This document shows positions 1 through 64,000 of a stretch of 64,000 bases of DNA, piece after piece. The DNA lies in the NCBI GenBank assembly GCA_035501155.1, contig DATJWO010000046.1, forward strand, positions 182-64,181, given 5' to 3'. Below the pieces are notes generated by a model that saw only the letters and a program-made list of their open reading frames with translations, was not told where the DNA came from and ran no database searches. The stretch comes from Bryobacteraceae bacterium (GTDB lineage: Bacteria > Acidobacteriota > Terriglobia > Bryobacterales > Bryobacteraceae). Positions within the stretch are counted from its first letter, which is position 1, and each line of letters begins with the position of its first letter. Both the position numbers and the translations under genes were made by a program.

Positions 1-132
1 AATTGCACTGGGGCGGTCCGACGCCTGGATTTACCGCACTCGCGGAACGATTCGACGCAGCCAAAACCGAGACTAAGCGGCCCCGGAGGCGTTGATTTGA
101 ATCCACAGTTCACCTTTGCCCTCTTGTAAACC

Positions 133-811
133 TCTGTGTCCCGTCCAAAGACCAAACCTGGATTCATCCCGCCCATGTTGCTGATTGCACCGAGCGCCTG
201 CCGGAAGGCCCAAACTGGCTCTACGAGCTGAAGCTCGACGGCTACTGGGCTATCGCCATCAAGACCGCCGGCAAGGTCCAACTTCGCTCACGCAATGACA
301 AGGACTTCAACACCAGGCATCGCAGCCTCGCGGAAGCTCTGGGTCCAATGCCGGACGCAAATCTGATTAGTTCCGTGAAGGAGCAGGGCCTTGAAGGGCT
401 CGTAGTGAAAACGCCGGGACAGCCAGTACGAGCCCGGTGCGCGCTCGGGCACCTGGGCGAAGATGTCGGGCCAATCGGGCTCGGGAATTCGTGATCGGCG
501 GCTACCACGCTATGCCGGAGAACATTCGACGCGCTGATCTTCGGTTACTACGCCGGGCCGAGGTTGCTCTATGTGCGGGAGACGCTCATGCGACGGTTCC
601 AGGGACTTGAGATCACCGAGTGTCCATTTGCCAACTTGCCCGAATTGAGGAGTGGACGTTGGGGTGAAGGACTGACTGCAGCGAAGATGAAGAATTGCCG
701 TTGGCTGAGGCCGTCCTGGTGGGACAGGTCGAGTTCCTGGAGTGGACACCGGACATGCATCTGCGGCATTCGCGGTTTGCCGGATTTGGAGAGCGGATAA
801 GACGCCTTTAG
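133..811 (+). pseudogene. Degraded ATP-dependent DNA ligase (LigD-type ligase domain) remnant
   Basis: Hand translation gives ligase segments scattered over three frames with stops between them. In order: KPGFIPPMLL; LPEGPNWLYELKLDGYWAIAIKTAGKVQLRSRNDKDF (adenylation motif I, KxDG); LISSVKEQGLEGLVVK; RDSQYEPGARSGTWAKM; EFVIGGY; FDALIFGYYAG...CPFANLPE...RWGEGLTAAKMKNCRWL; VGQVEFLEWTPDMHLRHSRFAG. The middle of the adenylation domain is missing. Confidence 0.6.
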
Positions 812-890
812 GTAGCGACACTATCGTGTTCGTTGGCTGAAAACTCGACCTCTGGGAAAGCCAGCATATATACTGGCGGATTGAACTGAC

Positions 891-1121
891 ATGGCTACGA
901 AGGATCAACTTGCGTACACGGCAGAGACGAGAACTGTACAAGATCTTGTCAAGTTATTTCAGAACGAACATCTGAACTTGGAGCCGGAGTTTCAACGCGA
1001 CTCAGTGTGGTCCGATCGCGACCGCACGAAGCTGATCGATTCCGTTTTCCGAACTGATCCAAAGATGCAGGCGAAGGAATACTTCGAATCTCAACCGTGT
1101 GACGTTGGATATATTCACTAA
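891..1121 (+). pseudogene. Truncated DUF262 (GmrSD/ParB-like nuclease N-terminal domain) gene fragment, 76 aa
   Basis: The ORF contains LEPEFQRDSVWSDRDRTKLIDSVFR, the DUF262 (D/E)FQR..VW...LIDS signature. It then diverges and stops. Full-length family members are several-fold longer. Confidence 0.5.
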
Positions 1122-1468
1122 CGAACGGGTACAAAATACGGGGCAGTTCGCCCTTCAGGCTCGGCCCTGACGTTAAAGGGGGAATCGATCATCGTGCCGA
1201 AGATGGATCCGGATTTGCGGGCGAGTTGGATGTTATGTCTGGTCGGAGGCGTCTGTGCCCAGACCGCGTTGGCCCGGAAGACGAACGGTGCGGCGACGCG
1301 CGATAACGAGAGAACCATGATGAGTGAAATCTATCGATTCTGCTACCGCCTCCGGACACCCGCAATAGACCGCTGATGGAAGGCCTCGCGACGCACCTGA
1401 ACGGGTGCTTTTGAGCTTTGAGCGGCATCGTATTTTCAGGACACTCCGGCTTGCTGAATCAGGCTAGA

Positions 1469-4435
1469 ATGATTCTCTTGCCGAACGCGATTTTACGACA
1501 ACTTGCGCTGGCAGTTGTTGTCCTGATTACTCCCGAATTGACACTGGCACAGGCCCCATCCGGCGTAATCGAGGGCCAGATAACTGATGCCAGTGGCGCG
1601 GCAATTCCGGGCGCCGCAGTGACCATCACCGGATCGAACGGTTCGACTCGAACGTTCGCCGCCGACAAAGAAGGTCGCTATCGGATCGATGGCCTTCCGC
1701 CCGCGTCGTACACGGTGCGGATTCAGCGTCCTGGTTTCGCGTTGTTCACGAGCGCGGCGATCGATGTCGGAAGCCAGATTCAAACCGTGAATGCGCGCCT
1801 CGAGATCCAGGCGGCGCGAGCCAATGTTACAGTCGCCGACTCCGCGTCGCAGGTGGGAGTCGATCCTTCGCAGAACCTGGGCCAGATTGTTCTCCGCGGC
1901 GACGATCTCGATGCGTTTGCCGATGACGCCGAGGACCTGTCCAACGAGCTTCAAATGCTCGCAGGGCCGGCGGTCGGTCCCAACGCGGGACAGATTTTCG
2001 TTGATGGCTTCACGGGCGGCATCATGCCGCCGAAAGCGTCCATTCGCGAAATCAGAGTAAACCAGAATCCCTTTGCGGCCGAATATGACCGCGTTGGCTT
2101 TGGACGTGTCGAAGTGTTTACGAAGCCCGGCTCCGACCTGTACCATGGGCAGGCGTCATTCGATTTCGGCAACCGGGCGCTGACTGCTCGCAATCCATAC
2201 CTCACCGGACCCATCGTGCCAAACTACCGGCAGGAGATCTTCGCCGGCAACTTCGCAGGACCCATCCGAAAGAAAGCCAGCTTCTTCATCGACGCGGACC
2301 GTCGCATCACCGATGAAAACTCGCTGCTGAATTACACGTCGCTCGACGCTTCATTGAATCCGGTGACGATCAGCAGCGCGTTGGTCGCGCCATCGCGCCG
2401 TTTCAGCACCAATCCGCGCTTCGATTACGCCATAGATCCGAACAATACTTTGACGCTCCGCTATTCACTGGCCGAAACCAACGCGCGAAATCAGGGAATC
2501 GCCACACAAACTTTCGACGTCGCGTCGCGTGCCTACGCGCAAGACAGCCGTCAGCAGAGTTTTCAAGCCGCCGAATCCGCCGTGCTCGGAACCAGGGCTG
2601 TGAACGACATCCGGTTTCAGTACCTGCATAGCCATTTGAGTCAGACAGGCGTCAGTTCGGCTCCCGAACTCGACGTTCAGGGTGCGTTCACGGGCGGCGG
2701 AACGTTTCCTCTGAATTACACGGACGATTCGAAGTACGAATTGCAAGAGAACGCCACCGTTGTGAGCGGGGCGAACACCATCAAGTTCGGCGCGCGCCTC
2801 AGGGACGACCGGCTCGATCAGCAATCGACCTCGAATTTCAATGGCCGGTTCATCTTCTCGGCGATCCCCGGCGGCGCTTCGGCGCTCGGGGTCTGGCAGC
2901 AGAATCAGGTTCTCGCCGCCCAGGGCGTGCCGCAATCTCAAATCGCGGTGTTGGGCTTCGGGCCTTCCGAGTTTCTCCTGACGGCCGGCAGGCCGCGTGC
3001 GAGCGTGAACGTGTTCGACTCCGGCCTCTACCTTCAGGATGACTGGCGGATCCGACCGAACTTGTCGCTGAGCGGCGGGCTCCGCTACGAGGTTCAAACG
3101 GGAATTTCGGACCACGCCGATTTCGCGCCACGCGTAGGCCTTGCCTGGGCTCCCGCGAAAAGGAATGCGAAAACCGTGATTCGTGCGGGTGCGGGGATCT
3201 TCTATGACAGATTCGCCTCGAACCTGCTGCTCAATTCGGTTCTTCTCAACGGCATCAACCAAACGCAATACATTATCCGGAATCCGCTCTTTTATCCGAA
3301 CGTTCCGGACCCCGCGTCTCTTGCGGTCCTGACTGCCCAACAAGTGGGAACCGCTACTCGCGCGACATACCAGACCGACTCACGGATGCGCTCGCCGGCC
3401 ATGACTCAAGTGGCCGTGGGCGTCGAACGCCAATTTCCCCGCGGCCTCTCCATGGCGGTCAATTATGCAGGCACGTGGGGAATTCACCAGCTTCTGACAC
3501 GCGACATCAACGCGCCTCTGCCGACCACGTTCAACAGCGTGGCCGAGGCCATCGGTCCCCGGCCTTTTGGCAACGCAGCGGGAGATATATACCAGTACGA
3601 GGGCAGCGGCGTGTTCCGGCAGCACCAGATAATCGTTTCATTCAACGCCAAAATTAACCGCACGATTTCCGTCTTCGGCTACTACCTTTACAACCGTGCC
3701 ATGAGCGACACGGATGGGGCGGGCACGATGCCGTCGAATCCCTATGATCTTCGAACCGACTACGGCCGCGCCGCGTTTGATTTTCGCCATCGGGCCTTCG
3801 TGAGCGCCACGGCAACCCTGCCGTTCAGGATTCGGATGGCTCCGTTCATTTACCTGCAGTCGGGTCTTCCCTATAACCTGACCTCCGGTGTGGACACGAA
3901 CAACGATGGAAATCCCAACGACGACCGGCCGGCCTTCGCACAGAATCTGTCGCGGGGCAGCGTCATCGACAAACCGGGATTCGGCGTGTTCGATACGGCG
4001 CCGGGAACCTTGGCGAATGCGGTGATCGTTCCGCGCAACTATCTGGAGGGTCCAGGCATTCTTTCGCTGACAGTTCGCGTAAGCCGGAGCTGGTCTTTTG
4101 GCGAGGTCGGCCGCGGTGGAGGGAACACTGGCGCCGACGAGATCCGCGGCGGCGAAGCAATCCGCAATGGAGGCTTGAGCGGAAGCTCCACTCAATCGGG
4201 CCTCGCGAGCGTGTTGGGAGGCGTCGCGACCGCGAGGCGATTCAATTTGACTGCGACTGCGTCGTTCCGGAACGCGCTGAATAATGTGAACCCGGCGACG
4301 CCGATCGGTAATCTGAGTTCTCCTTTCTTCGGAAGGTCGGTCGGACTGAATACATTTGGCCCACTTCCCGGGGCTGGCCCGAACGCGGGGGCTGGAAACC
4401 GCCATATTGAACTGCAGCTAAGGCTGACGTTCTGA
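1469..4435 (+). CDS. Outer-membrane TonB-dependent-receptor-like protein with N-terminal carboxypeptidase-regulatory-like domain
   Basis: 988 aa counted from ATG 1469 (the track ORF starts at TTG 1418). Signal peptide MILLPNAILRQLALAVVVLITPELTLAQA. GQITDASGAAIPGAAVTI...YRIDGLPPASYTVRI is typical of the CarboxypepD_reg fold. Long barrel-like body ending in aromatic ...LQLRLTF. Confidence 0.8.
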   Translation: MILLPNAILRQLALAVVVLITPELTLAQAPSGVIEGQITDASGAAIPGAAVTITGSNGSTRTFAADKEGRYRIDGLPPASYTVRIQRPGFALFTSAAIDVGSQIQTVNARLEIQAARANVTVADSASQVGVDPSQNLGQIVLRGDDLDAFADDAEDLSNELQMLAGPAVGPNAGQIFVDGFTGGIMPPKASIREIRVNQNPFAAEYDRVGFGRVEVFTKPGSDLYHGQASFDFGNRALTARNPYLTGPIVPNYRQEIFAGNFAGPIRKKASFFIDADRRITDENSLLNYTSLDASLNPVTISSALVAPSRRFSTNPRFDYAIDPNNTLTLRYSLAETNARNQGIATQTFDVASRAYAQDSRQQSFQAAESAVLGTRAVNDIRFQYLHSHLSQTGVSSAPELDVQGAFTGGGTFPLNYTDDSKYELQENATVVSGANTIKFGARLRDDRLDQQSTSNFNGRFIFSAIPGGASALGVWQQNQVLAAQGVPQSQIAVLGFGPSEFLLTAGRPRASVNVFDSGLYLQDDWRIRPNLSLSGGLRYEVQTGISDHADFAPRVGLAWAPAKRNAKTVIRAGAGIFYDRFASNLLLNSVLLNGINQTQYIIRNPLFYPNVPDPASLAVLTAQQVGTATRATYQTDSRMRSPAMTQVAVGVERQFPRGLSMAVNYAGTWGIHQLLTRDINAPLPTTFNSVAEAIGPRPFGNAAGDIYQYEGSGVFRQHQIIVSFNAKINRTISVFGYYLYNRAMSDTDGAGTMPSNPYDLRTDYGRAAFDFRHRAFVSATATLPFRIRMAPFIYLQSGLPYNLTSGVDTNNDGNPNDDRPAFAQNLSRGSVIDKPGFGVFDTAPGTLANAVIVPRNYLEGPGILSLTVRVSRSWSFGEVGRGGGNTGADEIRGGEAIRNGGLSGSSTQSGLASVLGGVATARRFNLTATASFRNALNNVNPATPIGNLSSPFFGRSVGLNTFGPLPGAGPNAGAGNRHIELQLRLTF

Positions 4436-5133
4436 GCCTAGCGGTTCTTATACCTCACTTGCAACGCCTGCGACGACGAACGCCCGGATCGTCAGCGGCC
4501 TCCAGTTTCGGTGGTTTGACTGCGCTTTTCTTCCGTCCCCCGCGGATAAGTGATCTCCTCCTGGTTCATTAGTCGTGCGCTTTTATGGAGCGGCACACAT
4601 AAAAATGTCTATGTTTATACCGTGTCTGCCTGCTCATGGCCAGGCTGCGCCTCAAGCCTCGCCCAACCGTTCTGAAACGACCGTTGACGCTAAAGAGAAT
4701 AAAGCCATCCTAGAGGTCGGCCCCGCGATAAGCCTACGTGGTAATGCCGGGCCTTGCGAGCGGCAGAATCCGAGCGCTGTTGGCCACGATGGCGAGAACA
4801 GCGATGCTCTGGGCAAGCGCACCCGTCAGAGGATCCTAACAGCCCAGAGAATAAACTCGCGGAAATCAAAGGCCGATCGATTCCAGAGGCAATTCTGCGG
4901 ATCGGCTTCAACGCCAGCGGACCGAATCCTGGAATCTCGGTCGTCACCGAAGGAATGGAACTCAAAGCAGGACCCGAAGGCCAAGAAATCTTACTGCTGT
5001 TGAAAAAGCGCGGCCCACGGACACCGGCCGAAATTGCGACGGCGCGACGCTGCTCGACCTCTTGACGCGGATTTGGCACGTATCCGGCACACGAAAAAAC
5101 AACGACTCGCAAGTAAAACAGAATGAGATGGAC

Positions 5134-5209
5134 TGGTGGACGGCATGGGATTCGAACCCACGACCCCGGCGTTGCGAACGCCGTGCTCTCCCAGCTGAGC
5201 TAGCCGCCC
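5134..5209 (-). tRNA. tRNA-Ala (anticodon CGC), CCA encoded
   Basis: Reverse complement folds as GGGCGGC-TA-GCTC-AGCTGGGA-GAGC-A-CGGCG-TTCGCAA-CGCCG-GGGTC-GTGGG-TTCGAAT-CCCAT-GCCGTCC-A-CCA. The G3:U70 Ala identity pair is present. Confidence 0.93.
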
Positions 5210-5291
5210 ACTTCAGACGCTAACCTTATTTTAGCTTAAAGTCCGCTTGGCCCCGCGACCTGCTGCTAAAATCAAATTTCCCCGGCCGACA

Positions 5292-8054
5292 ATGCTAAAA
5301 CGCATCACCGTGCACGGCGCCCGCCAGCACAACCTCAAAAACATCGACGTGGAGATCCCGCGAAACACCTTCACGGTGATCACAGGACTGAGCGGCTCGG
5401 GCAAATCTTCACTGGCGTTCGACACGATCTACGCCGAGGGCCAGCGCCGCTACGTCGAAACGCTCTCGCCTTATGCGCGGCAGTTTTTAGATCAGATGGA
5501 GCGGCCCGAAGTCGATTCCATCGACGGCCTCAGTCCGGCGATTTCTATTGAGCAGAAGACTACCAACCGTAGCCCGCGATCCACCGTCGGCACCATTACG
5601 GAAATCTACGACTACCTGCGCGTGCTGTATTCGTCTATCGGCGTGCCGCACTGCCCCAACTGCGGCATCGAGATCTCGCGGCAAAGCACCGAGCAGATCC
5701 TGCAGCAAATCCTGACGCTGCCGGAAGGCAATCGCATCATGATCCTGGCGCCGATCGTGCGCGGCCGCAAGGGCGAATATAAGAAGGACCTGGAGAAACT
5801 TTCACGGCAGGGCTTCGTGCGCGCGCGCGTCGATGGCATCCTGCGCTCGCTCGACGAAGAGATTCCGCTGGACAAGCGCAAGAACCACACCATCGAAATC
5901 GTAGTGGACCGCCTGCCGCTCAAGCCCGGCTCGGAGAAGCGCATCGAGGCCTCCATCGAGACGGCGGCCAAGCTGGCCAACGGGCTGGTAACCGTGGCGG
6001 TGGTGAACGGCGAAGAGAAGCTGTATTCGCAAAAGCTGGCGTGCCCGAATTGCGGCGCGAGCATTCCGCAGCTCGAACCTCGCTCATTTTCTTTCAACAG
6101 CCCGTTCGGCGCGTGCGACACCTGCAACGGGTTGGGCAACACCTGGAGCTTCGATTCGGCGAAAATCATCGTCGATCCATCCAAGCCGCTGCTCGATGGC
6201 GGGCTCGGGCCGGGCGCGAGTTCCTCCTACATGCAGCAGCAGCTCACCGACGGCGCCGAGCGCCTGCGCATCAAGATCAACAAGCCTTTCGAGGAGCTGC
6301 CGCAGAAAACGCGGGCTCTTCTGCTCGAAGGCGGCAACGGTTTTCCGGGGATACTCCAGATTCTCGGAGAAACGTACGAAGAGGCCAGTGCCGGTTATCG
6401 CGAATGGTTGATGGACTACATGTCGCCTTCACTTTGCCCCGCCTGCCACGGCCGGCGTCTCAAGCCTAGCAGCTTGGCGGTGCGCGTAAAGGGCATGGGG
6501 CTGGCGGAACTCACGGAAGTGTCCATCGACCGCGCCGTGGCCGCGGTCAAAGCCTGGAAGCTGAATGAACGCGAACACCAGATCGCCGGCCGCGTCATTG
6601 AAGAGATTCGCAATCGCCTGGAGTTCCTCACCGCAGTCGGCCTGAACTACTTGAGCCTGGCGCGTTCGGCCACCACGCTTTCCGGCGGCGAAGCGCAGCG
6701 CATCCGGCTCGCTACGCAAATCGGATCGAAGCTGCGCGGCGTACTGTACGTGCTGGACGAACCGTCTATCGGGCTGCATCCGCGCGATAACGACCGGCTG
6801 CTCGACACGCTTTCTCGCCTGCGCGATCTCGGCAACACCGTGCTGGTGGTGGAGCACGACGCCGAGACCATCGAGCGCGCCGACTACGTCATCGATCTGG
6901 GCCCCGGCGCCGGCCGGCTGGGCGGCGAGTTGGTTGCTCAAGGCACTCCGCGCGACATCCAGCGCAACCCCGCCTCGCTGACGGGCCAGTATTTGTCCGG
7001 CGCCATGAAAATCGAAGCGCCCTCCGGCCGGCGGCACGGCAACGGGAAGAAGTTGGTTGTCCGTGGAGCGCGCGAACATAACCTGAAGGATGTTGACGTC
7101 GAGTTTCCGTTGGGAACGTTCATTGTGGTCACGGGGGTTTCCGGCAGCGGTAAATCGACACTGATCAACGACATTCTCTACCGCGCACTGGCCCGGGAGT
7201 TGTACGGCTCCCACGACGCGCCCGGCGAGCACAGCGCCATTGAGGGCCTGGAGCATATCGACAAGGTTGTCGAGATCGATCAGTCGCCGATCGGCCGTAC
7301 GCCGCGCTCGAACCCCGCCACATACACCGGTGTCTTCACTCCGATCCGCGAACTTTACGCGATGCTGCCCGAATCGCGCGAGCGAGGCTACAAGGCCGGA
7401 CGGTTCAGCTTCAACGTCAAGGGCGGGCGCTGCGAGGCCTGCCAGGGCGACGGCCTGCGGCGCATCGAGATGAATTTTCTGCCCGACGTCTACGTCACCT
7501 GCGACGTCTGCCGCGGCCGCCGCTACAACAGCGAGACGCTGCAAGTGAAGTACAGGGGACTGTCCATCGCCGATCTGCTGGAGTCCACTGTCGAAGACGC
7601 CGTTCCGGTGCTCGAGAACATCCCGCAGATTCATGTCAAGTTGCAAACCCTGCACGACGTGGGCCTGGGCTACATCCACCTGGGGCAGTCGTCCACAACG
7701 CTTTCCGGCGGCGAGGCGCAGCGCATCAAGCTGGCACGCGAGTTAAGTAAGCGACAAACGGGCCGGACGCTATACATTCTGGACGAGCCCACCACCGGCC
7801 TGCATTTCGAGGATGTCCGCCGGTTGCTGGACGTGCTCCAACGCCTGGTGGATCTGGGCAATACTGTCATAGTGATCGAACATCACCTGGATGTCGTGAA
7901 GTCGGCCGACTGGATTATCGACATGGGGCCGGAAGGCGGCGAAAAAGGTGGCTACGTCGTGGCGGTGGGAACGCCCGAGCAGATCCTGCGCGTGAAGAAA
8001 AGCCACACGGCGCATGCGCTTGAAAAAGTGCTGCGCAATGGAAAGGTCGCATGA
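5292..8054 (+). CDS. uvrA: Excinuclease ABC subunit A
   Basis: 920 aa from ATG 5292 ([25 protein letters not shown]). Two ABC modules ([12 protein letters not shown] and [12 protein letters not shown]; LSGGEAQR occurs twice). Zn-finger Cys pairs (CPNCG...CDTCNG and CEACQGDG...CDVCRG). Confidence 0.97.
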
Positions 8055-9004
8055 GCAAATACGGCCGCGAACCGATGGATTTAAGCGGCCTGCGGACCAT
8101 CCCGATCGCGGACCGCGGCGGCAAGGTGCGCACCGAGCATTTCGGCCGGCCCTACACGGGCGGCGGCGTTGCGGCCTTACTCGATTCGCTGCCGCACATC
8201 CTGGCGGCTGACTCGTTGCGCGCCGTGATCGACGCGATGGTCGAGGCGCGCCGGCGCAAGAGAATGGTCCTCTGGGGGCTCGGCGGCCATGTAATCAAAT
8301 GCGGCCTCGCACCCGTGCTGATAGACCTGATGCGCCGCGGCTATGCGACCGCCTTCGCCCTCAACGGCGCCGCCGCGATTCACGATTTCGAGATCGCGAT
8401 CGTCGGCCAGACCAGCGAGGACGTGGAAGCGGTGCTCCCCGACGGCCGTTTCGGCGCCGCTGAAGAAACCGGGCGCGAAATGAACGTCGCGCTGAATTGT
8501 CCGGGCGCGCCGGAAGGTTTTGGCGAAGCTCTCGGCCTGCATCTGGAAAAGCTAGCCGATCAGCGCTTCGCCGCCTCCAGCCTGCTGTGCGAGACCTATC
8601 GCCGCTCCACGCCGGTGACCGTCCACGTCGCCGTTGGCACCGATACGCCGCACACACATCCCGCCGCGGAAGGCGCTTCCATCGGACGCGCCACGCATCA
8701 CGATTTCCGTCTGCTCTGTTCGCTGGTGAAAGAGATGCACGATGGCGGCGTCTATTTGAATGTGGGCTCAGCAGTGGTTCTGCCTGAAGTATTTCTGAAG
8801 GCCGTTTCCGTCGTACGAAATCTCGGCAACCCGCTCGCCAATTTCACAACGGTTAACTTCGATTTCCTCCAGCACTATCGCCCGAAAGTGAACGTGGTGG
8901 AGCGCCCGCACGCGCGCGCCGGCGGACATGGTTACTCCATCACCGGCCATCACGAAATCATGATTCCGCTGCTCGCCGCCGCGTTGATCGAGCGCACAGC
9001 ATGA
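8051..9004 (+). CDS. Conserved protein, possibly deoxyhypusine-synthase-like fold family (function uncertain)
   Basis: 317-aa ORF whose start overlaps the uvrA stop (ATGA). [19 protein letters not shown]...[24 protein letters not shown] resembles DHS-like proteins from memory. This assignment is unverified. Confidence 0.4.
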
Positions 9005-9738
9005 TTCCCAACGAACCCTTACCAGCCAGCGACCACCAGCCACCGCCCGTCAACTCCCCGTTTTGGTCTTACTCGGATCTATTTCTCTTTATCCTGCTCA
9101 CGGTCCCGAGCCTGGGAGTCGCCTTCCTCGCAGCCGCGCTGCTATCGCGTTTCACCTCGCTCAGCATCGCGTTCCGCCTGGTTTCCGCGCAAATTCTTTG
9201 GTATATCCTCGCCTTCGGATCCCTGAAAGTCCTGCTTCTGCTCCGCTACGGGAAGCCCTTCTGGCGCTCGCTGGATTGGAAGTCGCTCTCCTTCACGGCG
9301 GCCGTTGCCAGCCTATTTGCAGGGCCGGTACTCGCGCTGGCCCTGGGAATCGCGGGCGCAGCGCTCCACACGCCGGAGATTCCGCTGCCGTTTCAACAGC
9401 TTCTGAAAAGCCCTGCCACCGTTGTTCTGCTGGGATTGCTCGTGGTCTTGATTGGACCGCTGTGCGAAGAACTCGCGTTCCGCGGATTTCTGATGCCTCT
9501 GCTCATTCGCAGCATCGGCCCCGCAGCTGGCATCGTACTGACCGGCGTCATCTTTGGCTGCGCGCACGGCTACGAGTATGAATGGTCCTGGCGTTACATG
9601 CTGCTGATTTCCGGCGCGGGCTGTGTTTTCGGATGGGCCAAGCAAAAGACCGGATCGACGATCGCCGCCGCTTGCACCCACTCCACCTTCAATCTGATGC
9701 AATTCGCCGCCTTTCTCCTGCAGTCGCGAACCCTATGA
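9001..9738 (+). CDS. CPBP family intramembrane glutamic endopeptidase (CAAX protease/Abi-like)
   Basis: Polytopic 245-aa ORF with the three CPBP motifs: [15 protein letters not shown] and HSTFN. ATGA overlap with the upstream gene. Confidence 0.85.
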
Positions 9739-10751
9739 TCGAAACCATCCAATGGACGGACGCCGGCGTGGTCATGATCGATCAAACCCGGCTTCCGCAT
9801 GAAGAACGCTACGTCACCTGTACCAACTACCGCGAGGTCGCTGAAGCGATCCGCAGTATGGTGATTCGCGGGGCCCCGGCGATTGGCGTGGCGGCCGCCA
9901 TGGGAATTGCGCTCGGCATGCAGCAGTCGCAGTCGCAGGCTGAGTTCGACGAGATTTGCAAGACGCTCGCGGGTACGCGCCCGACGGCTGTTAACTTGTT
10001 TTGGGCCATCGGGCGGATGCGCCGCGTTTACGCGGATCTGTCTGGCCGGGACTTGAACGTAATTCGGGAATGCCTGATCGCCGAGGCCCAACTGATTCGC
10101 GAAGAGGACATCGCCATCAACGAGTGCATCGGTAAGAATGGCGCGCCGCTCATCCCAGACGGCAAGACTGTGTTGACCCATTGCAACGCGGGCGCGCTGG
10201 CAACCGCTGGCTACGGCACCGCGCTCGGCGTGATTCGGGCCGCCGTCGCCGCCGGCAAGCACATCGATGTTTTCGCCGACGAAACCAGGCCGTTCCTGCA
10301 AGGCTCGCGCCTCACCGTCTGGGAGCTGCAGCACGACAACATTCCCGCCACGCTGATCACCGACAACATGGCCGGCCATTTCCTGCATTCCGGCCGCATC
10401 GGCTGCGTCATCGTTGGTGCCGATCGCATCGCTGCCAACGGCGACGTCGCCAACAAGATCGGAACCTATTCGGTCGCCGTGCTGGCCAATGAAAACGGTG
10501 TGCCATTTTACGTCGCCGCACCCATTTCGACTCTGGACTTGAGTCTAGCGTCGGGCGAACAGATTCCGATCGAGCAACGTGCCGCCACCGAAGTCACTCA
10601 CGTTCATGGCGTCCCGGTCGCGCCCGAGGGCACGACCGTAGCCAACCCGGCTTTCGACGTCACGCCTAACCGCTACGTCAGCGCCATCATTACCGAACGC
10701 GGCGTTGCCCGCGCGCCCTACTCGGAATCCCTAAGAAAGTTGGTAAGTTAG
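9735..10751 (+). CDS. mtnA: S-methyl-5-thioribose-1-phosphate isomerase (eIF-2B alpha/beta/delta-like family)
   Basis: Start moved to ATG 9735 ([27 protein letters not shown]...), which overlaps the upstream stop (ATGA). [15 protein letters not shown] and [18 protein letters not shown] are typical of MtnA. Confidence 0.9.
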
Positions 10752-10756
10752 GATTT

Positions 10757-11278
10757 ATGCTTCGTTCCGCATTCTGCCTTCTGCTTTCTGCCTTCAGCGC
10801 ATTCGCAGCCTCCGGCCAGTACTCTAATCGCCGCGCGCCCGGCTTCGCGCTGCCCGATCCCGAGTACAAGCACTACTACGATCTGCAGGATTACCGCGGC
10901 AAAGTGGTTGTCGTCGACATCATGTCCACGCGCTGCCCGCATTGCCTGCTGCTCAGCACCACCCTCGAGAAGGTCAAGTCCCACTATGGCGACAAGGTCG
11001 TCGTTCTGGAAGTCGTGCTCCCGCCGGACAACCAATCCACGATCGCGAAATACATCCAGACCAACAAAGTGACTGTGCCGGTGATCGCCGACATGGGTCA
11101 GATGACGGCGTCCTATTTCAACGCCAACCCCGCCACCATGCAGCACATTGACGTCCCGCACATGTTCCTGATCGACAGCCGCGGAATGATCCGCAACGAT
11201 TTCGGCTACGACGACTCCACGCACGCCATCTTCGAAGGCGATGGGCTGTTCAAGGAAATCGACAAGCTGCTGAAGTAA
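10757..11278 (+). CDS. Exported TlpA/ResA-like thiol:disulfide oxidoreductase (redoxin family)
   Basis: Signal peptide MLRSAFCLLLSAFSAFAASG. Thioredoxin-fold CxxC motif in VVVVDIMSTRCPHC. Confidence 0.8.
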   Translation: MLRSAFCLLLSAFSAFAASGQYSNRRAPGFALPDPEYKHYYDLQDYRGKVVVVDIMSTRCPHCLLLSTTLEKVKSHYGDKVVVLEVVLPPDNQSTIAKYIQTNKVTVPVIADMGQMTASYFNANPATMQHIDVPHMFLIDSRGMIRNDFGYDDSTHAIFEGDGLFKEIDKLLK

Positions 11279-11342
11279 ACTGGTTCCGTTCGCCTTACTG
11301 ACCGGCGATCCAATCCAATCCGCTTTCAAAGAGAGGTCTTGC

Positions 11343-12074
11343 ATGTCTACTGACGACCAGGTTCGCGCGCTCGAAAAGAAGGTTGAAGAGCTCACCGGAC
11401 GCCTCGCGCGTCTTGAAGACACGCAGGCAGTCCGCGACTTGCAGTTCAAGTACGGTTACTATCTCGACAAGTGCCTGTACGACGAAGTTGTGGACTTGTT
11501 CACCGACGATTGTGAGGTCCACTTCATCGGCGGGATATTCCGCGGTAAAGAAAGCGCCCGCCGCCTGTATTGTGGCCGGTTTCGCAAGAACTTCACGGGC
11601 GGCCACAACGGCCCGGTGCAAGGCTACCTGTTGGATCACATGATGCTGCAGGACATCATCGACGTTTCGCCCGACGGCAAGCTCGCCTACGCGCGTCTCC
11701 GCGTGTTCATGCAGGCCGGACGCCATCACGAGTACACCGACGATACGCATCCGCTGCGCCAATGGTGGGAAGGCTCGCTGTACGAAAACGTCTACGCCAA
11801 GGATAACGGTATCTGGAAAATGAAGGTGCTGAACTACCGCCCCGTTTACCACGCCGATTTCGACAAAGGGTGGGCCTTCACCAAGCCGCATTACGTGCCC
11901 TTCTATACGGACACTTATCCGACCAATCCCACGGGCCCCGACGAACTTGAACAACCCACGCCGCCGCTATGGCCTGACACCGACGTGTTGCCGTTCCACT
12001 ATCCGCATCCGGTGACCGGTAGAGAGGTCAAGATCGAGAAACCGCCGGTCATCACCAAAGCAGCCGCAAAGTAG
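11343..12074 (+). CDS. SnoaL-like / NTF2-fold family protein
   Basis: 243 aa. The N-terminal helix plus AVRDLQFKYGYYLDKCLYDEVVDLFTDDCEV pattern is typical of SnoaL_4-type NTF2 proteins. There are 7 nt between its stop and the next start. Confidence 0.65.
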   Translation: MSTDDQVRALEKKVEELTGRLARLEDTQAVRDLQFKYGYYLDKCLYDEVVDLFTDDCEVHFIGGIFRGKESARRLYCGRFRKNFTGGHNGPVQGYLLDHMMLQDIIDVSPDGKLAYARLRVFMQAGRHHEYTDDTHPLRQWWEGSLYENVYAKDNGIWKMKVLNYRPVYHADFDKGWAFTKPHYVPFYTDTYPTNPTGPDELEQPTPPLWPDTDVLPFHYPHPVTGREVKIEKPPVITKAAAK

Positions 12075-12081
12075 GTCGAGT

Positions 12082-13533
12082 ATGGCCAAGCCGTTTCCCA
12101 ACACGATGGACTTCGGGGGCTGGAACGCCCCCTCGCGCATTGAGTGCGACATCTACGATCTCGTGGTCGAAGGCAATCTGCCCGAAGAGATTAACGGCAA
12201 CTGGTACCGCTCCATCCCCGATCCGCAATATTCGCCCATGCTCGGCGACGACACCTACCTGAGCGGCGACGGCATGGTGAGCCTGTTCCGCTTCGAAAAC
12301 GGCCACGTCGATTTCAAGATGCGCTATGTCAAGACCGAGCGCTGGAAGAACGAGCGCGCGGCACGGCGTTCGCTCTACGGCCTGTATCGCAATCCTTATA
12401 CGGACGACCCCAGCGTCCAAGGCAAGCCGCGCAATGTGAACAACACCACGCCGGTTTGGCACGCCGGCCGGCTGCTGGCTACGAAGGAAGACAGCCACGC
12501 CATGGAAATGGATCCGCACACGCTCGAGACCATCGGTATGTGGGATTACGACGGAAAGCTGAAAAGTCAGACCATGACCGCGCACACCCGTCTCGCACCC
12601 GACACCGGCGATCTCTACTTTTTTGGCTACGAGGCCGGCGGCCTGTGCACGCGCGACGTCTCGTTCTGCGTCGCCGACAAGAAAGGCAACCTGGTCCGCG
12701 AGGAATGGTTCGAGGCACCGTACGTCGCGCTGATGCACGATTTTGCTGTTACGCGGGAACACGTCGTGTTTCCGGTCTTCCCCATCACCGCGAACCTGGA
12801 ACGCATCAAGGCCGGCGGCCACCATTGGATCTTCGAGCAGGATAAGGAAAGCTTCATCGGCATTCTGCCCCGCGACGCGCACGTAAAGCACATGCGCTGG
12901 TTCCGCGGCCCCGCCCGCTCGTCCTTCCACTTCATGAACGCTTACAGCGAAGGCAACTTTGTCCACCTGTATTTCGGCGTCAGTAAAGTGCCGCCGTTTC
13001 CGTTCATGCAGAAGGCGTCGGGGATCAACTTGCGGCCGGATCAGGTGCGCATTGGATTCGTCCGCTGGACCTTCGATCTTTCCAAACCCGGCGACACGTT
13101 CGAAGAGCACGTCATCGGCCCCAGCGGCGACATGCCGCGCACCGCGCTGAAAGACCAGATGCGCGACTTCGACATCGGCTACTACCAGACCTTTGATCCA
13201 AGGAATGCCCCGCAGGACGGGCCTCCGCCGATCGCCGGACCCGTCGGCGCGGGATTTAACACCATCCTTCGGATGGAGGTGAAAACCGGCAAGCACACGA
13301 AACTGTCGCTCGGCCCGACGGTCACTGTGCAGGAGCACGTTCACATTCCGTCGAAGATCCCCGGTCACGAAGGTTACCTGGCGTTTGTCTGCGACATGCA
13401 CGATCAGCAACTGTCTGAGGTCGCCATCGTCGAGGCGGAGCATATCGAAAAAGGCCCCATCGCGCGGATCAAGATTCCGTTCCGCCTGCGCGTTCAGGTG
13501 CATGGCAACTGGGTGCCGGCCGAGGAGCTTTAA
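12082..13533 (+). CDS. Carotenoid/stilbene cleavage oxygenase family protein (RPE65/CCO fold)
   Basis: 483 aa. Four His iron-ligand contexts are recognisable: TAHTRL, MHDFAVT, FHFMNAY and VQVHGNW. Confidence 0.88.
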   Translation: MAKPFPNTMDFGGWNAPSRIECDIYDLVVEGNLPEEINGNWYRSIPDPQYSPMLGDDTYLSGDGMVSLFRFENGHVDFKMRYVKTERWKNERAARRSLYGLYRNPYTDDPSVQGKPRNVNNTTPVWHAGRLLATKEDSHAMEMDPHTLETIGMWDYDGKLKSQTMTAHTRLAPDTGDLYFFGYEAGGLCTRDVSFCVADKKGNLVREEWFEAPYVALMHDFAVTREHVVFPVFPITANLERIKAGGHHWIFEQDKESFIGILPRDAHVKHMRWFRGPARSSFHFMNAYSEGNFVHLYFGVSKVPPFPFMQKASGINLRPDQVRIGFVRWTFDLSKPGDTFEEHVIGPSGDMPRTALKDQMRDFDIGYYQTFDPRNAPQDGPPPIAGPVGAGFNTILRMEVKTGKHTKLSLGPTVTVQEHVHIPSKIPGHEGYLAFVCDMHDQQLSEVAIVEAEHIEKGPIARIKIPFRLRVQVHGNWVPAEEL

Positions 13534-14880
13534 ATGGGCGACGATTTCGGGGATTTTGGCGACGGCGGCGGTTTCGATGACGACGGCGACGATGGCAACG
13601 CGGACGATCAATACGACGATCAAGGCGACGACCAAGACGACGGAGATCAGGACGACGAAGGCGGCGACGACCAGGGTGATGACCAGGACGACGATCAGCA
13701 AGACGACGGGCAAGATCAGGACGGCCGGGACGGCGGCGATCAGAACCTCGACGACCTCTTCGCCTCCGACGAAGACCTGCCGCAGGTCGACGACGATGTC
13801 TACGCTACGGCCGACGATTTCCCGAACGCCGACGCCTCCGACTTCGAAGACGACACCGGCGACTGGACTCCGGACGATTATCAGGAGTCAGCTCAGAATC
13901 TCTTCGGCGATCACGAGTTCTTCGGCGACACGCTGATCCAGCAGAAGACCGACGAAGGTTTTCAGCCCTATCAGGACGCCGGTTTCACCCGAGCCTTCGA
14001 CCAGATCGCGCCCGGTACGTCCGACACGGTGCAACTTTTCGAGCGCGACGGCCGGCTGTTCGCCTTCGGCTTAGTGTCGCAAGCGGTGCTTGAAATGCTT
14101 GCGGCCCGCTACACCGGCATCGATCTGAGCGGCTTGGAAGTAGCGGTCCCGCAAAAGGGCGAGCCGGTTCAGCCGCAGCCGCTGCCCCCCGCGTTTGCCA
14201 ACGTCGCCGAGCAAGACGCGGTCGACCTGCGCAAATACGCCACACCCATCGGCGACCAAGGCCAAACCGGCCGCTGCTCCGCGTTCGCCTGGACCCATGC
14301 CACGGAGATGTCGCGCAGTATCCTCAACGAGGAACCGGTGCGTCTGTCGCCGAACTTTACCATGCTCGAGTTCCAGCGCATGCAAGGCGACGCGCGGGAC
14401 TACACGTACGCTTACGAGGGTGGCGACGGAACCGTCAGCGGTCCCGATCCCGGCAACGTGCTGGTCGAATACGGAACCTGCCGCCAGGAACTTTGGCCCG
14501 ACGACCGGCCGCAGCCGGCGGCGCGAGAACCGCAGCTGGAACAAGATGCCGAACGCTACCGGTTAGAAGGCGCCCCGCTGCCCATCGCGCTCGACGACGT
14601 CCGCAAGGTTCTGAGCGCTGGTTGCCCCGTACATGTTTCCATGAACACTGGCGCGGCGTTTTCGGGCGTCGGCCGCGACGGCGTCTTCAATGCCGCCGAA
14701 GCTCCTTGGGGAAGGCACGGCCGGCACGCCATGCTGATCGTCGGCTATATCGGGAATTTCTTTATCCTGAAAAACTCGTGGGGCACGGACTGGGGCGACA
14801 AGGGCTACGGCTATGTCCCGAAAAATGTCCTCGCCGCCTCAGATCCCGAGTTTATTGCCGTACTGTTGAAACGAAACTAA
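13534..14880 (+). CDS. Papain-like (C1 family) cysteine peptidase with about 130-aa poly-acidic N-terminal region, no signal peptide
   Basis: ATG immediately follows the upstream TAA. Catalytic contexts [13 protein letters not shown] (Gln/Cys), [10 protein letters not shown] (His) and [17 protein letters not shown] (Asn/Trp). The N-terminus is almost only D/G/Q. Confidence 0.85.
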
Positions 14881-14885
14881 GCCGC

Positions 14886-15287
14886 TTACGGGCGGTCGTA
14901 GTCGTGTTCGTAGTGATCGCGCATGTCGCGCAGCCGGATCAAGTCATCCGATACCGAGGTGCGGACGCGTTCGTAGAGGCGATTGTTGTCGACAATTCTT
15001 TGCAAAGAAACAATGGTATCGGTCAGCGTTGAGGGACTGTAGTTTCCGTCGTCCATCTGCTGCTCGAATTCGCTCACTTCATCCCGCGCCCGATCGATCC
15101 GGGTCCTGTCCCCGTTGAACCCATCGGCAGTGGCGGCGGCACGGTCCAGGTCTGTTTGAACGCGGGCTAGGAAAGCATCGCGATCTTGAGACCCGGCGAA
15201 GGCTCTTGGTGTTTGCTGCGCGCTCGCCGCTGTGGCGAAGAGCAGCAAGCCGGAGCCAACGATGCTACTCAGTATTAGGTGTCTCAT
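14886..15287 (-). CDS. Small exported protein, paralog A (unknown function)
   Basis: 133 aa with signal peptide ...LLLFATAASAQ and AGGAGG upstream of the ATG. It aligns along its length with the neighbouring 122-aa ORF. Confidence 0.7.
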   Translation of the reverse strand: MRHLILSSIVGSGLLLFATAASAQQTPRAFAGSQDRDAFLARVQTDLDRAAATADGFNGDRTRIDRARDEVSEFEQQMDDGNYSPSTLTDTIVSLQRIVDNNRLYERVRTSVSDDLIRLRDMRDHYEHDYDRP

Positions 15288-15373
15288 GCTCCACTTACCT
15301 CCTACCCCAGCGGACGTGGCGCAGCAGGTATGGGATGCCAGACAAACGGTTACTTGGGTACTGAAACCTTGCG

Positions 15374-15742
15374 TTAACGCCAGCCCATGCGTGCCCGGTA
15401 ATCCCGCATCTGGAACAAATCGCTGGCCAACATCTCGCGGTCGCGCGGCGGCATCCGGTTGTCGTTCACAACCTTCTGGAGCGCGCCGATGGCATCGTTC
15501 AGCTCATGACGGTTCCCGCCGCGTTGAAACTCACCCAGCTCTTCGCGAACCTTGTTGAGGCGATGACGGTCGCCGCCGTTCCAGTAGGACGCCCCTTCGA
15601 CACGATCCAGGTCGGCGCGCACCCGGTCGAATAGATCGCCGCGCTGAAAATCGCGTGATTCATAGCGTGGCGCGTACTGCGCATATGCCGCCACGCTTGC
15701 CAGTCCCGCTCCAAGCAGTGCCACCGTTAGAAGCCTTCTCAT
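15374..15742 (-). CDS. Small exported protein, paralog B (unknown function)
   Basis: 122 aa with signal peptide ...LGAGLASVAAYAQ and GGAGGG upstream of the ATG. Shares D.F..RV..DLDR...GDR.R....R.E..EF...LQ..V..NR...DL...RD.R with paralog A. Confidence 0.7.
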   Translation of the reverse strand: MRRLLTVALLGAGLASVAAYAQYAPRYESRDFQRGDLFDRVRADLDRVEGASYWNGGDRHRLNKVREELGEFQRGGNRHELNDAIGALQKVVNDNRMPPRDREMLASDLFQMRDYRARMGWR

Positions 15743-15825
15743 GTTCGGCCCTCCACGCCATCTGAGACGCGCCGAGCGACACGGGAAGGTTCACAGCGGC
15801 TGATTATTTGTCTTTAATCGAATCG

Positions 15826-18300
15826 CTACTTGCCGCGTTCAATGCGCATGGCGTAGAAGGACCGCCACACGAACACCACGGAGATCGCCAGGAATATCGC
15901 GGCCAGCACGCCGGTGAACACCGAGCCCTGCCCGGCCGTGAGCGAAACCGCCAGTTCCACCGCCAGAAGACCAAACAGGGTGGTGAACTTGATGATCGGA
16001 TTCAGCGCCACCGACGATGTGTCCTTGAACGGATCGCCAACCGTGTCACCGACCACCGTAGCATCGTGCAACGGAGTGCCTTTTTGCTTCAGCTCGGTCT
16101 CCACAATCTTCTTCGCGTTGTCCCAGGCGCCTCCCGCGTTGGCCATGAAGATCGCCTGGTACAAGCCGAATAACGCGATCGAGATCAGGTAGCCGATGAA
16201 GTAGTACGGCTCGACGAACGCAAATCCAAGCGTGGCGAAGAACACCGTGATGAAGATGTTCAGCATGCCCTTTTGCGCGTATTGCGTGCAGATTTCCACA
16301 ACCTTCTTGCTGTCGGTCACCGAAGCTTTCGTCACGCCCTCCAGCTTGATGTTGGCCTTGATGAACTCCACCGCCCGGTAAGCGCCGGTCGTCACTGCCT
16401 GAGCCGATGCGCCGGTGAACCAGTAGATCACCGCGCCGCCGGTGATCAGGCCCAGCAGGAAGGGCGCGTGCAGAATGGACAGGTTCGACAGCAACTCGGG
16501 CTTCAAACCGTTCGTCAGGGCGACAATAATCGAAAAGATCATCGTCGTGGCGCCCACCACTGCTGTTCCGATCAACACCGGCTTCGCGGTCGCCTTGAAT
16601 GTGTTGCCTGCACCGTCGTTTTCTTCGAGATTCTCCTTGCCTTTTTCGAAATCCGGCTTAAAGCCGAAATCCTTCTGAATTTCTCCCTCGATCCCGGGCA
16701 TCTGCTCGATCGTGGAAAGCTCGAACACCGACTGCGCGTTGTCGGTCACCGGACCATAGGAGTCTACGGCGATCGTCACCGGGCCCATGCCCAGGAACCC
16801 GAACGCGACCAGACCGAAGGCGAACACCGCCGGCGCCACCATGAGGCCGCCGAGCCCTTGCGTGCTGACGCCGTATCCGATCGCCATCAGAATCATCATC
16901 GCCATGCCCAGCCAATACGCGCTGAAGTTGCCCGCAACAAAGCCCGCCAGAATATTCAGCGACGCCCCGCCTTCTTCCGACGCGGTGACCACCTCGCGGA
17001 CGTGACGCGAGTTCATCGAGGTGAACACTTTCACCAGCTCGGGAATGACCGCACCGGCTAGCGTGCCGCAGGTGATCACGCTGGACAGTTTCCACCACAG
17101 CGTCGTGTCGCCGCCGAGATTCGGAATAATCACAGCGGAAACCGCATAGGTTAGAATGATCGAAACGATTGACGTCAGCCAGACCAGCGAGGTTAGCGGC
17201 CCCTCAAAATTCATCTTGGCCACATTTGCATAACGGTTTTTCGCCACGATGCCGTTGAGGAAATACGACCCACCGGAGGAAAAAATCATCACTACACGCA
17301 TCACGAAGATCCACACCAGCAGTTGCACCTGCACCAGCGGACTCTTCACGGCCAGCAGGATGAAAGTGATCAGCGCCACGCCGGTCACGCCGTAAGTCTC
17401 AAAGCCATCCGCGCTCGGTCCCACCGAGTCGCCCGCATTGTCGCCAGTGCAATCCGCGATCACGCCCGGGTTGCGCGCGTCATCCTCCTTGATCTTGAAC
17501 ACGATCTTCATCAAGTCCGCGCCGATATCGGCGATCTTGGTGAAAATACCTCCCGCCACGCGCAGCGCCGCCGCGCCCAGCGACTCGCCGATCGCAAATC
17601 CGATAAAACAGGGCCCGGCATAATCGCCAGGTATGAAGAGCAGGATGAACAGCATCATGACCAGCTCGATGCTGATCAGCATCATGCCTATGCTCATGCC
17701 GGCCTTCAGCGGGATCGAATTGCAGGGGAACGCCTTGCCCGTCAGGCTGGCAAACGCCGTCCGCGAGTTGGCGAACGTGTTCACCCGGATTCCGAACCAT
17801 GCCACGGTGTAGCTGCCGGCCATGCCGATCAGACTAAAGAGCAGAATGATCGGTAGCGTCACGGCTACCGGTTTGCCCGGCGCCGGCGCCAGCCAGCCAA
17901 AATACAGGCCGATCACCACCGCGATGAAAACCCAGAGCAGCAGCAAAAACTTGCCTTGCGTGATTAGGTAAGTCTTACACGTCTCATAAATCAGCTCGGA
18001 GATTTCGAGCATGGACTTGTGCACCGGCAGATCGCGCAGTTGCCTGTAGGTCATTAGACCGAACAGCAACCCCAGGGCACACACGATCAATCCCCACATC
18101 AGCAGCGACCGGCCGTTGGTCCCGCCCAAAAACGTGGCTTGGCTGAGATCCGGCAACACCAGGTTGGCTTCGCCGGCCGCGCCGCCAGACTCCTGGGCCA
18201 TGACAGGCAAAGACATGCTCATCAAGATCGTGGCTGCCAGTAGCAGTGGCAGCAGGAACAGCGTGGCGCGCCGGAGTGACGGCACGCGAGGTGTCAGCAT
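15826..18300 (-). CDS. hppA: Membrane-bound proton/sodium-translocating pyrophosphatase
   Basis: 824-aa polytopic ORF with CTGDNAGDSVGPSADGFETYG and VGDTVGDPFKDTSSVALNPIIKF, both hallmark M-PPase motifs. Confidence 0.95.
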   Translation of the reverse strand: MLTPRVPSLRRATLFLLPLLLAATILMSMSLPVMAQESGGAAGEANLVLPDLSQATFLGGTNGRSLLMWGLIVCALGLLFGLMTYRQLRDLPVHKSMLEISELIYETCKTYLITQGKFLLLLWVFIAVVIGLYFGWLAPAPGKPVAVTLPIILLFSLIGMAGSYTVAWFGIRVNTFANSRTAFASLTGKAFPCNSIPLKAGMSIGMMLISIELVMMLFILLFIPGDYAGPCFIGFAIGESLGAAALRVAGGIFTKIADIGADLMKIVFKIKEDDARNPGVIADCTGDNAGDSVGPSADGFETYGVTGVALITFILLAVKSPLVQVQLLVWIFVMRVVMIFSSGGSYFLNGIVAKNRYANVAKMNFEGPLTSLVWLTSIVSIILTYAVSAVIIPNLGGDTTLWWKLSSVITCGTLAGAVIPELVKVFTSMNSRHVREVVTASEEGGASLNILAGFVAGNFSAYWLGMAMMILMAIGYGVSTQGLGGLMVAPAVFAFGLVAFGFLGMGPVTIAVDSYGPVTDNAQSVFELSTIEQMPGIEGEIQKDFGFKPDFEKGKENLEENDGAGNTFKATAKPVLIGTAVVGATTMIFSIIVALTNGLKPELLSNLSILHAPFLLGLITGGAVIYWFTGASAQAVTTGAYRAVEFIKANIKLEGVTKASVTDSKKVVEICTQYAQKGMLNIFITVFFATLGFAFVEPYYFIGYLISIALFGLYQAIFMANAGGAWDNAKKIVETELKQKGTPLHDATVVGDTVGDPFKDTSSVALNPIIKFTTLFGLLAVELAVSLTAGQGSVFTGVLAAIFLAISVVFVWRSFYAMRIERGK

Positions 18301-18466
18301 TCGGTCGAATCCTCCAGAGAAACTTAGGGGGGTCCCCCGGTTGGGGAGACACCTTACGAAAGACGGGTATTACAGATTGCCTAAATACCTTGGATCACGA
18401 TACCGCACTGGGCGCGACCGTGCAACCTTAGGCGGGATAGTACCAGGGACCCGCGACCGCTGCGGC

Positions 18467-18499
18467 ATTTCGGGCGGGACGGCCGGCCCCGCCCGAAAT
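18467..18499 (-). terminator. GC-rich hairpin between the S53 peptidase and hppA (possible terminator, no U-tract)
   Basis: ATTTCGGGCGGG (18467-18478) pairs perfectly with CCCGCCCGAAAT (18488-18499), leaving a 9-nt loop. It lies about 40 nt downstream of the S53 stop on the minus strand. Confidence 0.3.
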
Positions 18500-18540
18500 C
18501 ATTGTTAAATCAAGACTTGCCTTGCCTTTCCTGCCGTCCC

Positions 18541-21201
18541 TCAGTGTCCCGGCTCTGTGAAGTCGATCGTGTAGCCGGCCACCGTCAGGACGCCCGTCCT
18601 CGTGCTTTTCGTGGTGTTCACGCCTGCCAGGTACGAAACGGTTCCATTTCCGCTGCCGTTGGTGCCCGAAGTCACGCTCAACCAGGAGGCATTGCTGGAT
18701 GCCGTCCATTTGCAACCTGAGGTCGTCTTCACGGAGACAGTCCCGCTGTAGCCGTTCGCCGTGGTTGTGATCGCGCCCAAGGAAACCAGGTAGCTGCAAC
18801 TTACTGGGGCAACGCCGTTTTGATTCACCGTAAAGGTGAGCCCGGCAATCGTCAAAGTCCCTGTGCGGGCCGCGCCGGTATTCGCCGCCGCTTTGTAAGT
18901 GACGCTCTTTGAGCCCGTGCCGGACGCGGCCGAGGTAATGCTAATCCAACTGGAATTACTCACGGCCGTCCACGATGCCGTCGAAGGGCTGGCTGTGATG
19001 GCAATGCTGCCCGTGCCTCCGGACGCCGCGAAAGTCGCCGACAGGGGGTTCAGCGTGAAGACGGCAGCAGCAGCGGCTTGCGTCACAGTCAGCGTGTGTC
19101 CGGCGATGGTGAGCGTGCCCGTACGGGACGTCAGCGCAGTGTTGGAAGCAACGGAAATCCCGACGCTGCCGTTCCCCACGCCCGAACTGCCGCTGGCGAT
19201 GCTGATCCAGGATGCGTTGGGAGCCGCCGACCACGTACATCCGGACTGCGTCGTGACTGCGTCGGTGAAGCTGCCGCCTGCCGCCGTTGCGCTGATGCCC
19301 GCTGCGCCGAGGCTATAGGTGCAGTTCACCGGCGCCGGAATGCTCGCGTCCGTCCAATGGTTGACGAGTAGGCTGGCATCCACGGATCCTAAGCCGCTGG
19401 CCGCATCGTATCCGGCGCCCGCAGCGAACCCAGTCAGCCCCGGAACCGAGTTGCTCCCCGAGGTCACGTCGTGAAAGACGCCCGCCCCGCCTTTGGACTG
19501 GTTGGTGGCCAGCGCATAGAACGTCGGGTTGGCGCTGCCATGCCGCGCTTGCGTCTTCTGGTTGACCAGAGCCATCAGGCCCGCAAAGGACGGCGTTGCC
19601 GCCGAAGTCCCACCGAACACATAGAACGCGCCGTTCATCGCAACCAGGTAGCCATCGTGCACGGCGCTCGTCAACGCGACATCCGGCACGTCTCGATGCC
19701 CGTCCGCCGGTACGCCCGGTCCTGCCTGCCAGGAAGGCTTGGCATACACCTGGCTTGCACCGCCGCCACCGGCCCATAGCTCCGAACCTCCCGACGCGGT
19801 TCCGCTTTCGTTCCATACCGCCTCGGGAATGTAGCTCAATGCCGAGCCAAACGTGGTGGCGTTGGAATTAGCGGACCAGTAGGCGGTCGGATTCGATGTG
19901 TCTTTGAACTGCGTGCCACCGACACAGGTGCTGTAGGGCGACGAGCAAAGCCCGTTGACAGCTTTCCCGCCCGTCGCGCTCGTGGCAGAAGGCGAGTCGC
20001 AGCCCGCCGCTCCGTTGTCGCCGGACGCGACAAACACGGTCATGCCCTGCGACGCCGCCTGCTGCCACAGGCTGTTCCAGAACTGATTTCCAGCGCTTCC
20101 GAGTGCCGCCTCGCACAAGCCGAAACTCAACGTCACCACCGGCGCGACGTTATGGTTCACGATATATTGCGCTGATAACTCAACCCCGTCGCTCGTGTTG
20201 GTGGAAGCCGACACCACAAACTGGATGGACGCCTTTCTCGCTACCGCTCCCGCCCATTCCACATCCAGCGTCGCTTCGCCTTGTTCGTCCGTCGAAACCA
20301 CCCCCGGGTCCTTTCCGTTCACGATCACCGTGGGATTCGCCGCCGGAAGCCCAAACTGGCTCCGGAACGCCTGAACGTCCGATGCCTTGTAATCGCTGCG
20401 TGCCACGACGGCAATGGATTGCCCCGTTCCGTCAATCGACTGCGAGTAGAGCCCGGCCGAATCGTAGATCGTCGCAAAGTCGGCCGGCGCCAGATAGTGG
20501 GTTGCTCCGGACGTGTACTCGGGAGCCGGCGCATCCGCGGGGCGAAACTCGCCGTGCATCGGCTTGGACTGAAAGTCATGCAGCGAAACGACGCCGCCGA
20601 CTACCTCCGCCAGCGCCCGCGGAATCTCCGGGTCGGTCGCGTTCGCATAATGCAGCGTGCCGCGGACGTTGTAAACGTGGACCTCGGCGTGAAAGGCCGA
20701 TTGCACTTGAGCGGCGGTCCCACTGAACACAATCTGCCGGCGCGAGTTCGAAACCGGCTCGACTTGAAAACCGTGGGATTCCAACCAATCCACCACCCGC
20801 TCCACGTCGCGGTCGGAAGCTCCGAACATCCGGCCAAAATCCTCCGGGCTTAGCCATTGATGATACTGGGGCGACTGGCGGTCCTGCTGCGCTTCGAGTA
20901 GCGCTTCCAGAGCCTCCTGCTGAGCCGCGCTGGGCTGGAGTAGCAGAACCATCCGATCCATGCGAGTGTCGGCAGCGGCCGGCCCTCGGTCAAACTCGGG
21001 CCGCGCCAAAGGATGCACATTGCCTCTGCGCACGACCCGCAAACGTTCGTCTACGGCGCTGGTGATACGGTCCGCAGGCCGTACCGCTGCCAGATCGATC
21101 GATTTGCCGCTTGTTAGTACTTGAGCCCGCATCGGCTCATCCAAAACGACCACAGCCGAAAAACCTACAAGGATAGCTAGACAAAGAAAGCTGGATTTCA
21201 T
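18541..21201 (-). CDS. Secreted S53 (sedolisin/kumamolisin-like) serine peptidase with three C-terminal BACON-like repeats
   Basis: Signal peptide MKSSFLCLAILVGFSAVV. Pro-kumamolisin-type activation region (SPEDFGRMFGASDRDVERVVDWLESHGF). Ser nucleophile context GGTSAATPSFAGLMAL. Three roughly 85-90-aa repeats share ...GC.W.A.SN.SW.S.TSG..G.G...V.Y......R.G.LT.AG.T.TV.Q. Confidence 0.88.
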   Translation of the reverse strand: MKSSFLCLAILVGFSAVVVLDEPMRAQVLTSGKSIDLAAVRPADRITSAVDERLRVVRRGNVHPLARPEFDRGPAAADTRMDRMVLLLQPSAAQQEALEALLEAQQDRQSPQYHQWLSPEDFGRMFGASDRDVERVVDWLESHGFQVEPVSNSRRQIVFSGTAAQVQSAFHAEVHVYNVRGTLHYANATDPEIPRALAEVVGGVVSLHDFQSKPMHGEFRPADAPAPEYTSGATHYLAPADFATIYDSAGLYSQSIDGTGQSIAVVARSDYKASDVQAFRSQFGLPAANPTVIVNGKDPGVVSTDEQGEATLDVEWAGAVARKASIQFVVSASTNTSDGVELSAQYIVNHNVAPVVTLSFGLCEAALGSAGNQFWNSLWQQAASQGMTVFVASGDNGAAGCDSPSATSATGGKAVNGLCSSPYSTCVGGTQFKDTSNPTAYWSANSNATTFGSALSYIPEAVWNESGTASGGSELWAGGGGASQVYAKPSWQAGPGVPADGHRDVPDVALTSAVHDGYLVAMNGAFYVFGGTSAATPSFAGLMALVNQKTQARHGSANPTFYALATNQSKGGAGVFHDVTSGSNSVPGLTGFAAGAGYDAASGLGSVDASLLVNHWTDASIPAPVNCTYSLGAAGISATAAGGSFTDAVTTQSGCTWSAAPNASWISIASGSSGVGNGSVGISVASNTALTSRTGTLTIAGHTLTVTQAAAAAVFTLNPLSATFAASGGTGSIAITASPSTASWTAVSNSSWISITSAASGTGSKSVTYKAAANTGAARTGTLTIAGLTFTVNQNGVAPVSCSYLVSLGAITTTANGYSGTVSVKTTSGCKWTASSNASWLSVTSGTNGSGNGTVSYLAGVNTTKSTRTGVLTVAGYTIDFTEPGH

Positions 21202-21311
21202 TTGTCTCTTTTATCGGCACGCCATCGGAGCTCGATCGGAGAATCTTTGCCTGATAGGGTATTTTGGGCAAAGCCTGGACCGGAGGGTTCATTACCGCGT
21301 GCTGGTTGTGT

Positions 21312-22472
21312 CTAGACCACTTCGAAGATGAGGCACTTCAGATAGAGAGTCTCTGGTACTGTGAGCAGCACCGGGTGGTCCTGACTCTGCATGCGGCGCT
21401 CCAGCACCCGCAGTTTTCGCCCGGTGTCCAGCGACGCTTCCGCCACCAGTTCCAGCAGCGCCGCTTCGCTCAGGTGATGCGAACAGGAGCAGGTCACCAA
21501 CACTCCTGCCGGACTGAGCAGCTCGAGCGCCCGCCGGTTAATCTCCCGGTAGCCTCGCACGGCGGCTTCGAGATTTTGACGGGACTTCGCAAACGCGGGT
21601 GGATCCAGCACCACCAGGTCAAACCGGCGGCGCGCGCCGGCGTAGCCCGCCAACAGATCGAAGACATCCGCCTCCCGAAATTCCACGTTGGTGATGCCAT
21701 TGGCGGCCGCATTGCGCCGCGCGATTGCCAGGCTCGCCTCCGAACTGTCCACCGCCTCCACCGATTCGGCGTGAAGTGCCAGGTGCAGAGCGAAGCCGCC
21801 CGTCGAGGTGAAACAGTCCAGCACTCGTCCACGTGCGTAGCGGGCCGCTGCCAGGTAGTTCTCCCGCTGGTCCAGAAAAATGCCGGTCTTCTGCCCATGC
21901 AGCAGGTCCGCATGAAGCGTGAGACCGTTCATCCGGATGCCCACCATCTCGGGAACCTCGCCCGCCAGCACCCCGGTTTCCAGCGGCAGCGACTCGCGCT
22001 TGCGCACCGCCACGTCGTTGCGCTCCACAATGCCGCGCGGTGCGAACAGCTCCTCGATCGAGCTCAGGATCTCGGCCTTGACGCGGTCCATGCCCTGATC
22101 CAGGGTTTGCAAGGTGAAGTAGGCGCCGTAGCGGTCGATCACCAGGCCGGGAAGTTGGTCGGCTTCGCCGTAGACCAGCCGGTAGGCTTCCGAATCCTGG
22201 ACGACCCGTTCCCGGTACGCCTGCGCGGCCGCAATCCGCTGCTGATAGAACGCCCGGTCAATCGTCTCCGCACGCTCGGAGAGCAATCGCAGCGAAATCT
22301 GTGAGGAGGCGCTGTAATGCGCGGTCCCCAGCGCAGTGCCTTGCGGGCCGACAACCAACACCGCCTCGCCGGCGCCCGCCTGTCCGCGATCCAACACGTC
22401 GCTCGCAAAAATCCAGGGATGGCCGGAGGCGATCCGGGAGGCGCCTTTCCTGGTGACTCGTACGGTGTGCAA
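21312..22472 (-). CDS. Class I SAM-dependent rRNA methyltransferase with PUA-like N-terminus (RlmI/RlmK-like)
   Basis: 386 aa. Motifs: RIASGHPWIFASDV (PUA region), VLDCFTSTGGFALH (SAM motif I) and LVVLDPPAFAKS. Confidence 0.8.
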   Translation of the reverse strand: MHTVRVTRKGASRIASGHPWIFASDVLDRGQAGAGEAVLVVGPQGTALGTAHYSASSQISLRLLSERAETIDRAFYQQRIAAAQAYRERVVQDSEAYRLVYGEADQLPGLVIDRYGAYFTLQTLDQGMDRVKAEILSSIEELFAPRGIVERNDVAVRKRESLPLETGVLAGEVPEMVGIRMNGLTLHADLLHGQKTGIFLDQRENYLAAARYARGRVLDCFTSTGGFALHLALHAESVEAVDSSEASLAIARRNAAANGITNVEFREADVFDLLAGYAGARRRFDLVVLDPPAFAKSRQNLEAAVRGYREINRRALELLSPAGVLVTCSCSHHLSEAALLELVAEASLDTGRKLRVLERRMQSQDHPVLLTVPETLYLKCLIFEVV

Positions 22473-22561
22473 TTCTCCAGTCTAAGGTGTTAAATCGAGC
22501 AATGTAACGTAGCGCGCGGCGGTTTTTCGCGTTAATCTCGACTTAGTCAACTGGTTGCGCT

Positions 22562-24529
22562 ATGAGAACTTTCCTCCTTGGCGGCTTGTTTGTCTCAACG
22601 ATCGCGTTCGCGCAGACTCCCCAATTCACCATCCAGGACCTGGGGCAGCTCACGGACTTGCCCTACTGCCGGGCCACGGCGATCAGCCAGTCCGGCAACG
22701 TCGTGGGCTATTGCCTGCCCGACGCAAACCTGTCCCTGTTGAGTGCCACGGGGAGTCCCCCGGTCGACGCGTTTTTGTATACCAATGGCGCGATGCAGGA
22801 CTTAAACCTCACCACGTTCCAGACGCCGGTGCCGACCGCCGTCAACGACTCCGGGGTGGTCACCGGAGCATACCTGGACATCAACTTCGCCGCCGGTAGC
22901 TCCGCCAACCCATTCGTAGTTCAGAGCGACGGCACGTCTCAACTCCTGGAAGGCAAGCTGGAAGGCCTGCTGCCGCTGGGCTTGAACGACTCTGGCCAGA
23001 TTATTGGCACTCAGCTGAACATTGCCTCGGGGTTTGATTTCGTTCTCTACAGCCGGGCTCTGCTGACTACTGTCGCCGGCGCCGGCTCCAGCCCAACGAT
23101 TCTGCCTCCTGCGCCAGGCATCTTCGGAACTCCAACTGCGATCGCGTTCGGCGAGAGTCAGGCCAATAACTGGGTGGCGGGGGCAAGTGTTGGTCCCGGC
23201 ACGTTCGTTCAGGCCATGCTGTGGAAGAACCAGGTCCCGCAGCTCCTTCCGGTGCTATCCCAGAACGGCGTCCCAATCTATTCGCAAAGCCTCGCCACCG
23301 CTGTGAACGATTCCGGTATGGCTGCCGGAGTCGCCTTCGACATGGACCTCGATAGCACCACGAACCCCGTGCCCGGCTCCCTCGCCCATGCGGTTCTTTA
23401 CAGCAATGGAACAGTGACGGACATAGGCACGCTGGAGGGCGACAAAAGCAGCATCGCGCTCGGAATCAATAATTCCGGTTGGGTGGTGGGCTTTAGCGAC
23501 AACCAGCCTCCGCCTTTGGGTCTCAGCCTGGCGCCACTACTGGCCGCTTCCAAGTCCGGGTTCCATGCGTTTCTATATGCCAACGGCACGATGTACAACC
23601 TGGGCCAGCTGATACCGGGCACATCCGGTTGGCAGCTGGTTTGGGCCACCCAGATCAATAACGCGGGTCAGATCGTTGGGACCGGCATTTACCAGGGGCA
23701 GGAGCGCGCGTTCCTACTCACGCCTGTGGCGGCGCCCGCGCCTCCGCAAATCACTAGCGTAGTGGGTGCGGCGAACAGCGTGCCGCCGGTCACGGGCGTT
23801 TCCACTAACAGTCTCTTTACCTTGTACGGAACCAGCTTCGCGGGCCAGTCCGTGTCGCGCGCCGTAACATCTTCAGACTTGTTGAATAACGGCACAGCGC
23901 TTCCCACGAACCTCGCCAGTACTTGCGTCGAAAGCAATGGCACGCGATGGCCTCTGCTATATGTATCGGCTGCGCAGATCAACGCGCTCGCGCCCGGCGT
24001 TCCCACCTCGGGAACGGTTCCGGTTTCCGTCGTCGCCAATTGCGACACAGGGAATGACGTGACCTCGGCAGCAGTGAATGTGAACGTGGCGGCCTCCACG
24101 CCCGAGTTCCTGTACTTCGTTGCGAATCAGAATGGACAAAACCCGGTGGCGGCGATTGAAAACGCCACTGGTGCTTACGTCGGCACTCCGAGCCTGCTCT
24201 CCGGGGCCACTTTCGCCCCCGCCCATCCTGGCGATGTCCTGGCGGCGTTTGGCGTCGGATGGGGCGCTACCGAGTCCACCGATCCCATTGGCACGCTCGC
24301 GACCGCCGCGGCCAATGTCATTGGAAACTACTCGCTCACCGTGGGCGGCCAGGACGCCAAGGTGCTGTATGTGGGACTAACGCCAGGCTTCGCCGGCTTG
24401 TACCAGGTGGATTTTGTCGTTCCGGCATTGCCGGCGGGCAGCGGGACGGGCCCGTTCAATCAGACGCTGGTCCTGACCGTCAACGGTGTGACGACGCCCA
24501 CCGGCGGCTACATCACCGTCATGCCGTAG
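22562..24529 (+). CDS. Secreted HAF-family extracellular repeat protein with TIGR03437-like C-terminal domain
   Basis: Signal peptide MRTFLLGGLFVSTIAFAQ. Recurrent (A/G)(V/I)N(D/N)SG.(V/I)(V/T/I)G units (AVNDSGVVTG, GLNDSGQIIG, GINNSGWVVG, QINNAGQIVG). C-terminus ...YVGLTPGFAGLYQVDFVVP... as in the Solibacter-type C-terminal domain. Confidence 0.75.
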   Translation: MRTFLLGGLFVSTIAFAQTPQFTIQDLGQLTDLPYCRATAISQSGNVVGYCLPDANLSLLSATGSPPVDAFLYTNGAMQDLNLTTFQTPVPTAVNDSGVVTGAYLDINFAAGSSANPFVVQSDGTSQLLEGKLEGLLPLGLNDSGQIIGTQLNIASGFDFVLYSRALLTTVAGAGSSPTILPPAPGIFGTPTAIAFGESQANNWVAGASVGPGTFVQAMLWKNQVPQLLPVLSQNGVPIYSQSLATAVNDSGMAAGVAFDMDLDSTTNPVPGSLAHAVLYSNGTVTDIGTLEGDKSSIALGINNSGWVVGFSDNQPPPLGLSLAPLLAASKSGFHAFLYANGTMYNLGQLIPGTSGWQLVWATQINNAGQIVGTGIYQGQERAFLLTPVAAPAPPQITSVVGAANSVPPVTGVSTNSLFTLYGTSFAGQSVSRAVTSSDLLNNGTALPTNLASTCVESNGTRWPLLYVSAAQINALAPGVPTSGTVPVSVVANCDTGNDVTSAAVNVNVAASTPEFLYFVANQNGQNPVAAIENATGAYVGTPSLLSGATFAPAHPGDVLAAFGVGWGATESTDPIGTLATAAANVIGNYSLTVGGQDAKVLYVGLTPGFAGLYQVDFVVPALPAGSGTGPFNQTLVLTVNGVTTPTGGYITVMP

Positions 24530-24532
24530 CTT

Positions 24533-25384
24533 TCAAACGCTCCGTCGCATCGCCTCCAGGCGCGCGATGCGGTCTTCGGTGGAGGGATGCGTCGAAAAGA
24601 GCCGCGTCAGACCTGCGGCTGAAAAAGGCTTGACGATAAACAGATGCTGCGTGGCCGGATTCACGTCCGCCATCGGAATCCGCTGCGACCAGGTTTCCAG
24701 CTTGCCCAGCGCCGAGATCAGTTCATCCGGATTGTGCGTCACGCGCGCGGATGTTTCGTCCGCGGCGTACTCGCGCGTGCGCGAGATGGCCATCTGGATG
24801 AGCATCGCGGCGAACGGCGCCAGGATCAGCATCATCAGTGCGGCGTAGGGATTGCCGCGCTCGTCGTCATCGCGGCTTCCGCCAAACCAGAACGCCATGC
24901 GCGCCAGGAACGTAATGGCCGCGGCAATTGTGGCGGCGATCGAGCTGGTCAGGATGTCGCGATTCTTCACGTGCCCCAGCTCGTGCGCGACCACGCCTTC
25001 CAGCTCTGAGTCATTCATCAATTGCAAGACACCCGCTGTGAAGGCCACCGACGCGTGTTCCGGATTGCGGCCGGTCGCGAACGCATTGGGCGAGGGATCC
25101 TGGATCAGCCAGAGCTTGGGCATCGGCAGGCCCATACGATGCGTCAGGCTCTGGACTAGAGGAAACACGCGCGCATATATGTCGCTATTCTCGGTTGGCG
25201 TCACCGGCTGTGCCGAATACATCGACAAGGCCATCTTGTCGGAGAAAAAGTAACCAAAGAAATTCATCGCTACAGCGATGGCCAGCGCGGTGTAGAGCCC
25301 GTTGCGCCCGCCGAAAACCTCGCCGCCGGCGAGCAGCAAACCACTCATGACGCCCAGTAGGAGTACGGTCTTCACGCTGTTCAT
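24533..25384 (-). CDS. htpX: Zinc metalloprotease HtpX (M48 family)
   Basis: 283 aa. TM helices plus HELGHVKNRD (HExxH) and a family-typical C-terminus ...FSTHPSTEDRIARL. Confidence 0.93.
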   Translation of the reverse strand: MNSVKTVLLLGVMSGLLLAGGEVFGGRNGLYTALAIAVAMNFFGYFFSDKMALSMYSAQPVTPTENSDIYARVFPLVQSLTHRMGLPMPKLWLIQDPSPNAFATGRNPEHASVAFTAGVLQLMNDSELEGVVAHELGHVKNRDILTSSIAATIAAAITFLARMAFWFGGSRDDDERGNPYAALMMLILAPFAAMLIQMAISRTREYAADETSARVTHNPDELISALGKLETWSQRIPMADVNPATQHLFIVKPFSAAGLTRLFSTHPSTEDRIARLEAMRRSV

Positions 25385-25440
25385 AAATTTTGTTTGGTGC
25401 TCACTTCTTTTGATTATCGCAGGCAGGGCGACGGTGGCAG

Positions 25441-25473
25441 AAAACGGAGTGGGGCGGTACCAAAGACCGCCCC
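25441..25473 (-). terminator. Candidate intrinsic terminator downstream of hsp20
   Basis: On the minus strand GGGGCGGT-ctttggt-ACCGCCCC is followed by ACTCCGTTTT. The U-tract is not immediately adjacent to the stem. Confidence 0.4.
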
Positions 25474-25486
25474 AGCAAAGAGAGGA

Positions 25487-25933
25487 TTAGTTGTTACTGA
25501 CTTGCACTTTAATGGCTCGCGGTTTGGCGATCTCCTTCTTGGGGAGACTTACCGTCAGGACACCCGCGTTATATTCGGCTTTCACCTTTTCCGGGTCAAC
25601 CGTGTCCGGCAGGGTGAAATAACGCACGAACGAACCATAGCTGCGCTCCAGACGATGGAAGCCCTTGTCCTTCTCTTCCTTCTCGAAGCGGCGCTCGCCC
25701 TTGATGGTCAGAGTGCCGTTCTCCAGCTGAATGTCGATGTCCTTCATCTCCACGCCGGGAACGTCGGCCTTCAGAACTAACTCATTCTCTGTCTCCAGGA
25801 TATCGACGGCCGGCGTCCAGGGACGAGCCGTAGTCTGATCGCTAAACAGCCGATTGATGCTGTCCTGGAACAGGCGCATTCCGGTGCCGAAGTCCTCTGT
25901 GTCGGCGAAAGGCGAGTATTTCACAATAGGCAT
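25487..25933 (-). CDS. Hsp20/alpha-crystallin family small heat-shock protein
   Basis: Start moved to the internal ATG (MPIVKYSPF...), which is preceded by AAGGAGG 12 nt upstream. The alpha-crystallin core reads ...VLKADVPGVEMKDIDIQLENGTLTIKGER...G.F.R.F.LP..VD..K..A.Y..GVL.V.LPK. Confidence 0.92.
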   Translation of the reverse strand: MPIVKYSPFADTEDFGTGMRLFQDSINRLFSDQTTARPWTPAVDILETENELVLKADVPGVEMKDIDIQLENGTLTIKGERRFEKEEKDKGFHRLERSYGSFVRYFTLPDTVDPEKVKAEYNAGVLTVSLPKKEIAKPRAIKVQVSNN

Positions 25934-25970
25934 AAACCTTCGAACCTCCTTGTATGTTACTGTCAACACC

Positions 25971-25999
25971 AGTATAAAAAGTTAGTGTATGATTGTCAA
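25971..25999 (-). promoter_or_regulatory. Near-consensus sigma70-type promoter for hsp20
   Basis: On the minus strand, TTGACA (25999-25994), a 17-nt spacer, then TATACT (25976-25971). It sits in the only strongly AT-rich intergenic tract of this part of the window. Confidence 0.5.
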
Positions 26000-26134
26000 G
26001 TTATATGATGTTAAAAAAATATTGACACGCCTCTATCTACGACCGAAAAGGTCCGCTATACTGTCTTTGGAGACCGTACCCCATAGGACCTCAGGCCCTT
26101 GACGTGCTTGACCAAGACCACGGATACTGATTCC

Positions 26135-26449
26135 ATGCTGCAAATGAGTGTCAACAGGGAGTCCAGCAGCGGCCGGCGCACTGGTTTTGCGGCCCACACA
26201 CTCGCGCAGCTTCCTCAAGGCCAGTCCGGCATCCTCGATCGCCTCGATTTGCCCGAAGACATCGCGCGCCGCCTGATGGAACTCGGCTTCCTGCCAGGCC
26301 ACTCGATCGTCCCGGCTCGCAGCGCGCCGGGAGGAGAACCCCGCGTTTATCGCGTGGATGGCTCCGAAGTAGCATTGCGCCGCGAAACCGCCTCGCGCAT
26401 TATCTTGAGGCCGCCCGCCAAGGGCGTGGGGAGAGCCACTGAGCCATGA
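26135..26449 (+). CDS. feoA: Ferrous iron transport protein A
   Basis: FeoA SH3-like pattern: L..L..GQSGILDRL......ARRLMELGFLPG..I......PGGEP....VDGSEVALRRETASRI. The start is uncertain (ATG 26135 or 26144; the track ORF begins at 26099). Confidence 0.8.
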   Translation: MLQMSVNRESSSGRRTGFAAHTLAQLPQGQSGILDRLDLPEDIARRLMELGFLPGHSIVPARSAPGGEPRVYRVDGSEVALRRETASRIILRPPAKGVGRATEP

Positions 26450-28368
26450 GCGATTGCCACAGTTGCGAAGGTTGCTCGGTTGCCGTCGCGCCACCGCCGA
26501 ATGCCAAAGGCACGCGCGCGCACGTGGTGGCGATCATCGGCCCGCCCAACTCCGGCAAATCGACTTTATTCAACCGCCTCACAGGACTGCGCCAGAAAGT
26601 CGCCAATTTCCCGGGCGTCACCGTGGAGCAGCGCCTGGGCCGCGCGCGCATGCCGCACCTGGATCGCGAGGTCATTCTCGTCGATCTGCCCGGCGTCTAC
26701 AGCCTGAATCCGCGCTCGGAAGACGAGCAGGTGACCAATGATGTCTTGCAGGGCACCATGCCCGGTCTTCCCAAGCCCGACGCCGTCCTGCTGATTCTGG
26801 ACTGCACGAACCTTGGCCGCCACCTGGTGCTGGCCGCGCCGATCCTCAGCCTGAAGTTGCCGACGCTGGTGATCCTGAACATGGCCGACGACCTGCGAAG
26901 CCGCGGCGGCCAGGTGGATACCGCCGAACTGGCCAGTGAACTCGGCGCGCCCGTCGCGCTCATCAGCGCCTCCAAGGGCGAAGGCATCGAAAAAGTCTTC
27001 CAGTTCATGGAAGGCACCTCGGGAGGAACCACTTCGCTCACGCCGCCCAAAGTGGAACTGCCGGTTTTGCAGGACATCCCGCGCTGCCGCCAGTGGGCGC
27101 ACCGTGTTGGCGAAGGCGCAGCGTACCACGCCCCTGCACCGCCGATGTGGACGCGGCGGCTGGACGCTATCTTCCTGCAGCCGGTCATGGGCCCATTGAT
27201 TTTCATCCTGGTGGTCGCCGGAGTTTTTCAAACCATCTTCGCCGGCGCGAAACCGCTCATGGACGGCCTGCAGGATCTCATCACGGATTCCGGGCTGTGG
27301 ATCGGAAACATTCTGCCTGCCTCCATCTTCCGCTCGCTCCTGGTGGATGGTATTTGGAAGGGTGTCGGCACGGTCATTGTCTTCCTGCCGCAGATTCTGC
27401 TGTTGTTCCTCTTCATCGGAGTCCTGGAAGACTCCGGCTATTTGGCGCGCGCCGCCCTCATCGCCGACCGCACCATGGCGAAATTCGGCCTCCAAGGCAA
27501 ATCGTTCATCCCGCTGATTTCGGCCTACGCCTGCGCGGTGCCGGCTATCATGGCCACGCGCACCATCGAGAACAAGCGCGACCGCCTGGCCACGATCCTG
27601 ATCGCGCCCTTCATGACCTGTTCGGCGCGACTCCCCATCTACACGCTGATCATCGCTGCCTTCATTCCCAGCCATCCGCTGCTGGGCGGACTGTTCGGTA
27701 CGCAGGCGGCCTCTCTGCTCGGGCTTTACGTTCTCGGTTTCGCCGCAGCGATCACCACCGCGCGCGTGCTGAAATCCTCCGTGCTCAGGAGCGAGCGCGT
27801 TCCGTTCGTTCTCGAAATGCCGCCGTATCGCTGGCCTACTCTGCGGTCTCTGGGACTGCGACTGGTTGACCGTTCCAAGGTCTTCCTGCGCCGCGCTGGC
27901 ACGGTCATCCTGCTGGTGATCGTTGTGCTGTGGGTGCTCGAAAACCTGCCAGTGAAAAACGGCCAGCCGCCGCCAATCGAAGACAGTTTCGCCGGGATGA
28001 TCGGCCACGCGGTCGAACCCGCCATCAAGCCGCTCGGCTTCAACTGGAAGATCGGCATCGGCTTGGTCAGCTCCATTGCCGCGCGCGAAGTGATCGTGGG
28101 CACGCTCGGTACCATCTACGGCAAGGAAGGCGACGAGAAGTCGAAGGGCCTGCAGCAGGCCGTGCGCGGAGATCTCAGCCCCGGCGGCGCCATCGCGTTG
28201 CTGGTGTTCTTCGCCTTCGCCATGCAGTGCATGTCGACGGTCGCCGTGGTGCGCCGCGAAACCGGCGGCTGGCGCTGGCCCGCCATCCAGTTCGCCTACA
28301 TGACGTTCCTGGCCTACCTGTGCGCGATGATCACCAACCAGGTGGTGCGTTCCGGCATCTTCACCTGA
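26446..28368 (+). CDS. feoB: Ferrous iron transporter B
   Basis: 640 aa with ATGA overlap onto feoA. G-domain motifs GPPNSGKSTLFN (G1), VDLPG (G3) and LNMAD (G4), followed by a polytopic membrane domain. Confidence 0.95.
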   Translation: MSDCHSCEGCSVAVAPPPNAKGTRAHVVAIIGPPNSGKSTLFNRLTGLRQKVANFPGVTVEQRLGRARMPHLDREVILVDLPGVYSLNPRSEDEQVTNDVLQGTMPGLPKPDAVLLILDCTNLGRHLVLAAPILSLKLPTLVILNMADDLRSRGGQVDTAELASELGAPVALISASKGEGIEKVFQFMEGTSGGTTSLTPPKVELPVLQDIPRCRQWAHRVGEGAAYHAPAPPMWTRRLDAIFLQPVMGPLIFILVVAGVFQTIFAGAKPLMDGLQDLITDSGLWIGNILPASIFRSLLVDGIWKGVGTVIVFLPQILLLFLFIGVLEDSGYLARAALIADRTMAKFGLQGKSFIPLISAYACAVPAIMATRTIENKRDRLATILIAPFMTCSARLPIYTLIIAAFIPSHPLLGGLFGTQAASLLGLYVLGFAAAITTARVLKSSVLRSERVPFVLEMPPYRWPTLRSLGLRLVDRSKVFLRRAGTVILLVIVVLWVLENLPVKNGQPPPIEDSFAGMIGHAVEPAIKPLGFNWKIGIGLVSSIAAREVIVGTLGTIYGKEGDEKSKGLQQAVRGDLSPGGAIALLVFFAFAMQCMSTVAVVRRETGGWRWPAIQFAYMTFLAYLCAMITNQVVRSGIFT

Positions 28369-28419
28369 TTTCGCTGCGACTTACTCGGCCATAACATCGT
28401 CTGTTAGCATAGGACTTCC

Positions 28420-29346
28420 ATGCTTCGCGACGTCATCATTATCGGCTCTGGGTGCGCCGGAAACACGGCTGCCATCTACACTGCGCGCGCCAATCTGAAA
28501 CCGCTCGTGGTTGCCGGGCACGAGCCGGGCGGCCAGCTTTCGCTCACCACGCTGGTGGAGAATTTCCCGGGATTCCCCGAGGGCATCGACGGCCCGGCGC
28601 TGGTGGAGAACATCAAGAAGCAGGCCGAGCATTTTGGCGCCGAGTACTTGCACGGCACGGTCGTGGAAGCGAATCTCTCGCAGCGGCCCTTTCAATTGAA
28701 GGTCGACAACGAATGGCACGAAGCGCGGACACTGATCATCGCGTCCGGCGCTTCGGCGCGCTGGCTCAATCTTCCCAACGAGCAGAAGCTCATCGGCCAC
28801 GGCGTCAGCTCCTGCGCCACTTGCGATGGCTTCTTCTATCGCGGCAAGCAGATCATGGTGATCGGCGGCGGCGACACCGCCATGGAAGAGGCCAATTTTC
28901 TGACAAGGTTCGGTGAGAAGGTCGCGCTGGTGCATCGCCGCGATACCTTCCGCGCGTCCCGGATCATGCTGGAGCGCGTGCGCAACAATCCCAAAATCGA
29001 GTTGATCACCGACACGGTGGTGGACGACGTCTACGACACGACCAAGAACCTCGTGACCCACGTCAAGCTGCGCAACATCAAGACCGGCCAAACCTGGGAG
29101 CGCGACGTGGACGGCTTTTTCGTCGCGATCGGCCATATCCCCAACACCAAGCCGTTCGTGGGCCAGATCGAACTCGATCCGGACGGGTACATCATCTCGA
29201 AGGGCGGCGCGCGGACCAGCGTCACGGGTGTTTTTCATGCGGGCGACGTGCAGGACCGGACTTATCGCCAGGCAATCACCGCCGCCGGCGCCGGATGCAT
29301 GGCCGCCATCGAGGCCGAGCGGTTCCTGGAACACGAAGGGCACTAA
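28420..29346 (+). CDS. trxB: Thioredoxin-disulfide reductase
   Basis: 308 aa. Motifs: IIIGSGCAGNTAA (FAD), CATCDG redox pair, GGGDTAMEEA (NADPH) and GVFHAGDV. Confidence 0.95.
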   Translation: MLRDVIIIGSGCAGNTAAIYTARANLKPLVVAGHEPGGQLSLTTLVENFPGFPEGIDGPALVENIKKQAEHFGAEYLHGTVVEANLSQRPFQLKVDNEWHEARTLIIASGASARWLNLPNEQKLIGHGVSSCATCDGFFYRGKQIMVIGGGDTAMEEANFLTRFGEKVALVHRRDTFRASRIMLERVRNNPKIELITDTVVDDVYDTTKNLVTHVKLRNIKTGQTWERDVDGFFVAIGHIPNTKPFVGQIELDPDGYIISKGGARTSVTGVFHAGDVQDRTYRQAITAAGAGCMAAIEAERFLEHEGH

Positions 29347-29394
29347 CCCTTTCACCCTGCTGCAAACGCTCCCTGGCGCGTATACAATCTCTCC

Positions 29395-29958
29395 ATGCGC
29401 AAGGTCATCCTCCTGGCCGGCATCACTCTCGACGGCTATCTCGCCCGAGCCGACGACAGCATCGACTATCTCGAGATGACCAAAGAAGGCGAGAAGGACC
29501 TCACCGCCCTCTTCGCGTCCGCCGACACCCTCATCATGGGCCGTAAGACCTTCGACGTCTCGCTGAAGCTGGGGGGCGGGACCTACCAGCCGCCCGGCCC
29601 CAAGACCGAAACCTTCGTCTTCACCCGGTCGCAACCGCCCGGCGAGCGCGGTGGCGTCACCTTCACCCGCCAATCTCCGTCAGCGTTGCTCAAGCGACTC
29701 CGCGCCCGCCGCGGTAAGCACATCCTCCACATGGGCGGCGGCGAACTGGCGCGCAGCTTCCTCAAAGCCGACCTCATTGATGAACTCGCTCTCGGCGTCG
29801 TCCCCATCCTGCTCGGCTCGGGCATCCCGCTCTTCCCCGCCGGCTTCCCGCAGCGCGACTTCACTTTGGTGGAAAATAGAACTTATTCGAAAAGTCAGAT
29901 CTATCTGACTTACCGGCGCATCCGCTCGAAGGCGAAGCGCAAAGGACGGAAAGCATGA
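29395..29958 (+). CDS. Dihydrofolate-reductase-like (RibD C-terminal domain) family protein
   Basis: 187 aa. MRKVILLAGITLDGYLAR...DTLIMGRKTF... is typical of the RibD_C fold. Confidence 0.75.
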   Translation: MRKVILLAGITLDGYLARADDSIDYLEMTKEGEKDLTALFASADTLIMGRKTFDVSLKLGGGTYQPPGPKTETFVFTRSQPPGERGGVTFTRQSPSALLKRLRARRGKHILHMGGGELARSFLKADLIDELALGVVPILLGSGIPLFPAGFPQRDFTLVENRTYSKSQIYLTYRRIRSKAKRKGRKA

Positions 29959-30968
29959 CACGGACATTCTGTTTCGCAGCAAGCCTGGGACTGGCGGCGG
30001 TCGCCGCGCTCGCCCAGACCGGCACTCCGACGGGCGCGATCAGTGGCAAGGTTTATGATTCCATCGGCGATCCGGTCGAAAAAGCCACCGTACAAGCCAA
30101 GAACGCGCAAACCGGCGCGACGTTCAAGGCCGTCAGTTCGAACGATGGCAAATACACGATCGAGCGCGTGCCCGCCGGCGTCTACGATGTCTCATCCGCA
30201 GTCCCCGCGCTGATGCCTTTCGCACGGAAGGACGTCGATGTGAAAGCGTCGGAAACCGCGACGCTCGACATCCACTTCAAGGACACCACGCAGCTCAATA
30301 CTCTGGGCGAAGATCGCGAGCACGCTCTCGCCGACATGAAGCGCCATGTGACCGACACCAGTCCGGCGCCGCGCACCGCTGACGGGCATCCCGACCTGTC
30401 GGGCGTCTGGTGGCGGCCCAACACCGTCGATCCCGGCCACCCCGAGTTCCTGCCCGCAGCGATGGCGATCACCAAGCAACGCCTCGCAGAGAACGGCAAA
30501 AGCAGCCCGCAGGCGCACTGTCTGCCTTCCGGCCCCTTGCGCTATGGCCCGCTCTGGGAGTTCGTCCAGAGCAAGGATTTCCTGGTTTATATCTCGGATG
30601 ACGAAAGCCCGGGCTTCCATCAGATTTATATCGACGGCCGCGGACATCCCGCCGATCCGAACCCCGCCTGGTACGGCCATTCCATCGGCCATTGGGACGG
30701 CGACACGCTGGTGGTGGATCGCGTGGCCTTCGACCCGCGCGTCTGGCTGGATCAAGCGTCGCACCCGCACTCCGACATGCTTCACATCGTCGAGCGCTAC
30801 CACCGCCGCGACGTCGGGCACATGGAGATCGAAACCACAGTCGACGATCCGGGCGTCTTAGCCAAGCCCTGGACCGTCAAAAGCGAGGCCGACCTGGCGC
30901 ACGAAGAAATCCTCGAGTTCATCTGCCAGGAAAACAATCGCGACATCACGCATCTGGTGGGCAAGTAA
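29955..30968 (+). CDS. Exported protein with N-terminal carboxypeptidase-regulatory-like domain; C-terminal domain unknown
   Basis: Signal peptide ...LGLAAVAALAQ, then ISGKVYDSIGDPVEKATVQAKNAQTG...DGKYTIERVPAGVYDV (CarboxypepD_reg signature). ATGA overlap with the upstream gene. Confidence 0.7.
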   Translation: MTRTFCFAASLGLAAVAALAQTGTPTGAISGKVYDSIGDPVEKATVQAKNAQTGATFKAVSSNDGKYTIERVPAGVYDVSSAVPALMPFARKDVDVKASETATLDIHFKDTTQLNTLGEDREHALADMKRHVTDTSPAPRTADGHPDLSGVWWRPNTVDPGHPEFLPAAMAITKQRLAENGKSSPQAHCLPSGPLRYGPLWEFVQSKDFLVYISDDESPGFHQIYIDGRGHPADPNPAWYGHSIGHWDGDTLVVDRVAFDPRVWLDQASHPHSDMLHIVERYHRRDVGHMEIETTVDDPGVLAKPWTVKSEADLAHEEILEFICQENNRDITHLVGK

Positions 30969-30979
30969 ACGCAGGCCCT

Positions 30980-32716
30980 ATGATCGAAACCGACGTCCTG
31001 ATCGTCGGCAGCGGGCCTGCCGGATCTTCCGCCGGCCTGATGCTGAGCACCTACGGGATCCCCAACCTCATCGTCACCAAGTACGGCTGGCTGGCCGACA
31101 CGCCTCGCGCGCATCTCACCAATCAACGAACGATGGAAATTCTGCGCGATTTAGGCATCGAGGCCGAGGCCGTCGCCCAGGCCACGCCGCAACACCTGTT
31201 GGGCCACACCGCCTTCTGCACCAGTCTCGCGGGCGAGGAACTGGGCCGCCTCCAGACTTTCGGAACCGACCCGCGGAGCCGGGCGAATCATCAGCTCGCC
31301 AGTCCCTGCTCCACCTGCGATCTGCCGCAAAACCTACTCGAACCGATCCTACTCGGCGCTGCCGCCACGCGCGGCACCAAGGTCCGGTTTGACACCGAGT
31401 ATCTTTCGTCACAACAGGACGCCGACGGCGTTACGGCCGAGCTTCGCGACCGCGTCTCCGGCCAGAGCTATCGAATCCGTGCCAAGTATTTGCTCGGCGC
31501 TGACGGCAGCCGCAGCAAAGTCGCCGAGGATGCGAGCTTGCCCATGGAAGGAAAGATGGGCGTGGCGGGCAGCATCAATATCGTCTTCCGGGCCGACCTG
31601 GCGAAGTACGTGGAGTACCGTCCTAGCGTCCTGTATTGGGTGCTGCAGCCCGGTTCGGACATCGGCGGCGTCGGCATGGGCGTCATCCGGATGGTGCGCC
31701 CCTGGCACGAGTGGCTGGCGATCTGGGGCTACGACATCAATGCCGGAGAACCACAGCTCGACGACGCTGCCGCGGAAGGAATCGTCCGCAACCTCATCGG
31801 CGATCCCGACGTGCCCATTCAAATCCGGTCGACGTCGCTATGGACCGTGAACGACCTGTATGCCACGCGCTACTCGAATGGCCGCGTGTTCTGCATGGGA
31901 GACGCGGTGCACCGGCACCCGCCCATGAACGGTCTCGGCTCCAACACCTCGATTCAGGATTCGTACAATCTCGCCTGGAAGCTGGCGCTGGTGCTGAAGG
32001 GCAAAGCCAGCCCATCGCTGCTCGATACGTATAACGAAGAACGGGCGCCCATTGGGCGGCAGATCGTCAAGCGCGCGAACAAGAGCATCGAAGAGACCGG
32101 TCCCATTTTCGAAGCCTTGGGACTGCACGATACCACGGAAGCCGCGCAAATGCGGCGCAACATGGAAGCGCGCAAGGCCAACACGCCGGACGCCGCGATC
32201 CAGCGCGAAAAGCTGCGTAAGGCAATCGCGCATAAATGCTATGAGTTCAATACACACGGCGTGGAGATGAACCAGCGCTACTGTTCGGCCGCGGTGGTTC
32301 CCGACGGTACGCCGGAGCCGCTCTTCGATCGCGATGCGGAGCTCCATTACCATCCCACCACGTGGCCCGGCGCGCGCCTGCCGCATGTCTGGCTGCAAAA
32401 AAACGGCCGGCCGATATCCACGCTGGACGTTGCCGGCAAGGGCCGTTTCGCAGTCCTCACCGGTATCGGCGGCGAAGGATGGGTGGAAGCGGCGCGGAAA
32501 GTTTCCGCAACTTACGGAGTGGAAATCGCGGCTGTTGTCATCGGACCTGGACGCGATCTGACGGATCTCTACGGCGAATGGGCCAACGCGAGAGAGATTG
32601 CCGAGTCGGGTTGCGTGTTGGTAAGGCCGGATGCCCATGTTGGATGGCGTGCAGCCGAATGCGGGGACGAGGAAAATCGCCTCGCGGAAGCGGTGGGTCG
32701 CATCCTGGGCCGTTAG
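30980..32716 (+). CDS. FAD-dependent aromatic-ring monooxygenase (phenol/2,4-dichlorophenol hydroxylase-like, PheA/TfdB family)
   Basis: Start moved to ATG 30980 (MIETDVLIVGSGPAGSSAG, GxGxxG). The FAD motif is GDAVHRHPPMNGLGSNTSIQD. The long C-terminal extension is typical of the family. Confidence 0.85.
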   Translation: MIETDVLIVGSGPAGSSAGLMLSTYGIPNLIVTKYGWLADTPRAHLTNQRTMEILRDLGIEAEAVAQATPQHLLGHTAFCTSLAGEELGRLQTFGTDPRSRANHQLASPCSTCDLPQNLLEPILLGAAATRGTKVRFDTEYLSSQQDADGVTAELRDRVSGQSYRIRAKYLLGADGSRSKVAEDASLPMEGKMGVAGSINIVFRADLAKYVEYRPSVLYWVLQPGSDIGGVGMGVIRMVRPWHEWLAIWGYDINAGEPQLDDAAAEGIVRNLIGDPDVPIQIRSTSLWTVNDLYATRYSNGRVFCMGDAVHRHPPMNGLGSNTSIQDSYNLAWKLALVLKGKASPSLLDTYNEERAPIGRQIVKRANKSIEETGPIFEALGLHDTTEAAQMRRNMEARKANTPDAAIQREKLRKAIAHKCYEFNTHGVEMNQRYCSAAVVPDGTPEPLFDRDAELHYHPTTWPGARLPHVWLQKNGRPISTLDVAGKGRFAVLTGIGGEGWVEAARKVSATYGVEIAAVVIGPGRDLTDLYGEWANAREIAESGCVLVRPDAHVGWRAAECGDEENRLAEAVGRILGR

Positions 32717-32928
32717 CGCGGGACCCGCCTCTTTGGTTCGCGCTTCCGCGCAAAGCTGCGGGCAGCCATCTCGAGGCCCACGCGGTCGATCTGCTCCAGC
32801 GCGCGGCACTGCTCATCGGGCAACCCGGCGCGCGCAGCTTCATCGTAAGGCGCATCCAGAAATCGCCGCCGCGCTTCCGCATCCACGTAAATCTTGGCAA
32901 GGAATCGTTCCAACGCCGGAGAATTCAT
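32713..32928 (-). CDS. 71-aa helical protein coupled to the DUF692 gene (LigA-subunit/Nif11-like pattern; function unknown)
   Basis: MNSPALERFLAKIYVDAEARRRFLDAPYDEAARAGLPDEQCRALEQIDRVGLEMAARSFARKREPKRRVPR. Its ATG overlaps the DUF692 stop (ATGA). Confidence 0.6.
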   Translation of the reverse strand: MNSPALERFLAKIYVDAEARRRFLDAPYDEAARAGLPDEQCRALEQIDRVGLEMAARSFARKREPKRRVPR

Positions 32929-33767
32929 GCTGCCGCCTTCTCCGCCCGGCCGCGCGCCATCGCCCGCCGCGCGCGATCCAGTTGCGCAAGCAAATGCGCC
33001 ATCGCCGGGTACGATCCGTCGCGTTCCAAGATCACCGTCAGCGGATTCGGACACCGCCGCGCCAGTTCCGTCAGCAAATCGTAAACCGGATCGGGCGGAT
33101 CGTGGAGATGATCGTCCAGCAGCCGCCGGTTCGCCTCGCCATCTTCGATCCACTTCCCGCCCGCGATGTGCACCTGATGCACTCGGTCCAGCCGCAGCCG
33201 CGCAAGCGATTTTTCCGCCAGCGCGCCAAAGTTCACGGAATTCGCGTATAGATTGTGCAGGTCCAACAACAGGCGCGCGCCCGATGTGTCTAGCGTCTGA
33301 TTGATCCACTCAGGCTCGTCGAGATCGCTCGCCGGCGGATCGATCAGCGTCGCGATGTTCTCCACCAGCGGCAGGCTTCCCACCACCGCCCGCGCCCGGT
33401 CCAGATTGGCCGCCGTGCTATCGATGGTCGCCCGGGTTCGCGGCGGCGCGGCCAGATGACCAATCTCGATCCCGCCCGCCCGAACAAACGCAAGATGTTC
33501 CGACCAGCATTCCGGCCGCACTCTCTCGACTAACCGCGCCATCTTGGCCAGCCGCTTTTCATCAACGCGCACCGTCGAGGCAAGCCCCAGCCCGACTCCG
33601 TGCAGCACTACCGGCCGCTGCGCCGCCAATGTCTGAATCGCGCGAGCGCGCGCCGCCGAATCGAAGTAATCGTCCGCGATCACTTCCAACACATCAATCT
33701 CGTCGAGATGCGCGAAGATTCCAGCAGCCAGCTCCGGACGCCAGCCCAATCCCACACGGTCCATCAT
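32925..33767 (-). CDS. DUF692 family multinuclear non-haem iron oxidative enzyme (MNIO; MbnB/TglH/ChrH/BufB superfamily)
   Basis: 280 aa from ATG 33767 (MMDRVGLGWRPEL). The ordered landmarks LHGVGL, WSEHLAF, LVENIA, LLLDLHNLYAN, HQVHIAGG, LDDHLH and ILERD match the DUF692 TIM-barrel metal-ligand contexts. The start lies 4 nt after the upstream stop, with GGGAG as SD. Confidence 0.88.
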   Translation of the reverse strand: MMDRVGLGWRPELAAGIFAHLDEIDVLEVIADDYFDSAARARAIQTLAAQRPVVLHGVGLGLASTVRVDEKRLAKMARLVERVRPECWSEHLAFVRAGGIEIGHLAAPPRTRATIDSTAANLDRARAVVGSLPLVENIATLIDPPASDLDEPEWINQTLDTSGARLLLDLHNLYANSVNFGALAEKSLARLRLDRVHQVHIAGGKWIEDGEANRRLLDDHLHDPPDPVYDLLTELARRCPNPLTVILERDGSYPAMAHLLAQLDRARRAMARGRAEKAAA

Positions 33768-33771
33768 GTTT

Positions 33772-34656
33772 TTAGCTCCCGCACCCGCCACACCCGCCTC
33801 CGCAACCACCGCCTCCACATCCGCTGCCGCACGATGACCCGCATGACGAACCGCAGCCGCTACTCGCCGATTTCGCCGCGCGCGGATAGAGCGTCCGAAC
33901 GTGCGGAAAGACGGCCGCCGGCATCGCCGCCACTCCAAACACGGCGGCCAGCATGAGTACGTCGCTCGCGTCCGCGCCCGGCGTGAAGAGCGACGCCCGG
34001 TCTTTCAGTCCGGTGAACAGCGTCCGCAGACTTGCAACCATCGCCGCACCGCGTCGTGTCAACCGCGGCTTCGCCACCTTGAACGCAACAACCGCGAACG
34101 CAATCGCCAGTACGAAGAGAAACCCGATGTTCGTCCTTCCGCGTGCGAGGGCGACTAGAATCTTGATGATCGCAACCGCCCACATCCCCGCAATCGCCAC
34201 CACGAGCCGCAACGTCTGCGCGCTCTTGGTTGAAAGGCCGGGAACCAGGTCCAGTTGAGCGAGGCTACGCTCGTACGCCTTGGTGTCGCGGTCGAATTCG
34301 CGTGCTTTGAAGACCAGCACCGCCTCGGCGGGCTGGGCGAAGAAATTACAGAGATGCTGTTCCAGCGGAAGGCGCAACATGGAAGGCGGCCGTTCCCGCA
34401 CCGCCGATACTTTCGTCCCGGAAGCCTGCAGGAAACCCCGATCGATCAGCGAAACGGTGGCCACGCGCAGGACCTCGTTCTGACCGCCGCGCAGATAAGC
34501 GATCTGGTAAGGATCCGACAGGTCCATCTGCGGTGGATCGGAAGGCTGCCCCGCGTAGCGCAGCAGATACAGAATGAACAGCACCACCGCGCCCAGCGCG
34601 ATGTAGAACACCAGGAACTCCGGCCCGCGCAGATCGAACGGCGACGGCATGTTCAA
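33772..34656 (-). CDS. TIGR04222-type membrane protein with C-terminal 7-Cys Gly/Ser tail
   Basis: 294 aa (TTG 34656; alternative ATG 34650). Family-like segments PFDLRGPEFLVFYIALGAVVLFILY and DPYQIAYLRGGQNEVLRVATVSLIDRGFL. About four hydrophobic helices. It ends in SSGCGSSCGSSCGSGCGGGGCGGGCGGCGS. Confidence 0.8.
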   Translation of the reverse strand: MNMPSPFDLRGPEFLVFYIALGAVVLFILYLLRYAGQPSDPPQMDLSDPYQIAYLRGGQNEVLRVATVSLIDRGFLQASGTKVSAVRERPPSMLRLPLEQHLCNFFAQPAEAVLVFKAREFDRDTKAYERSLAQLDLVPGLSTKSAQTLRLVVAIAGMWAVAIIKILVALARGRTNIGFLFVLAIAFAVVAFKVAKPRLTRRGAAMVASLRTLFTGLKDRASLFTPGADASDVLMLAAVFGVAAMPAAVFPHVRTLYPRAAKSASSGCGSSCGSSCGSGCGGGGCGGGCGGCGS

Positions 34657-35396
34657 TCGAGCGCATCGGCGCGCGTGCGCAGCCGCGCCGCCAATTCGAT
34701 CATATGGAACAGCGTCGCATCCGCTGCGTACGCGGAAAGCGTCCGCGTTTCGCGAGCCTCCGAAATGCGGGCCAGTACTTCGTCCCAGCCAGGCTCTCCG
34801 AATCCCTGCACAAATTGGATCAGCGCTTCCTTGGGTGGGAGTTGGGGCTTAGCTTCCAGCTCCAGCAGCGTCGCCGCGCAAGAACGCAGCGGGCCCGCCG
34901 AGTCCGCCACCAGTTCGGAGACGCGCTCCGGCGTTGTACCGCGCTCTACGTAGGCTTCGCGCAGCCGCAGAGTCAGGTTCAGCAGCACTTGTTTCACGCG
35001 TAAGAGCACCGCCGCCCGCGGGATCGTCGATGCTTCAAAAGGATCGGCGCCGTACAGCACGCGGTGGCGCCGTGCAATATCGGAAAATTTCTGCCCGAAC
35101 AGCTCCTGCGCCTGCCCGACTTCCGATTCGAGCAGAAACATTGCCGTCATTCGAATTGCCGCACGCGCCACCCCGAATGGTCCGCGGATCGCATCCGCCT
35201 TCGCCGCATCGAACGACGACAACACCAGCAGCAAATTCACGTCCGAAGCCGCACGCAGACGGGCCTCCGCGCCGCTGCCGTAAAGGATGATGGACTTGAG
35301 ATTCGCGCCGAACGCCTGCAACGCCGAACGCGTGAAATCGGCCAGCACCCTTGCGACGTTCTCCGGAAGTCCCTCCAGCTCCTTCGGAGCGATCAT
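34653..35396 (-). CDS. Pol-beta-superfamily nucleotidyltransferase domain protein with helical C-terminal domain
   Basis: 247 aa. The hG[GS]-x10-D-h-X-h motif reads ILYGSGAEARLRAASDVNLLLVL, so the second carboxylate position is Asn. The stop overlaps the TIGR04222 gene start. GGAG lies 9 nt upstream of the ATG. Confidence 0.75.
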   Translation of the reverse strand: MIAPKELEGLPENVARVLADFTRSALQAFGANLKSIILYGSGAEARLRAASDVNLLLVLSSFDAAKADAIRGPFGVARAAIRMTAMFLLESEVGQAQELFGQKFSDIARRHRVLYGADPFEASTIPRAAVLLRVKQVLLNLTLRLREAYVERGTTPERVSELVADSAGPLRSCAATLLELEAKPQLPPKEALIQFVQGFGEPGWDEVLARISEARETRTLSAYAADATLFHMIELAARLRTRADALD

Positions 35397-35411
35397 GGTT
35401 AAATCTCCGGA

Positions 35412-35636
35412 TCAGATCTCCGGATAAAACTCGAAGAACGCGTCCAGCGACTGCAGCAGTTGCTTGCGGATCTCGTCCTCTCCGCCTTCGATCAGGTGCA
35501 TGGTCACATGCGCCTTCTTGCCGCTTTTCAGCGTGACCTCCGCGTCATCCACTTTGTCGAGTTCGTCCGCGGGAAGCAGCCGCATGCCGTACACCAGCGC
35601 CAGTTTGGCCATGCCCCATTCTAGCCGGACGTTCAC
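35412..35636 (-). CDS. Hypothetical 66-74-aa protein at the head of the NTase/TIGR04222/DUF692 gene string
   Basis: ORF with a GTG start at 35636 (alternative ATG 35612). It ends 15 nt before the NTase start. I recognise no family. Confidence 0.45.
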   Translation of the reverse strand: MNVRLEWGMAKLALVYGMRLLPADELDKVDDAEVTLKSGKKAHVTMHLIEGGEDEIRKQLLQSLDAFFEFYPEI

Positions 35637-35646
35637 CGGCAGTCCG

Positions 35647-36219
35647 CTAAGGCTGGCGGCTCAACGGCGGCGTGATCCCGTTCAGCCGCAGATACACCAC
35701 CAATTGCCCATAGGTGTCCTGGCTGTGCGTCATTAGAAAATAGAGGATGCGCTGCCGGGTTGCCATTGGTCCCATGAAAAACGGCGAGTCAACACGCGTG
35801 CCGAGTCCCTGGTCGCCGAATTCTCTGATGACCGTGACGCCATACTCGCCCACCTTCTGCAGCGCGGCCATCGCCTCCGTCTTCGACGTGGCTTTATCGT
35901 CAATCGTGGGCGCAGGCGCCTTGGCTCCAAGAGTTTTTAGCAAACTGAGGTTCACTTGGGCCACGTGCATCACACGTTCGCCGAAGCTCTGTTCCTCCGG
36001 GACCGGTTTGAAGGCATATTTGTCCGGCGGCATCGCGCCGGCGAGCATATAAAGCACCACGTTGTTGCGCTGCCAGTCGTTCTGAATCTCGCAGGTGAGG
36101 GTTGAACACGGTCCCAGGAAGCTGGGCGTGCCTTTCGCGGCCGCCTGCGGGGCTTGCCCCTGTGCCGCAGCCAGGCCCGCGATCATCGTCAATACCGCCA
36201 ATCCTCTCGTGAGTGACAT
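35647..36219 (-). CDS. Exported DinB-family (four-helix-bundle metalloenzyme-like) protein
   Basis: 190 aa. Signal peptide MSLTRGLAVLTMIAGLAAAQG. DinB-like segments ...YMLAGAMPPDKYAFKP...FGERVMHVAQVN...THSQDTYGQLVVYLRLNGITPP. Confidence 0.7.
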   Translation of the reverse strand: MSLTRGLAVLTMIAGLAAAQGQAPQAAAKGTPSFLGPCSTLTCEIQNDWQRNNVVLYMLAGAMPPDKYAFKPVPEEQSFGERVMHVAQVNLSLLKTLGAKAPAPTIDDKATSKTEAMAALQKVGEYGVTVIREFGDQGLGTRVDSPFFMGPMATRQRILYFLMTHSQDTYGQLVVYLRLNGITPPLSRQP

Positions 36220-36251
36220 ATTGCATAGTCTAACCCGCGGTGGATGCGGTG

Positions 36252-36635
36252 TTATTTGGCGCCGGGTTCATATTGCATCGCGCCCGCGACGTTGCCCTCC
36301 GGATCAGTGAAGTAAACGCCTGTACCCACGGTAGGGATGTGGAATTTCTCCATGCTGATCTTGCCGCCGTTGGCGTTGATGGCTCGGATGATCTGATCGA
36401 TGTTGGAGACTCCGATGGTGCATTCATAGCCCACCATTCGCGAGCCTTTGATCAGTTCGCGGCGCTGCTCCAGCAGCCCACCAACCCCTGGATCGCTCTC
36501 GTCTCCGGTTTGAATCAGATAGAAATTCGGCGGACCCCACGGTTCAAAGCGCCATCCAAAGGTCTGTTCGTAAAAGCGGCGCGCGCGCGCCACGTCGTCA
36601 GCATTGATCGCGAATCGGGCAAGGTTATTCGGCAT
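36252..36635 (-). CDS. VOC (glyoxalase/bleomycin-resistance/dioxygenase) family protein
   Basis: 127 aa from ATG 36635 (MPNNLARFAINADDVARARRFYEQTFGW...GTGVYFTDPEGNV). This is the typical beta-alpha-beta-beta-beta module pattern. Confidence 0.75.
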   Translation of the reverse strand: MPNNLARFAINADDVARARRFYEQTFGWRFEPWGPPNFYLIQTGDESDPGVGGLLEQRRELIKGSRMVGYECTIGVSNIDQIIRAINANGGKISMEKFHIPTVGTGVYFTDPEGNVAGAMQYEPGAK

Positions 36636-36690
36636 AGGGGCGAGTATACGGTACAGCGGCACTGGCCGTCTTGCGATAAAGTGACAAGAA

Positions 36691-37461
36691 ATGTCGCCGG
36701 CCCGCCAGCGCCTCAGTGTCGAGCAGGAAGCGTTCCTGGAAGTGCGCTCGCTCGCGACCACCTATAGCAGCGGCTTCGTGATCGAGCCGCATACCCATCC
36801 CTGGCGCCAGCTCCTGTACGCCTCCACCGGTGCGATGACGGTGAACGCGGGACGGTCGACGTGGATGATCCCGCCCGGCAAGGCGGTGCTGATTCCGGCC
36901 GGTTGCACGCACTCCATCCGGATGTGGGGCAGCGTCGCGATGCGTTCGCTGTACTTTCCATCCGATTTGGAAAACTCCGCGCTCGCTGCCGCTGGCTGCC
37001 GCGTTCTTTCCGTGACGCCGCTGCTGCGTGAGCTGATCCTACGTGTGATCGAACTGGCGGCGCTCGATGCGCGGGTGCCTTCGCACCAGCGTCTGCTTGA
37101 CCTGTTGCTGGATGAGATGGACGTGCCCACCGTGACGCCGTGGATGCTGCCGCTGCCGGCCGATGCGCGCGCCATCGCGGTCGCGGAGCACGTGATGGCG
37201 TGCCCGTCTTCCGACGACTCGTTGCAGGACCTGGCCCGCCGCTTCGCAGTCGGCCGCCGTACTCTGGAACGCCTGTTCCGCGACGAAACCGGCCTCAGCT
37301 TCGGGCTGTGGCGCCAAAAGGTCCGCCTGCTGGATTCAATCCGGCTCCTGGCCGAAGGAAAATCGGTGACCGATGCCGCACTCGACACCGGCTACTCGAG
37401 CGTCAGCGCGTTCATCGCGGCCTTCAAGAATACTTTCGGCTGCACGCCAAGCCGGTTGTGA
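36691..37461 (+). CDS. AraC family transcriptional regulator (cupin N-terminal domain plus HTH)
   Basis: 256 aa. Cupin-like ...HTHPWRQLLYASTGAMTV... and a C-terminal AraC HTH ...GKSVTDAALDTGYSSVSAFIAAFKNTFGCTPSR. Divergent from the VOC gene across a 55-bp gap. Confidence 0.88.
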   Translation: MSPARQRLSVEQEAFLEVRSLATTYSSGFVIEPHTHPWRQLLYASTGAMTVNAGRSTWMIPPGKAVLIPAGCTHSIRMWGSVAMRSLYFPSDLENSALAAAGCRVLSVTPLLRELILRVIELAALDARVPSHQRLLDLLLDEMDVPTVTPWMLPLPADARAIAVAEHVMACPSSDDSLQDLARRFAVGRRTLERLFRDETGLSFGLWRQKVRLLDSIRLLAEGKSVTDAALDTGYSSVSAFIAAFKNTFGCTPSRL

Positions 37462-37463
37462 GG

Positions 37464-37540
37464 TGGTAGGGACGGGCAGATTCGAACTGCCGACCTGTCG
37501 CTTAGGAGGCGACCGCTCTATCCATCTGAGCTACGTCCCC
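37464..37540 (-). tRNA. tRNA-Arg (anticodon CCT), CCA encoded
   Basis: Reverse complement: GGGGACG-TA-GCTC-AGATGGATA-GAGC-G-GTCGC-CTCCTAA-GCGAC-AGGTC-GGCAG-TTCGAAT-CTGCC-CGTCCCT-A-CCA. Confidence 0.92.
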
Positions 37541-37565
37541 AGTACAACTCGATTCTAGCAACGGC

Positions 37566-38945
37566 TCACGCCGTCATGATCGCTGTGATGGTCGTTCGAT
37601 CCACTACCTTCTGATACGCGTCCAGCATCCCCTCGATCGGCACCACCGTCGTGGCGAGCGACTTCGCGTCGTACTGCCCGGCATCCAGCATCTCGACGAA
37701 ACGCGGGATGTCGCGCATTGGATTCGCTCCGCCCGCCTGCCCCGCGTGATGCGTGCGGCCGCCGATCGAAAAGAACACCGCTGGCAGCGTGATATTGCCC
37801 GTCGGCAAACTTGTCGTCACCACATGCCCGCCGGGGGCGCACATCAAGTACGCCTGCTGCATTGGCAGGATGCCCGTCGGATCCGGGCCTTCCTCCAGCT
37901 TCGGCTTCGCGCGATCGGCGCCCACGGCCTCCACGACGAAGTCCGCGCCCGCGCCGCCCAATAGCCCGCCCGCGTCACGGCCGCCAGCCCACAGCCGAGC
38001 GTTCGGTCCTTTTGATAGCTCGCGCACCTTCTGGACCAGTCCGTCGCCCTCGGCGTTGGGATCCAGTACATGCGTTGCGCCGACTTTGAGAGCCACCTCG
38101 CGCCGCACGCGAATCGGATCGATGGCGATGATCACCGACGCACCGGCAATGCGCGCGCCTTGCACCGCGCTTAGCCCCAACGGTCCCGCGCCAACCACCG
38201 CGACCGTCGAACTAGGCTCGATTGTGGCGAGCGATTGCGCCGTCGTGCAGCCGAGCCCCGCGACGCTAACGCAGCTGCACACCATGTCGAGTTCCACCGC
38301 CGGCGCTTTGGTGAAGATGGGCACCACCCATTCTTCGAACGTCACCATCAGCTCGGCCAGTCCGCCGATGTGCGAGTTCATGTACACAGGAGTGCCGTCG
38401 CGCATATCCGCCACCGGAACCAAGTCATTGGGACCTTGCCGGCCGAGAAACTGGCACATGTCCGCGCGCCCGCGTAGGCATTGGTAGCAAGATCCGCATT
38501 GCGGCGTTCCCGAAACGCATACGCGGTCGCCGACCTGGACGCGCCGGACTTCTGGTCCGACCGCCTCCACGATGCCAACGCCCCCATGGCCCTGAATCAG
38601 AGCCATGCGGGATAGCGCGAGAAATGCCTCGGGAATTTTGCGAGGCGGCGCGTTCTTCTCGGCGGCGGGCATCCCCGACGGCGGCAATCCGAGTACATCC
38701 GTCGACACGGAGTAGCACAGGTTCGTGGCTTCGGTTCGTACCACCACCTGCCGCCCGGTGATGGGACGCAGGGTCAGTTCTTGTAGTGTGGTCCTGCCAG
38801 GTCCCGTCCCGCGCGAGACCCATCCGCGGAATCGACGCGCAGTCTGGGCGCGCAGCGGCACTTGCGGCGCCAGCGCGACGCCCGCCGCGGCTGCTCCCGC
38901 TTGGATCAACTGTCTGCGCGAGCGCTTGTTGTTTTCCGTTGCCAT
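37566..38945 (-). CDS. Tat-exported zinc-type alcohol dehydrogenase (MDR superfamily)
   Basis: 459 aa. Twin-arginine signal KRSRRQLIQAGAAAAGVALA. Structural-zinc Cys cluster CGSCYQCLRGRADMC. Rossmann motif VAVVGAGPLGL. Confidence 0.82.
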   Translation of the reverse strand: MATENNKRSRRQLIQAGAAAAGVALAPQVPLRAQTARRFRGWVSRGTGPGRTTLQELTLRPITGRQVVVRTEATNLCYSVSTDVLGLPPSGMPAAEKNAPPRKIPEAFLALSRMALIQGHGGVGIVEAVGPEVRRVQVGDRVCVSGTPQCGSCYQCLRGRADMCQFLGRQGPNDLVPVADMRDGTPVYMNSHIGGLAELMVTFEEWVVPIFTKAPAVELDMVCSCVSVAGLGCTTAQSLATIEPSSTVAVVGAGPLGLSAVQGARIAGASVIIAIDPIRVRREVALKVGATHVLDPNAEGDGLVQKVRELSKGPNARLWAGGRDAGGLLGGAGADFVVEAVGADRAKPKLEEGPDPTGILPMQQAYLMCAPGGHVVTTSLPTGNITLPAVFFSIGGRTHHAGQAGGANPMRDIPRFVEMLDAGQYDAKSLATTVVPIEGMLDAYQKVVDRTTITAIMTA

Positions 38946-38965
38946 GGCAAACTCCGCCTACCACT

Positions 38966-40198
38966 CTACCAGCGCTTGAGGCCCTTGTGTCCGATGTCTT
39001 TGCGGTAGTGCATGCCATCGAAATGGATGGGGCGGATCGCTTCGTAAGTGCGGTGGATTGCTTCGGCCAGCGTGCGTCCGCTCGAAGTCACGCCGAGCAC
39101 GCGACCGCCAGCGGTCCTCAGAACATTGTTGTCTGATTTTGTTCCGGCCTGAAACACCATCGCATCGCCCACCCGATTCAGTCCCGTGATTGGATCGCCG
39201 GTTCGCACCGATCCGGGATATCCCGCCGCGGCCACAACCACGCACACCGATGGATCCGCGTGCCAGTTCAAAGGCGATTCGTCCAGCGCTCCGTGTGCCG
39301 CTGCGAACAGCGGTTCCACAAAATCCGACTCCATGCGATGCATCAGCACTTGAGTCTCGGGATCGCCGAGCCGCGCGTTGAACTCCAGCACTTTCGGTCC
39401 TTGCGCCGTCATCATCAAGCCCGCGTACAGAAAGCCTGTAAACGGCACACCTTCGCCGCGCATATTCTGAACCGCGGGGCGAATAATGCGCGCCATCACA
39501 TCGGCCTTTTGATAATCATCCAGGATCCGCCCGTCGCAATACGCACCCATCCCGCCGGTGTTCGGCCCCGTATCGCCATCGTGAACGGTCTTATGGTCCT
39601 GCGTCGGCTCCAGCGGTAGGATGTTGACGCCATCGCTCAAGACGATAAAGCTCACCTCCTCGCCTCGGAGAAACTCTTCAATGACGAGACTAGATCCGGG
39701 TTGCATTAGCTGCTGGACGGCGCTTTCCGCATCTTCCGGTGTTTCGGCGATGATCACGCCCTTGCCCGCCGCCAGGCCGTCGGCTTTGAGAACAACTGGG
39801 AAATCGAATTCGTCGAGCGCAGCACGAGCTTCATCGACGCTGCTCACTGTTGTAAATCGGGCCGTCGGGATCCCCGCCCGCATCATGAACTCTTTCGCGA
39901 AAGTCTTGCTGGCCTCTAAACGCGCCGCGGCTGCCGTTGGACCCACAATTCTCCGTCCGGCCGCCCGAAACTGATCCACGATCCCGGCGGCCAACGGCGC
40001 TTCTGGACCCACCACGGTCAGGTCGGCATCGATGGATTCCGCGGCCGCCAGGTAGTCCGAAGTCGCCAGGCACTTCGCCACCTGTGCAATCCCCGGATTT
40101 CCGGGCGCGGCGTATAGAACGGACGTCTTGGGGCTTTGCGCAAGCTTCCAGCACAAAGCGTGTTCGCGGCCTCCAGAGCCAATCACGAGGATCTTCAT
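38966..40198 (-). CDS. purD: Phosphoribosylamine--glycine ligase
   Basis: Start moved to ATG 40198 (MKILVIGSGGREHALCWKLAQSP). ATP-grasp body ...VVLKADGLAAGKGV... and ...NARLGDPETQ. Confidence 0.95.
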   Translation of the reverse strand: MKILVIGSGGREHALCWKLAQSPKTSVLYAAPGNPGIAQVAKCLATSDYLAAAESIDADLTVVGPEAPLAAGIVDQFRAAGRRIVGPTAAAARLEASKTFAKEFMMRAGIPTARFTTVSSVDEARAALDEFDFPVVLKADGLAAGKGVIIAETPEDAESAVQQLMQPGSSLVIEEFLRGEEVSFIVLSDGVNILPLEPTQDHKTVHDGDTGPNTGGMGAYCDGRILDDYQKADVMARIIRPAVQNMRGEGVPFTGFLYAGLMMTAQGPKVLEFNARLGDPETQVLMHRMESDFVEPLFAAAHGALDESPLNWHADPSVCVVVAAAGYPGSVRTGDPITGLNRVGDAMVFQAGTKSDNNVLRTAGGRVLGVTSSGRTLAEAIHRTYEAIRPIHFDGMHYRKDIGHKGLKRW

Positions 40199-40261
40199 TC
40201 GAGTAAATGCAAAAGCTAACACACGCACGAACCCGTATGCCACACTAAGTACTGAACTGCC

Positions 40262-42091
40262 GTGAAGTCATCGCGATATGACGTCGTTGTCGTTGGCGCC
40301 GGACACGCCGGCTGCGAGGCCGCGCGCGCGTGCGCCCGCATGGGCCTGCGCACTGCGATGATCACGATGAATCTCGACCTGATCGCGCAGATGTCCTGCA
40401 ATCCCGCTATCGGCGGCATCGCCAAAGGCCACTTGGTGCGCGAGATCGACGCACTCGGCGGCGTGATGGGCGAAGTGACGGACGCGGTGGGCATCCAGTT
40501 CCGGCTCTTGAACACCAGTCGCGGCCCAGCCGTCTGGTCGCCGCGCGCGCAATGCGACAAGAAACAGTACCGCATCAAGATGCGCGAGATGCTGGAGCGT
40601 GAGCCGAACCTGCGGATTCTTCAAGCCGAAGTGGCGCAACTAGTGATCGAAAATGCCCGGGTGACGGGCGTTCACCTGCGCGACGGCAGAACAATCGCAA
40701 GCGATTCTGTTGTGGTCACCACGGGGACGTTCCTCAATGGCCTCGCGCACGTCGGCGAGATGAAGTATAGCTGCGGCCGAAACGGCGAGGCGCCTTCGAA
40801 TCTGCTGGGCGATCAACTCCGGACCCTGGGCCTTGCCTGGACGCGCCTCAAGACCGGCACTCCTCCTCGCTTGGATGGCCGCACGATCGACTGGGAGCGC
40901 TTCGAGCCGCAGCACGGCGACCTGGAACCAACTCCTTTCTCTTTTCTTACTAACAAGATAGAGCGGGAACAGATAAACTGTTATATATCGTACACTACGG
41001 AGAAGACGCTACAGATTCTCAAGGATAGCATCGCCCGCTCCCCTCTCTACAGCGGCCAGATCGAAGGCATCGGCCCGCGCTATTGCCCATCTATCGAAGA
41101 TAAAGTAGTCAAGTTCCCCGATAAGGATCGGCATCAACTCTTTCTGGAGCCCGAAGGCCTGGACACCAACGAAGTCTACGTCAACGGTATGTCCACTAGC
41201 ATGCCCATCGACGTTCAGGCGGCTGTAGTGGCCTCCATACCGGGTCTGGAAAATGCCGAGATGATCCGGCCAGGGTACGCGATTGAATACGACGCGATCG
41301 ATCCTCGCGAGCTTCAGCGAAGCCTGGAAGTGAAGTCGATCGCAGGGCTTTTTCTTGCCGGACAGATCAATGGGACATCGGGCTACGAAGAAGCCGCGTG
41401 CCAGGGCCTGATCGCCGGGATCAATGCCGCGCGTCGGATTGGCCGCCTCGATCCCGTGGTGATCGGCCGGACTGAAGGGTACACTGGAATTCTCATCGAC
41501 GATCTGATCAGCAAAGGCGCCGACGAGCCCTATCGCATGTTCACATCGCGCGCCGAATTCCGTCTGCACCTGCGAATCGACAACGCGGATGAGCGGCTTA
41601 CGCCCTTGGGCCGGGAAGTCGGCTTGGTCAGCGAGGAGCGCTGGAGCCTCTATCAGCGCAAACAGGAGCAGAAGTATGAGCTAACCCGGATGCTCGGAAC
41701 TACGCGAAATGGTTCGGCCGACGATCGCCCTACGCTATGGCAATGGCTGAAGCGCCCTGAGGCGAAGATCGCGACGCTTGCGCAGCAAATCCGGGAGACG
41801 CTACGCTGTGATCCAGTCCACGGCCTGCTGGCAACCGTTGAGACCGAGGCCAAATATTCGGGATACATCGCCCAACAAGAGCGACAAATCGAGCGTCTGC
41901 GCGACTCCGAGCGTCGACGTATTCCCGCTGAGTTCGAGTTTGCCGGAATTCCTGGTCTTTCGATCGAAGTCAGGCAGAAACTGGAACGTGTGCGCCCGCA
42001 AACCTTGGGACAAGCGGGGCGGATTCCCGGCGTCACTCCCGCCGCGATTGCGGTCTTGGACATTTACCTCAGCCTCGGTGCCCACGCCTGA
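40262..42091 (+). CDS. mnmG: tRNA uridine-5-carboxymethylaminomethyl modification enzyme MnmG (GidA)
   Basis: 609 aa. [37 protein letters not shown] and [11 protein letters not shown] are hallmark GidA motifs. Confidence 0.96.
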
Positions 42092-42716
42092 GTCCCGGCC
42101 GGTCCCGGCCTGGTTTGCCCAGCTCCTGACGCAAGAGCTTAAACTCTGGGTCAGCCTCTCGGGCGAACAAATCAGTCAGCTTTACCAGCATTATGCTCTC
42201 CTGGTTGAATGGAACAAGAAGATCAGCCTAACGTCCGTAAGGCCGGGACCGGAAATGGTCATCCGGCACTACTGCGAGTCACTGTTCTTTGGCGCCCATC
42301 TGCCGTTTGCGGACGCTAGAGCATCAATCCTGGACATTGGTTCGGGGGCAGGCTTCCCGGGTGTGCCCATGGCGGTCCTCCGGCCAGATTGGCGTTTGGA
42401 GTTGATAGAATCCGTTCAGAGGAAAGCCGTGTTTCTACGCGAAGCCACGCGGCATCTTAGCAACACCCGCGTCCTGGCGAAGCGGGCAGAGGACATAATG
42501 GATCGAGGGGATTGGATCGTTTCTCGGGCGGTAGATCCGCGCGACGTCCTGCAGAAGCTACCGCGCCTGGCTCCTCGAGTGGGGCTGATGCTAGGCGAAG
42601 ATGATTTTTCGGAGCTTCAGAAGCTTTCGGACATTGCATGGGCTAGTCCGGTTCGGTTACCTTGGGGAGACCGAAGATTGTGCGTCTACGGGGAGTTTGT
42701 TCCACGTGAAACATGA
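42078..42716 (+). CDS. rsmG: 16S rRNA (guanine527-N7)-methyltransferase
   Basis: GidB-like ...[13 protein letters not shown]...HYCESL...[17 protein letters not shown]... The start is assigned to the in-frame GTG at 42078, a 14-nt overlap with mnmG. The long upstream extension of the track ORF lies inside mnmG. Confidence 0.85.
42698..42713. promoter_or_regulatory. parS centromere-like site (perfect match to TGTTNCACGTGAAACA)
   Basis: TGTTCCACGTGAAACA lies at the 3' end of rsmG. Confidence 0.8.
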
Positions 42717-42722
42717 TCTATT

Positions 42723-42738
42723 GGTTCCACGTGGAACA
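42723..42738. promoter_or_regulatory. Second, degenerate parS-like palindrome abutting the parA start codon
   Basis: GGTTCCACGTGGAACA has 2 mismatches to the consensus. Its last base is the A of the parA ATG. Confidence 0.6.
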
Positions 42739-43520
42739 TGGCAAAAGTTATAGCCATCGCAAACCAGAAAGGCGGCGTCGGCAAAACCACGACCGCCATC
42801 AATCTCAGCGCGTCGTTGGCTGCAAACGACCTCCGCGTTTTACTCATCGATTCCGACCCACAGGGAAATGCGACGACAGGACTTGGCGTCGCAAAAACCG
42901 GCGATCGTCCAACCCTTTATGAGGTTCTGCTCGGCGACGCCGACATCGCATCCGCGATCCTCCACACCGAGGTGGAAGGCCTGGATCTTCTCCCCTCGGA
43001 CAAAAATCTTGTGGCCGCGAACCTGGAGTTGGTCGATATTCCCCAGCGCGAATCAAGGCTCCGCGAGAGAATCGAACCCATTCGCGATCGTTACAACTTC
43101 GTCCTGATCGATTGCCCTCCAGCCCTGGACCTGCTGACTCTGAATGCGATGGTCGCTGCGGATTCCGTCCTTGTTCCCATTCAATGCGAGTTCTTCGCCC
43201 TCGAAGGTATCTCGCAGTTGTTGGATACGGTGGAACGCGTCCGCACAGGTTTCGATCGCGAACTCAAGGTGGAAGGCGTCCTGCTGACGATGTACGACGA
43301 CCGTACCAATCTAACGCGCCAAGTTGAGCAAGATCTCCGCAGCTTCTTTGAGAACACTGTCTTTGCGACGGTAATTCCTCGCAGTATCCGCTTGGCAGAA
43401 GCCCCCAGTTACGGTAAGCCCATTCTCATTTATGACGTCCGCTCACGTGGCGCCGAAAGCTATATCCAGCTCGCAAAGGAGATCCTGGCCCGTGGACAAA
43501 CTGCAGGACAAACAACGTAA
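42738..43520 (+). CDS. parA: Chromosome partitioning ATPase ParA/Soj
   Basis: 260 aa with the deviant Walker A in [23 protein letters not shown]. Confidence 0.95.
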
Positions 43521-44397
43521 GGCGCTCGGCAGGGGTCTCTCGGCCCTCCTACCACAGAAGCCTTCGGCTGCTCCTACCCCGATCGCGACGGAACAATCCG
43601 TCCCGGTTTCGCGCGTGTCCACAATTGCGATATCTGAGATCCAGCCAAATCCATTGCAGCCCCGGAGCGTCTTTGAAGCTTCACGCCTGGAAGAACTCGC
43701 TAACTCAATAGAAACACATGGGATAATACAGCCATTGCTGGTTCGGCGCAAGGGATCTGGCTTTGAGCTCATCGCAGGCGAGCGTCGGCTTCGTGCAGCG
43801 AAACTCGCGGGGTTAGCCGAAGTCCCGGCGATCGTTCAAGACTACGCGGACGACCGGATCCTGGAAATCGCACTGATCGAAAACATCCAGCGCGAAGACC
43901 TGAATCCGATCGAAACTGCGCAAGCGCTGGACCGGCTTAGCCGTGAGATGAATCTGAGCCACGACGAAATCGCCGCGCGGACCGGCAAGGATCGGACCAC
44001 AATCACTAACATGATCCGGCTCCTTCGCCTGCCCAAGGATGTTCAGCTCCTGGTCGCCGAGCGACGGCTCTCTATGGGCCACGCACGTGCCATCCTGGGC
44101 CTTGCGACACCGGAATTGCAAACTCAGCTCGCCGAGAAAGCAGCCGCCCAGGGCTATTCGGTCCGCCAAGTGGAGCGGCTCGTCAAGAAGGTCAATGAAC
44201 CCAGAGAGCCCTCCGAGAAGCCACTGCAGGATCCCAACATCAAGGCCGCTGTCGGGGAACTGGAGAGTGCGCTCGGAACCAGAGTTCGCATCGTGGAGAA
44301 ATCGGATCAGCAAGGCCGGATCGAAATCGAATACTACTCCCAGGAAGAGCTGAACCGCATTTACGAGTGGATCGTGTCCCCTGCCCGCAAGGACTGA
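43492..44397 (+). CDS. parB: Chromosome partitioning protein ParB/Spo0J
   Basis: ...[13 protein letters not shown]..., ParB box [16 protein letters not shown], and the HTH ...[23 protein letters not shown]. The start is tentatively the GTG at 43492, which overlaps the parA end. Confidence 0.9.
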
Positions 44398-44474
44398 TGG
44401 TGCCGGCGGCAGGACTCGAACCTGCGACCTGCGGATTATGAGACCGCCGCTCTAACCACCTGAGCTACACCGGC
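44398..44474 (-). tRNA. tRNA with CAT anticodon (elongator Met, or Ile2 if lysidinylated), CCA encoded
   Basis: Reverse complement: GCCGGTG-TA-GCTC-AGGTGGTTA-GAGC-G-GCGGT-CTCATAA-TCCGC-AGGTC-GCAGG-TTCGAGT-CCTGC-CGCCGGC-A-CCA. G1:C72 is paired, so it is not an initiator. Confidence 0.88.
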
Positions 44475-44538
44475 AAAGTATTGCTTTTTTCAGGTTAGGC
44501 AGAGCGGGCGGGACATGTCAACTCGAAGATATTTAATC

Positions 44539-44569
44539 ATTAAATCCGAAATTGTATACTTGACAAACC
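44539..44569. repeat. Left inverted repeat
   Basis: The core CGAAATTGTATACTTGACAAACC (44547-44569) equals the reverse complement of 49479-49501 except for one base. Weaker similarity (ATTAAATC versus ATTTAAT) extends outward. Confidence 0.6.
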
Positions 44570-44637
44570 TTAGCCTCAAGTATGTTATTTACATTACATG
44601 CTTGGAGCTAAGCCAGCCTCACGTGAATCTTACTAGT

Positions 44638-44713
44638 GTGCTGGGAGCGCGTCTGCCGTGGGAACACTCGATAACACGGTGTTCCACACTGGGGGCAGAT
44701 CGCCTCCCAGCAC
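44638..44713. other. 76-nt long imperfect hairpin just inside the left inverted repeat
   Basis: GTGCTGGGAG (44638-47) pairs with CTCCCAGCAC (44704-13). Inner helices are TCTGCC/GGCAGA and GTGGGAACAC/GTGTTCC(A)CAC. The loop is 11 nt (TCGATAACACG). Confidence 0.5.
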
Positions 44714-44998
44714 CAGTGATTCTACGCCGGTTTCGTTTCTGGGACGATCCCAACATTACGTGATTTTCGCTGCTTGAGCAATTTGTGGGCCGCATGTTTC
44801 AGCGGCCCCTTAGCTTTGATTTGCTTTACCGCGCTCAGCAATGCTCTACACTGCGATGCTAGGCTACGCTGTGCTTTGGATCGAACTCCCTTAGTGTAGC
44901 CGAATCGGCGTAAAATGAAAACAGCCGGACCGTGAATCCGGCTGTTCTTAATCTTGGTGGGCGATCTCCATTTCAAGGTAACACGGAGGTGTGCCCAA

Positions 44999-45319
44999 AT
45001 GCGAACGACCTGCCGATGCGCGATGATCCTGGCTATGGTGATTTCTGCTATAGCTGCGCAAGATGGATCGAAACGCGATGCCAAGATTACGATCACCGTG
45101 GGGCCAAGCGATTCCCCGCTCAACGCTGCGTCTTGCAAAGAGTCTTCCTACGGAAATTTACACAACGGCGACCGCACCAAATTGACACCGGGAGAGATCG
45201 GCGAGTACGTAGCGCGTGTAATTAAAGAAGGAAACATCCTTACCATCTACCCCGAGAGCAAGGACGGCATCTTTGTCTACGCACGGTGTCCCAACAGCGA
45301 ACCTAAGGCGTCTCAGTGA
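44999..45319 (+). CDS. Small exported hypothetical protein (106 aa)
   Basis: ATG 44999 is preceded by GGAGG 9 nt upstream. Signal peptide MRTTCRCAMILAMVISAIAAQ. No family recognised. Confidence 0.6.
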   Translation: MRTTCRCAMILAMVISAIAAQDGSKRDAKITITVGPSDSPLNAASCKESSYGNLHNGDRTKLTPGEIGEYVARVIKEGNILTIYPESKDGIFVYARCPNSEPKASQ

Positions 45320-45749
45320 TGCTTTTGACGCTTGGCTTCTCGAACTTGGCGCAGACTTCGAACGGCGGCGGTGCCGTAAAGTCGGCTGGGGATTGGTAAG
45401 CGACAGCAAAACCTTCTCCGGCTGCATTGATGGTGGCAACTGAATATCTACCAGCTACTGCATTCGCAGGAATCAGCACAGTGACAGTGAAGACCCTAGG
45501 AGAAGATGGATGCTCCGAAGGGCTACCAAATCTATTGAGGTGATCCGATGTCTGTGATGCGTCGGTGGTAACCAATACATTCACGTTCGTAATGGTGTTC
45601 GCGTATCTTCCTTCCATCGTAATGGTGAACGTCGGACCCTTTCCTGGTGCGTAGCACGGCTTAGTGGTTGATTGAGCAAGCGCCGTCGAGCAGGCGGCGA
45701 TTCCCGCCAGCGCGAACAGCGCCTTCGTAAAACAAGCAATTGGTTTCAT
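45303..45749 (-). CDS. Hypothetical lipoprotein (148 aa)
   Basis: AAGGAG lies 5 nt upstream of the ATG. The signal peptide has a lipobox: ...FALAGIAAC|S. No family recognised. Confidence 0.6.
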   Translation of the reverse strand: MKPIACFTKALFALAGIAACSTALAQSTTKPCYAPGKGPTFTITMEGRYANTITNVNVLVTTDASQTSDHLNRFGSPSEHPSSPRVFTVTVLIPANAVAGRYSVATINAAGEGFAVAYQSPADFTAPPPFEVCAKFEKPSVKSITETP

Positions 45750-45984
45750 GTTGTCTCCTTATGAGCACACTTTCCCTGTTGCATTCCCGGCAGGTTTTGT
45801 TTTACGATTGGGGTGGCTACCAACCATCCCATCGCTTGCAACCCGAGGTGAACAAGGCCTCGGGCCTCCCGGCAGCTACAACAAATCAGCTAATAAATGT
45901 TCGATTCACTGACACTGCATCATTGTAGCATTTAGACCGAAATAGGCCACTAAATTTTGCCGTGAAATGGTAGTCTAAAAGTGT

Positions 45985-46105
45985 CCGGCCATGGCGGAAT
46001 TGGCAGACGCGCCGGGTTGTATGGCGGCCTAGAATTGCTGGGCCACGATGCATCCCGGTGCCGAGTCAAATCGGCGTGGGGGTTCAAGGCCCGCTGGCCG
46101 GACCA
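45985..46105 (+). tRNA. Atypical class-II (Leu-type) tRNA-like gene with ~30 extra nt in the anticodon loop (pseudogene or non-canonical RNA)
   Basis: CCGGCCA-TG-GCG-GAATTGGCAGA-CGC-G-CCGGG-[37 nt]-CCCGG-TGCCGAGTCAAATCGGCGT-GGGGG-TTCAAGG-CCCGC-TGGCCGG-A-CCA. The acceptor stem is a perfect 7 bp, and the D-arm and long variable arm are Leu-like. The loop is 37 nt instead of 7, and position 1 is C. Confidence 0.5.
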
Positions 46106-46306
46106 CTACTTTAAGCGGTACCTTCCAGGGCCCATGCGAACAAACAACTCAGTGTAGCCTCCCGGATTGCCGACCCGATGTTTTGGAAGGAAGGTGCCAG
46201 CCCAATGGATCGCAAGCACCGCGTTGACTTCGGACGGCGAGAATATCGAGCCGAGTTTACCGCTTTTTGCGGCTTCTCGTATTCTTCGAATCGTCTCGCG
46301 TTCCAC
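46106..46306 (-). CDS. Hypothetical 66-aa protein (possible winged-helix-like C-terminus)
   Basis: GTG-start ORF ending ...GGYTELFVRMGPGRYRLK. Its stop abuts the 3' end of the tRNA-like gene. A 55-aa GTG ORF (46424 downward) overlaps its start in another frame, so this could be a frameshifted gene. Confidence 0.35.
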   Translation of the reverse strand: MERETIRRIREAAKSGKLGSIFSPSEVNAVLAIHWAGTFLPKHRVGNPGGYTELFVRMGPGRYRLK

Positions 46307-46438
46307 TTGATGAAATTCCTGCCTTCTTCGGTTGCTTCGGTTCTGGCTTGATCTTCAGGATATCCGTGACTGCTTCGTCAAAGGTTAACGGGCGCAAAGA
46401 CAGTTGGCGCTCTTTTTTGTTCACAGTATCATTGTATT

Positions 46439-46511
46439 GCGCCCGTAGCTCAGGTGTATAGAGCAGTTCTATCGCAAGAACAGGTCGTGGGTTAGAATCC
46501 CACCGGGCGCA
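46439..46511 (+). tRNA. Aberrant tRNA-like gene (Arg-type acceptor, CGC in a 6/8-nt anticodon loop, A56, no CCA); probable pseudogene
   Basis: GCGCCCG-TA-GCTC-AGGTGTATA-GAGC-A-GTTCT-ATCGCA-AGAAC-AGGTC-GTGGG-TTAGAAT-CCCAC-CGGGCGC-A. The anticodon arm is 16 nt instead of 17. The T-loop is TTAGAAT rather than TTCGAAT. Confidence 0.45.
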
Positions 46512-46664
46512 TACAGGACTATCTTGTCACCAACTCTGTGATCGTGTTATACTTCAATCGCGATAGAACTGCGAATGCCTTGAGCGGGGTGTAAATCCTG
46601 ATCGGTTCGCACGGCTAGTCTTGTGGGTCTAGACCTTGAAATCTTGTACTCATACTAGCCGGGT

Positions 46665-47162
46665 TCAAGCCTGCAATGGCCTACCGATCCTCCGAAGCAT
46701 TTCGTAGCACGTCACGTACTCCACGCCAAACTGCTTGCACACGTTAGGGACCTTCAGTTTTTTTGAGTCGGCTCCTACGAGTTTCTCGTGAGTGACCACA
46801 ATCCCCTCTGTAGCGGCAGCGCAAGCAACTACCCAGAGGTCCGCTCCTTTGAGAAATAGGGCGACTTCCGCGGAAGGGAATTTGCCCTTATCGATGATGT
46901 CGTCGGCAATCGTCGAAAAGTAGTTTTGCATCCGCTCATCTGGCTCAACGAACAACTCTCCGCTGCGTTTTTTTGTGTTCGCCCAATCCGCCAGATCGTC
47001 GGCCCCGGTAGCTAGTTCGTTATATACCATCATCGGAGATCGTACGATACCTTTTGCGACACCCTCCGAGATTACGTCCCAGAAGCCAGGAGCAATATCG
47101 AACGCATAGTAGAGATTCTTGGCTTGCAGAAACACATTACTATCAAGCCAAAAGGTGGGCAT
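46665..47162 (-). CDS. DUF4411 family PIN-like nuclease (putative toxin/effector)
   Basis: 165 aa. MPTFWLDSNVFLQAKNLYYAFDIAPGFWDVI...VYNEL...DDLADW matches the DUF4411 N-terminal signature. There is 1 nt between the upstream stop and its ATG. Confidence 0.75.
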   Translation of the reverse strand: MPTFWLDSNVFLQAKNLYYAFDIAPGFWDVISEGVAKGIVRSPMMVYNELATGADDLADWANTKKRSGELFVEPDERMQNYFSTIADDIIDKGKFPSAEVALFLKGADLWVVACAAATEGIVVTHEKLVGADSKKLKVPNVCKQFGVEYVTCYEMLRRIGRPLQA

Positions 47163-47163
47163 C

Positions 47164-48339
47164 CTATTGCGCTTTCCCCTCCGCGTAAGCGATCACTTTG
47201 GCGACCGTTGGAACTTTGACATTTAGTAATTGGGCCGCTTCGCGGTATAACGCGTGACCGTCATTGACGGCCCCGATGACGGTCCGTGTGAATGTTGCGC
47301 TATTCCGCACGAAGAGTGTTGGGAAAAAGTTTCCTCCCTCGCGCTCCTCTTCTTGCAACCTGTATTGGCCTTCGACGGTTTTATATTCGCGTAGGAATGC
47401 TTCCCGATCAATCTTTCCAAGATCAAAGCCACGCCTCAGTGCAACAAGACGGCTCACCTTGAAGTGGCGGGAGACGACTTGGATATTCATTTCCACGGAC
47501 AACTGTTGATCCCAATGGCTCTTGAACTCTTCAGAGGGAACCAATACCTCTGCCGCTATGTGATCACAGAGTACTTCCACCCGGCTGTCCAAGACGTCGG
47601 TGATCCGATTCATCTTTTCGTCAGAGACGCCACTTTGACCAATCCAGATATGTGCTAGTTCGTGAGCCAGGGTGAATATCTGCGCTGCGCGCGCATCCGC
47701 TCCATTTACAAATATAAGAGGAGCAAACTCATCGTTGATCGTAAATCCACGGAACTCTTCCGGTTTCAGTCTGCGATGGGGATTACCTCCAACAATTCCG
47801 CTCTTGAGAACCAGAATGCCGATTGCTTCGGATCTCTTGACGATCTCGCTCAGAAATCCTTCCCAGTTCGACGCTTCTCCCCTGACCGCTGTACTTATGC
47901 CGATTGTTTCTCGGATGCTACGGGCGATACGGATGGAATCCGTAGAATCCCTGAACTGTCCTACAAATGGTACACGCGCTCGGTTCTCCTCGCGAAGAAA
48001 CTCGCGGTACCATTGCTGCTTGATGATCGCATCGTTCAATACGTCAATCAAGTCCGCAGAAGGCATCGAGCCTTTGAACTGGGTGCCCGATCTGAAATCA
48101 GCTATGGGCAACGTCTCGTTTGGAGGTTCGGATAAAAACAAATAACCGAATGGTATGTGTAATGCTCCAGCAACATGTTCTGCTTGCCGTATAGAGGGTC
48201 GCCTGTCTCCCTGTTCCCACGCTGTAAGACGATCAGGCCGCGTATTGACTCGCTGCGCTAGTTCATCCACGGACAGACCAGAGCGTTGCCGCGCCCAGCG
48301 CAATACGCTAGGACTAATGAATGCTGGTGTTGCGCTCAT
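47164..48339 (-). CDS. XRE-HTH + ImmA/IrrE family zinc metallopeptidase
   Basis: 391 aa with GGAGG 9 nt upstream. N-terminal HTH (LRWARQRSGLSVDELAQRVNTRPDRLTAWEQG) and HELAHIW (HExxH) in the peptidase domain. Confidence 0.85.
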   Translation of the reverse strand: MSATPAFISPSVLRWARQRSGLSVDELAQRVNTRPDRLTAWEQGDRRPSIRQAEHVAGALHIPFGYLFLSEPPNETLPIADFRSGTQFKGSMPSADLIDVLNDAIIKQQWYREFLREENRARVPFVGQFRDSTDSIRIARSIRETIGISTAVRGEASNWEGFLSEIVKRSEAIGILVLKSGIVGGNPHRRLKPEEFRGFTINDEFAPLIFVNGADARAAQIFTLAHELAHIWIGQSGVSDEKMNRITDVLDSRVEVLCDHIAAEVLVPSEEFKSHWDQQLSVEMNIQVVSRHFKVSRLVALRRGFDLGKIDREAFLREYKTVEGQYRLQEEEREGGNFFPTLFVRNSATFTRTVIGAVNDGHALYREAAQLLNVKVPTVAKVIAYAEGKAQ

Positions 48340-48449
48340 TGTGCTATCCTCCGTTCAGGAGGTGCATCCAGAGACGCACTCATACTGTATTGCTCTCGCG
48401 AGGCGTTCGCAGCGCCACAGAGAGCACTAGGCACCCAACCAAAGATTTC

Positions 48450-48480
48450 TAAAAAGCCGTGATTCGCAGTCACGGCTTTT
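48450..48480 (-). terminator. Bidirectional rho-independent terminator downstream of the transposase gene
   Basis: AAAAAGCCGTGA-ttcgcag-TCACGGCTTTTT. The stem is flanked by an A-run and a T-run, and it begins 7 nt after the transposase stop. Confidence 0.6.
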
Positions 48481-48486
48481 TGTTTT

Positions 48487-49452
48487 CTATGCACTCATTC
48501 CGGGTGATTCCCGGTATAGCAATCTCTTTCCTTCAACCTGCTTGATGGCCAGATCGCGGCGTTCCACGTCCGTCATCTTCCGGGTATTGTATCGGAAGTC
48601 GAACTCGCTCAGGTAACGGTGCAGGTGGCGCTTGCCAACGTGATGGTAGACACCGTTCACGCCGCGCTTCAAGATGCCGAAGAAGCCTTCGATGGAATTC
48701 GTGGAGATCATCACGCCGTCCTCGTAGCGGACGTACTCGCCCGCGCTGTGGTTCACCATGTCGTGACGGTATTCTTTGTGGGTGAACTTCAACGCCGTTC
48801 CGCTGTCGGTCATGACGTGCGCGGACTCATCGACCATCTGGCGAACGACAGGTTTCAGGGTCTTGGCAGTGACCTTTTCCACGTGCATGGATTGAACCCG
48901 ACCGCCGCGCTGGAGGACGCTGACGACCGCTTCCTTGCCTTCAAAAGGGGCAGGCCGATCCTGTTCACGCTCTCCGGGCTTCGTCGCGTGCGGGAAGCGG
49001 TTGCGCCGCTTGCCGCCGACATAGGTTTCGTCGATTTCGATTGTGCCAGTGAGCTTTGATGATAACGGCTCCTGCGCCATAGCCCAACGAATCCGATGCG
49101 CCATGAACCATGCGCTTTTGTAGGTCACGCCAAGCATGCGGTGAAGTTGATGGGCGCTCATGCCCTTCTTGCTGGCGCACAGAAGATGGAAGGCGTAGAG
49201 CCACTTGTTCAGCGGGATGTGGCTGTCTTCCATGATCGTGCCGACCGTGACGCTGAATTGCTGTCCGCAAGGCTTGCATTTCCACACGCCCTTTCGGGCG
49301 TGGGTCTTCTTGCCTTCCTTCGGCTCCAGCTTCGTAGCGTTGTTTTCCGCCTCGCAGTGCGGACATACCGGGCCGTTCGGCCAGCGCTTCGCTTCTAGGA
49401 ATTGGCGTGCCTTTTCTTCATCTTGGAAGTGAGGAGCAACTAGGTCTGCCAT
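48487..49452 (-). CDS. IS1595 family (ISXO2-like) DDE transposase
   Basis: 321 aa. N-terminal zinc ribbon (CPHCE...CKPCG), HTH-like ...KKGMSAHQLHRMLGVTYKSAWFMAHRIR, and DDE contexts EIDETYVGG, VMTDS and NSIEGFF. Confidence 0.9.
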   Translation of the reverse strand: MADLVAPHFQDEEKARQFLEAKRWPNGPVCPHCEAENNATKLEPKEGKKTHARKGVWKCKPCGQQFSVTVGTIMEDSHIPLNKWLYAFHLLCASKKGMSAHQLHRMLGVTYKSAWFMAHRIRWAMAQEPLSSKLTGTIEIDETYVGGKRRNRFPHATKPGEREQDRPAPFEGKEAVVSVLQRGGRVQSMHVEKVTAKTLKPVVRQMVDESAHVMTDSGTALKFTHKEYRHDMVNHSAGEYVRYEDGVMISTNSIEGFFGILKRGVNGVYHHVGKRHLHRYLSEFDFRYNTRKMTDVERRDLAIKQVEGKRLLYRESPGMSA

Positions 49453-49458
49453 GCTTCA

Positions 49459-49488
49459 ATTATGCGCCGGACCATCCTGGTTTGTCAA
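49459..49488 (-). promoter_or_regulatory. Candidate transposase promoter inside the right inverted repeat
   Basis: On the minus strand, TTGACA (49488-83), an 18-nt spacer, then CATAAT (49464-59). The -10 ends 6 nt before the ATG, which implies a near-leaderless mRNA. Confidence 0.4.
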
Positions 49489-49509
49489 GTATATAATTTC
49501 GATTAAATC
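49479..49509. repeat. Right inverted repeat
   Basis: The reverse complement of 49479-49501 is CGAAATTATATACTTGACAAACC, a 22/23 match to 44547-44569. Confidence 0.6.
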
Positions 49510-49782
49510 CCTTGACAGCGAGTGACATTAGAGTTACTTAATAACTAGGAGCTGAGGACGAAGTTGGCTCAGCGGAGTGGAGAAAGACCTAAGGAGGTCC
49601 TATCGACAGCGATTACCTTTCGGGGCGGCTACCAGCTTCCTCGACATGCGAGGCTTAGGGCGGACAAAGCAGGGTGAGAAAAAGTTGGCCTCACCGGCTA
49701 GCGGCGGTTTCACCGCACTCCAGAAGCCCGAGTCCGTAGAGCGGGGGTTGGCGGCCGTCCCGAACTCACTTCAGGCCTTTAT

Positions 49783-49812
49783 TTGACAGTCGGTTTTTCC
49801 CTCCAGTAGATT
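49783..49812 (+). promoter_or_regulatory. Candidate promoter for the Wzt-like gene
   Basis: TTGACA (49783-88), an 18-nt spacer, then TAGATT (49807-12). The GTG start follows 7 nt later, so the mRNA would be leaderless. Confidence 0.3.
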
Positions 49813-49819
49813 CGAGTTA

Positions 49820-51148
49820 GTGCCGCGACCCATTATTGAGTTCCGGGGTGTCTCGAAGAGCTATCCGATCTACTCCTCCCCAAGCGCGCGGCTCAAGGAA
49901 CTTCTCTGCCTGAATCGCATCTCCTTCCATCGCGACTTCGCCGCACTCCAGGACGTCAGTTTCGAGATCTTTCCCGGCGAAACCTTCTGCATCGTGGGTG
50001 AAAACGGCTCCGGCAAAAGCACTCTGCTGCAGATCGTCGCCGGCATCTTGTATCCAACGCACGGCGAAGTCAGCGTGAACGGGCGCGTCGCGGCGCTGCT
50101 GGAACTCGGGACTGGCTTCAACCCGGAGTTCACCGGCCGGCAAAATGTCTATTTGAACGCCGCGATCCTGGGCCTCTCGCGCAAAGAAATCGATGCCAGG
50201 TTCAGCCTGATTGAGGAGTTCGCCGAGATCGGCGAGTTCATCGATCAACCCGTGAAAACATATTCGAGCGGCATGGCCATCCGGCTGGCCTTCGCAGTGG
50301 CAATTCATGTCGACCCGGAAATCCTGCTGGTCGACGAAGCGTTGGCTGTAGGCGACATCTACTTCCGCCAGCGCTGCCTCCGCAAAGTTCACGAGCTGCG
50401 CGCCGCCGGCGTTACGATCCTATTCGTCTCACATGCTGTCTCCGAAGTGAAGGCCATTGGCGATCGCGCCCTGTGGCTCGACTCCGGCCGCGCGCGCGAA
50501 CTCGGCGGCACCGACGCCGTCGTCACCAAGTACATGGCCGCGATGGCCGAGAAAGACAACGTCTATCTTCAAGCGGCGCACCAGAAGGAGCAGAGCATAG
50601 AGCACGCGCCGGTGCTGGCGCCTGAAATTGCCGACTCGATTCCCAACATCGACCACCGCTTCGGCGACGGCCGCGCCGAAGTAATCGGCATCGCCGTTCT
50701 GGACCCCGCAGGCTCACCGGTTTACGTCCTGGAGCCGTCTTCGTCCATCGTAGTTCGCATCAGCGTCCGCGCACATGAAAACATCACACTACCGATCGTC
50801 GGCTTCATGATGCGCAATCACATTGGGCTGGATTTCGCCGGCACCAACACCGCGCGCGAAGGCTACGACCTGCCGCCGATGTCCGCAGGCGACGTCTACA
50901 CCGTGGACTTTCATCTCCAGATTCCCGAACTGTATCCTTCGGCTTTCTCTTTCTCGCCCGCTATCGCCGATGGAACGCTGCACGCCTACCGCACCTGCGA
51001 CTGGATCGACAACGCGATCGTTCTCCAGATGAGTCCCACCGAAGGCCAGATCTACGGGCACGTCCACTTGCCCTGCCGCGTCGAGGTGAACCGGCCGCTG
51101 GTCGAACGCGCCGCGGCCTTGTCTCACGCGGAGCCGAACGTTGGTTGA
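49820..51148 (+). CDS. Polysaccharide/O-antigen ABC exporter ATP-binding protein with C-terminal Wzt_C-like carbohydrate-binding domain
   Basis: 442 aa. NBD motifs GENGSGKSTLL (Walker A), YSSGMAIRLAFA (signature) and ILLVDEAL (Walker B). The roughly 190-aa C-terminal beta-rich extension matches the Wzt pattern (...GDGRAEVIGIAVLD...). Confidence 0.85.
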   Translation: MPRPIIEFRGVSKSYPIYSSPSARLKELLCLNRISFHRDFAALQDVSFEIFPGETFCIVGENGSGKSTLLQIVAGILYPTHGEVSVNGRVAALLELGTGFNPEFTGRQNVYLNAAILGLSRKEIDARFSLIEEFAEIGEFIDQPVKTYSSGMAIRLAFAVAIHVDPEILLVDEALAVGDIYFRQRCLRKVHELRAAGVTILFVSHAVSEVKAIGDRALWLDSGRARELGGTDAVVTKYMAAMAEKDNVYLQAAHQKEQSIEHAPVLAPEIADSIPNIDHRFGDGRAEVIGIAVLDPAGSPVYVLEPSSSIVVRISVRAHENITLPIVGFMMRNHIGLDFAGTNTAREGYDLPPMSAGDVYTVDFHLQIPELYPSAFSFSPAIADGTLHAYRTCDWIDNAIVLQMSPTEGQIYGHVHLPCRVEVNRPLVERAAALSHAEPNVG

Positions 51149-52334
51149 GTTTACAGGCGAGCGCGTCATTCCCGGCCAAGTGACCGACGATCTCTGGAGC
51201 GAGCACCTCGCGCGCTATGCCTACGCGCGCCGCTACACGGAACGCAAACGCGTTCTCGACGCCGGATGCGGAACCGGCTACGGCTCGGCGGAATTGGCCC
51301 TCTCGGCCGGCAGCGTCACGGGCGTAGACATTTCAGACGACGCGATCGCGTTTGCCCGCTCGAATTACCGGCTTCCCGGCCTCCGCTTCGCTGTATCGTC
51401 CTGCACGGCAATGCCGTTCGCGGGAAACAGTTTCGATATCGTCGTCGGCTTCGAAGTAATCGAACATCTCACGAAATATCGTGCGTTCCTGGATGAGTGC
51501 GCTCGCGTGCTGACGCATTCCGGCCTGTTCATCGTCTCCTCACCCAACAAACGCTACTACACCGAATCGCGCGGCGGCGCGGGACCCAATCCCTATCACG
51601 AGCACGAGTTCGAGCCGGACGAATTCTTCCGCGAACTGGAACGCGTCTTCCAACACGTGCGCATCGTGGAACAGAATCGCGTGGAGGCTTTCGCGTTTCA
51701 TCCCGCCGTCGGATTCGGAACAGCGGACGCGCGCATCGACGCGAGCGAGAGCGCCGAGCACGCGCACTTCCTGATCGGTCTCTGCTCCTTCTCGGCGCCG
51801 CCGGATCCGAAGCCTTTTATCTATGTGCCCACTGCCGCCAATCTTTTGCGCGAGCGCGAACAGCACATCCGGCTCCTCGAACATCAACTCCATGAGGCGC
51901 GGACAGAGCGCGATTCGGTCCTCGCCCTTTACCGCCGCCAAACCGATGAAATGGAGGAACGCAATCGCTGGGCGGAGCGGCTCAATGATGATTTGAAGGC
52001 CGCCGGCGAGCGCATCGCCGCTTTGCAAATCGAGGCAGCCGAACTGGCTCGCGGTTACCAGGCCCAGCTTTCGAAGCTCGAAGAAGAGGATCGCATCAAA
52101 ACCGAGTGGGCGCGCAAGACCTCGGCCGAACTCGCCGCCAAATGCCAGGAACTGGCCGATTGCGTGAAGCTGCTCGACACCGCCGAAGCCTCCGTCCGCG
52201 AGCGCACGCTCTGGGCGCAGACGGCCGAGGCGCAGCGCGAGCACCTGGCCGCGCAATTGGACATCGTGCGTTCGTCTCGCTGGCTCAAGTTGAGCCGAAG
52301 AGTCGGGCTCGGCCCTATAGTAGAAAAGCCCTGA
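51141..52334 (+). CDS. Class I SAM-dependent methyltransferase fused to a ~150-aa C-terminal coiled coil
   Basis: 397 aa. VLDAGCGTGYGSAELA (motif I). The C-terminal half is heptad-like and rich in E/R/L/A/Q (LLREREQHIRLLEHQLHEARTERD...AQREHLAAQLDIVRSS). The TTG start overlaps the Wzt end by 8 nt. Confidence 0.8.
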   Translation: MVEFTGERVIPGQVTDDLWSEHLARYAYARRYTERKRVLDAGCGTGYGSAELALSAGSVTGVDISDDAIAFARSNYRLPGLRFAVSSCTAMPFAGNSFDIVVGFEVIEHLTKYRAFLDECARVLTHSGLFIVSSPNKRYYTESRGGAGPNPYHEHEFEPDEFFRELERVFQHVRIVEQNRVEAFAFHPAVGFGTADARIDASESAEHAHFLIGLCSFSAPPDPKPFIYVPTAANLLREREQHIRLLEHQLHEARTERDSVLALYRRQTDEMEERNRWAERLNDDLKAAGERIAALQIEAAELARGYQAQLSKLEEEDRIKTEWARKTSAELAAKCQELADCVKLLDTAEASVRERTLWAQTAEAQREHLAAQLDIVRSSRWLKLSRRVGLGPIVEKP

Positions 52335-52338
52335 CGCG

Positions 52339-54687
52339 GTGCGAACGTTACTCATCATTCTCTGGCGCTTCCTCAAGTCTCTGCCGCAGGTGTTGCTGTT
52401 TCCTTTTCTGCTGTTGTTGGCGATGGCCGCGCTCGCCGTCTCCGACCTCGCAACGGCCTTCCGCCAGAAACGACTTCCGCCGAACAGCCGTCCGTCCAAT
52501 ACTTCGGCGAGTGTCGTCATCCCCAACTGGAACGGCCGGGATCTGCTCTCCAAGTACCTGCCGTCGGTGATCGAAGCCATGGCCGGCCATCCGGACAACG
52601 AAGTGATCGTGGTCGACAACGGCTCGGAAGACGGCAGCGCGCAGTTCATCCGTGAGAACTTTCCTTCCGTCCATCTGGTCGCGCTGGATCGCAACCTGGG
52701 TTTCGGCGGCGGCTCCAACGCGGGTTTCCGCACGGCCAAGAACGAGATCGTCGTGCTGCTGAACAGCGACATGCGAGTCGAACCGGATTTTCTTGCGCCG
52801 CTGCTCGCCGGCTTCAGCGACGAAACCGTCTTCTCAGTCGCTTGCCAAATATTCTTCAGCGATCCGAACCGCATTCGCGAGGAGACCGGACTCACGCAAT
52901 CCTGGTGGGAGAACGGAGCGCTGCGCGTGCGGCATCGCGCGGATGCAGCCATTCAATCGCTCTATCCCTGCGCCTACGGCGGCGGCGGTTCCTGCGCGTA
53001 TGACCGCCGGAAGTTTCTCGAACTCGGCGGATTCGACGAGTTGCTACGACCCTTCTACCTCGAAGACACCGACCTCGGCTACCTGGCGTGGAAGCGCGGC
53101 TGGAAGGTTCTGTATCAGCCGAAAAGCGTCGTCTATCACGAGCACCGCGGCACCATCGGAAAGCGCTTCACGCCCGCGCAGATCGATGCGGTTCTCAAGA
53201 AGAACTTCGTTCTGTTTTGCTGGAAGAACATCCACGAGTGGCGGCGACTTGGCTCGCACTTCTTCTTCGCCTATGCCGGCGCCTTAGTCGGAGTGTTCTT
53301 CGGCGATTCGCCCGAGCGCGCCAATTTCGCAGGACTCTGGCGTGCCTTCCGGCAGCTTCCGGCAGCGATGGGCTCACGCACGCGGGCACGGGCCCTGGCC
53401 ACCATCGACGACACGGAGGCGTTCCGCAGACCGTTGGGCGGCTATTTCCGCGACCGCTTCGCCGTCACCCCGAAAGATCCCGAGCGCCTTAGCGTGCTCT
53501 TCGTTTCGCCTTATCCGATCTGCCCGCCCATCCATGGCGGCGGCGTCTTCATGTACCAAACCGTCATGGAGCTGATTCCACGCACCGAACTGCACCTGCT
53601 GATCATGCTCGATTACGCTTGGCAGCGCCCGCCGCACGTAGAACTTGAACAAGTGACTGCATCGGTAGATTATCTGGTGCGCACCGAAGGCAATCTGAAA
53701 GAGCTCGGCTCTATTCTTCCGAACGCAGTGCGCGAATGCGCGAACCCGGACCTCGAGTGGATGCTGCATCGCGAGATCTACCTGCGCAACGTCGATGTCG
53801 TTCAACTGGAATACACGTCGCTCAGCCAGTATTGGTGCGACTTCCAACAAATCGCGTGCCTGCTCTTCGAACATGACATCTACTTTCAATCCATCGCACG
53901 CGCGCTCGGCGGCATGCGCGGGGCCGTCAAGAGCGTGAAGGCCGCTTACGAATACCTTCGCGCGCTGCGTTTCGAGCTGCGGATGCTGCCGCGCTTCGAC
54001 CGCGTGCAAGTGTGCAGCACGGCCAATGCCGGCTACCTGCTCTCGTACCTGCCGCGCCTGAAGGACCGCATCGACGACAACCGCGCGGGCATCGCCACGG
54101 CGCGCTACGAATTCCGGCCGGGCGACCGCGAGCCGCAGACGATGCTGTTCCTCGGCAGCTTCCGCCATTTGCCCAATCAGGAAGGCCTGGCGTGGTTCAC
54201 GCGCAAAGTGCTGCCGCGCGTGCTGGAACGCTCGCCCAACGCGAGATTGGTGATCGTAGGCGCCGAGCCACCGCCGCGGCACTCGCTGCCGCATCTTCCC
54301 GGCAACATTGAACTCCGCGGCTTCGTCGAGGATGTTCGCGAACCGCTCTCTCGCTACTCGCTGTTCGTCTGCCCGATTCTCAGCGGATCGGGAATGCGCG
54401 TGAAGCTGCTGGAAGCGTTCGCCGCGGGCATCCCTGTCGTCTCGACGCACCTGGGCGCTGAAGGCTTGGCGGAAAAGGACGGCGAGATCTGTGCGCTGGC
54501 CGACGACCCGGCCGCGTTCGCCGAGCGCATCCTCGAACTGTTCCACGATCCCGCAACCGCGCGTCAAATGGCCTGCCGGGCGCGCGAGCACGTAGTCTCC
54601 ACGCGCGACATGCGGGTCCTCACGGAACGCCTGGTGGAAAGCTACCATGCGGTGGTTCGCCAAAAGCGAGGGCGAGTTCCTTTATAG
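52339..54687 (+). CDS. Bifunctional glycosyltransferase (N-terminal GT2, C-terminal GT4/GT-B)
   Basis: 782 aa. GT2 motifs: VVIPNWNGRDLL...VIVVDNGSEDGS...LLNSDMRVE. GT4 motifs: ...FLGSFRHLPNQEG...GSGMRVKLLEAFAAGIPVVST. Confidence 0.85.
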   Translation: MRTLLIILWRFLKSLPQVLLFPFLLLLAMAALAVSDLATAFRQKRLPPNSRPSNTSASVVIPNWNGRDLLSKYLPSVIEAMAGHPDNEVIVVDNGSEDGSAQFIRENFPSVHLVALDRNLGFGGGSNAGFRTAKNEIVVLLNSDMRVEPDFLAPLLAGFSDETVFSVACQIFFSDPNRIREETGLTQSWWENGALRVRHRADAAIQSLYPCAYGGGGSCAYDRRKFLELGGFDELLRPFYLEDTDLGYLAWKRGWKVLYQPKSVVYHEHRGTIGKRFTPAQIDAVLKKNFVLFCWKNIHEWRRLGSHFFFAYAGALVGVFFGDSPERANFAGLWRAFRQLPAAMGSRTRARALATIDDTEAFRRPLGGYFRDRFAVTPKDPERLSVLFVSPYPICPPIHGGGVFMYQTVMELIPRTELHLLIMLDYAWQRPPHVELEQVTASVDYLVRTEGNLKELGSILPNAVRECANPDLEWMLHREIYLRNVDVVQLEYTSLSQYWCDFQQIACLLFEHDIYFQSIARALGGMRGAVKSVKAAYEYLRALRFELRMLPRFDRVQVCSTANAGYLLSYLPRLKDRIDDNRAGIATARYEFRPGDREPQTMLFLGSFRHLPNQEGLAWFTRKVLPRVLERSPNARLVIVGAEPPPRHSLPHLPGNIELRGFVEDVREPLSRYSLFVCPILSGSGMRVKLLEAFAAGIPVVSTHLGAEGLAEKDGEICALADDPAAFAERILELFHDPATARQMACRAREHVVSTRDMRVLTERLVESYHAVVRQKRGRVPL

Positions 54688-54688
54688 C

Positions 54689-54720
54689 CCTTCTAGTACT
54701 CAGAAGGCGTTTCTTTTATT
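54689..54720 (+). terminator. Candidate intrinsic terminator after the GT2-GT4 gene
   Basis: CCTTCT-agtactc-AGAAGG followed by CGTTTCTTTTATT. A perfect TATAAT hexamer follows at 54753-54758, upstream of the next gene. Confidence 0.45.
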
Positions 54721-54807
54721 GATTCCGCAGCGCCATCGACGCTGTTCGGCAGTATAATGAGGCTCCCTTAGAAATCTCAAACGCTAGTGCTTTGGAGGCC
54801 AGAGGAG

Positions 54808-55638
54808 ATGCTAGGCATATCGTTGTCATACTTGCTGAAGCATTCGGTGACGGCGGTCGCGGACCCGGTCGAAGTCTGGATCAAATTCGAAGAGAAATAC
54901 GCGGACTGGAGCGCGGGCCGCCCGCCGGCTTCGTATCCATACGAATCCGACGCGGACTGGGAGCCTCGGCTGCACCGGCATTTCGGCCTCGATTGGCCCT
55001 GTCCGTCGACTGCGGAATTCGGGGCGCTTTTCCCTCAGGTGATGCAAGAGCTGGAAGGAGCGGGTATCCGTCCGGGTCCGGGGAGCTTCCGCACATGGAA
55101 TGACGGTGATGCGGGACTGACGCGCGCGATCTGGTGTCTGGTTCGCCATTTGAAGCCACAGCGCGTGGTGGAAACCGGCGTGGCGCACGGCGTCACTTCA
55201 CGCGTGATTCTGGATGCGCTCGAAAGGAACGAACAGGGTCATCTCTGGAGCATCGATCTTCCGCCTTTGGAACGGGATTGGCGAAAGCAAGTCGGAGTGG
55301 CGGTGGGCAGCGGTCACAAAGATCGATGGTCTTACATCAAGGGCTCCAGCCGGCGGCGCCTTCCCGGTCTTTTTTCTCAACTCGGCCAAATCGACCTGTT
55401 CATTCACGACAGCCTGCATAGCGAGCGCAACGTGCTTTTCGAGCTCGAGCGCGCCTGGGCGGCCGTAAGACCCGGCGGCGCAATTGTGGTGGATGACGTC
55501 GACGTCAATGGCGCGTTCCGGGTTTTCACTGGAACGATGCCGCGCGATCAGTTCCTGGTTTGTGACGCCGAGCCGGTTATGCCCGATCTGCGGCGGTTCA
55601 ACAAAAGGGGCCTGTTCGGAATCATTTTTAAAGACTAA
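54808..55638 (+). CDS. Class I SAM-dependent methyltransferase (CmcI/Methyltransf_24-like)
   Basis: Start moved to ATG 54808, which has GGAGG 9 nt upstream. Motifs: VVETGVAHGVTSRVILDAL...IDLFIHDSLHS...GGAIVVDDV. Confidence 0.75.
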   Translation: MLGISLSYLLKHSVTAVADPVEVWIKFEEKYADWSAGRPPASYPYESDADWEPRLHRHFGLDWPCPSTAEFGALFPQVMQELEGAGIRPGPGSFRTWNDGDAGLTRAIWCLVRHLKPQRVVETGVAHGVTSRVILDALERNEQGHLWSIDLPPLERDWRKQVGVAVGSGHKDRWSYIKGSSRRRLPGLFSQLGQIDLFIHDSLHSERNVLFELERAWAAVRPGGAIVVDDVDVNGAFRVFTGTMPRDQFLVCDAEPVMPDLRRFNKRGLFGIIFKD

Positions 55639-55701
55639 TTCGCTGAACCGGCCGGCCGGGCGCAACGTACTCCCTCTAGCAACCTAGATCAGGAGCGACG
55701 C

Positions 55702-58146
55702 ATGCACTTGGGAAGCGATGTCCGCTCAGCATTCCGCACATTGCGGCGCGATCCGGGCCTCAGCGCCATCGCGATCGCCACGCTCGCCTTGGGCATTGGC
55801 GCGAATACGGCCATCTTCAGCGTCTTCGACGGAATCCTACTGCGTCCGCTGGGCTACGGCGACGAATCGCGCCTGGTTGCCATTCACGAAGTGGTGCCCA
55901 TGTTCAGCCGGATCGCACCGCGCCTCCCAGTGAACGCGATGCACTTCGAGGATTGGCGCAGGAACGTTCACGCGTTCGGACAAATCGCACTGATCAGCGG
56001 CATCACGCTGAATCTCACAGCCGCGGGCGAGCCCGAGCGCGTGGCGGCGGCGCGCGTTTCTCCCAGTCTCTTTCCGATGCTGCACGCGTCCGCCGAATTG
56101 GGCCGCACATTCCTGGACGAAGAGGACCAGCCCGGCCGCGACGACGTCGTTGTGCTGAGCCACGCATTTTGGCAGCGCCGCTTCGCTTCCGATCCGAACA
56201 TTCTCAGCCGCAAGATTCAACTCGATGGCCGGCCCTACCGCGTCATCGGAGTGCTCTCCCCCGCCTTCCATTTCCCGAAACTCAGCCAGCTCTTCGCGAT
56301 GAACGTGGCCGAAGAAGCGCCGGAATTGTGGAAACCGTTCGCGCTCCGGCCGCAGGAACGGGACCCGTTGGGCGATTTCAATTTTGTCTGCATCGCGCGG
56401 CTGCGGCCGGGCGTTTCGCTGAGCCAGGCGCTGGGAGAGCTGAACGCGGCACAAGCGCGGCTGGCCAGCCAGGCGCCGGCGAAGATCGAATTCCAAGCCG
56501 CTCTGGTTCCGCTACACGATCAGATCACCAGCCGCTCACGCAACGGCTTGCAGCTGGTGCTGGCCGCAGTGGGGCTGGTGCTACTGATCGGCTGCGTCAA
56601 TATCGCGAATCTGCTGCTGGCGCGCACCGCATCCCGGCGCCGCGAACTCGCGATCCGTTCGGCGCTTGGCGCAGGCCAAGGGCGGCTGGTGCGGCAGTTG
56701 CTCGCCGAAAGTCTCCTGCTGGGAGGTATCGGCGGCAGCCTGGGGGTGCTGTTCGCATACGGCGCGCTGCGCGCGATCCTGGCTCACGCGCCGGCGAATC
56801 TACCGCGCCTGGACGAAGTGCACGTCAATCTTCCGGTTTTGTTCTTCGCGACGGCGATCTCTCTCGTGGCCGGGCTCGCCTGCGGCTGGCTGCCCGCGCT
56901 GCGTTTTGCACGAATCGACCCTCAAGAGGCTCTGCAATCGGGCGCGCGAGGAAGCACGGAAGGGCGCGGCGCCGCGAAGCTCAGGTCGTTGCTGGTGAGC
57001 CTGGAGGTGGGACTCAGCATGCTCTGCCTGATCGCCGGCGGCCTGCTGCTGCGCAGCTACGCAAAGCTGCTTTCCACCGACAAAGGATTCGTGGTCCAGC
57101 GCATCGTCACCGTCGATTTGAATCTGCCGCGGGCCCGCTATGCGGAGCTACTTCAGCAGACGCGCTTCTCCGAATCGCTGCTGGATTCCGTGCGCAAGCT
57201 GCCCGGTGTGATGTCCCTGGGCGTTTCCAACATGCTGCCGCTCACCGCCGAAGGCAACAACAACCTGCTCATGCTGGAGGGAGCTCAAGTTCCTCTGATG
57301 GAACGGCCCGTGGCCGACATTCGCGATGTCAATCCCGAGTTCTTTCGGACCATGGGCATCCCGCTGCTCAAAGGCCGGATCTTTGAAGACACCGATCGCA
57401 ACCGCCAGCTTGCGTTGGTTTCGGCGCTGACCGCGCAAAAGCTCTGGCCTGGGCAGGATCCATTGGGCAAGCGATTCAAAATCGGTGATCCGAGCGAGCC
57501 GTACCTGGAGGTGGCCGGCGTAGTGGGCGACGTGAGGGGGGCGGCGCTCGACAAACCGCCATTCCTGACGATTTATCGTCCTTATTGGGAGGGCGGCGAA
57601 ATGCGCCGTGCCGTAACGCTCGCGGTTCGAACTACCGGAGATCCCCTCTCCGTTACCGGAGCGATCCGAGGCGCGATTCACCGCATCGATCCTGAACTGC
57701 CGGTTCCACAATTCCAGACCATGGAACAGATTCTCGACGATTCCGTGGCGCAGCAACGTTTCCAGATGAGCCTGATCCTGCTGTTCGCGGCGGCGGCCCT
57801 GCTGCTGGCCAGCCTGGGCATCTACGGCGTCGTTTCGTATTCGGTCACGCTGCGGACCAATGAAATGGGCATTCGCATGGCGCTGGGCGCGCAGGGCGCG
57901 GACGTTTTGCGAATGGTCCTAAGGCAATCCATGGCGCCGGTCGCGTTCGGGCTGGCAGGCGGTTTCGTCGTCTGGCTGGCGGCCGGGCGGTTGTTGGCGT
58001 CGTTGCTCTACGGTGTCACGCCGTTGGATCTCTTGACCATCGGCATTGCCATGTCGACGCTGGCGGCCGTCGCCGCCCTCGCCAGTTTCATTCCCGCCCG
58101 GCGCGCCGTTCGAGTGGATCCGTCCACCGCGTTGCGCTACGAATAA
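55702..58146 (+). CDS. ADOP-type duplicated FtsX/MacB-like ABC permease
   Basis: 814 aa. N-terminus ...AFRTLRRDPGLSAIAIATLALGIGANTAIFSV... There are two MacB-periplasmic-core plus FtsX halves (a second ...NEMGIRMALGA... module). This architecture is typical of Acidobacteria. Confidence 0.88.
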   Translation: MHLGSDVRSAFRTLRRDPGLSAIAIATLALGIGANTAIFSVFDGILLRPLGYGDESRLVAIHEVVPMFSRIAPRLPVNAMHFEDWRRNVHAFGQIALISGITLNLTAAGEPERVAAARVSPSLFPMLHASAELGRTFLDEEDQPGRDDVVVLSHAFWQRRFASDPNILSRKIQLDGRPYRVIGVLSPAFHFPKLSQLFAMNVAEEAPELWKPFALRPQERDPLGDFNFVCIARLRPGVSLSQALGELNAAQARLASQAPAKIEFQAALVPLHDQITSRSRNGLQLVLAAVGLVLLIGCVNIANLLLARTASRRRELAIRSALGAGQGRLVRQLLAESLLLGGIGGSLGVLFAYGALRAILAHAPANLPRLDEVHVNLPVLFFATAISLVAGLACGWLPALRFARIDPQEALQSGARGSTEGRGAAKLRSLLVSLEVGLSMLCLIAGGLLLRSYAKLLSTDKGFVVQRIVTVDLNLPRARYAELLQQTRFSESLLDSVRKLPGVMSLGVSNMLPLTAEGNNNLLMLEGAQVPLMERPVADIRDVNPEFFRTMGIPLLKGRIFEDTDRNRQLALVSALTAQKLWPGQDPLGKRFKIGDPSEPYLEVAGVVGDVRGAALDKPPFLTIYRPYWEGGEMRRAVTLAVRTTGDPLSVTGAIRGAIHRIDPELPVPQFQTMEQILDDSVAQQRFQMSLILLFAAAALLLASLGIYGVVSYSVTLRTNEMGIRMALGAQGADVLRMVLRQSMAPVAFGLAGGFVVWLAAGRLLASLLYGVTPLDLLTIGIAMSTLAAVAALASFIPARRAVRVDPSTALRYE

Positions 58147-58163
58147 CGCGGTATAACATCAAC

Positions 58164-59168
58164 ATGTCCCGAATCTCGCTTCTCGTGTTGTCCGCTCTCT
58201 CGCTCAGTGTGCTGCCCGCGCAGCAGCCCAGAAATTTCCCGCAGCCCGGACCCGCCAAGGAGGTAACCATCACAGCGATCCCCGGCGTAGTTGCTGCGGG
58301 CGCGAAGTGGACTGAAGTCTGGCACGGCACCGCGACCGCCGACGGTATGGTCGGCTTCGAGGGCGGCATTCTGTTCGCGCAGGAACAGAGCAACCACATC
58401 AACCGGCTCGACAAGAACGACAAATTCTCGGTCTACTTGACCAACCCGCACGGGCCGGGCGCGATCGCGATCTCCCCGAAGGGCGTGATTCTCGTGGTCG
58501 AGCGTACCTGCACCGATCCGGGCGGCCACATGGGCACCAAGCCGGAAGATTGCAAGGAGCCGACCGACGTCGCGGCTCTGACGCCCGAGCGCAAAGTAAT
58601 CGCCGATAGTGTCGACGGCAAAGGACTGGGGCGCGTCAACGATCTCGTTACCGACAAGAGAGGCGACATCTATTTCACCAGCGGCGGCGCGTTCCATGTC
58701 AGCCCCGACGGCAAGGTGACCGCCTTCGGCCAGGATCTGCGCACCAACGGAATCATGCTCAGCCGCGACGAGAAGACGCTGTACATCACCAACCGCGAGG
58801 TGATCGTCGCTTTCGACATCCAGCCCGATGGTTCGGTGACGAATGAGCACCAATTCGGCAAGCTGGAAGGCGGGGGCAACGGTGACGGGATGGAGATCGA
58901 CGCGGCCGGCCGGCTGTATGTCACCAGTCCCTCGGGCGTCCAGGTACTGGGCCCGGATGGGAAATACCTCGGCTTGATTCCCACGCCGCGCAACGCCATC
59001 ACGGTGACGTTCTCCGGCCCCGGCAAAAAGACGCTGTACGTGGGCTGCATGGGCGCGGCTGGTCCGGACGGACAAAACATCACCACACCGCCGGGCGTGC
59101 GGAATGTCGCGATGACCGTTTATAAAGTCCCGATGCAGGCGCAAGGGTTCAAAGGCCGCGTAAAATAG
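58164..59168 (+). CDS. Exported SMP-30/gluconolactonase/LRE-like beta-propeller protein
   Basis: Signal peptide MSRISLLVLSALSLSVLPAQ. Blade motifs NDLVTDKRGDIYFTSGG, TNGIMLSRDEKTLYITN and GDGMEIDAAGRLYVTS. Confidence 0.78.
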   Translation: MSRISLLVLSALSLSVLPAQQPRNFPQPGPAKEVTITAIPGVVAAGAKWTEVWHGTATADGMVGFEGGILFAQEQSNHINRLDKNDKFSVYLTNPHGPGAIAISPKGVILVVERTCTDPGGHMGTKPEDCKEPTDVAALTPERKVIADSVDGKGLGRVNDLVTDKRGDIYFTSGGAFHVSPDGKVTAFGQDLRTNGIMLSRDEKTLYITNREVIVAFDIQPDGSVTNEHQFGKLEGGGNGDGMEIDAAGRLYVTSPSGVQVLGPDGKYLGLIPTPRNAITVTFSGPGKKTLYVGCMGAAGPDGQNITTPPGVRNVAMTVYKVPMQAQGFKGRVK

Positions 59169-59181
59169 CAAGCACGGGGTC

Positions 59182-59886
59182 ATGCGCTTTCTCGCGTTGT
59201 TTGCAATGTTGTCCGCCTCTCTGGCGGCCGCGGAAAATCCCGCCGCTCAATTGTGGAAGGATCTTCAGGCCAAACGGCAGAAGCTGTCGACGTTCCACGA
59301 GGAGTTCGAGGTTTCGCGCACTGTCAAGCTGGCGAACGGCGACCAGGACTCGAAGTGGCAGACCTTCTTGGATCAGTCCCAGGAACGCTGGCGCGAGAGC
59401 ACGCGCTCGGGATCCGGGGAGCGCATCCGAATCTTCGATGGCGCGGACCTTTTCCTGATCGAAGATCGAGAGAACGAATACGTGCGGCTGAAGCGCCCGT
59501 CCAGGAATGAGGTTCCCGCGCCATCGCCGTACGAGCTAGCCAACCCTGATTGGTCGAAAGCTCTGGAGGTGGAGCGCCGGCCCTGCGGCCTGGAAGGAAG
59601 CGATCATGTGTGCGTGATCGTGGAAGTGCCAGTCAAGGCCGGATCTGTTCGCCTGAGTCCCGGCCTCGATCTCACGCCGGTTTTCGAAGGCGTGGAGCGG
59701 GCCATGCTGGATATCGAAGACGGCCTGATGATTTCGCGCCGGGCGGTGCTCTCGGTTGGGGACGGGCGAACGGCGTACCAAGCCGACACCGTGTACGTGC
59801 TCAAGCGGTTGACGTACGGCGGAACAGCGGACGCGAGCCTATTTGAACGGCCCTCGGGAAACGTGCGCGAAGCATCGCGTCCGTAA
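59182..59886 (+). CDS. Exported hypothetical protein (possibly LolA-like fold)
   Basis: 234 aa with signal peptide MRFLALFAMLSASLAAA. The fold suggestion is only a guess from size and pattern. Confidence 0.5.
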   Translation: MRFLALFAMLSASLAAAENPAAQLWKDLQAKRQKLSTFHEEFEVSRTVKLANGDQDSKWQTFLDQSQERWRESTRSGSGERIRIFDGADLFLIEDRENEYVRLKRPSRNEVPAPSPYELANPDWSKALEVERRPCGLEGSDHVCVIVEVPVKAGSVRLSPGLDLTPVFEGVERAMLDIEDGLMISRRAVLSVGDGRTAYQADTVYVLKRLTYGGTADASLFERPSGNVREASRP

Positions 59887-59905
59887 GGACGGGCAGCGGC
59901 CAGCT

Positions 59906-60448
59906 CTATTCGGCCTTCTTTTCGGTCTTGTCTGTCAGGTCGTCCCTTAGCTGCTTGACCACTTTTCCGGCGGTCTTCTCCATTTCGCCGGGAGTGGAAT
60001 CCTTGGGCCGCTGATAGGCTGACCATAAGACGGAGCGCGACCCGCGATCGACCAGGAAGAAGTTGCCCTTGCCGCGGCCGAACGTCGAGACATGTGGCGC
60101 GCCGCTCAGATCGACATCGCTCAGCTTGTCCTTGGTTTTCGCCTTGCCGTCGTCGGTGCTGCTTTCCTCATCTTTCTTTTTGGCTTCCGCAGGGGGTTTG
60201 GGAGGGGGATAGATCGTGTCCAGCTGGCTTTCGAAGGCCTGGCCGACATGGTCGGTCAGGATCGCGTCGGCTTTCTGCGGATCGGTCACCACGTCGAAGA
60301 CATGAAACTTGGTGAGTTGGTTGGCGAGGAACTGATCCATGCCGCCGCCCATCGCCAGGATGTAAACGCGGCTCACCTGATGGAGTTGCGGATTCGCGGC
60401 GGCCATGATGAGAGCCGCGCCGAGTGCCAGGAGGGAAAACAACTTCAT
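59906..60448 (-). CDS. Exported hypothetical protein with charged K/E/D-rich linker (180 aa)
   Basis: Start moved to ATG 60448 (MKLFSLLALGAALIMAAA). The longer track ORF upstream has no supporting features. Confidence 0.55.
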   Translation of the reverse strand: MKLFSLLALGAALIMAAANPQLHQVSRVYILAMGGGMDQFLANQLTKFHVFDVVTDPQKADAILTDHVGQAFESQLDTIYPPPKPPAEAKKKDEESSTDDGKAKTKDKLSDVDLSGAPHVSTFGRGKGNFFLVDRGSRSVLWSAYQRPKDSTPGEMEKTAGKVVKQLRDDLTDKTEKKAE

Positions 60449-60514
60449 GAGAATATGGTACCAGCGCCGCCGAGGCAGGATTGAGCCGCAACGGGGCCGG
60501 CGCCCAGCCTTAAC

Positions 60515-61201
60515 GTGTATAAATCGCAGCGGATCACAGTAATCACTCCCTGTCTGAACGAGGAGCAGGGAATCGAGCAGGTGCTCCGGCGGATGCCGGA
60601 TTTTGTGGATCAGGTGATTGTCGTGGACAACGGGTCGACGGACCGAACGTCGGAAGTGGCGCGGTCGTTCGGCGCCGAAGTGATCCGCGAGCCGGTCCGC
60701 GGCTATGGCCGCAGCTACAAGCGCGGATTCGCCGACGCCACCGGCGACATCATCATCACACTGGACGGCGATCACAGCTATCCGCCGGACGCGATCTCCT
60801 ATTTGCTGGAAGCGTTGCTGCACCTGGATGTCGACTTTCTGAACGCCTCGCGGTTCCCGGTGCGCGATCCCAAGGCGATGAGCTTCAAACACAAGGTGGG
60901 CAACTGGATTCTGTCGCTGGCGATGTCGATTCTGTATTTCCGCTGGGTGCGTGATTCGCAGTCCGGCATGTGGGTTTTCCGCCGCTCTATTCTGAAGGAC
61001 ATGCACCTGGAGTCGGACAGCATGGCCTTCTCCGAGGAGATCAAGATCGAGGCGTTGAAAAATTCGCGCATCCGATTCGCCGAGATTTCCATTCTGTACA
61101 CCTCGCGGATGGGCGAAATCAAGCTGAATCCCTGGCGCGACGGGTTCTACAATCTGTATTTTCTAGTGAAGAAGCGCTTTTCCGGGCGCCCGCGCACATG
61201 A
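60515..61201 (+). CDS. Family 2 glycosyltransferase (polyprenol-phosphate sugar transferase-like)
   Basis: 228 aa. Motifs: ITVITPCLNEEQGI...VIVVDNGSTDRT...ITLDGDHSYP. Confidence 0.82.
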   Translation: MYKSQRITVITPCLNEEQGIEQVLRRMPDFVDQVIVVDNGSTDRTSEVARSFGAEVIREPVRGYGRSYKRGFADATGDIIITLDGDHSYPPDAISYLLEALLHLDVDFLNASRFPVRDPKAMSFKHKVGNWILSLAMSILYFRWVRDSQSGMWVFRRSILKDMHLESDSMAFSEEIKIEALKNSRIRFAEISILYTSRMGEIKLNPWRDGFYNLYFLVKKRFSGRPRT

Positions 61202-61205
61202 ACCG

Positions 61206-62189
61206 GTGACCCCCATGCATCGCGTGACGATGATCATTCCGAATTGGAACGGGGCGGCGCTTCTGGCCAGTCTGCTGGACGGTCTGAAGCGGCAAACGCA
61301 CCCGATCGAACGCGTCATCGTGGTGGACAACGGCAGCACCGATGATTCCGCGGCAGTAGCGGAGCGCGCGGGCGCTCAGGTAATCGCGCTGGGGACGAAC
61401 GCTGGTTTCGCCGCAGCCGTAAACCGTGGGATTCGCGCGGCCGGCACCGAGTGGATCGGCATTTTGAATAATGATGTGTCGCTGCCCGAGAATTGGCTGG
61501 CGTTGCTGATGGACCGGCTGGCCTCCTCAGACGCGTGGTTCGCAACGGGCAAGCTGCTGGATGCCGGCTCACCCGATCGCATCGACGGCTGTTTCGACGA
61601 AATCTCGCGCGGGGCATGCGCGTGGCGGTGCGGACATGGGCGGCCGGATTCGCCGCTTTGGAACCAAGCCCGCGAAATCCGCTTTCCCCCATTCACGGCC
61701 GCTGTGTTTCGCGCCGGGCTGTTCGAGCGGGTCGGCCTTCTGGATGAGCGGTTCGAATCCTATCTAGAAGACGTCGACTTCGGGCTGCGCTCAGCGGCGG
61801 CCGGATTCGCAGGGCTTTATGTCCCGGAAGCATCGGCCTGGCACCGCGGCAGCGCGACTTTGGGCCGCTGGCATCCGGATACGGTGCGCCGGATCGCGCG
61901 TAACCAGCTGTTAATAGTTGCGAAACACTATCCGGCTAGATGGATCTTACGCTATGGCTGGCCGGTTTTCATCGCCCAGACACTATGGGGACTTACCGCC
62001 CTGCGGCATCGGTGTTTTGTAGCTTACCTCACAGGCAAGTGCGAAGGCCTACGCCAGTTCCATCAATTGCGCGGCGAACGCCGAGCCGGCTTAGGTGCCA
62101 TCCTCGAACAGAGCGAAAACGAAATTCTGGAACTCCAGAGATCTACAGGCTTCGACCTGTACTGGAGACTGTACTTTGCCTTAACATGA
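61206..62189 (+). CDS. Family 2 glycosyltransferase
   Basis: Motifs: MIIPNWNGAALL...VIVVDNGSTDDS...NAGFAAAVNRG...ILNNDVS. The start is GTG 61206 or ATG 61215. Confidence 0.82.
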   Translation: MTPMHRVTMIIPNWNGAALLASLLDGLKRQTHPIERVIVVDNGSTDDSAAVAERAGAQVIALGTNAGFAAAVNRGIRAAGTEWIGILNNDVSLPENWLALLMDRLASSDAWFATGKLLDAGSPDRIDGCFDEISRGACAWRCGHGRPDSPLWNQAREIRFPPFTAAVFRAGLFERVGLLDERFESYLEDVDFGLRSAAAGFAGLYVPEASAWHRGSATLGRWHPDTVRRIARNQLLIVAKHYPARWILRYGWPVFIAQTLWGLTALRHRCFVAYLTGKCEGLRQFHQLRGERRAGLGAILEQSENEILELQRSTGFDLYWRLYFALT

Positions 62190-63136
62190 GCCGCACGGGC
62201 GTTGTGATCGTCACTTACAACTCGGCGAATGTGATCGCCCGGTGCCTGAATTCTTGCGCCCAGCTGCCGGTTGTAGTTGTAGATAATCAGTCACGCGACT
62301 CTACTTGCGCATCCGTCCAACATAGATCAGGCGTCAAATTGATCGCTAACTCTAGTAACTGCGGGTTCGCGCAAGCCGTCAACCAGGGGGTGGCGGCTCT
62401 GGACACCGAGTTAGTGCTGCTCCTGAACCCGGACACTGAACTGGAAGGCGGGATTGAGCAGCTCGAGTCTGCCTGCCTGCGTCCGGGCGTGGGCGTGGCT
62501 GCGGGCCGGCTGGTGGATGAGCGCGGGCAGGTCCAGGCGGGTTTCACATTACGCCGTTTTCCCTCGCCGCTCACTTTGATCTTCGAGGTTCTGGGTCTGA
62601 ACCGGCTGCTGCCGTGGACGCCGGTCAACCGCCGCTACCGCTGCCTGGATCTGGACCTTTCCGTGCCCGCGGAAGTGGAGCAACCGGCTGGCGCGTTTCT
62701 CATGTTCCGTCGCGAAGTGTGGCACCGGTTGGGCGGTTTTGACACACGCTTCCATCCGCTGTGGTTCGAGGACGTGGATTTTTGCCGCCGCGCGCACGAT
62801 CTGGGCGTGAAGATTCAATACGTCCCGCAAGTTACTGCGCGTCATCAAGGTGGCCATAGTATTGCAGGGTTGGAGTGGTCCTGCCGGGAGGTGTACTGGT
62901 ATGTTAGCCTGCTAAAGTACACCTCGAAGCACTTTCGCTCGTACGCTTATCGCGGGGTGAGCGCGGCAGTGTTGCTCGGTTCCGTGTTTCGAACAGCCGT
63001 GGAGATGGTACGGCGAAGAAGTTTCAGGCCAATTAAGGTCTACGCGAATATAGGTCGGCTCGCGGGACGCAGTCTGATCTCCGGCCGTTTCGGAGAAGCA
63101 AACGGTTTTAGTAGCTATAGCAAGGCCGAAGGGTAA
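62186..63136 (+). CDS. Family 2 glycosyltransferase
   Basis: Start moved to ATG 62186, an ATGA overlap with the upstream stop. Motifs: VVIVTYNSANVI...VVVVDNQSRDST...NCGFAQAVNQG...LLNPDTE. Confidence 0.82.
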   Translation: MSRTGVVIVTYNSANVIARCLNSCAQLPVVVVDNQSRDSTCASVQHRSGVKLIANSSNCGFAQAVNQGVAALDTELVLLLNPDTELEGGIEQLESACLRPGVGVAAGRLVDERGQVQAGFTLRRFPSPLTLIFEVLGLNRLLPWTPVNRRYRCLDLDLSVPAEVEQPAGAFLMFRREVWHRLGGFDTRFHPLWFEDVDFCRRAHDLGVKIQYVPQVTARHQGGHSIAGLEWSCREVYWYVSLLKYTSKHFRSYAYRGVSAAVLLGSVFRTAVEMVRRRSFRPIKVYANIGRLAGRSLISGRFGEANGFSSYSKAEG

Positions 63137-63181
63137 GACAGGTTTTCAACAAATCATAGAATCGAGACACGACCCACATAC

Positions 63182-64000
63182 ATGCCGATTCACGATCGGG
63201 TTTCCGTAACAATCGTCACTTACAACAGCGGCCGGTTTATTAAGCGATGCCTGGAGTCCGTGCTGGCTCAGCGCTATGCCAACAAGGAAATCATTATCAT
63301 CGACAACGCCTCCACCGACGGTACAATCGACATCCTGGAGCAGTTTGAGGACCGCTGCCGGGTCATCTACAACGACGAGAACATCGGATTCGCCGCCGCG
63401 CAGAATCAAGCCATCGCACTGAGCACCGGAGAGTGGGTCCTGACTCTGAATCCGGACGTCCTGTTGTTGCCGAACTTCATCCAGGCTCTGGTGGATGCCG
63501 GCCAGATCGATCCCAAGATCGGGACGGTGTGCGGAAAGCTGCTGGCAATTCGCGCCAGTTTCGACCTGCCGGAGAAGCCGCTGGTGGATTCCACCGGCAT
63601 TTACTTCACGCCCATGTTGCGCCACCTGGACCGTGGCAGCCAGGAAGTGGATAACGGGCATTACCTCAACCACGAATTTGTTTTCGGGGCCACGGCGGCT
63701 GCAGCGCTGTACCGCCGCAGCATGATCGACGATATCTCCATCGATGACGAGTTCTTCGATCCGGACTTTTTCGTGTACCGTGAAGACGCCGACGTTGCCT
63801 GGCGGGCGCAACTGATGGCTTGGCGCTGCATTTATACGCCGCACGCGCGCGGCTATCACGTGCGCAACGTGCTGCCGGGAAATCGCCGCGCTTTGCCGCC
63901 GGTGATCAACATGCACTCAGTGAAGAACCGCTTCCTGATGCGCATGAAGAATATCACCGGCGATTTGTACCGGCGTAACTGGTTCTCGATCACGGTGCGC
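63182..64000 (+). CDS. Family 2 glycosyltransferase, 3'-truncated by the window end
   Basis: This ORF is not in the track because it is open at the window end. Hand translation from ATG 63182: MPIHDRVSVTIVTYNSGRFIKRCL...IIIIDNASTDGT...NIGFAAAQNQA...TLNPDVL...YREDADVAWR. It is in frame to base 64000. Confidence 0.8.
   Translation, partial: MPIHDRVSVTIVTYNSGRFIKRCLESVLAQRYANKEIIIIDNASTDGTIDILEQFEDRCRVIYNDENIGFAAAQNQAIALSTGEWVLTLNPDVLLLPNFIQALVDAGQIDPKIGTVCGKLLAIRASFDLPEKPLVDSTGIYFTPMLRHLDRGSQEVDNGHYLNHEFVFGATAAAALYRRSMIDDISIDDEFFDPDFFVYREDADVAWRAQLMAWRCIYTPHARGYHVRNVLPGNRRALPPVINMHSVKNRFLMRMKNITGDLYRRNWFSITVR

Follow-up and report, generated by a model that had tools for sequence, protein, structure and literature searches.

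In the bufferins or captophorins (BufA-BufB-BufC, the fontiphorin system FonABC and the oxazolin system HvfABC) a DUF692-type multinuclear non-haem iron enzyme (MNIO) and a DUF2063-RRE partner protein put 5-thiooxazoles on Cys residues of secreted peptides. In the chryseobasin system ChrH-ChrI the MNIO gene adjoins the gene of a polytopic membrane protein, and a distinct peptide, ChrA, is the substrate. A survey from 2025 catalogued clusters in which an MNIO is combined with a TIGR04222 protein, and proposed the Cys-rich C-terminal segment found in subsets of the TIGR04222 tails as MNIO substrate (PMC12452194).

The window analysed here, a stretch of 64,000 nucleotides from a Bryobacteraceae bacterium, carries an instance of this catalogued, uncharacterised TIGR04222-MNIO class (PMC12452194, Microb Genom 2025). 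As in the catalogued clusters, the TIGR04222 gene precedes the MNIO gene, the Cys-rich segment is C-proximal, a DUF2063 gene is missing and the MNIO lies near to those associated with bufferins. The partners differ: the survey lists a 'PME-type 2' (DUF2063-like) partner in at least 10% of the clusters or none at all, whereas here a 71-aa protein without DUF2063 similarity is found. Neither a nucleotidyltransferase (NTase) nor an NHLP/LigA-like protein is mentioned in PMC12452194, which has a class 'adjamnio-V' of very small proteins that the 71-aa protein may correspond to. A preliminary description of this DNA had called the pairing uncharacterised; this holds for its chemistry and role, but the pairing itself is not new, as it was catalogued together with a substrate proposal.

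Layout and conservation of the cassette

Five minus-strand ORFs are tightly packed (Table 1), and the ORF listing and a reading of each junction in the sequence bear out the arrangement described before. The first ORF ends in TGA and is followed by a 15-nt gap (tccggagatttaacc, including GGAG) and the ATG of the NTase-like gene at 35396, the TGA stop of which shares bases with the TTG start of the 294-aa ORF (gaTTGA). A second possible start of the latter is an ATG at 34650, 6 nt downstream of the TTG. Its TAA stop is separated by 4 nt (aaac) from the ATG of the 280-aa ORF, with a GGGAG lying within the final tail codons, and the last two ORFs overlap by ATGA. The first ORF more likely starts at an ATG, position 35612 (66 aa), than at the GTG.

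Table 1. Features of the TIGR04222-MNIO locus, in coordinates of the window.
Feature	Position	Strand	Basis or remark
74-aa ORF / 66 aa	35412..35612 from ATG (GTG at 35636 gives 74 aa)	minus	lineage-specific small ORF
NTase-fold accessory protein, 247 aa	34653..35396	minus	AadA/ANT(3'')(9)-like two-domain fold
TIGR04222 membrane protein, 294 aa	33772..34656	minus	NCBIfam TIGR04222, 101.7 bits
Ser/Gly/Cys tail of TIGR04222 protein, residues 263-294	33775..33870	minus	candidate MNIO substrate
MNIO/DUF692 multinuclear non-haem iron enzyme, 280 aa	32925..33767	minus	PF05114, 215.5 bits
71-aa NHLP/LigA-like five-helix protein	32713..32928	minus	AF2 model, Foldseek, family profiles
Weak terminator-like hairpin, about 20 nt past the stop of the 71-aa ORF	32678..32692	minus	consensus scan only
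Convergent FAD monooxygenase gene	30692..32716	plus	FAD_binding_3; 3' end covers the hairpin region

Four of these genes, in the fixed order NTase-like, TIGR04222, MNIO and 71-aa, recur as a cassette among 160 related loci that span about ten phyla. The MNIO retrieved 80 genome loci, which belong to Acidobacteriota, Verrucomicrobiota, Pseudomonadota, Myxococcota, Actinomycetota, Armatimonadota and others; in them all genes keep one order and lie on one strand. In the reverse direction, 80 metagenome loci were retrieved with a profile of the NTase-like protein and counted only where the contig allows: the TIGR04222 gene lies downstream of the NTase-like gene in 51 of 51 loci with enough room, the MNIO is present in 40 of 41 and the 71-aa gene in 32 of 33. 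The TIGR04222 gene stands directly upstream of the MNIO gene in essentially all related loci. The adjacency of DUF692, TIGR04222 and NTase-like genes, for which a neighbourhood check had been proposed, is therefore very strongly conserved across the 160 loci. The cassette is common to many soil bacteria.

The two small ORFs, both of which had been suggested as accessory parts, fared differently: the 71-aa gene is near-universal, while the 74-aa ORF is restricted to L001 and L081, the two closest relatives, and is not a member of the cassette. In its 66-aa form it differs from L001 by 8 synonymous and 3 non-synonymous codons, and on this codon pattern it is probably a real gene; it has no family match in Pfam or NCBIfam and contains no Cys. 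A DinB gene likewise lies outside the recurring unit. The NTase-like gene is absent from about 16% of the cassettes, which are scattered among close relatives possessing it. The core of the cassette consists of the TIGR04222 protein, the MNIO and the 71-aa protein, with the NTase-like gene as a frequent fourth gene, placed first. Among the neighbours of the cassette loci no further gene family is common to more than 6 loci, and neither in the window nor in Janthinobacterium do the neighbouring genes point to copper or another metal.

The MNIO and the Cys-Gly tail

The assignment of the 280-aa protein to the DUF692/MNIO family is confirmed by PF05114 (E=1e-63, Pfam HMM search) and by the family landmarks, which follow each other in the order claimed: LHGV at 55, SEHL at 89, VENI at 135, LDLHN at 168, HIAGG at 200, DDHLHD at 218 and ILERDG at 246. 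The enzyme can be aligned with 3BWW and with TglH (8HCI). Upon alignment the metal-ligand residues are kept, with H56, H91, E136, D169, N172, H200, D219, H220, H222, E248 and D250 invariant or near-invariant (at least 73 of 74 cassette MNIOs). D250 is the Asp of the ERD motif and, as in the bufferin enzymes, is conserved together with the full iron-ligand set; 5-thiooxazole-forming MNIOs have an Asp as base in the corresponding motif and prefer a Cys-Gly dyad (PMC13097082). The best NCBIfam equivalog models are BufB and then HvfB, and judged by its sequence the enzyme belongs to a BufB-like, Cys-directed group. However, it reaches only 182.6 bits with the BufB model (NF050167, cut-off 310) and remains under the cut-offs of HvfB and every other equivalog too, and because of these scores its chemistry could differ.

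The 294-aa protein, as presumed, is of the TIGR04222 type (E=4.5e-29, 101.7 bits with a cut-off of 43, NCBIfam) and combines three to four hydrophobic segments with a soluble domain of about 115 aa containing a DPYxIAYLRGG motif. A crude hydropathy scan gives four segments, in agreement with the about four TM helices read before, although the fourth is marginal: four are predicted in 33 homologues and three in 29. The tail is 28% Ser; in the window (SASSGCGSSCGSSCGSGCGGGGCGGGCGGCGS) it has 8 Cys, every one followed by Gly. Homologous tails are always Ser/Gly/Cys-rich. In all 70 of them the last 50 aa contain 3-9 Cys (mean 5.9), Gly follows 372 of 414 tail Cys (90%), and CGGCGS is the commonest ending. 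The tail residues are fixed while synonymous codons vary, and therefore selection acts on the peptide. The tail, noticed in the preliminary description as the only Cys-rich sequence, is also the sole conserved one of the cassette, and the junctions in the related loci leave no room for another small Cys-containing ORF.

The Cys-Gly dyads agree with the published preference of the closest characterised MNIOs (PMC13097082) and recall the EGKCG repeats of bufferins, where the enzyme gene likewise stands directly behind the gene of the substrate and ahead of that of a small partner. Unlike in bufferins, the candidate substrate is the tail of a membrane protein with three to four TM segments, lacking both Sec signal peptide and leader, and the cassette has an NTase-fold gene but no DoxX gene. 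In contrast to ChrI, which has another fold and no Cys-rich tail, the membrane protein here itself bears the Cys-rich sequence and a separate Cys peptide is missing.

We favour, with a probability of roughly 55%, the reading that the cassette is a self-contained unit in which the MNIO and its 71-aa partner oxidise the tail Cys of the TIGR04222 protein, giving a membrane-tethered, metal-binding thiooxazole patch. The cytoplasmic MNIO, equipped with all iron ligands and the ERD Asp, would work in complex with the 71-aa protein, which would replace the DUF2063-RRE partner of bufferin systems. The complex would oxidise the repeated Cys-Gly dyads at their Cys; taking the closest characterised clade (BufB, FonB, HvfB) as a guide, the products would be 5-thiooxazoles. 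The tail is predicted to be periplasmic (PMC12452194), so that modification by a cytoplasmic enzyme would have to precede translocation.

It is rather unlikely that the tail Cys serve as plain thiolates, metallothionein-like or redox-active, or are modified otherwise, with the MNIO acting on the tail or another substrate by a non-thiooxazole chemistry such as oxazolone/thioamide formation, cross-linking or beta-carbon excision. MNIO chemistry is diverse (PMC10214503; PMC12452194), the equivalog scores are low, the partner type differs from that of all characterised 5-thiooxazole systems, and TIGR04222 proteins occur also without an MNIO. The MNIO is absent from a third of the genomes with TIGR04222 genes and tail Cys are absent from a quarter of the TIGR04222 proteins (PMC12452194), from which it follows that the tail also has an MNIO-independent role. 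Against this reading speak the conserved ligands and ERD Asp, the closeness to BufB and HvfB, the fit of the dyads with 5-thiooxazole-forming enzymes, and the tight operon, which ties the tail to the enzyme.

The 71-aa protein

The preliminary description had found no partner protein for the MNIO, which is probably wrong. The near-universal 71-aa ORF is no chance reading frame: in most loci its first 4 nt coincide with the end of the MNIO gene, and the two proteins are fused in frame in three genome loci (L039, L046, L080) and in several database proteins (P0353, P0401, P0343), one of which occurs on 25 contigs. It is probably the partner of the MNIO, with a fold of the NHLP/LigA type in place of the DUF2063/MbnC one. 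The AF2 model (pLDDT 86) has five helices and a basic C-terminal extension, which may keep the enzyme at the membrane. Top Foldseek matches are Os1348 (6LK7, TM 0.67-0.69) and the SonA leader domain; the fold matches have weak E-values (Foldseek 0.7; PDB profile search 0.04-0.09). The Os1348 NHLP clan is matched by 58 of 58 family members and LigA by 55, DUF2063 by none of the 58, and the protein does not resemble DUF2063, 3DEE or TglI. With the Os1348/SonA/NHLP-Nif11-LigA-like leaders it shares the small all-helical fold and the signature ...F(L)xDP...aGL..eE..aL..iD...

These matches to RiPP precursor and leader families (Os1348, SonA, NHLP, Nif11, Frankia_peptide) could mean that the 71-aa protein is itself the precursor, with a leader and a C-terminal core for the MNIO, and that the TIGR04222 protein is a membrane partner, exporter or immunity component, comparable to ChrI of ChrH. 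Fusion to the enzyme would be no obstacle, since precursors fused to their own enzyme exist in borosins such as OphMA. MNIOs with membrane-protein partners are also known, e.g. ChrI (PMC10214503), and some MNIOs act on residues other than Cys (PMC12452194). However, 43 of 75 homologues have no Cys, and the stretch past the helical domain, 3 to 47 aa long and with 31% Lys/Arg, lacks any conserved motif, cleavage motif, conserved C-terminal residue or C-terminal core. Unlike the RiPP leader domains, the protein goes with the modifying enzyme, through translational coupling or fusion, and is not a substrate of it. We therefore rejected it as substrate of a Cys-directed enzyme such as the BufB-like MNIO, and regard the precursor role, which does not account for the strictly conserved 3-9 Cys-Gly dyads of the TIGR04222 tail, as the least probable of the alternatives.

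The NTase-like protein

The AF2 model of the NTase-like protein (pLDDT 91.5) resembles AadA and AAD(9) most (Foldseek E about 1e-7, TM about 0.6), and the protein has no match in Pfam. Like AadA/ANT(3'')(9), AAD(9) and ANT(4') it consists of an N-terminal Pol-beta NTase fold and a C-terminal helical bundle, and it has the GS motif, first Asp and Glu in common with them. The motif G40-S41...S51-D52-V-N54...E92, as GS..SD[VIL]N..E, is present in 137 of 137 homologues. E92 sits 40 residues past D52, which is the D47-E87 spacing of AadA; E87, mutated in the E87Q structures 5LPA and 5LUH, is the catalytic base of AadA. In contrast to the resistance enzymes, identity to which is 12-14%, SD-x-N replaces D-x-D: N54 falls on the second catalytic, metal-binding Asp of AadA in the profile alignment, and all 137 homologues have this Asn. 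In Pol-beta-type NTases loss of the second metal-binding Asp normally abolishes two-metal catalysis. The name nucleotidyltransferase, used in the preliminary description, is thus unsafe, while the view of the gene as an accessory part stands: in the metagenome loci the family occurs only in the MNIO cassette, not in resistance elements, and the gene has no plasmid match.

Because of the conserved SD-x-N...E pocket, this cassette-specific factor, which can be lost, may be a nucleotidyl-transferase of an atypical, one-metal kind that targets Ser hydroxyls of the tail; alternatively, it may bind nucleotide and serve the tail as scaffold or holdase. We doubt that it is an active enzyme nucleotidylating the tail Ser and building the mature tail jointly with the MNIO, be it that nucleotidylation is the end modification or that it activates Ser for elimination to dehydroalanine and subsequent Cys addition. 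Such activity would suit the AadA-like fold and pocket, the Ser content of the tail and the restriction to the cassette, and same-fold relatives among the Foldseek matches AMPylate proteins, e.g. MntA on HepT. However, the invariant Asn argues against it, the cassette has no cyclase or lyase, and where the gene is absent the tails show no visible difference from the others.

What is new in comparison to the 2025 catalogue are the two helper proteins of the pairing, the NTase-like and the 71-aa protein. The cassette is a real, uncharacterised variant of the bufferin/captophorin-type systems, whose end product would be a membrane-anchored poly-thiooxazole tail binding metal, probably copper, and in this sense a tethered bufferin/captophorin.

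Gene order and conservation of the cassette

The preliminary description, which was read from the sequence only, had listed five tightly packed minus-strand ORFs and suggested that they encode a DUF692 enzyme that rewrites the Cys-rich tail of the adjoining membrane protein. All five ORFs are found at the positions it gave, and their junctions, read from the window DNA, match exactly (see table). Each cassette gene is present as a single copy in the window. No sigma-70-like promoter was found, and an Rfam scan of the region 30-40 kb of the window yielded nothing but a tRNA-Arg.

Features of the cassette and of other regions in the window
Feature	Position	Strand	Remark
Weak terminator-like hairpin	32692-32678		downstream of the 71-aa ORF
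FAD-monooxygenase gene	3' end at 32716		convergent, downstream of the 71-aa ORF
Region of the TIGR04222 soluble domain, TM1-TM2	34213-34551	-	near-invariant motif (see text)
Small (74-aa) ORF	35412-35636	-	15 nt upstream of the NTase-like gene
74-aa ORF/247-aa ORF junction			stop TGA, then a 15-nt spacer including GGAG, then ATG
247-aa ORF/294-aa ORF junction			stop overlaps a TTG start (gaTTGA); other possible ATG 6 nt downstream
294-aa ORF/280-aa ORF junction			TAA, 4 bases, next start; GGGAG within the final tail codons
280-aa ORF/71-aa ORF junction			stop and ATG overlap as ATGA
Low-GC stretch	44398-49500		GC 0.52-0.555 vs about 0.61 elsewhere in the window
tRNA-Met gene	44398-44474		start of the low-GC stretch
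tRNA-like call, odd	46438-46512		inside the low-GC stretch; anticodon undetermined
DUF4411 gene	46665-47162	-	inside the low-GC stretch; right after the HTH-ImmA/IrrE gene
HTH-ImmA/IrrE metallopeptidase gene	47164-48339	-	inside the low-GC stretch; directly next to the DUF4411 gene
IS1595-family transposase	48487-49452	-	inside the low-GC stretch

A forward scan with the MNIO as query and one genome per species gave 80 loci with 55-88% identity, spread over Acidobacteriota, Verrucomicrobiota, Burkholderiales (with Janthinobacterium and Cupriavidus as cultured members), Myxococcota, Rokubacteria, Actinomycetota, Armatimonadota and others. The closest relative is a Bryobacteraceae MAG, whose MNIO is 88% identical, and the window is therefore most likely of acidobacterial origin. 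When these loci were searched by tblastn with the window proteins, the NTase-like, TIGR04222, MNIO and 71-aa genes were seen to keep their order and strand nearly throughout. In a reverse test the NTase profile retrieved 80 metagenome loci (45-92% identity). Where the contigs were long enough, the TIGR04222 gene lies immediately downstream in 51 of 51 cases, followed by the MNIO in 40 of 41 and the 71-aa gene in 32 of 33. The neighbourhood comparison that the preliminary description had proposed thus shows the adjacency to be conserved in both directions.

All-against-all clustering of the ORFs within 4 kb of 78 loci revealed no flanking family common to more than six of them; therefore the unit consists of exactly four genes in variable surroundings. 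Two further candidates were rejected as cassette parts. DinB shows no linkage to the cassette, and the 74-aa ORF, which had been counted among the accessory parts, is found only in the nearest relatives. This small ORF encodes an acidic protein of 66-74 aa without Cys and without a family match. It is kept only in the two closest relatives, with eight synonymous and three non-synonymous codon changes, and is thus probably a genuine gene restricted to this lineage. It may be co-transcribed with the cassette and the upstream DinB gene.

Of the 67 forward loci with enough upstream sequence, 56 carry the NTase-like gene. Ten loci lack it fully and have no common substitute gene, and they are scattered among close NTase-positive relatives; for example, the MNIO of one of them (L072) is 78% identical to those of the NTase-positive loci L012 and L014. 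Together with the reverse test, this scatter indicates a core of TIGR04222 protein, MNIO and 71-aa protein, with the NTase-like protein as a losable but cassette-exclusive accessory. A plasmid collection queried with the NTase-like protein gave no match. The remaining locus, L015 from a Chthoniobacterales MAG, carries truncated NTase-like (96 aa) and TIGR04222 (53 aa) genes at 5218-5680 next to intact MNIO and 71-aa genes, which may reflect decay of the cassette or a fault in the assembly.

Elsewhere in the window, the low-GC stretch that begins at the tRNA-Met gene looks like a small integrated mobile island with a toxin-antitoxin-like or defence-like pair.

The MNIO and the tail of the TIGR04222 protein

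The best-supported reading of the cassette is that the MNIO, in complex with the 71-aa protein as partner, oxidises Cys-Gly dyads in the tail of the membrane protein encoded upstream. The identity of the enzyme as a DUF692 protein was confirmed by profile search: the 280-aa protein matches PF05114 (MbnB_TglH_ChrH) with E=1e-63 and 215.5 bits (cut-off 25), residues 5-270 covering profile positions 2-262 of 263. Its ligand motifs (HG, SxH, EN, DxxN, HxxG, DxH, E) align with the DUF692 structures 3BWW and TglH. H56, H91, E136, D169, N172, H200, D219, H220, H222, E248 and D250 are invariant or near-invariant, so that the ligand-motif residues and the Asp of the ERD motif are kept in at least 73 of 74 cassette MNIOs, and the loss of metal ligands for which the preliminary description suggested looking is not seen. 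The conserved residues presumably occupy the same Fe sites as in the MbnB structures.

The best NCBIfam model is BufB (NF050167), with 182.6 bits against a cut-off of 310, followed by HvfB (NF003818) with 134.5 bits against 360. Judged by these profile scores the enzyme is BufB-like, placed outside every curated equivalog. MNIOs of the BufB/FonB/HvfB type install 5-thiooxazoles with an Asp as base (FonB-D249) and a preference for Cys-Gly dyads, and their 5-thiooxazole products act in copper detoxification (PMC13097082, 2026). Products of the cassette MNIO would therefore most likely be 5-thiooxazoles as well, although its scores below the equivalog cut-offs speak against this reading and leave room for a rival one, in which the enzyme performs a different chemistry or the tail stays unmodified.

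The 294-aa protein, as the preliminary description had it, belongs to TIGR04222 (101.7 bits, cut-off 43; residues 17-246 on profile positions 1-229 of 229), and a Ser/Gly/Cys tail ends all 70 of the 70 full-length homologues. Their last 40 residues consist of 40% Gly, 28% Ser and 14.5% Cys. The last 50 residues hold three to nine Cys (mean 5.9), compared with about two in the remainder of the protein. A Gly comes right after 372 of the 414 tail Cys and after each of the eight Cys in the window tail, and CGGCGS is the commonest ending (31/70). Among the 41 tails with CGGCG[S/G] at the end, the final ten residues hardly differ, but their codons for Gly (GGC/GGA/GGT/GGG) and Cys (TGC/TGT) vary freely; therefore conservation acts on the peptide and not on a DNA repeat. 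Two points are nevertheless weaknesses of the best-supported reading: TIGR04222 proteins occur also without an MNIO, and the neighbouring genes give no hint of metal. In the window these are DinB, a glyoxalase-fold protein, AraC, a Zn-dependent alcohol dehydrogenase and the FAD monooxygenase, in Janthinobacterium mfd, a HAD hydrolase, a beta-lactamase-fold protein, a PLP enzyme and a radical SAM enzyme, without a metal theme in either.

If oxidation of the Cys-Gly dyads does take place, the outcome would be a membrane-anchored, putatively metal-binding tail. A crude count of hydropathy and positive-inside residues puts the loop that follows TM3 on the cytoplasmic side, and the tail would be periplasmic only if the marginal fourth hydrophobic segment spans the membrane.

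In alignment A3 of the TIGR04222 proteins, the soluble domain between TM1 and TM2 contains the near-invariant motif DPYxIAYLRGGxxEALRVAxxSLIDRGLL, which is similar to a segment of the helix-turn-helix or winged-helix type. When PDB sequences were searched by profile for a winged-helix or RRE-like relationship of this domain, noise alone came back (E>=0.25). As a speculation, the domain could serve as docking site for the enzyme complex.

The 71-aa protein and the NTase-like protein

The alignment-based AF2 model of the 71-aa protein is a five-helix bundle (pLDDT 86). Its best structural matches are Os1348 (6LK7; TM 0.67-0.69, rmsd 2.3-2.4 Å) and the leader domain of the borosin precursor SonA, and a profile search of PDB sequences returned, with weak E-values, the LigA domain of gallate dioxygenase, SonA and nitrile hydratase alpha. 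The window protein itself stays below the cut-offs of the Os1348 family NHLP-clan model NF038399 (20 bits vs 40) and LigA (PF07746; 14.8 vs 25.3) and also weakly matches Frankia_peptide. Across 58 members, however, NF038399 matches all 58 (best E 1.3e-8) and LigA 55 (best 1.4e-7), in agreement with the weak structural and PDB-profile matches; fewer members match the Frankia_peptide, Nif11 and NHLP-related peptide models. In total 873 clusters of this family were found in a search of 1.84 billion representatives.

In most loci the start of the 71-aa gene overlaps the MNIO stop as ATGA, and in three (L039, L046 from Cupriavidus, and L080) the 71-aa domain is fused in frame to the MNIO C-terminus. 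The same fusion occurs in the database proteins P0353 (25 contigs), P0401 and P0343, and a similar partial one in P0310. Translational coupling and fusion are a classic sign of physical partners, and for this reason we read the 71-aa protein as a partner subunit of the MNIO with a leader-like fold. The preliminary description, which counted the 71-aa protein among the possible accessory parts, probably has to be amended on this point, whereas it was right that no DUF2063-type partner is encoded: none of the 58 family members matches DUF2063 at E<=0.1. A DUF2063-like PME was rejected also because Pfam and NCBIfam gave no match and 3DEE and TglI are missing from the PDB-profile and Foldseek results.

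Given its leader-like fold, the 71-aa protein could instead be the real precursor, rivalling the tail as substrate. As a Cys-bearing precursor it was rejected, since Cys41 is not conserved and 43 of 75 homologues contain no Cys. Helix 5 is followed by a variable basic extension of 3-47 aa (median 20; 31% Lys/Arg, 3% Asp/Glu), and no conserved cleavage motif or core peptide was detected in the family beyond this helix.

For the metagenomic protein P0401 (683 aa) we also considered a fusion of all three domains, TIGR04222, MNIO and 71-aa. This was rejected, because its middle part is a frameshifted tail region and only the MNIO/71-aa join is in frame. The repetitive GC-rich tail DNA seems prone to frameshift or mis-assembly in this case, which could inflate the number of apparent fusions in databases.

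Weak matches to the IniB N-terminal domain model NF038175 were obtained for 45 of the 58 family members (alignment A1). In mycobacterial IniB a Gly-rich low-complexity region comes after the N-terminal domain, and a link between the 71-aa helical domain and Gly-rich tails is possible.

For the 247-aa NTase-like protein no Pfam match was found, and the NCBIfam ANT models match its N-terminal part weakly (14-18 bits vs cut-offs of 193-505). Its AF2 model (pLDDT 91.5) shows an N-terminal NTase fold and a C-terminal helical bundle, for which Foldseek lists AadA/ANT(3'')(9), AAD(9) and ANT(4') (E 1e-7 to 1e-4, TM 0.5-0.64), then HalB and MntA. In the profile alignment to AadA, D52 corresponds to the first catalytic Asp and N54 to the second. 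The pattern GS...SD[VIL]N...E92 is present in 137 of 137 homologues, and the family thus departs from the catalytic signature hG[GS]x9-13Dh[DE]h with its two metal-binding carboxylates. The nucleotidyltransferase named as accessory part in the preliminary description is therefore upheld as a cassette-exclusive accessory with an NTase fold, but its second catalytic Asp is an Asn.

The fully conserved pocket favours a retained ligand-binding or catalytic function, while replacement of one metal-binding carboxylate disfavours canonical two-metal transfer. Both bear on the rival idea that the NTase is active and modifies Ser. Options include an atypical Ser nucleotidylation of the tail and a nucleotide-dependent scaffold or holdase; in the best-supported reading the protein would be an accessory factor.

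Comparison with known systems and significance

The cassette is a variant of the bufferin/captophorin kind, with which it shares Cys-Gly dyads, here in the candidate substrate. Traits by which those systems are recognised are an MNIO above the cut-off of the BufB or HvfB equivalog model, a DUF2063-RRE (PME-type 1) partner encoded after it, and a small precursor that carries Cys motifs and a Sec signal peptide for secretion. In the cassette both cut-offs are missed, there is no such partner, and Cys-rich sequence is confined to the tail of a 294-aa polytopic protein, with no space for an extra small ORF.

A survey of MNIO neighbourhoods (PMC12452194, 2025) reported that TIGR04222 proteins make up 40% of the signal-peptide-less Cys proteins encoded upstream of MNIO genes. 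Their C-terminal segments are described as Cys-rich, Ser/Gly-rich and predicted to be periplasmic, and subsets of them were proposed as MNIO substrates. These TIGR04222-MNIO clusters are without DUF2063; at least 10% contain PME-type 2 and many seemingly have no partner. The cassette agrees with this class in adjacency, C-proximal Cys and the absence of a DUF2063 gene. A PME-type 2 (DUF2063-like) partner is a trait of part of this class; by HMM and fold the protein after the cassette MNIO is NHLP/LigA-like. PMC12452194 makes no mention of a nucleotidyltransferase or an NHLP/LigA-like protein. It does name a group 'adjamnio-V', very small proteins without known function whose genes follow those of MNIOs, and the 71-aa family might correspond to this group; the portion of its accession lists that was compared contains no match to homologues of the 71-aa protein. 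In the literature search no work was found that links MNIOs with a nucleotidyltransferase in the sense of this cassette. The pairing that the preliminary description called uncharacterised had thus been catalogued as a hypothesis in 2025, but it is still uncharacterised. As a whole, the observation of that description stands and its interpretation does so in part. Four points are new: the cassette is strictly of four genes, its enzyme has a leader-like partner that is coupled or fused to it, a D-x-N family with NTase fold is exclusive to the cassette, and the Cys-Gly conservation of the tail has been quantified.

To our knowledge, every MNIO characterised so far modifies a short peptide with a leader and has a partner of the DUF2063, RRE or MbnC type. 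A bolder reading, which we regard as unlikely, is that RiPP recognition logic is inverted onto a whole membrane protein. The NHLP/LigA leader-like domain would then be part of the enzyme, coupled or fused to the MNIO as a subunit, and the C-terminal tail of the polytopic protein would be the substrate, with the soluble domain of the same protein as docking site. Up to about nine thiooxazoles would result, arrayed on a membrane tether and forming a metal-binding or redox patch. The D-x-N NTase-fold protein would add a nucleotide-dependent step, e.g. Ser nucleotidylation or gating of tail translocation, which if true would be without precedent in MNIO pathways.

If the cassette works as proposed, it would be the first case in which an MNIO rewrites the tail of a true membrane protein, the leader-like NHLP/LigA domain would be a new class of MNIO partner, and an NTase-fold family with a D-x-N pocket that had gone unrecognised until now would be given a role. 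The four-gene signature is compact and searchable, and because culturable hosts exist the question is directly testable. The cassette occurs widely in Acidobacteriota, Verrucomicrobiota and Burkholderiales of soil (among the last the culturable Janthinobacterium and Cupriavidus) and in other phyla, so that a thiooxazole metallophore tethered to the membrane could be a common and overlooked metal-handling element of soil bacteria.
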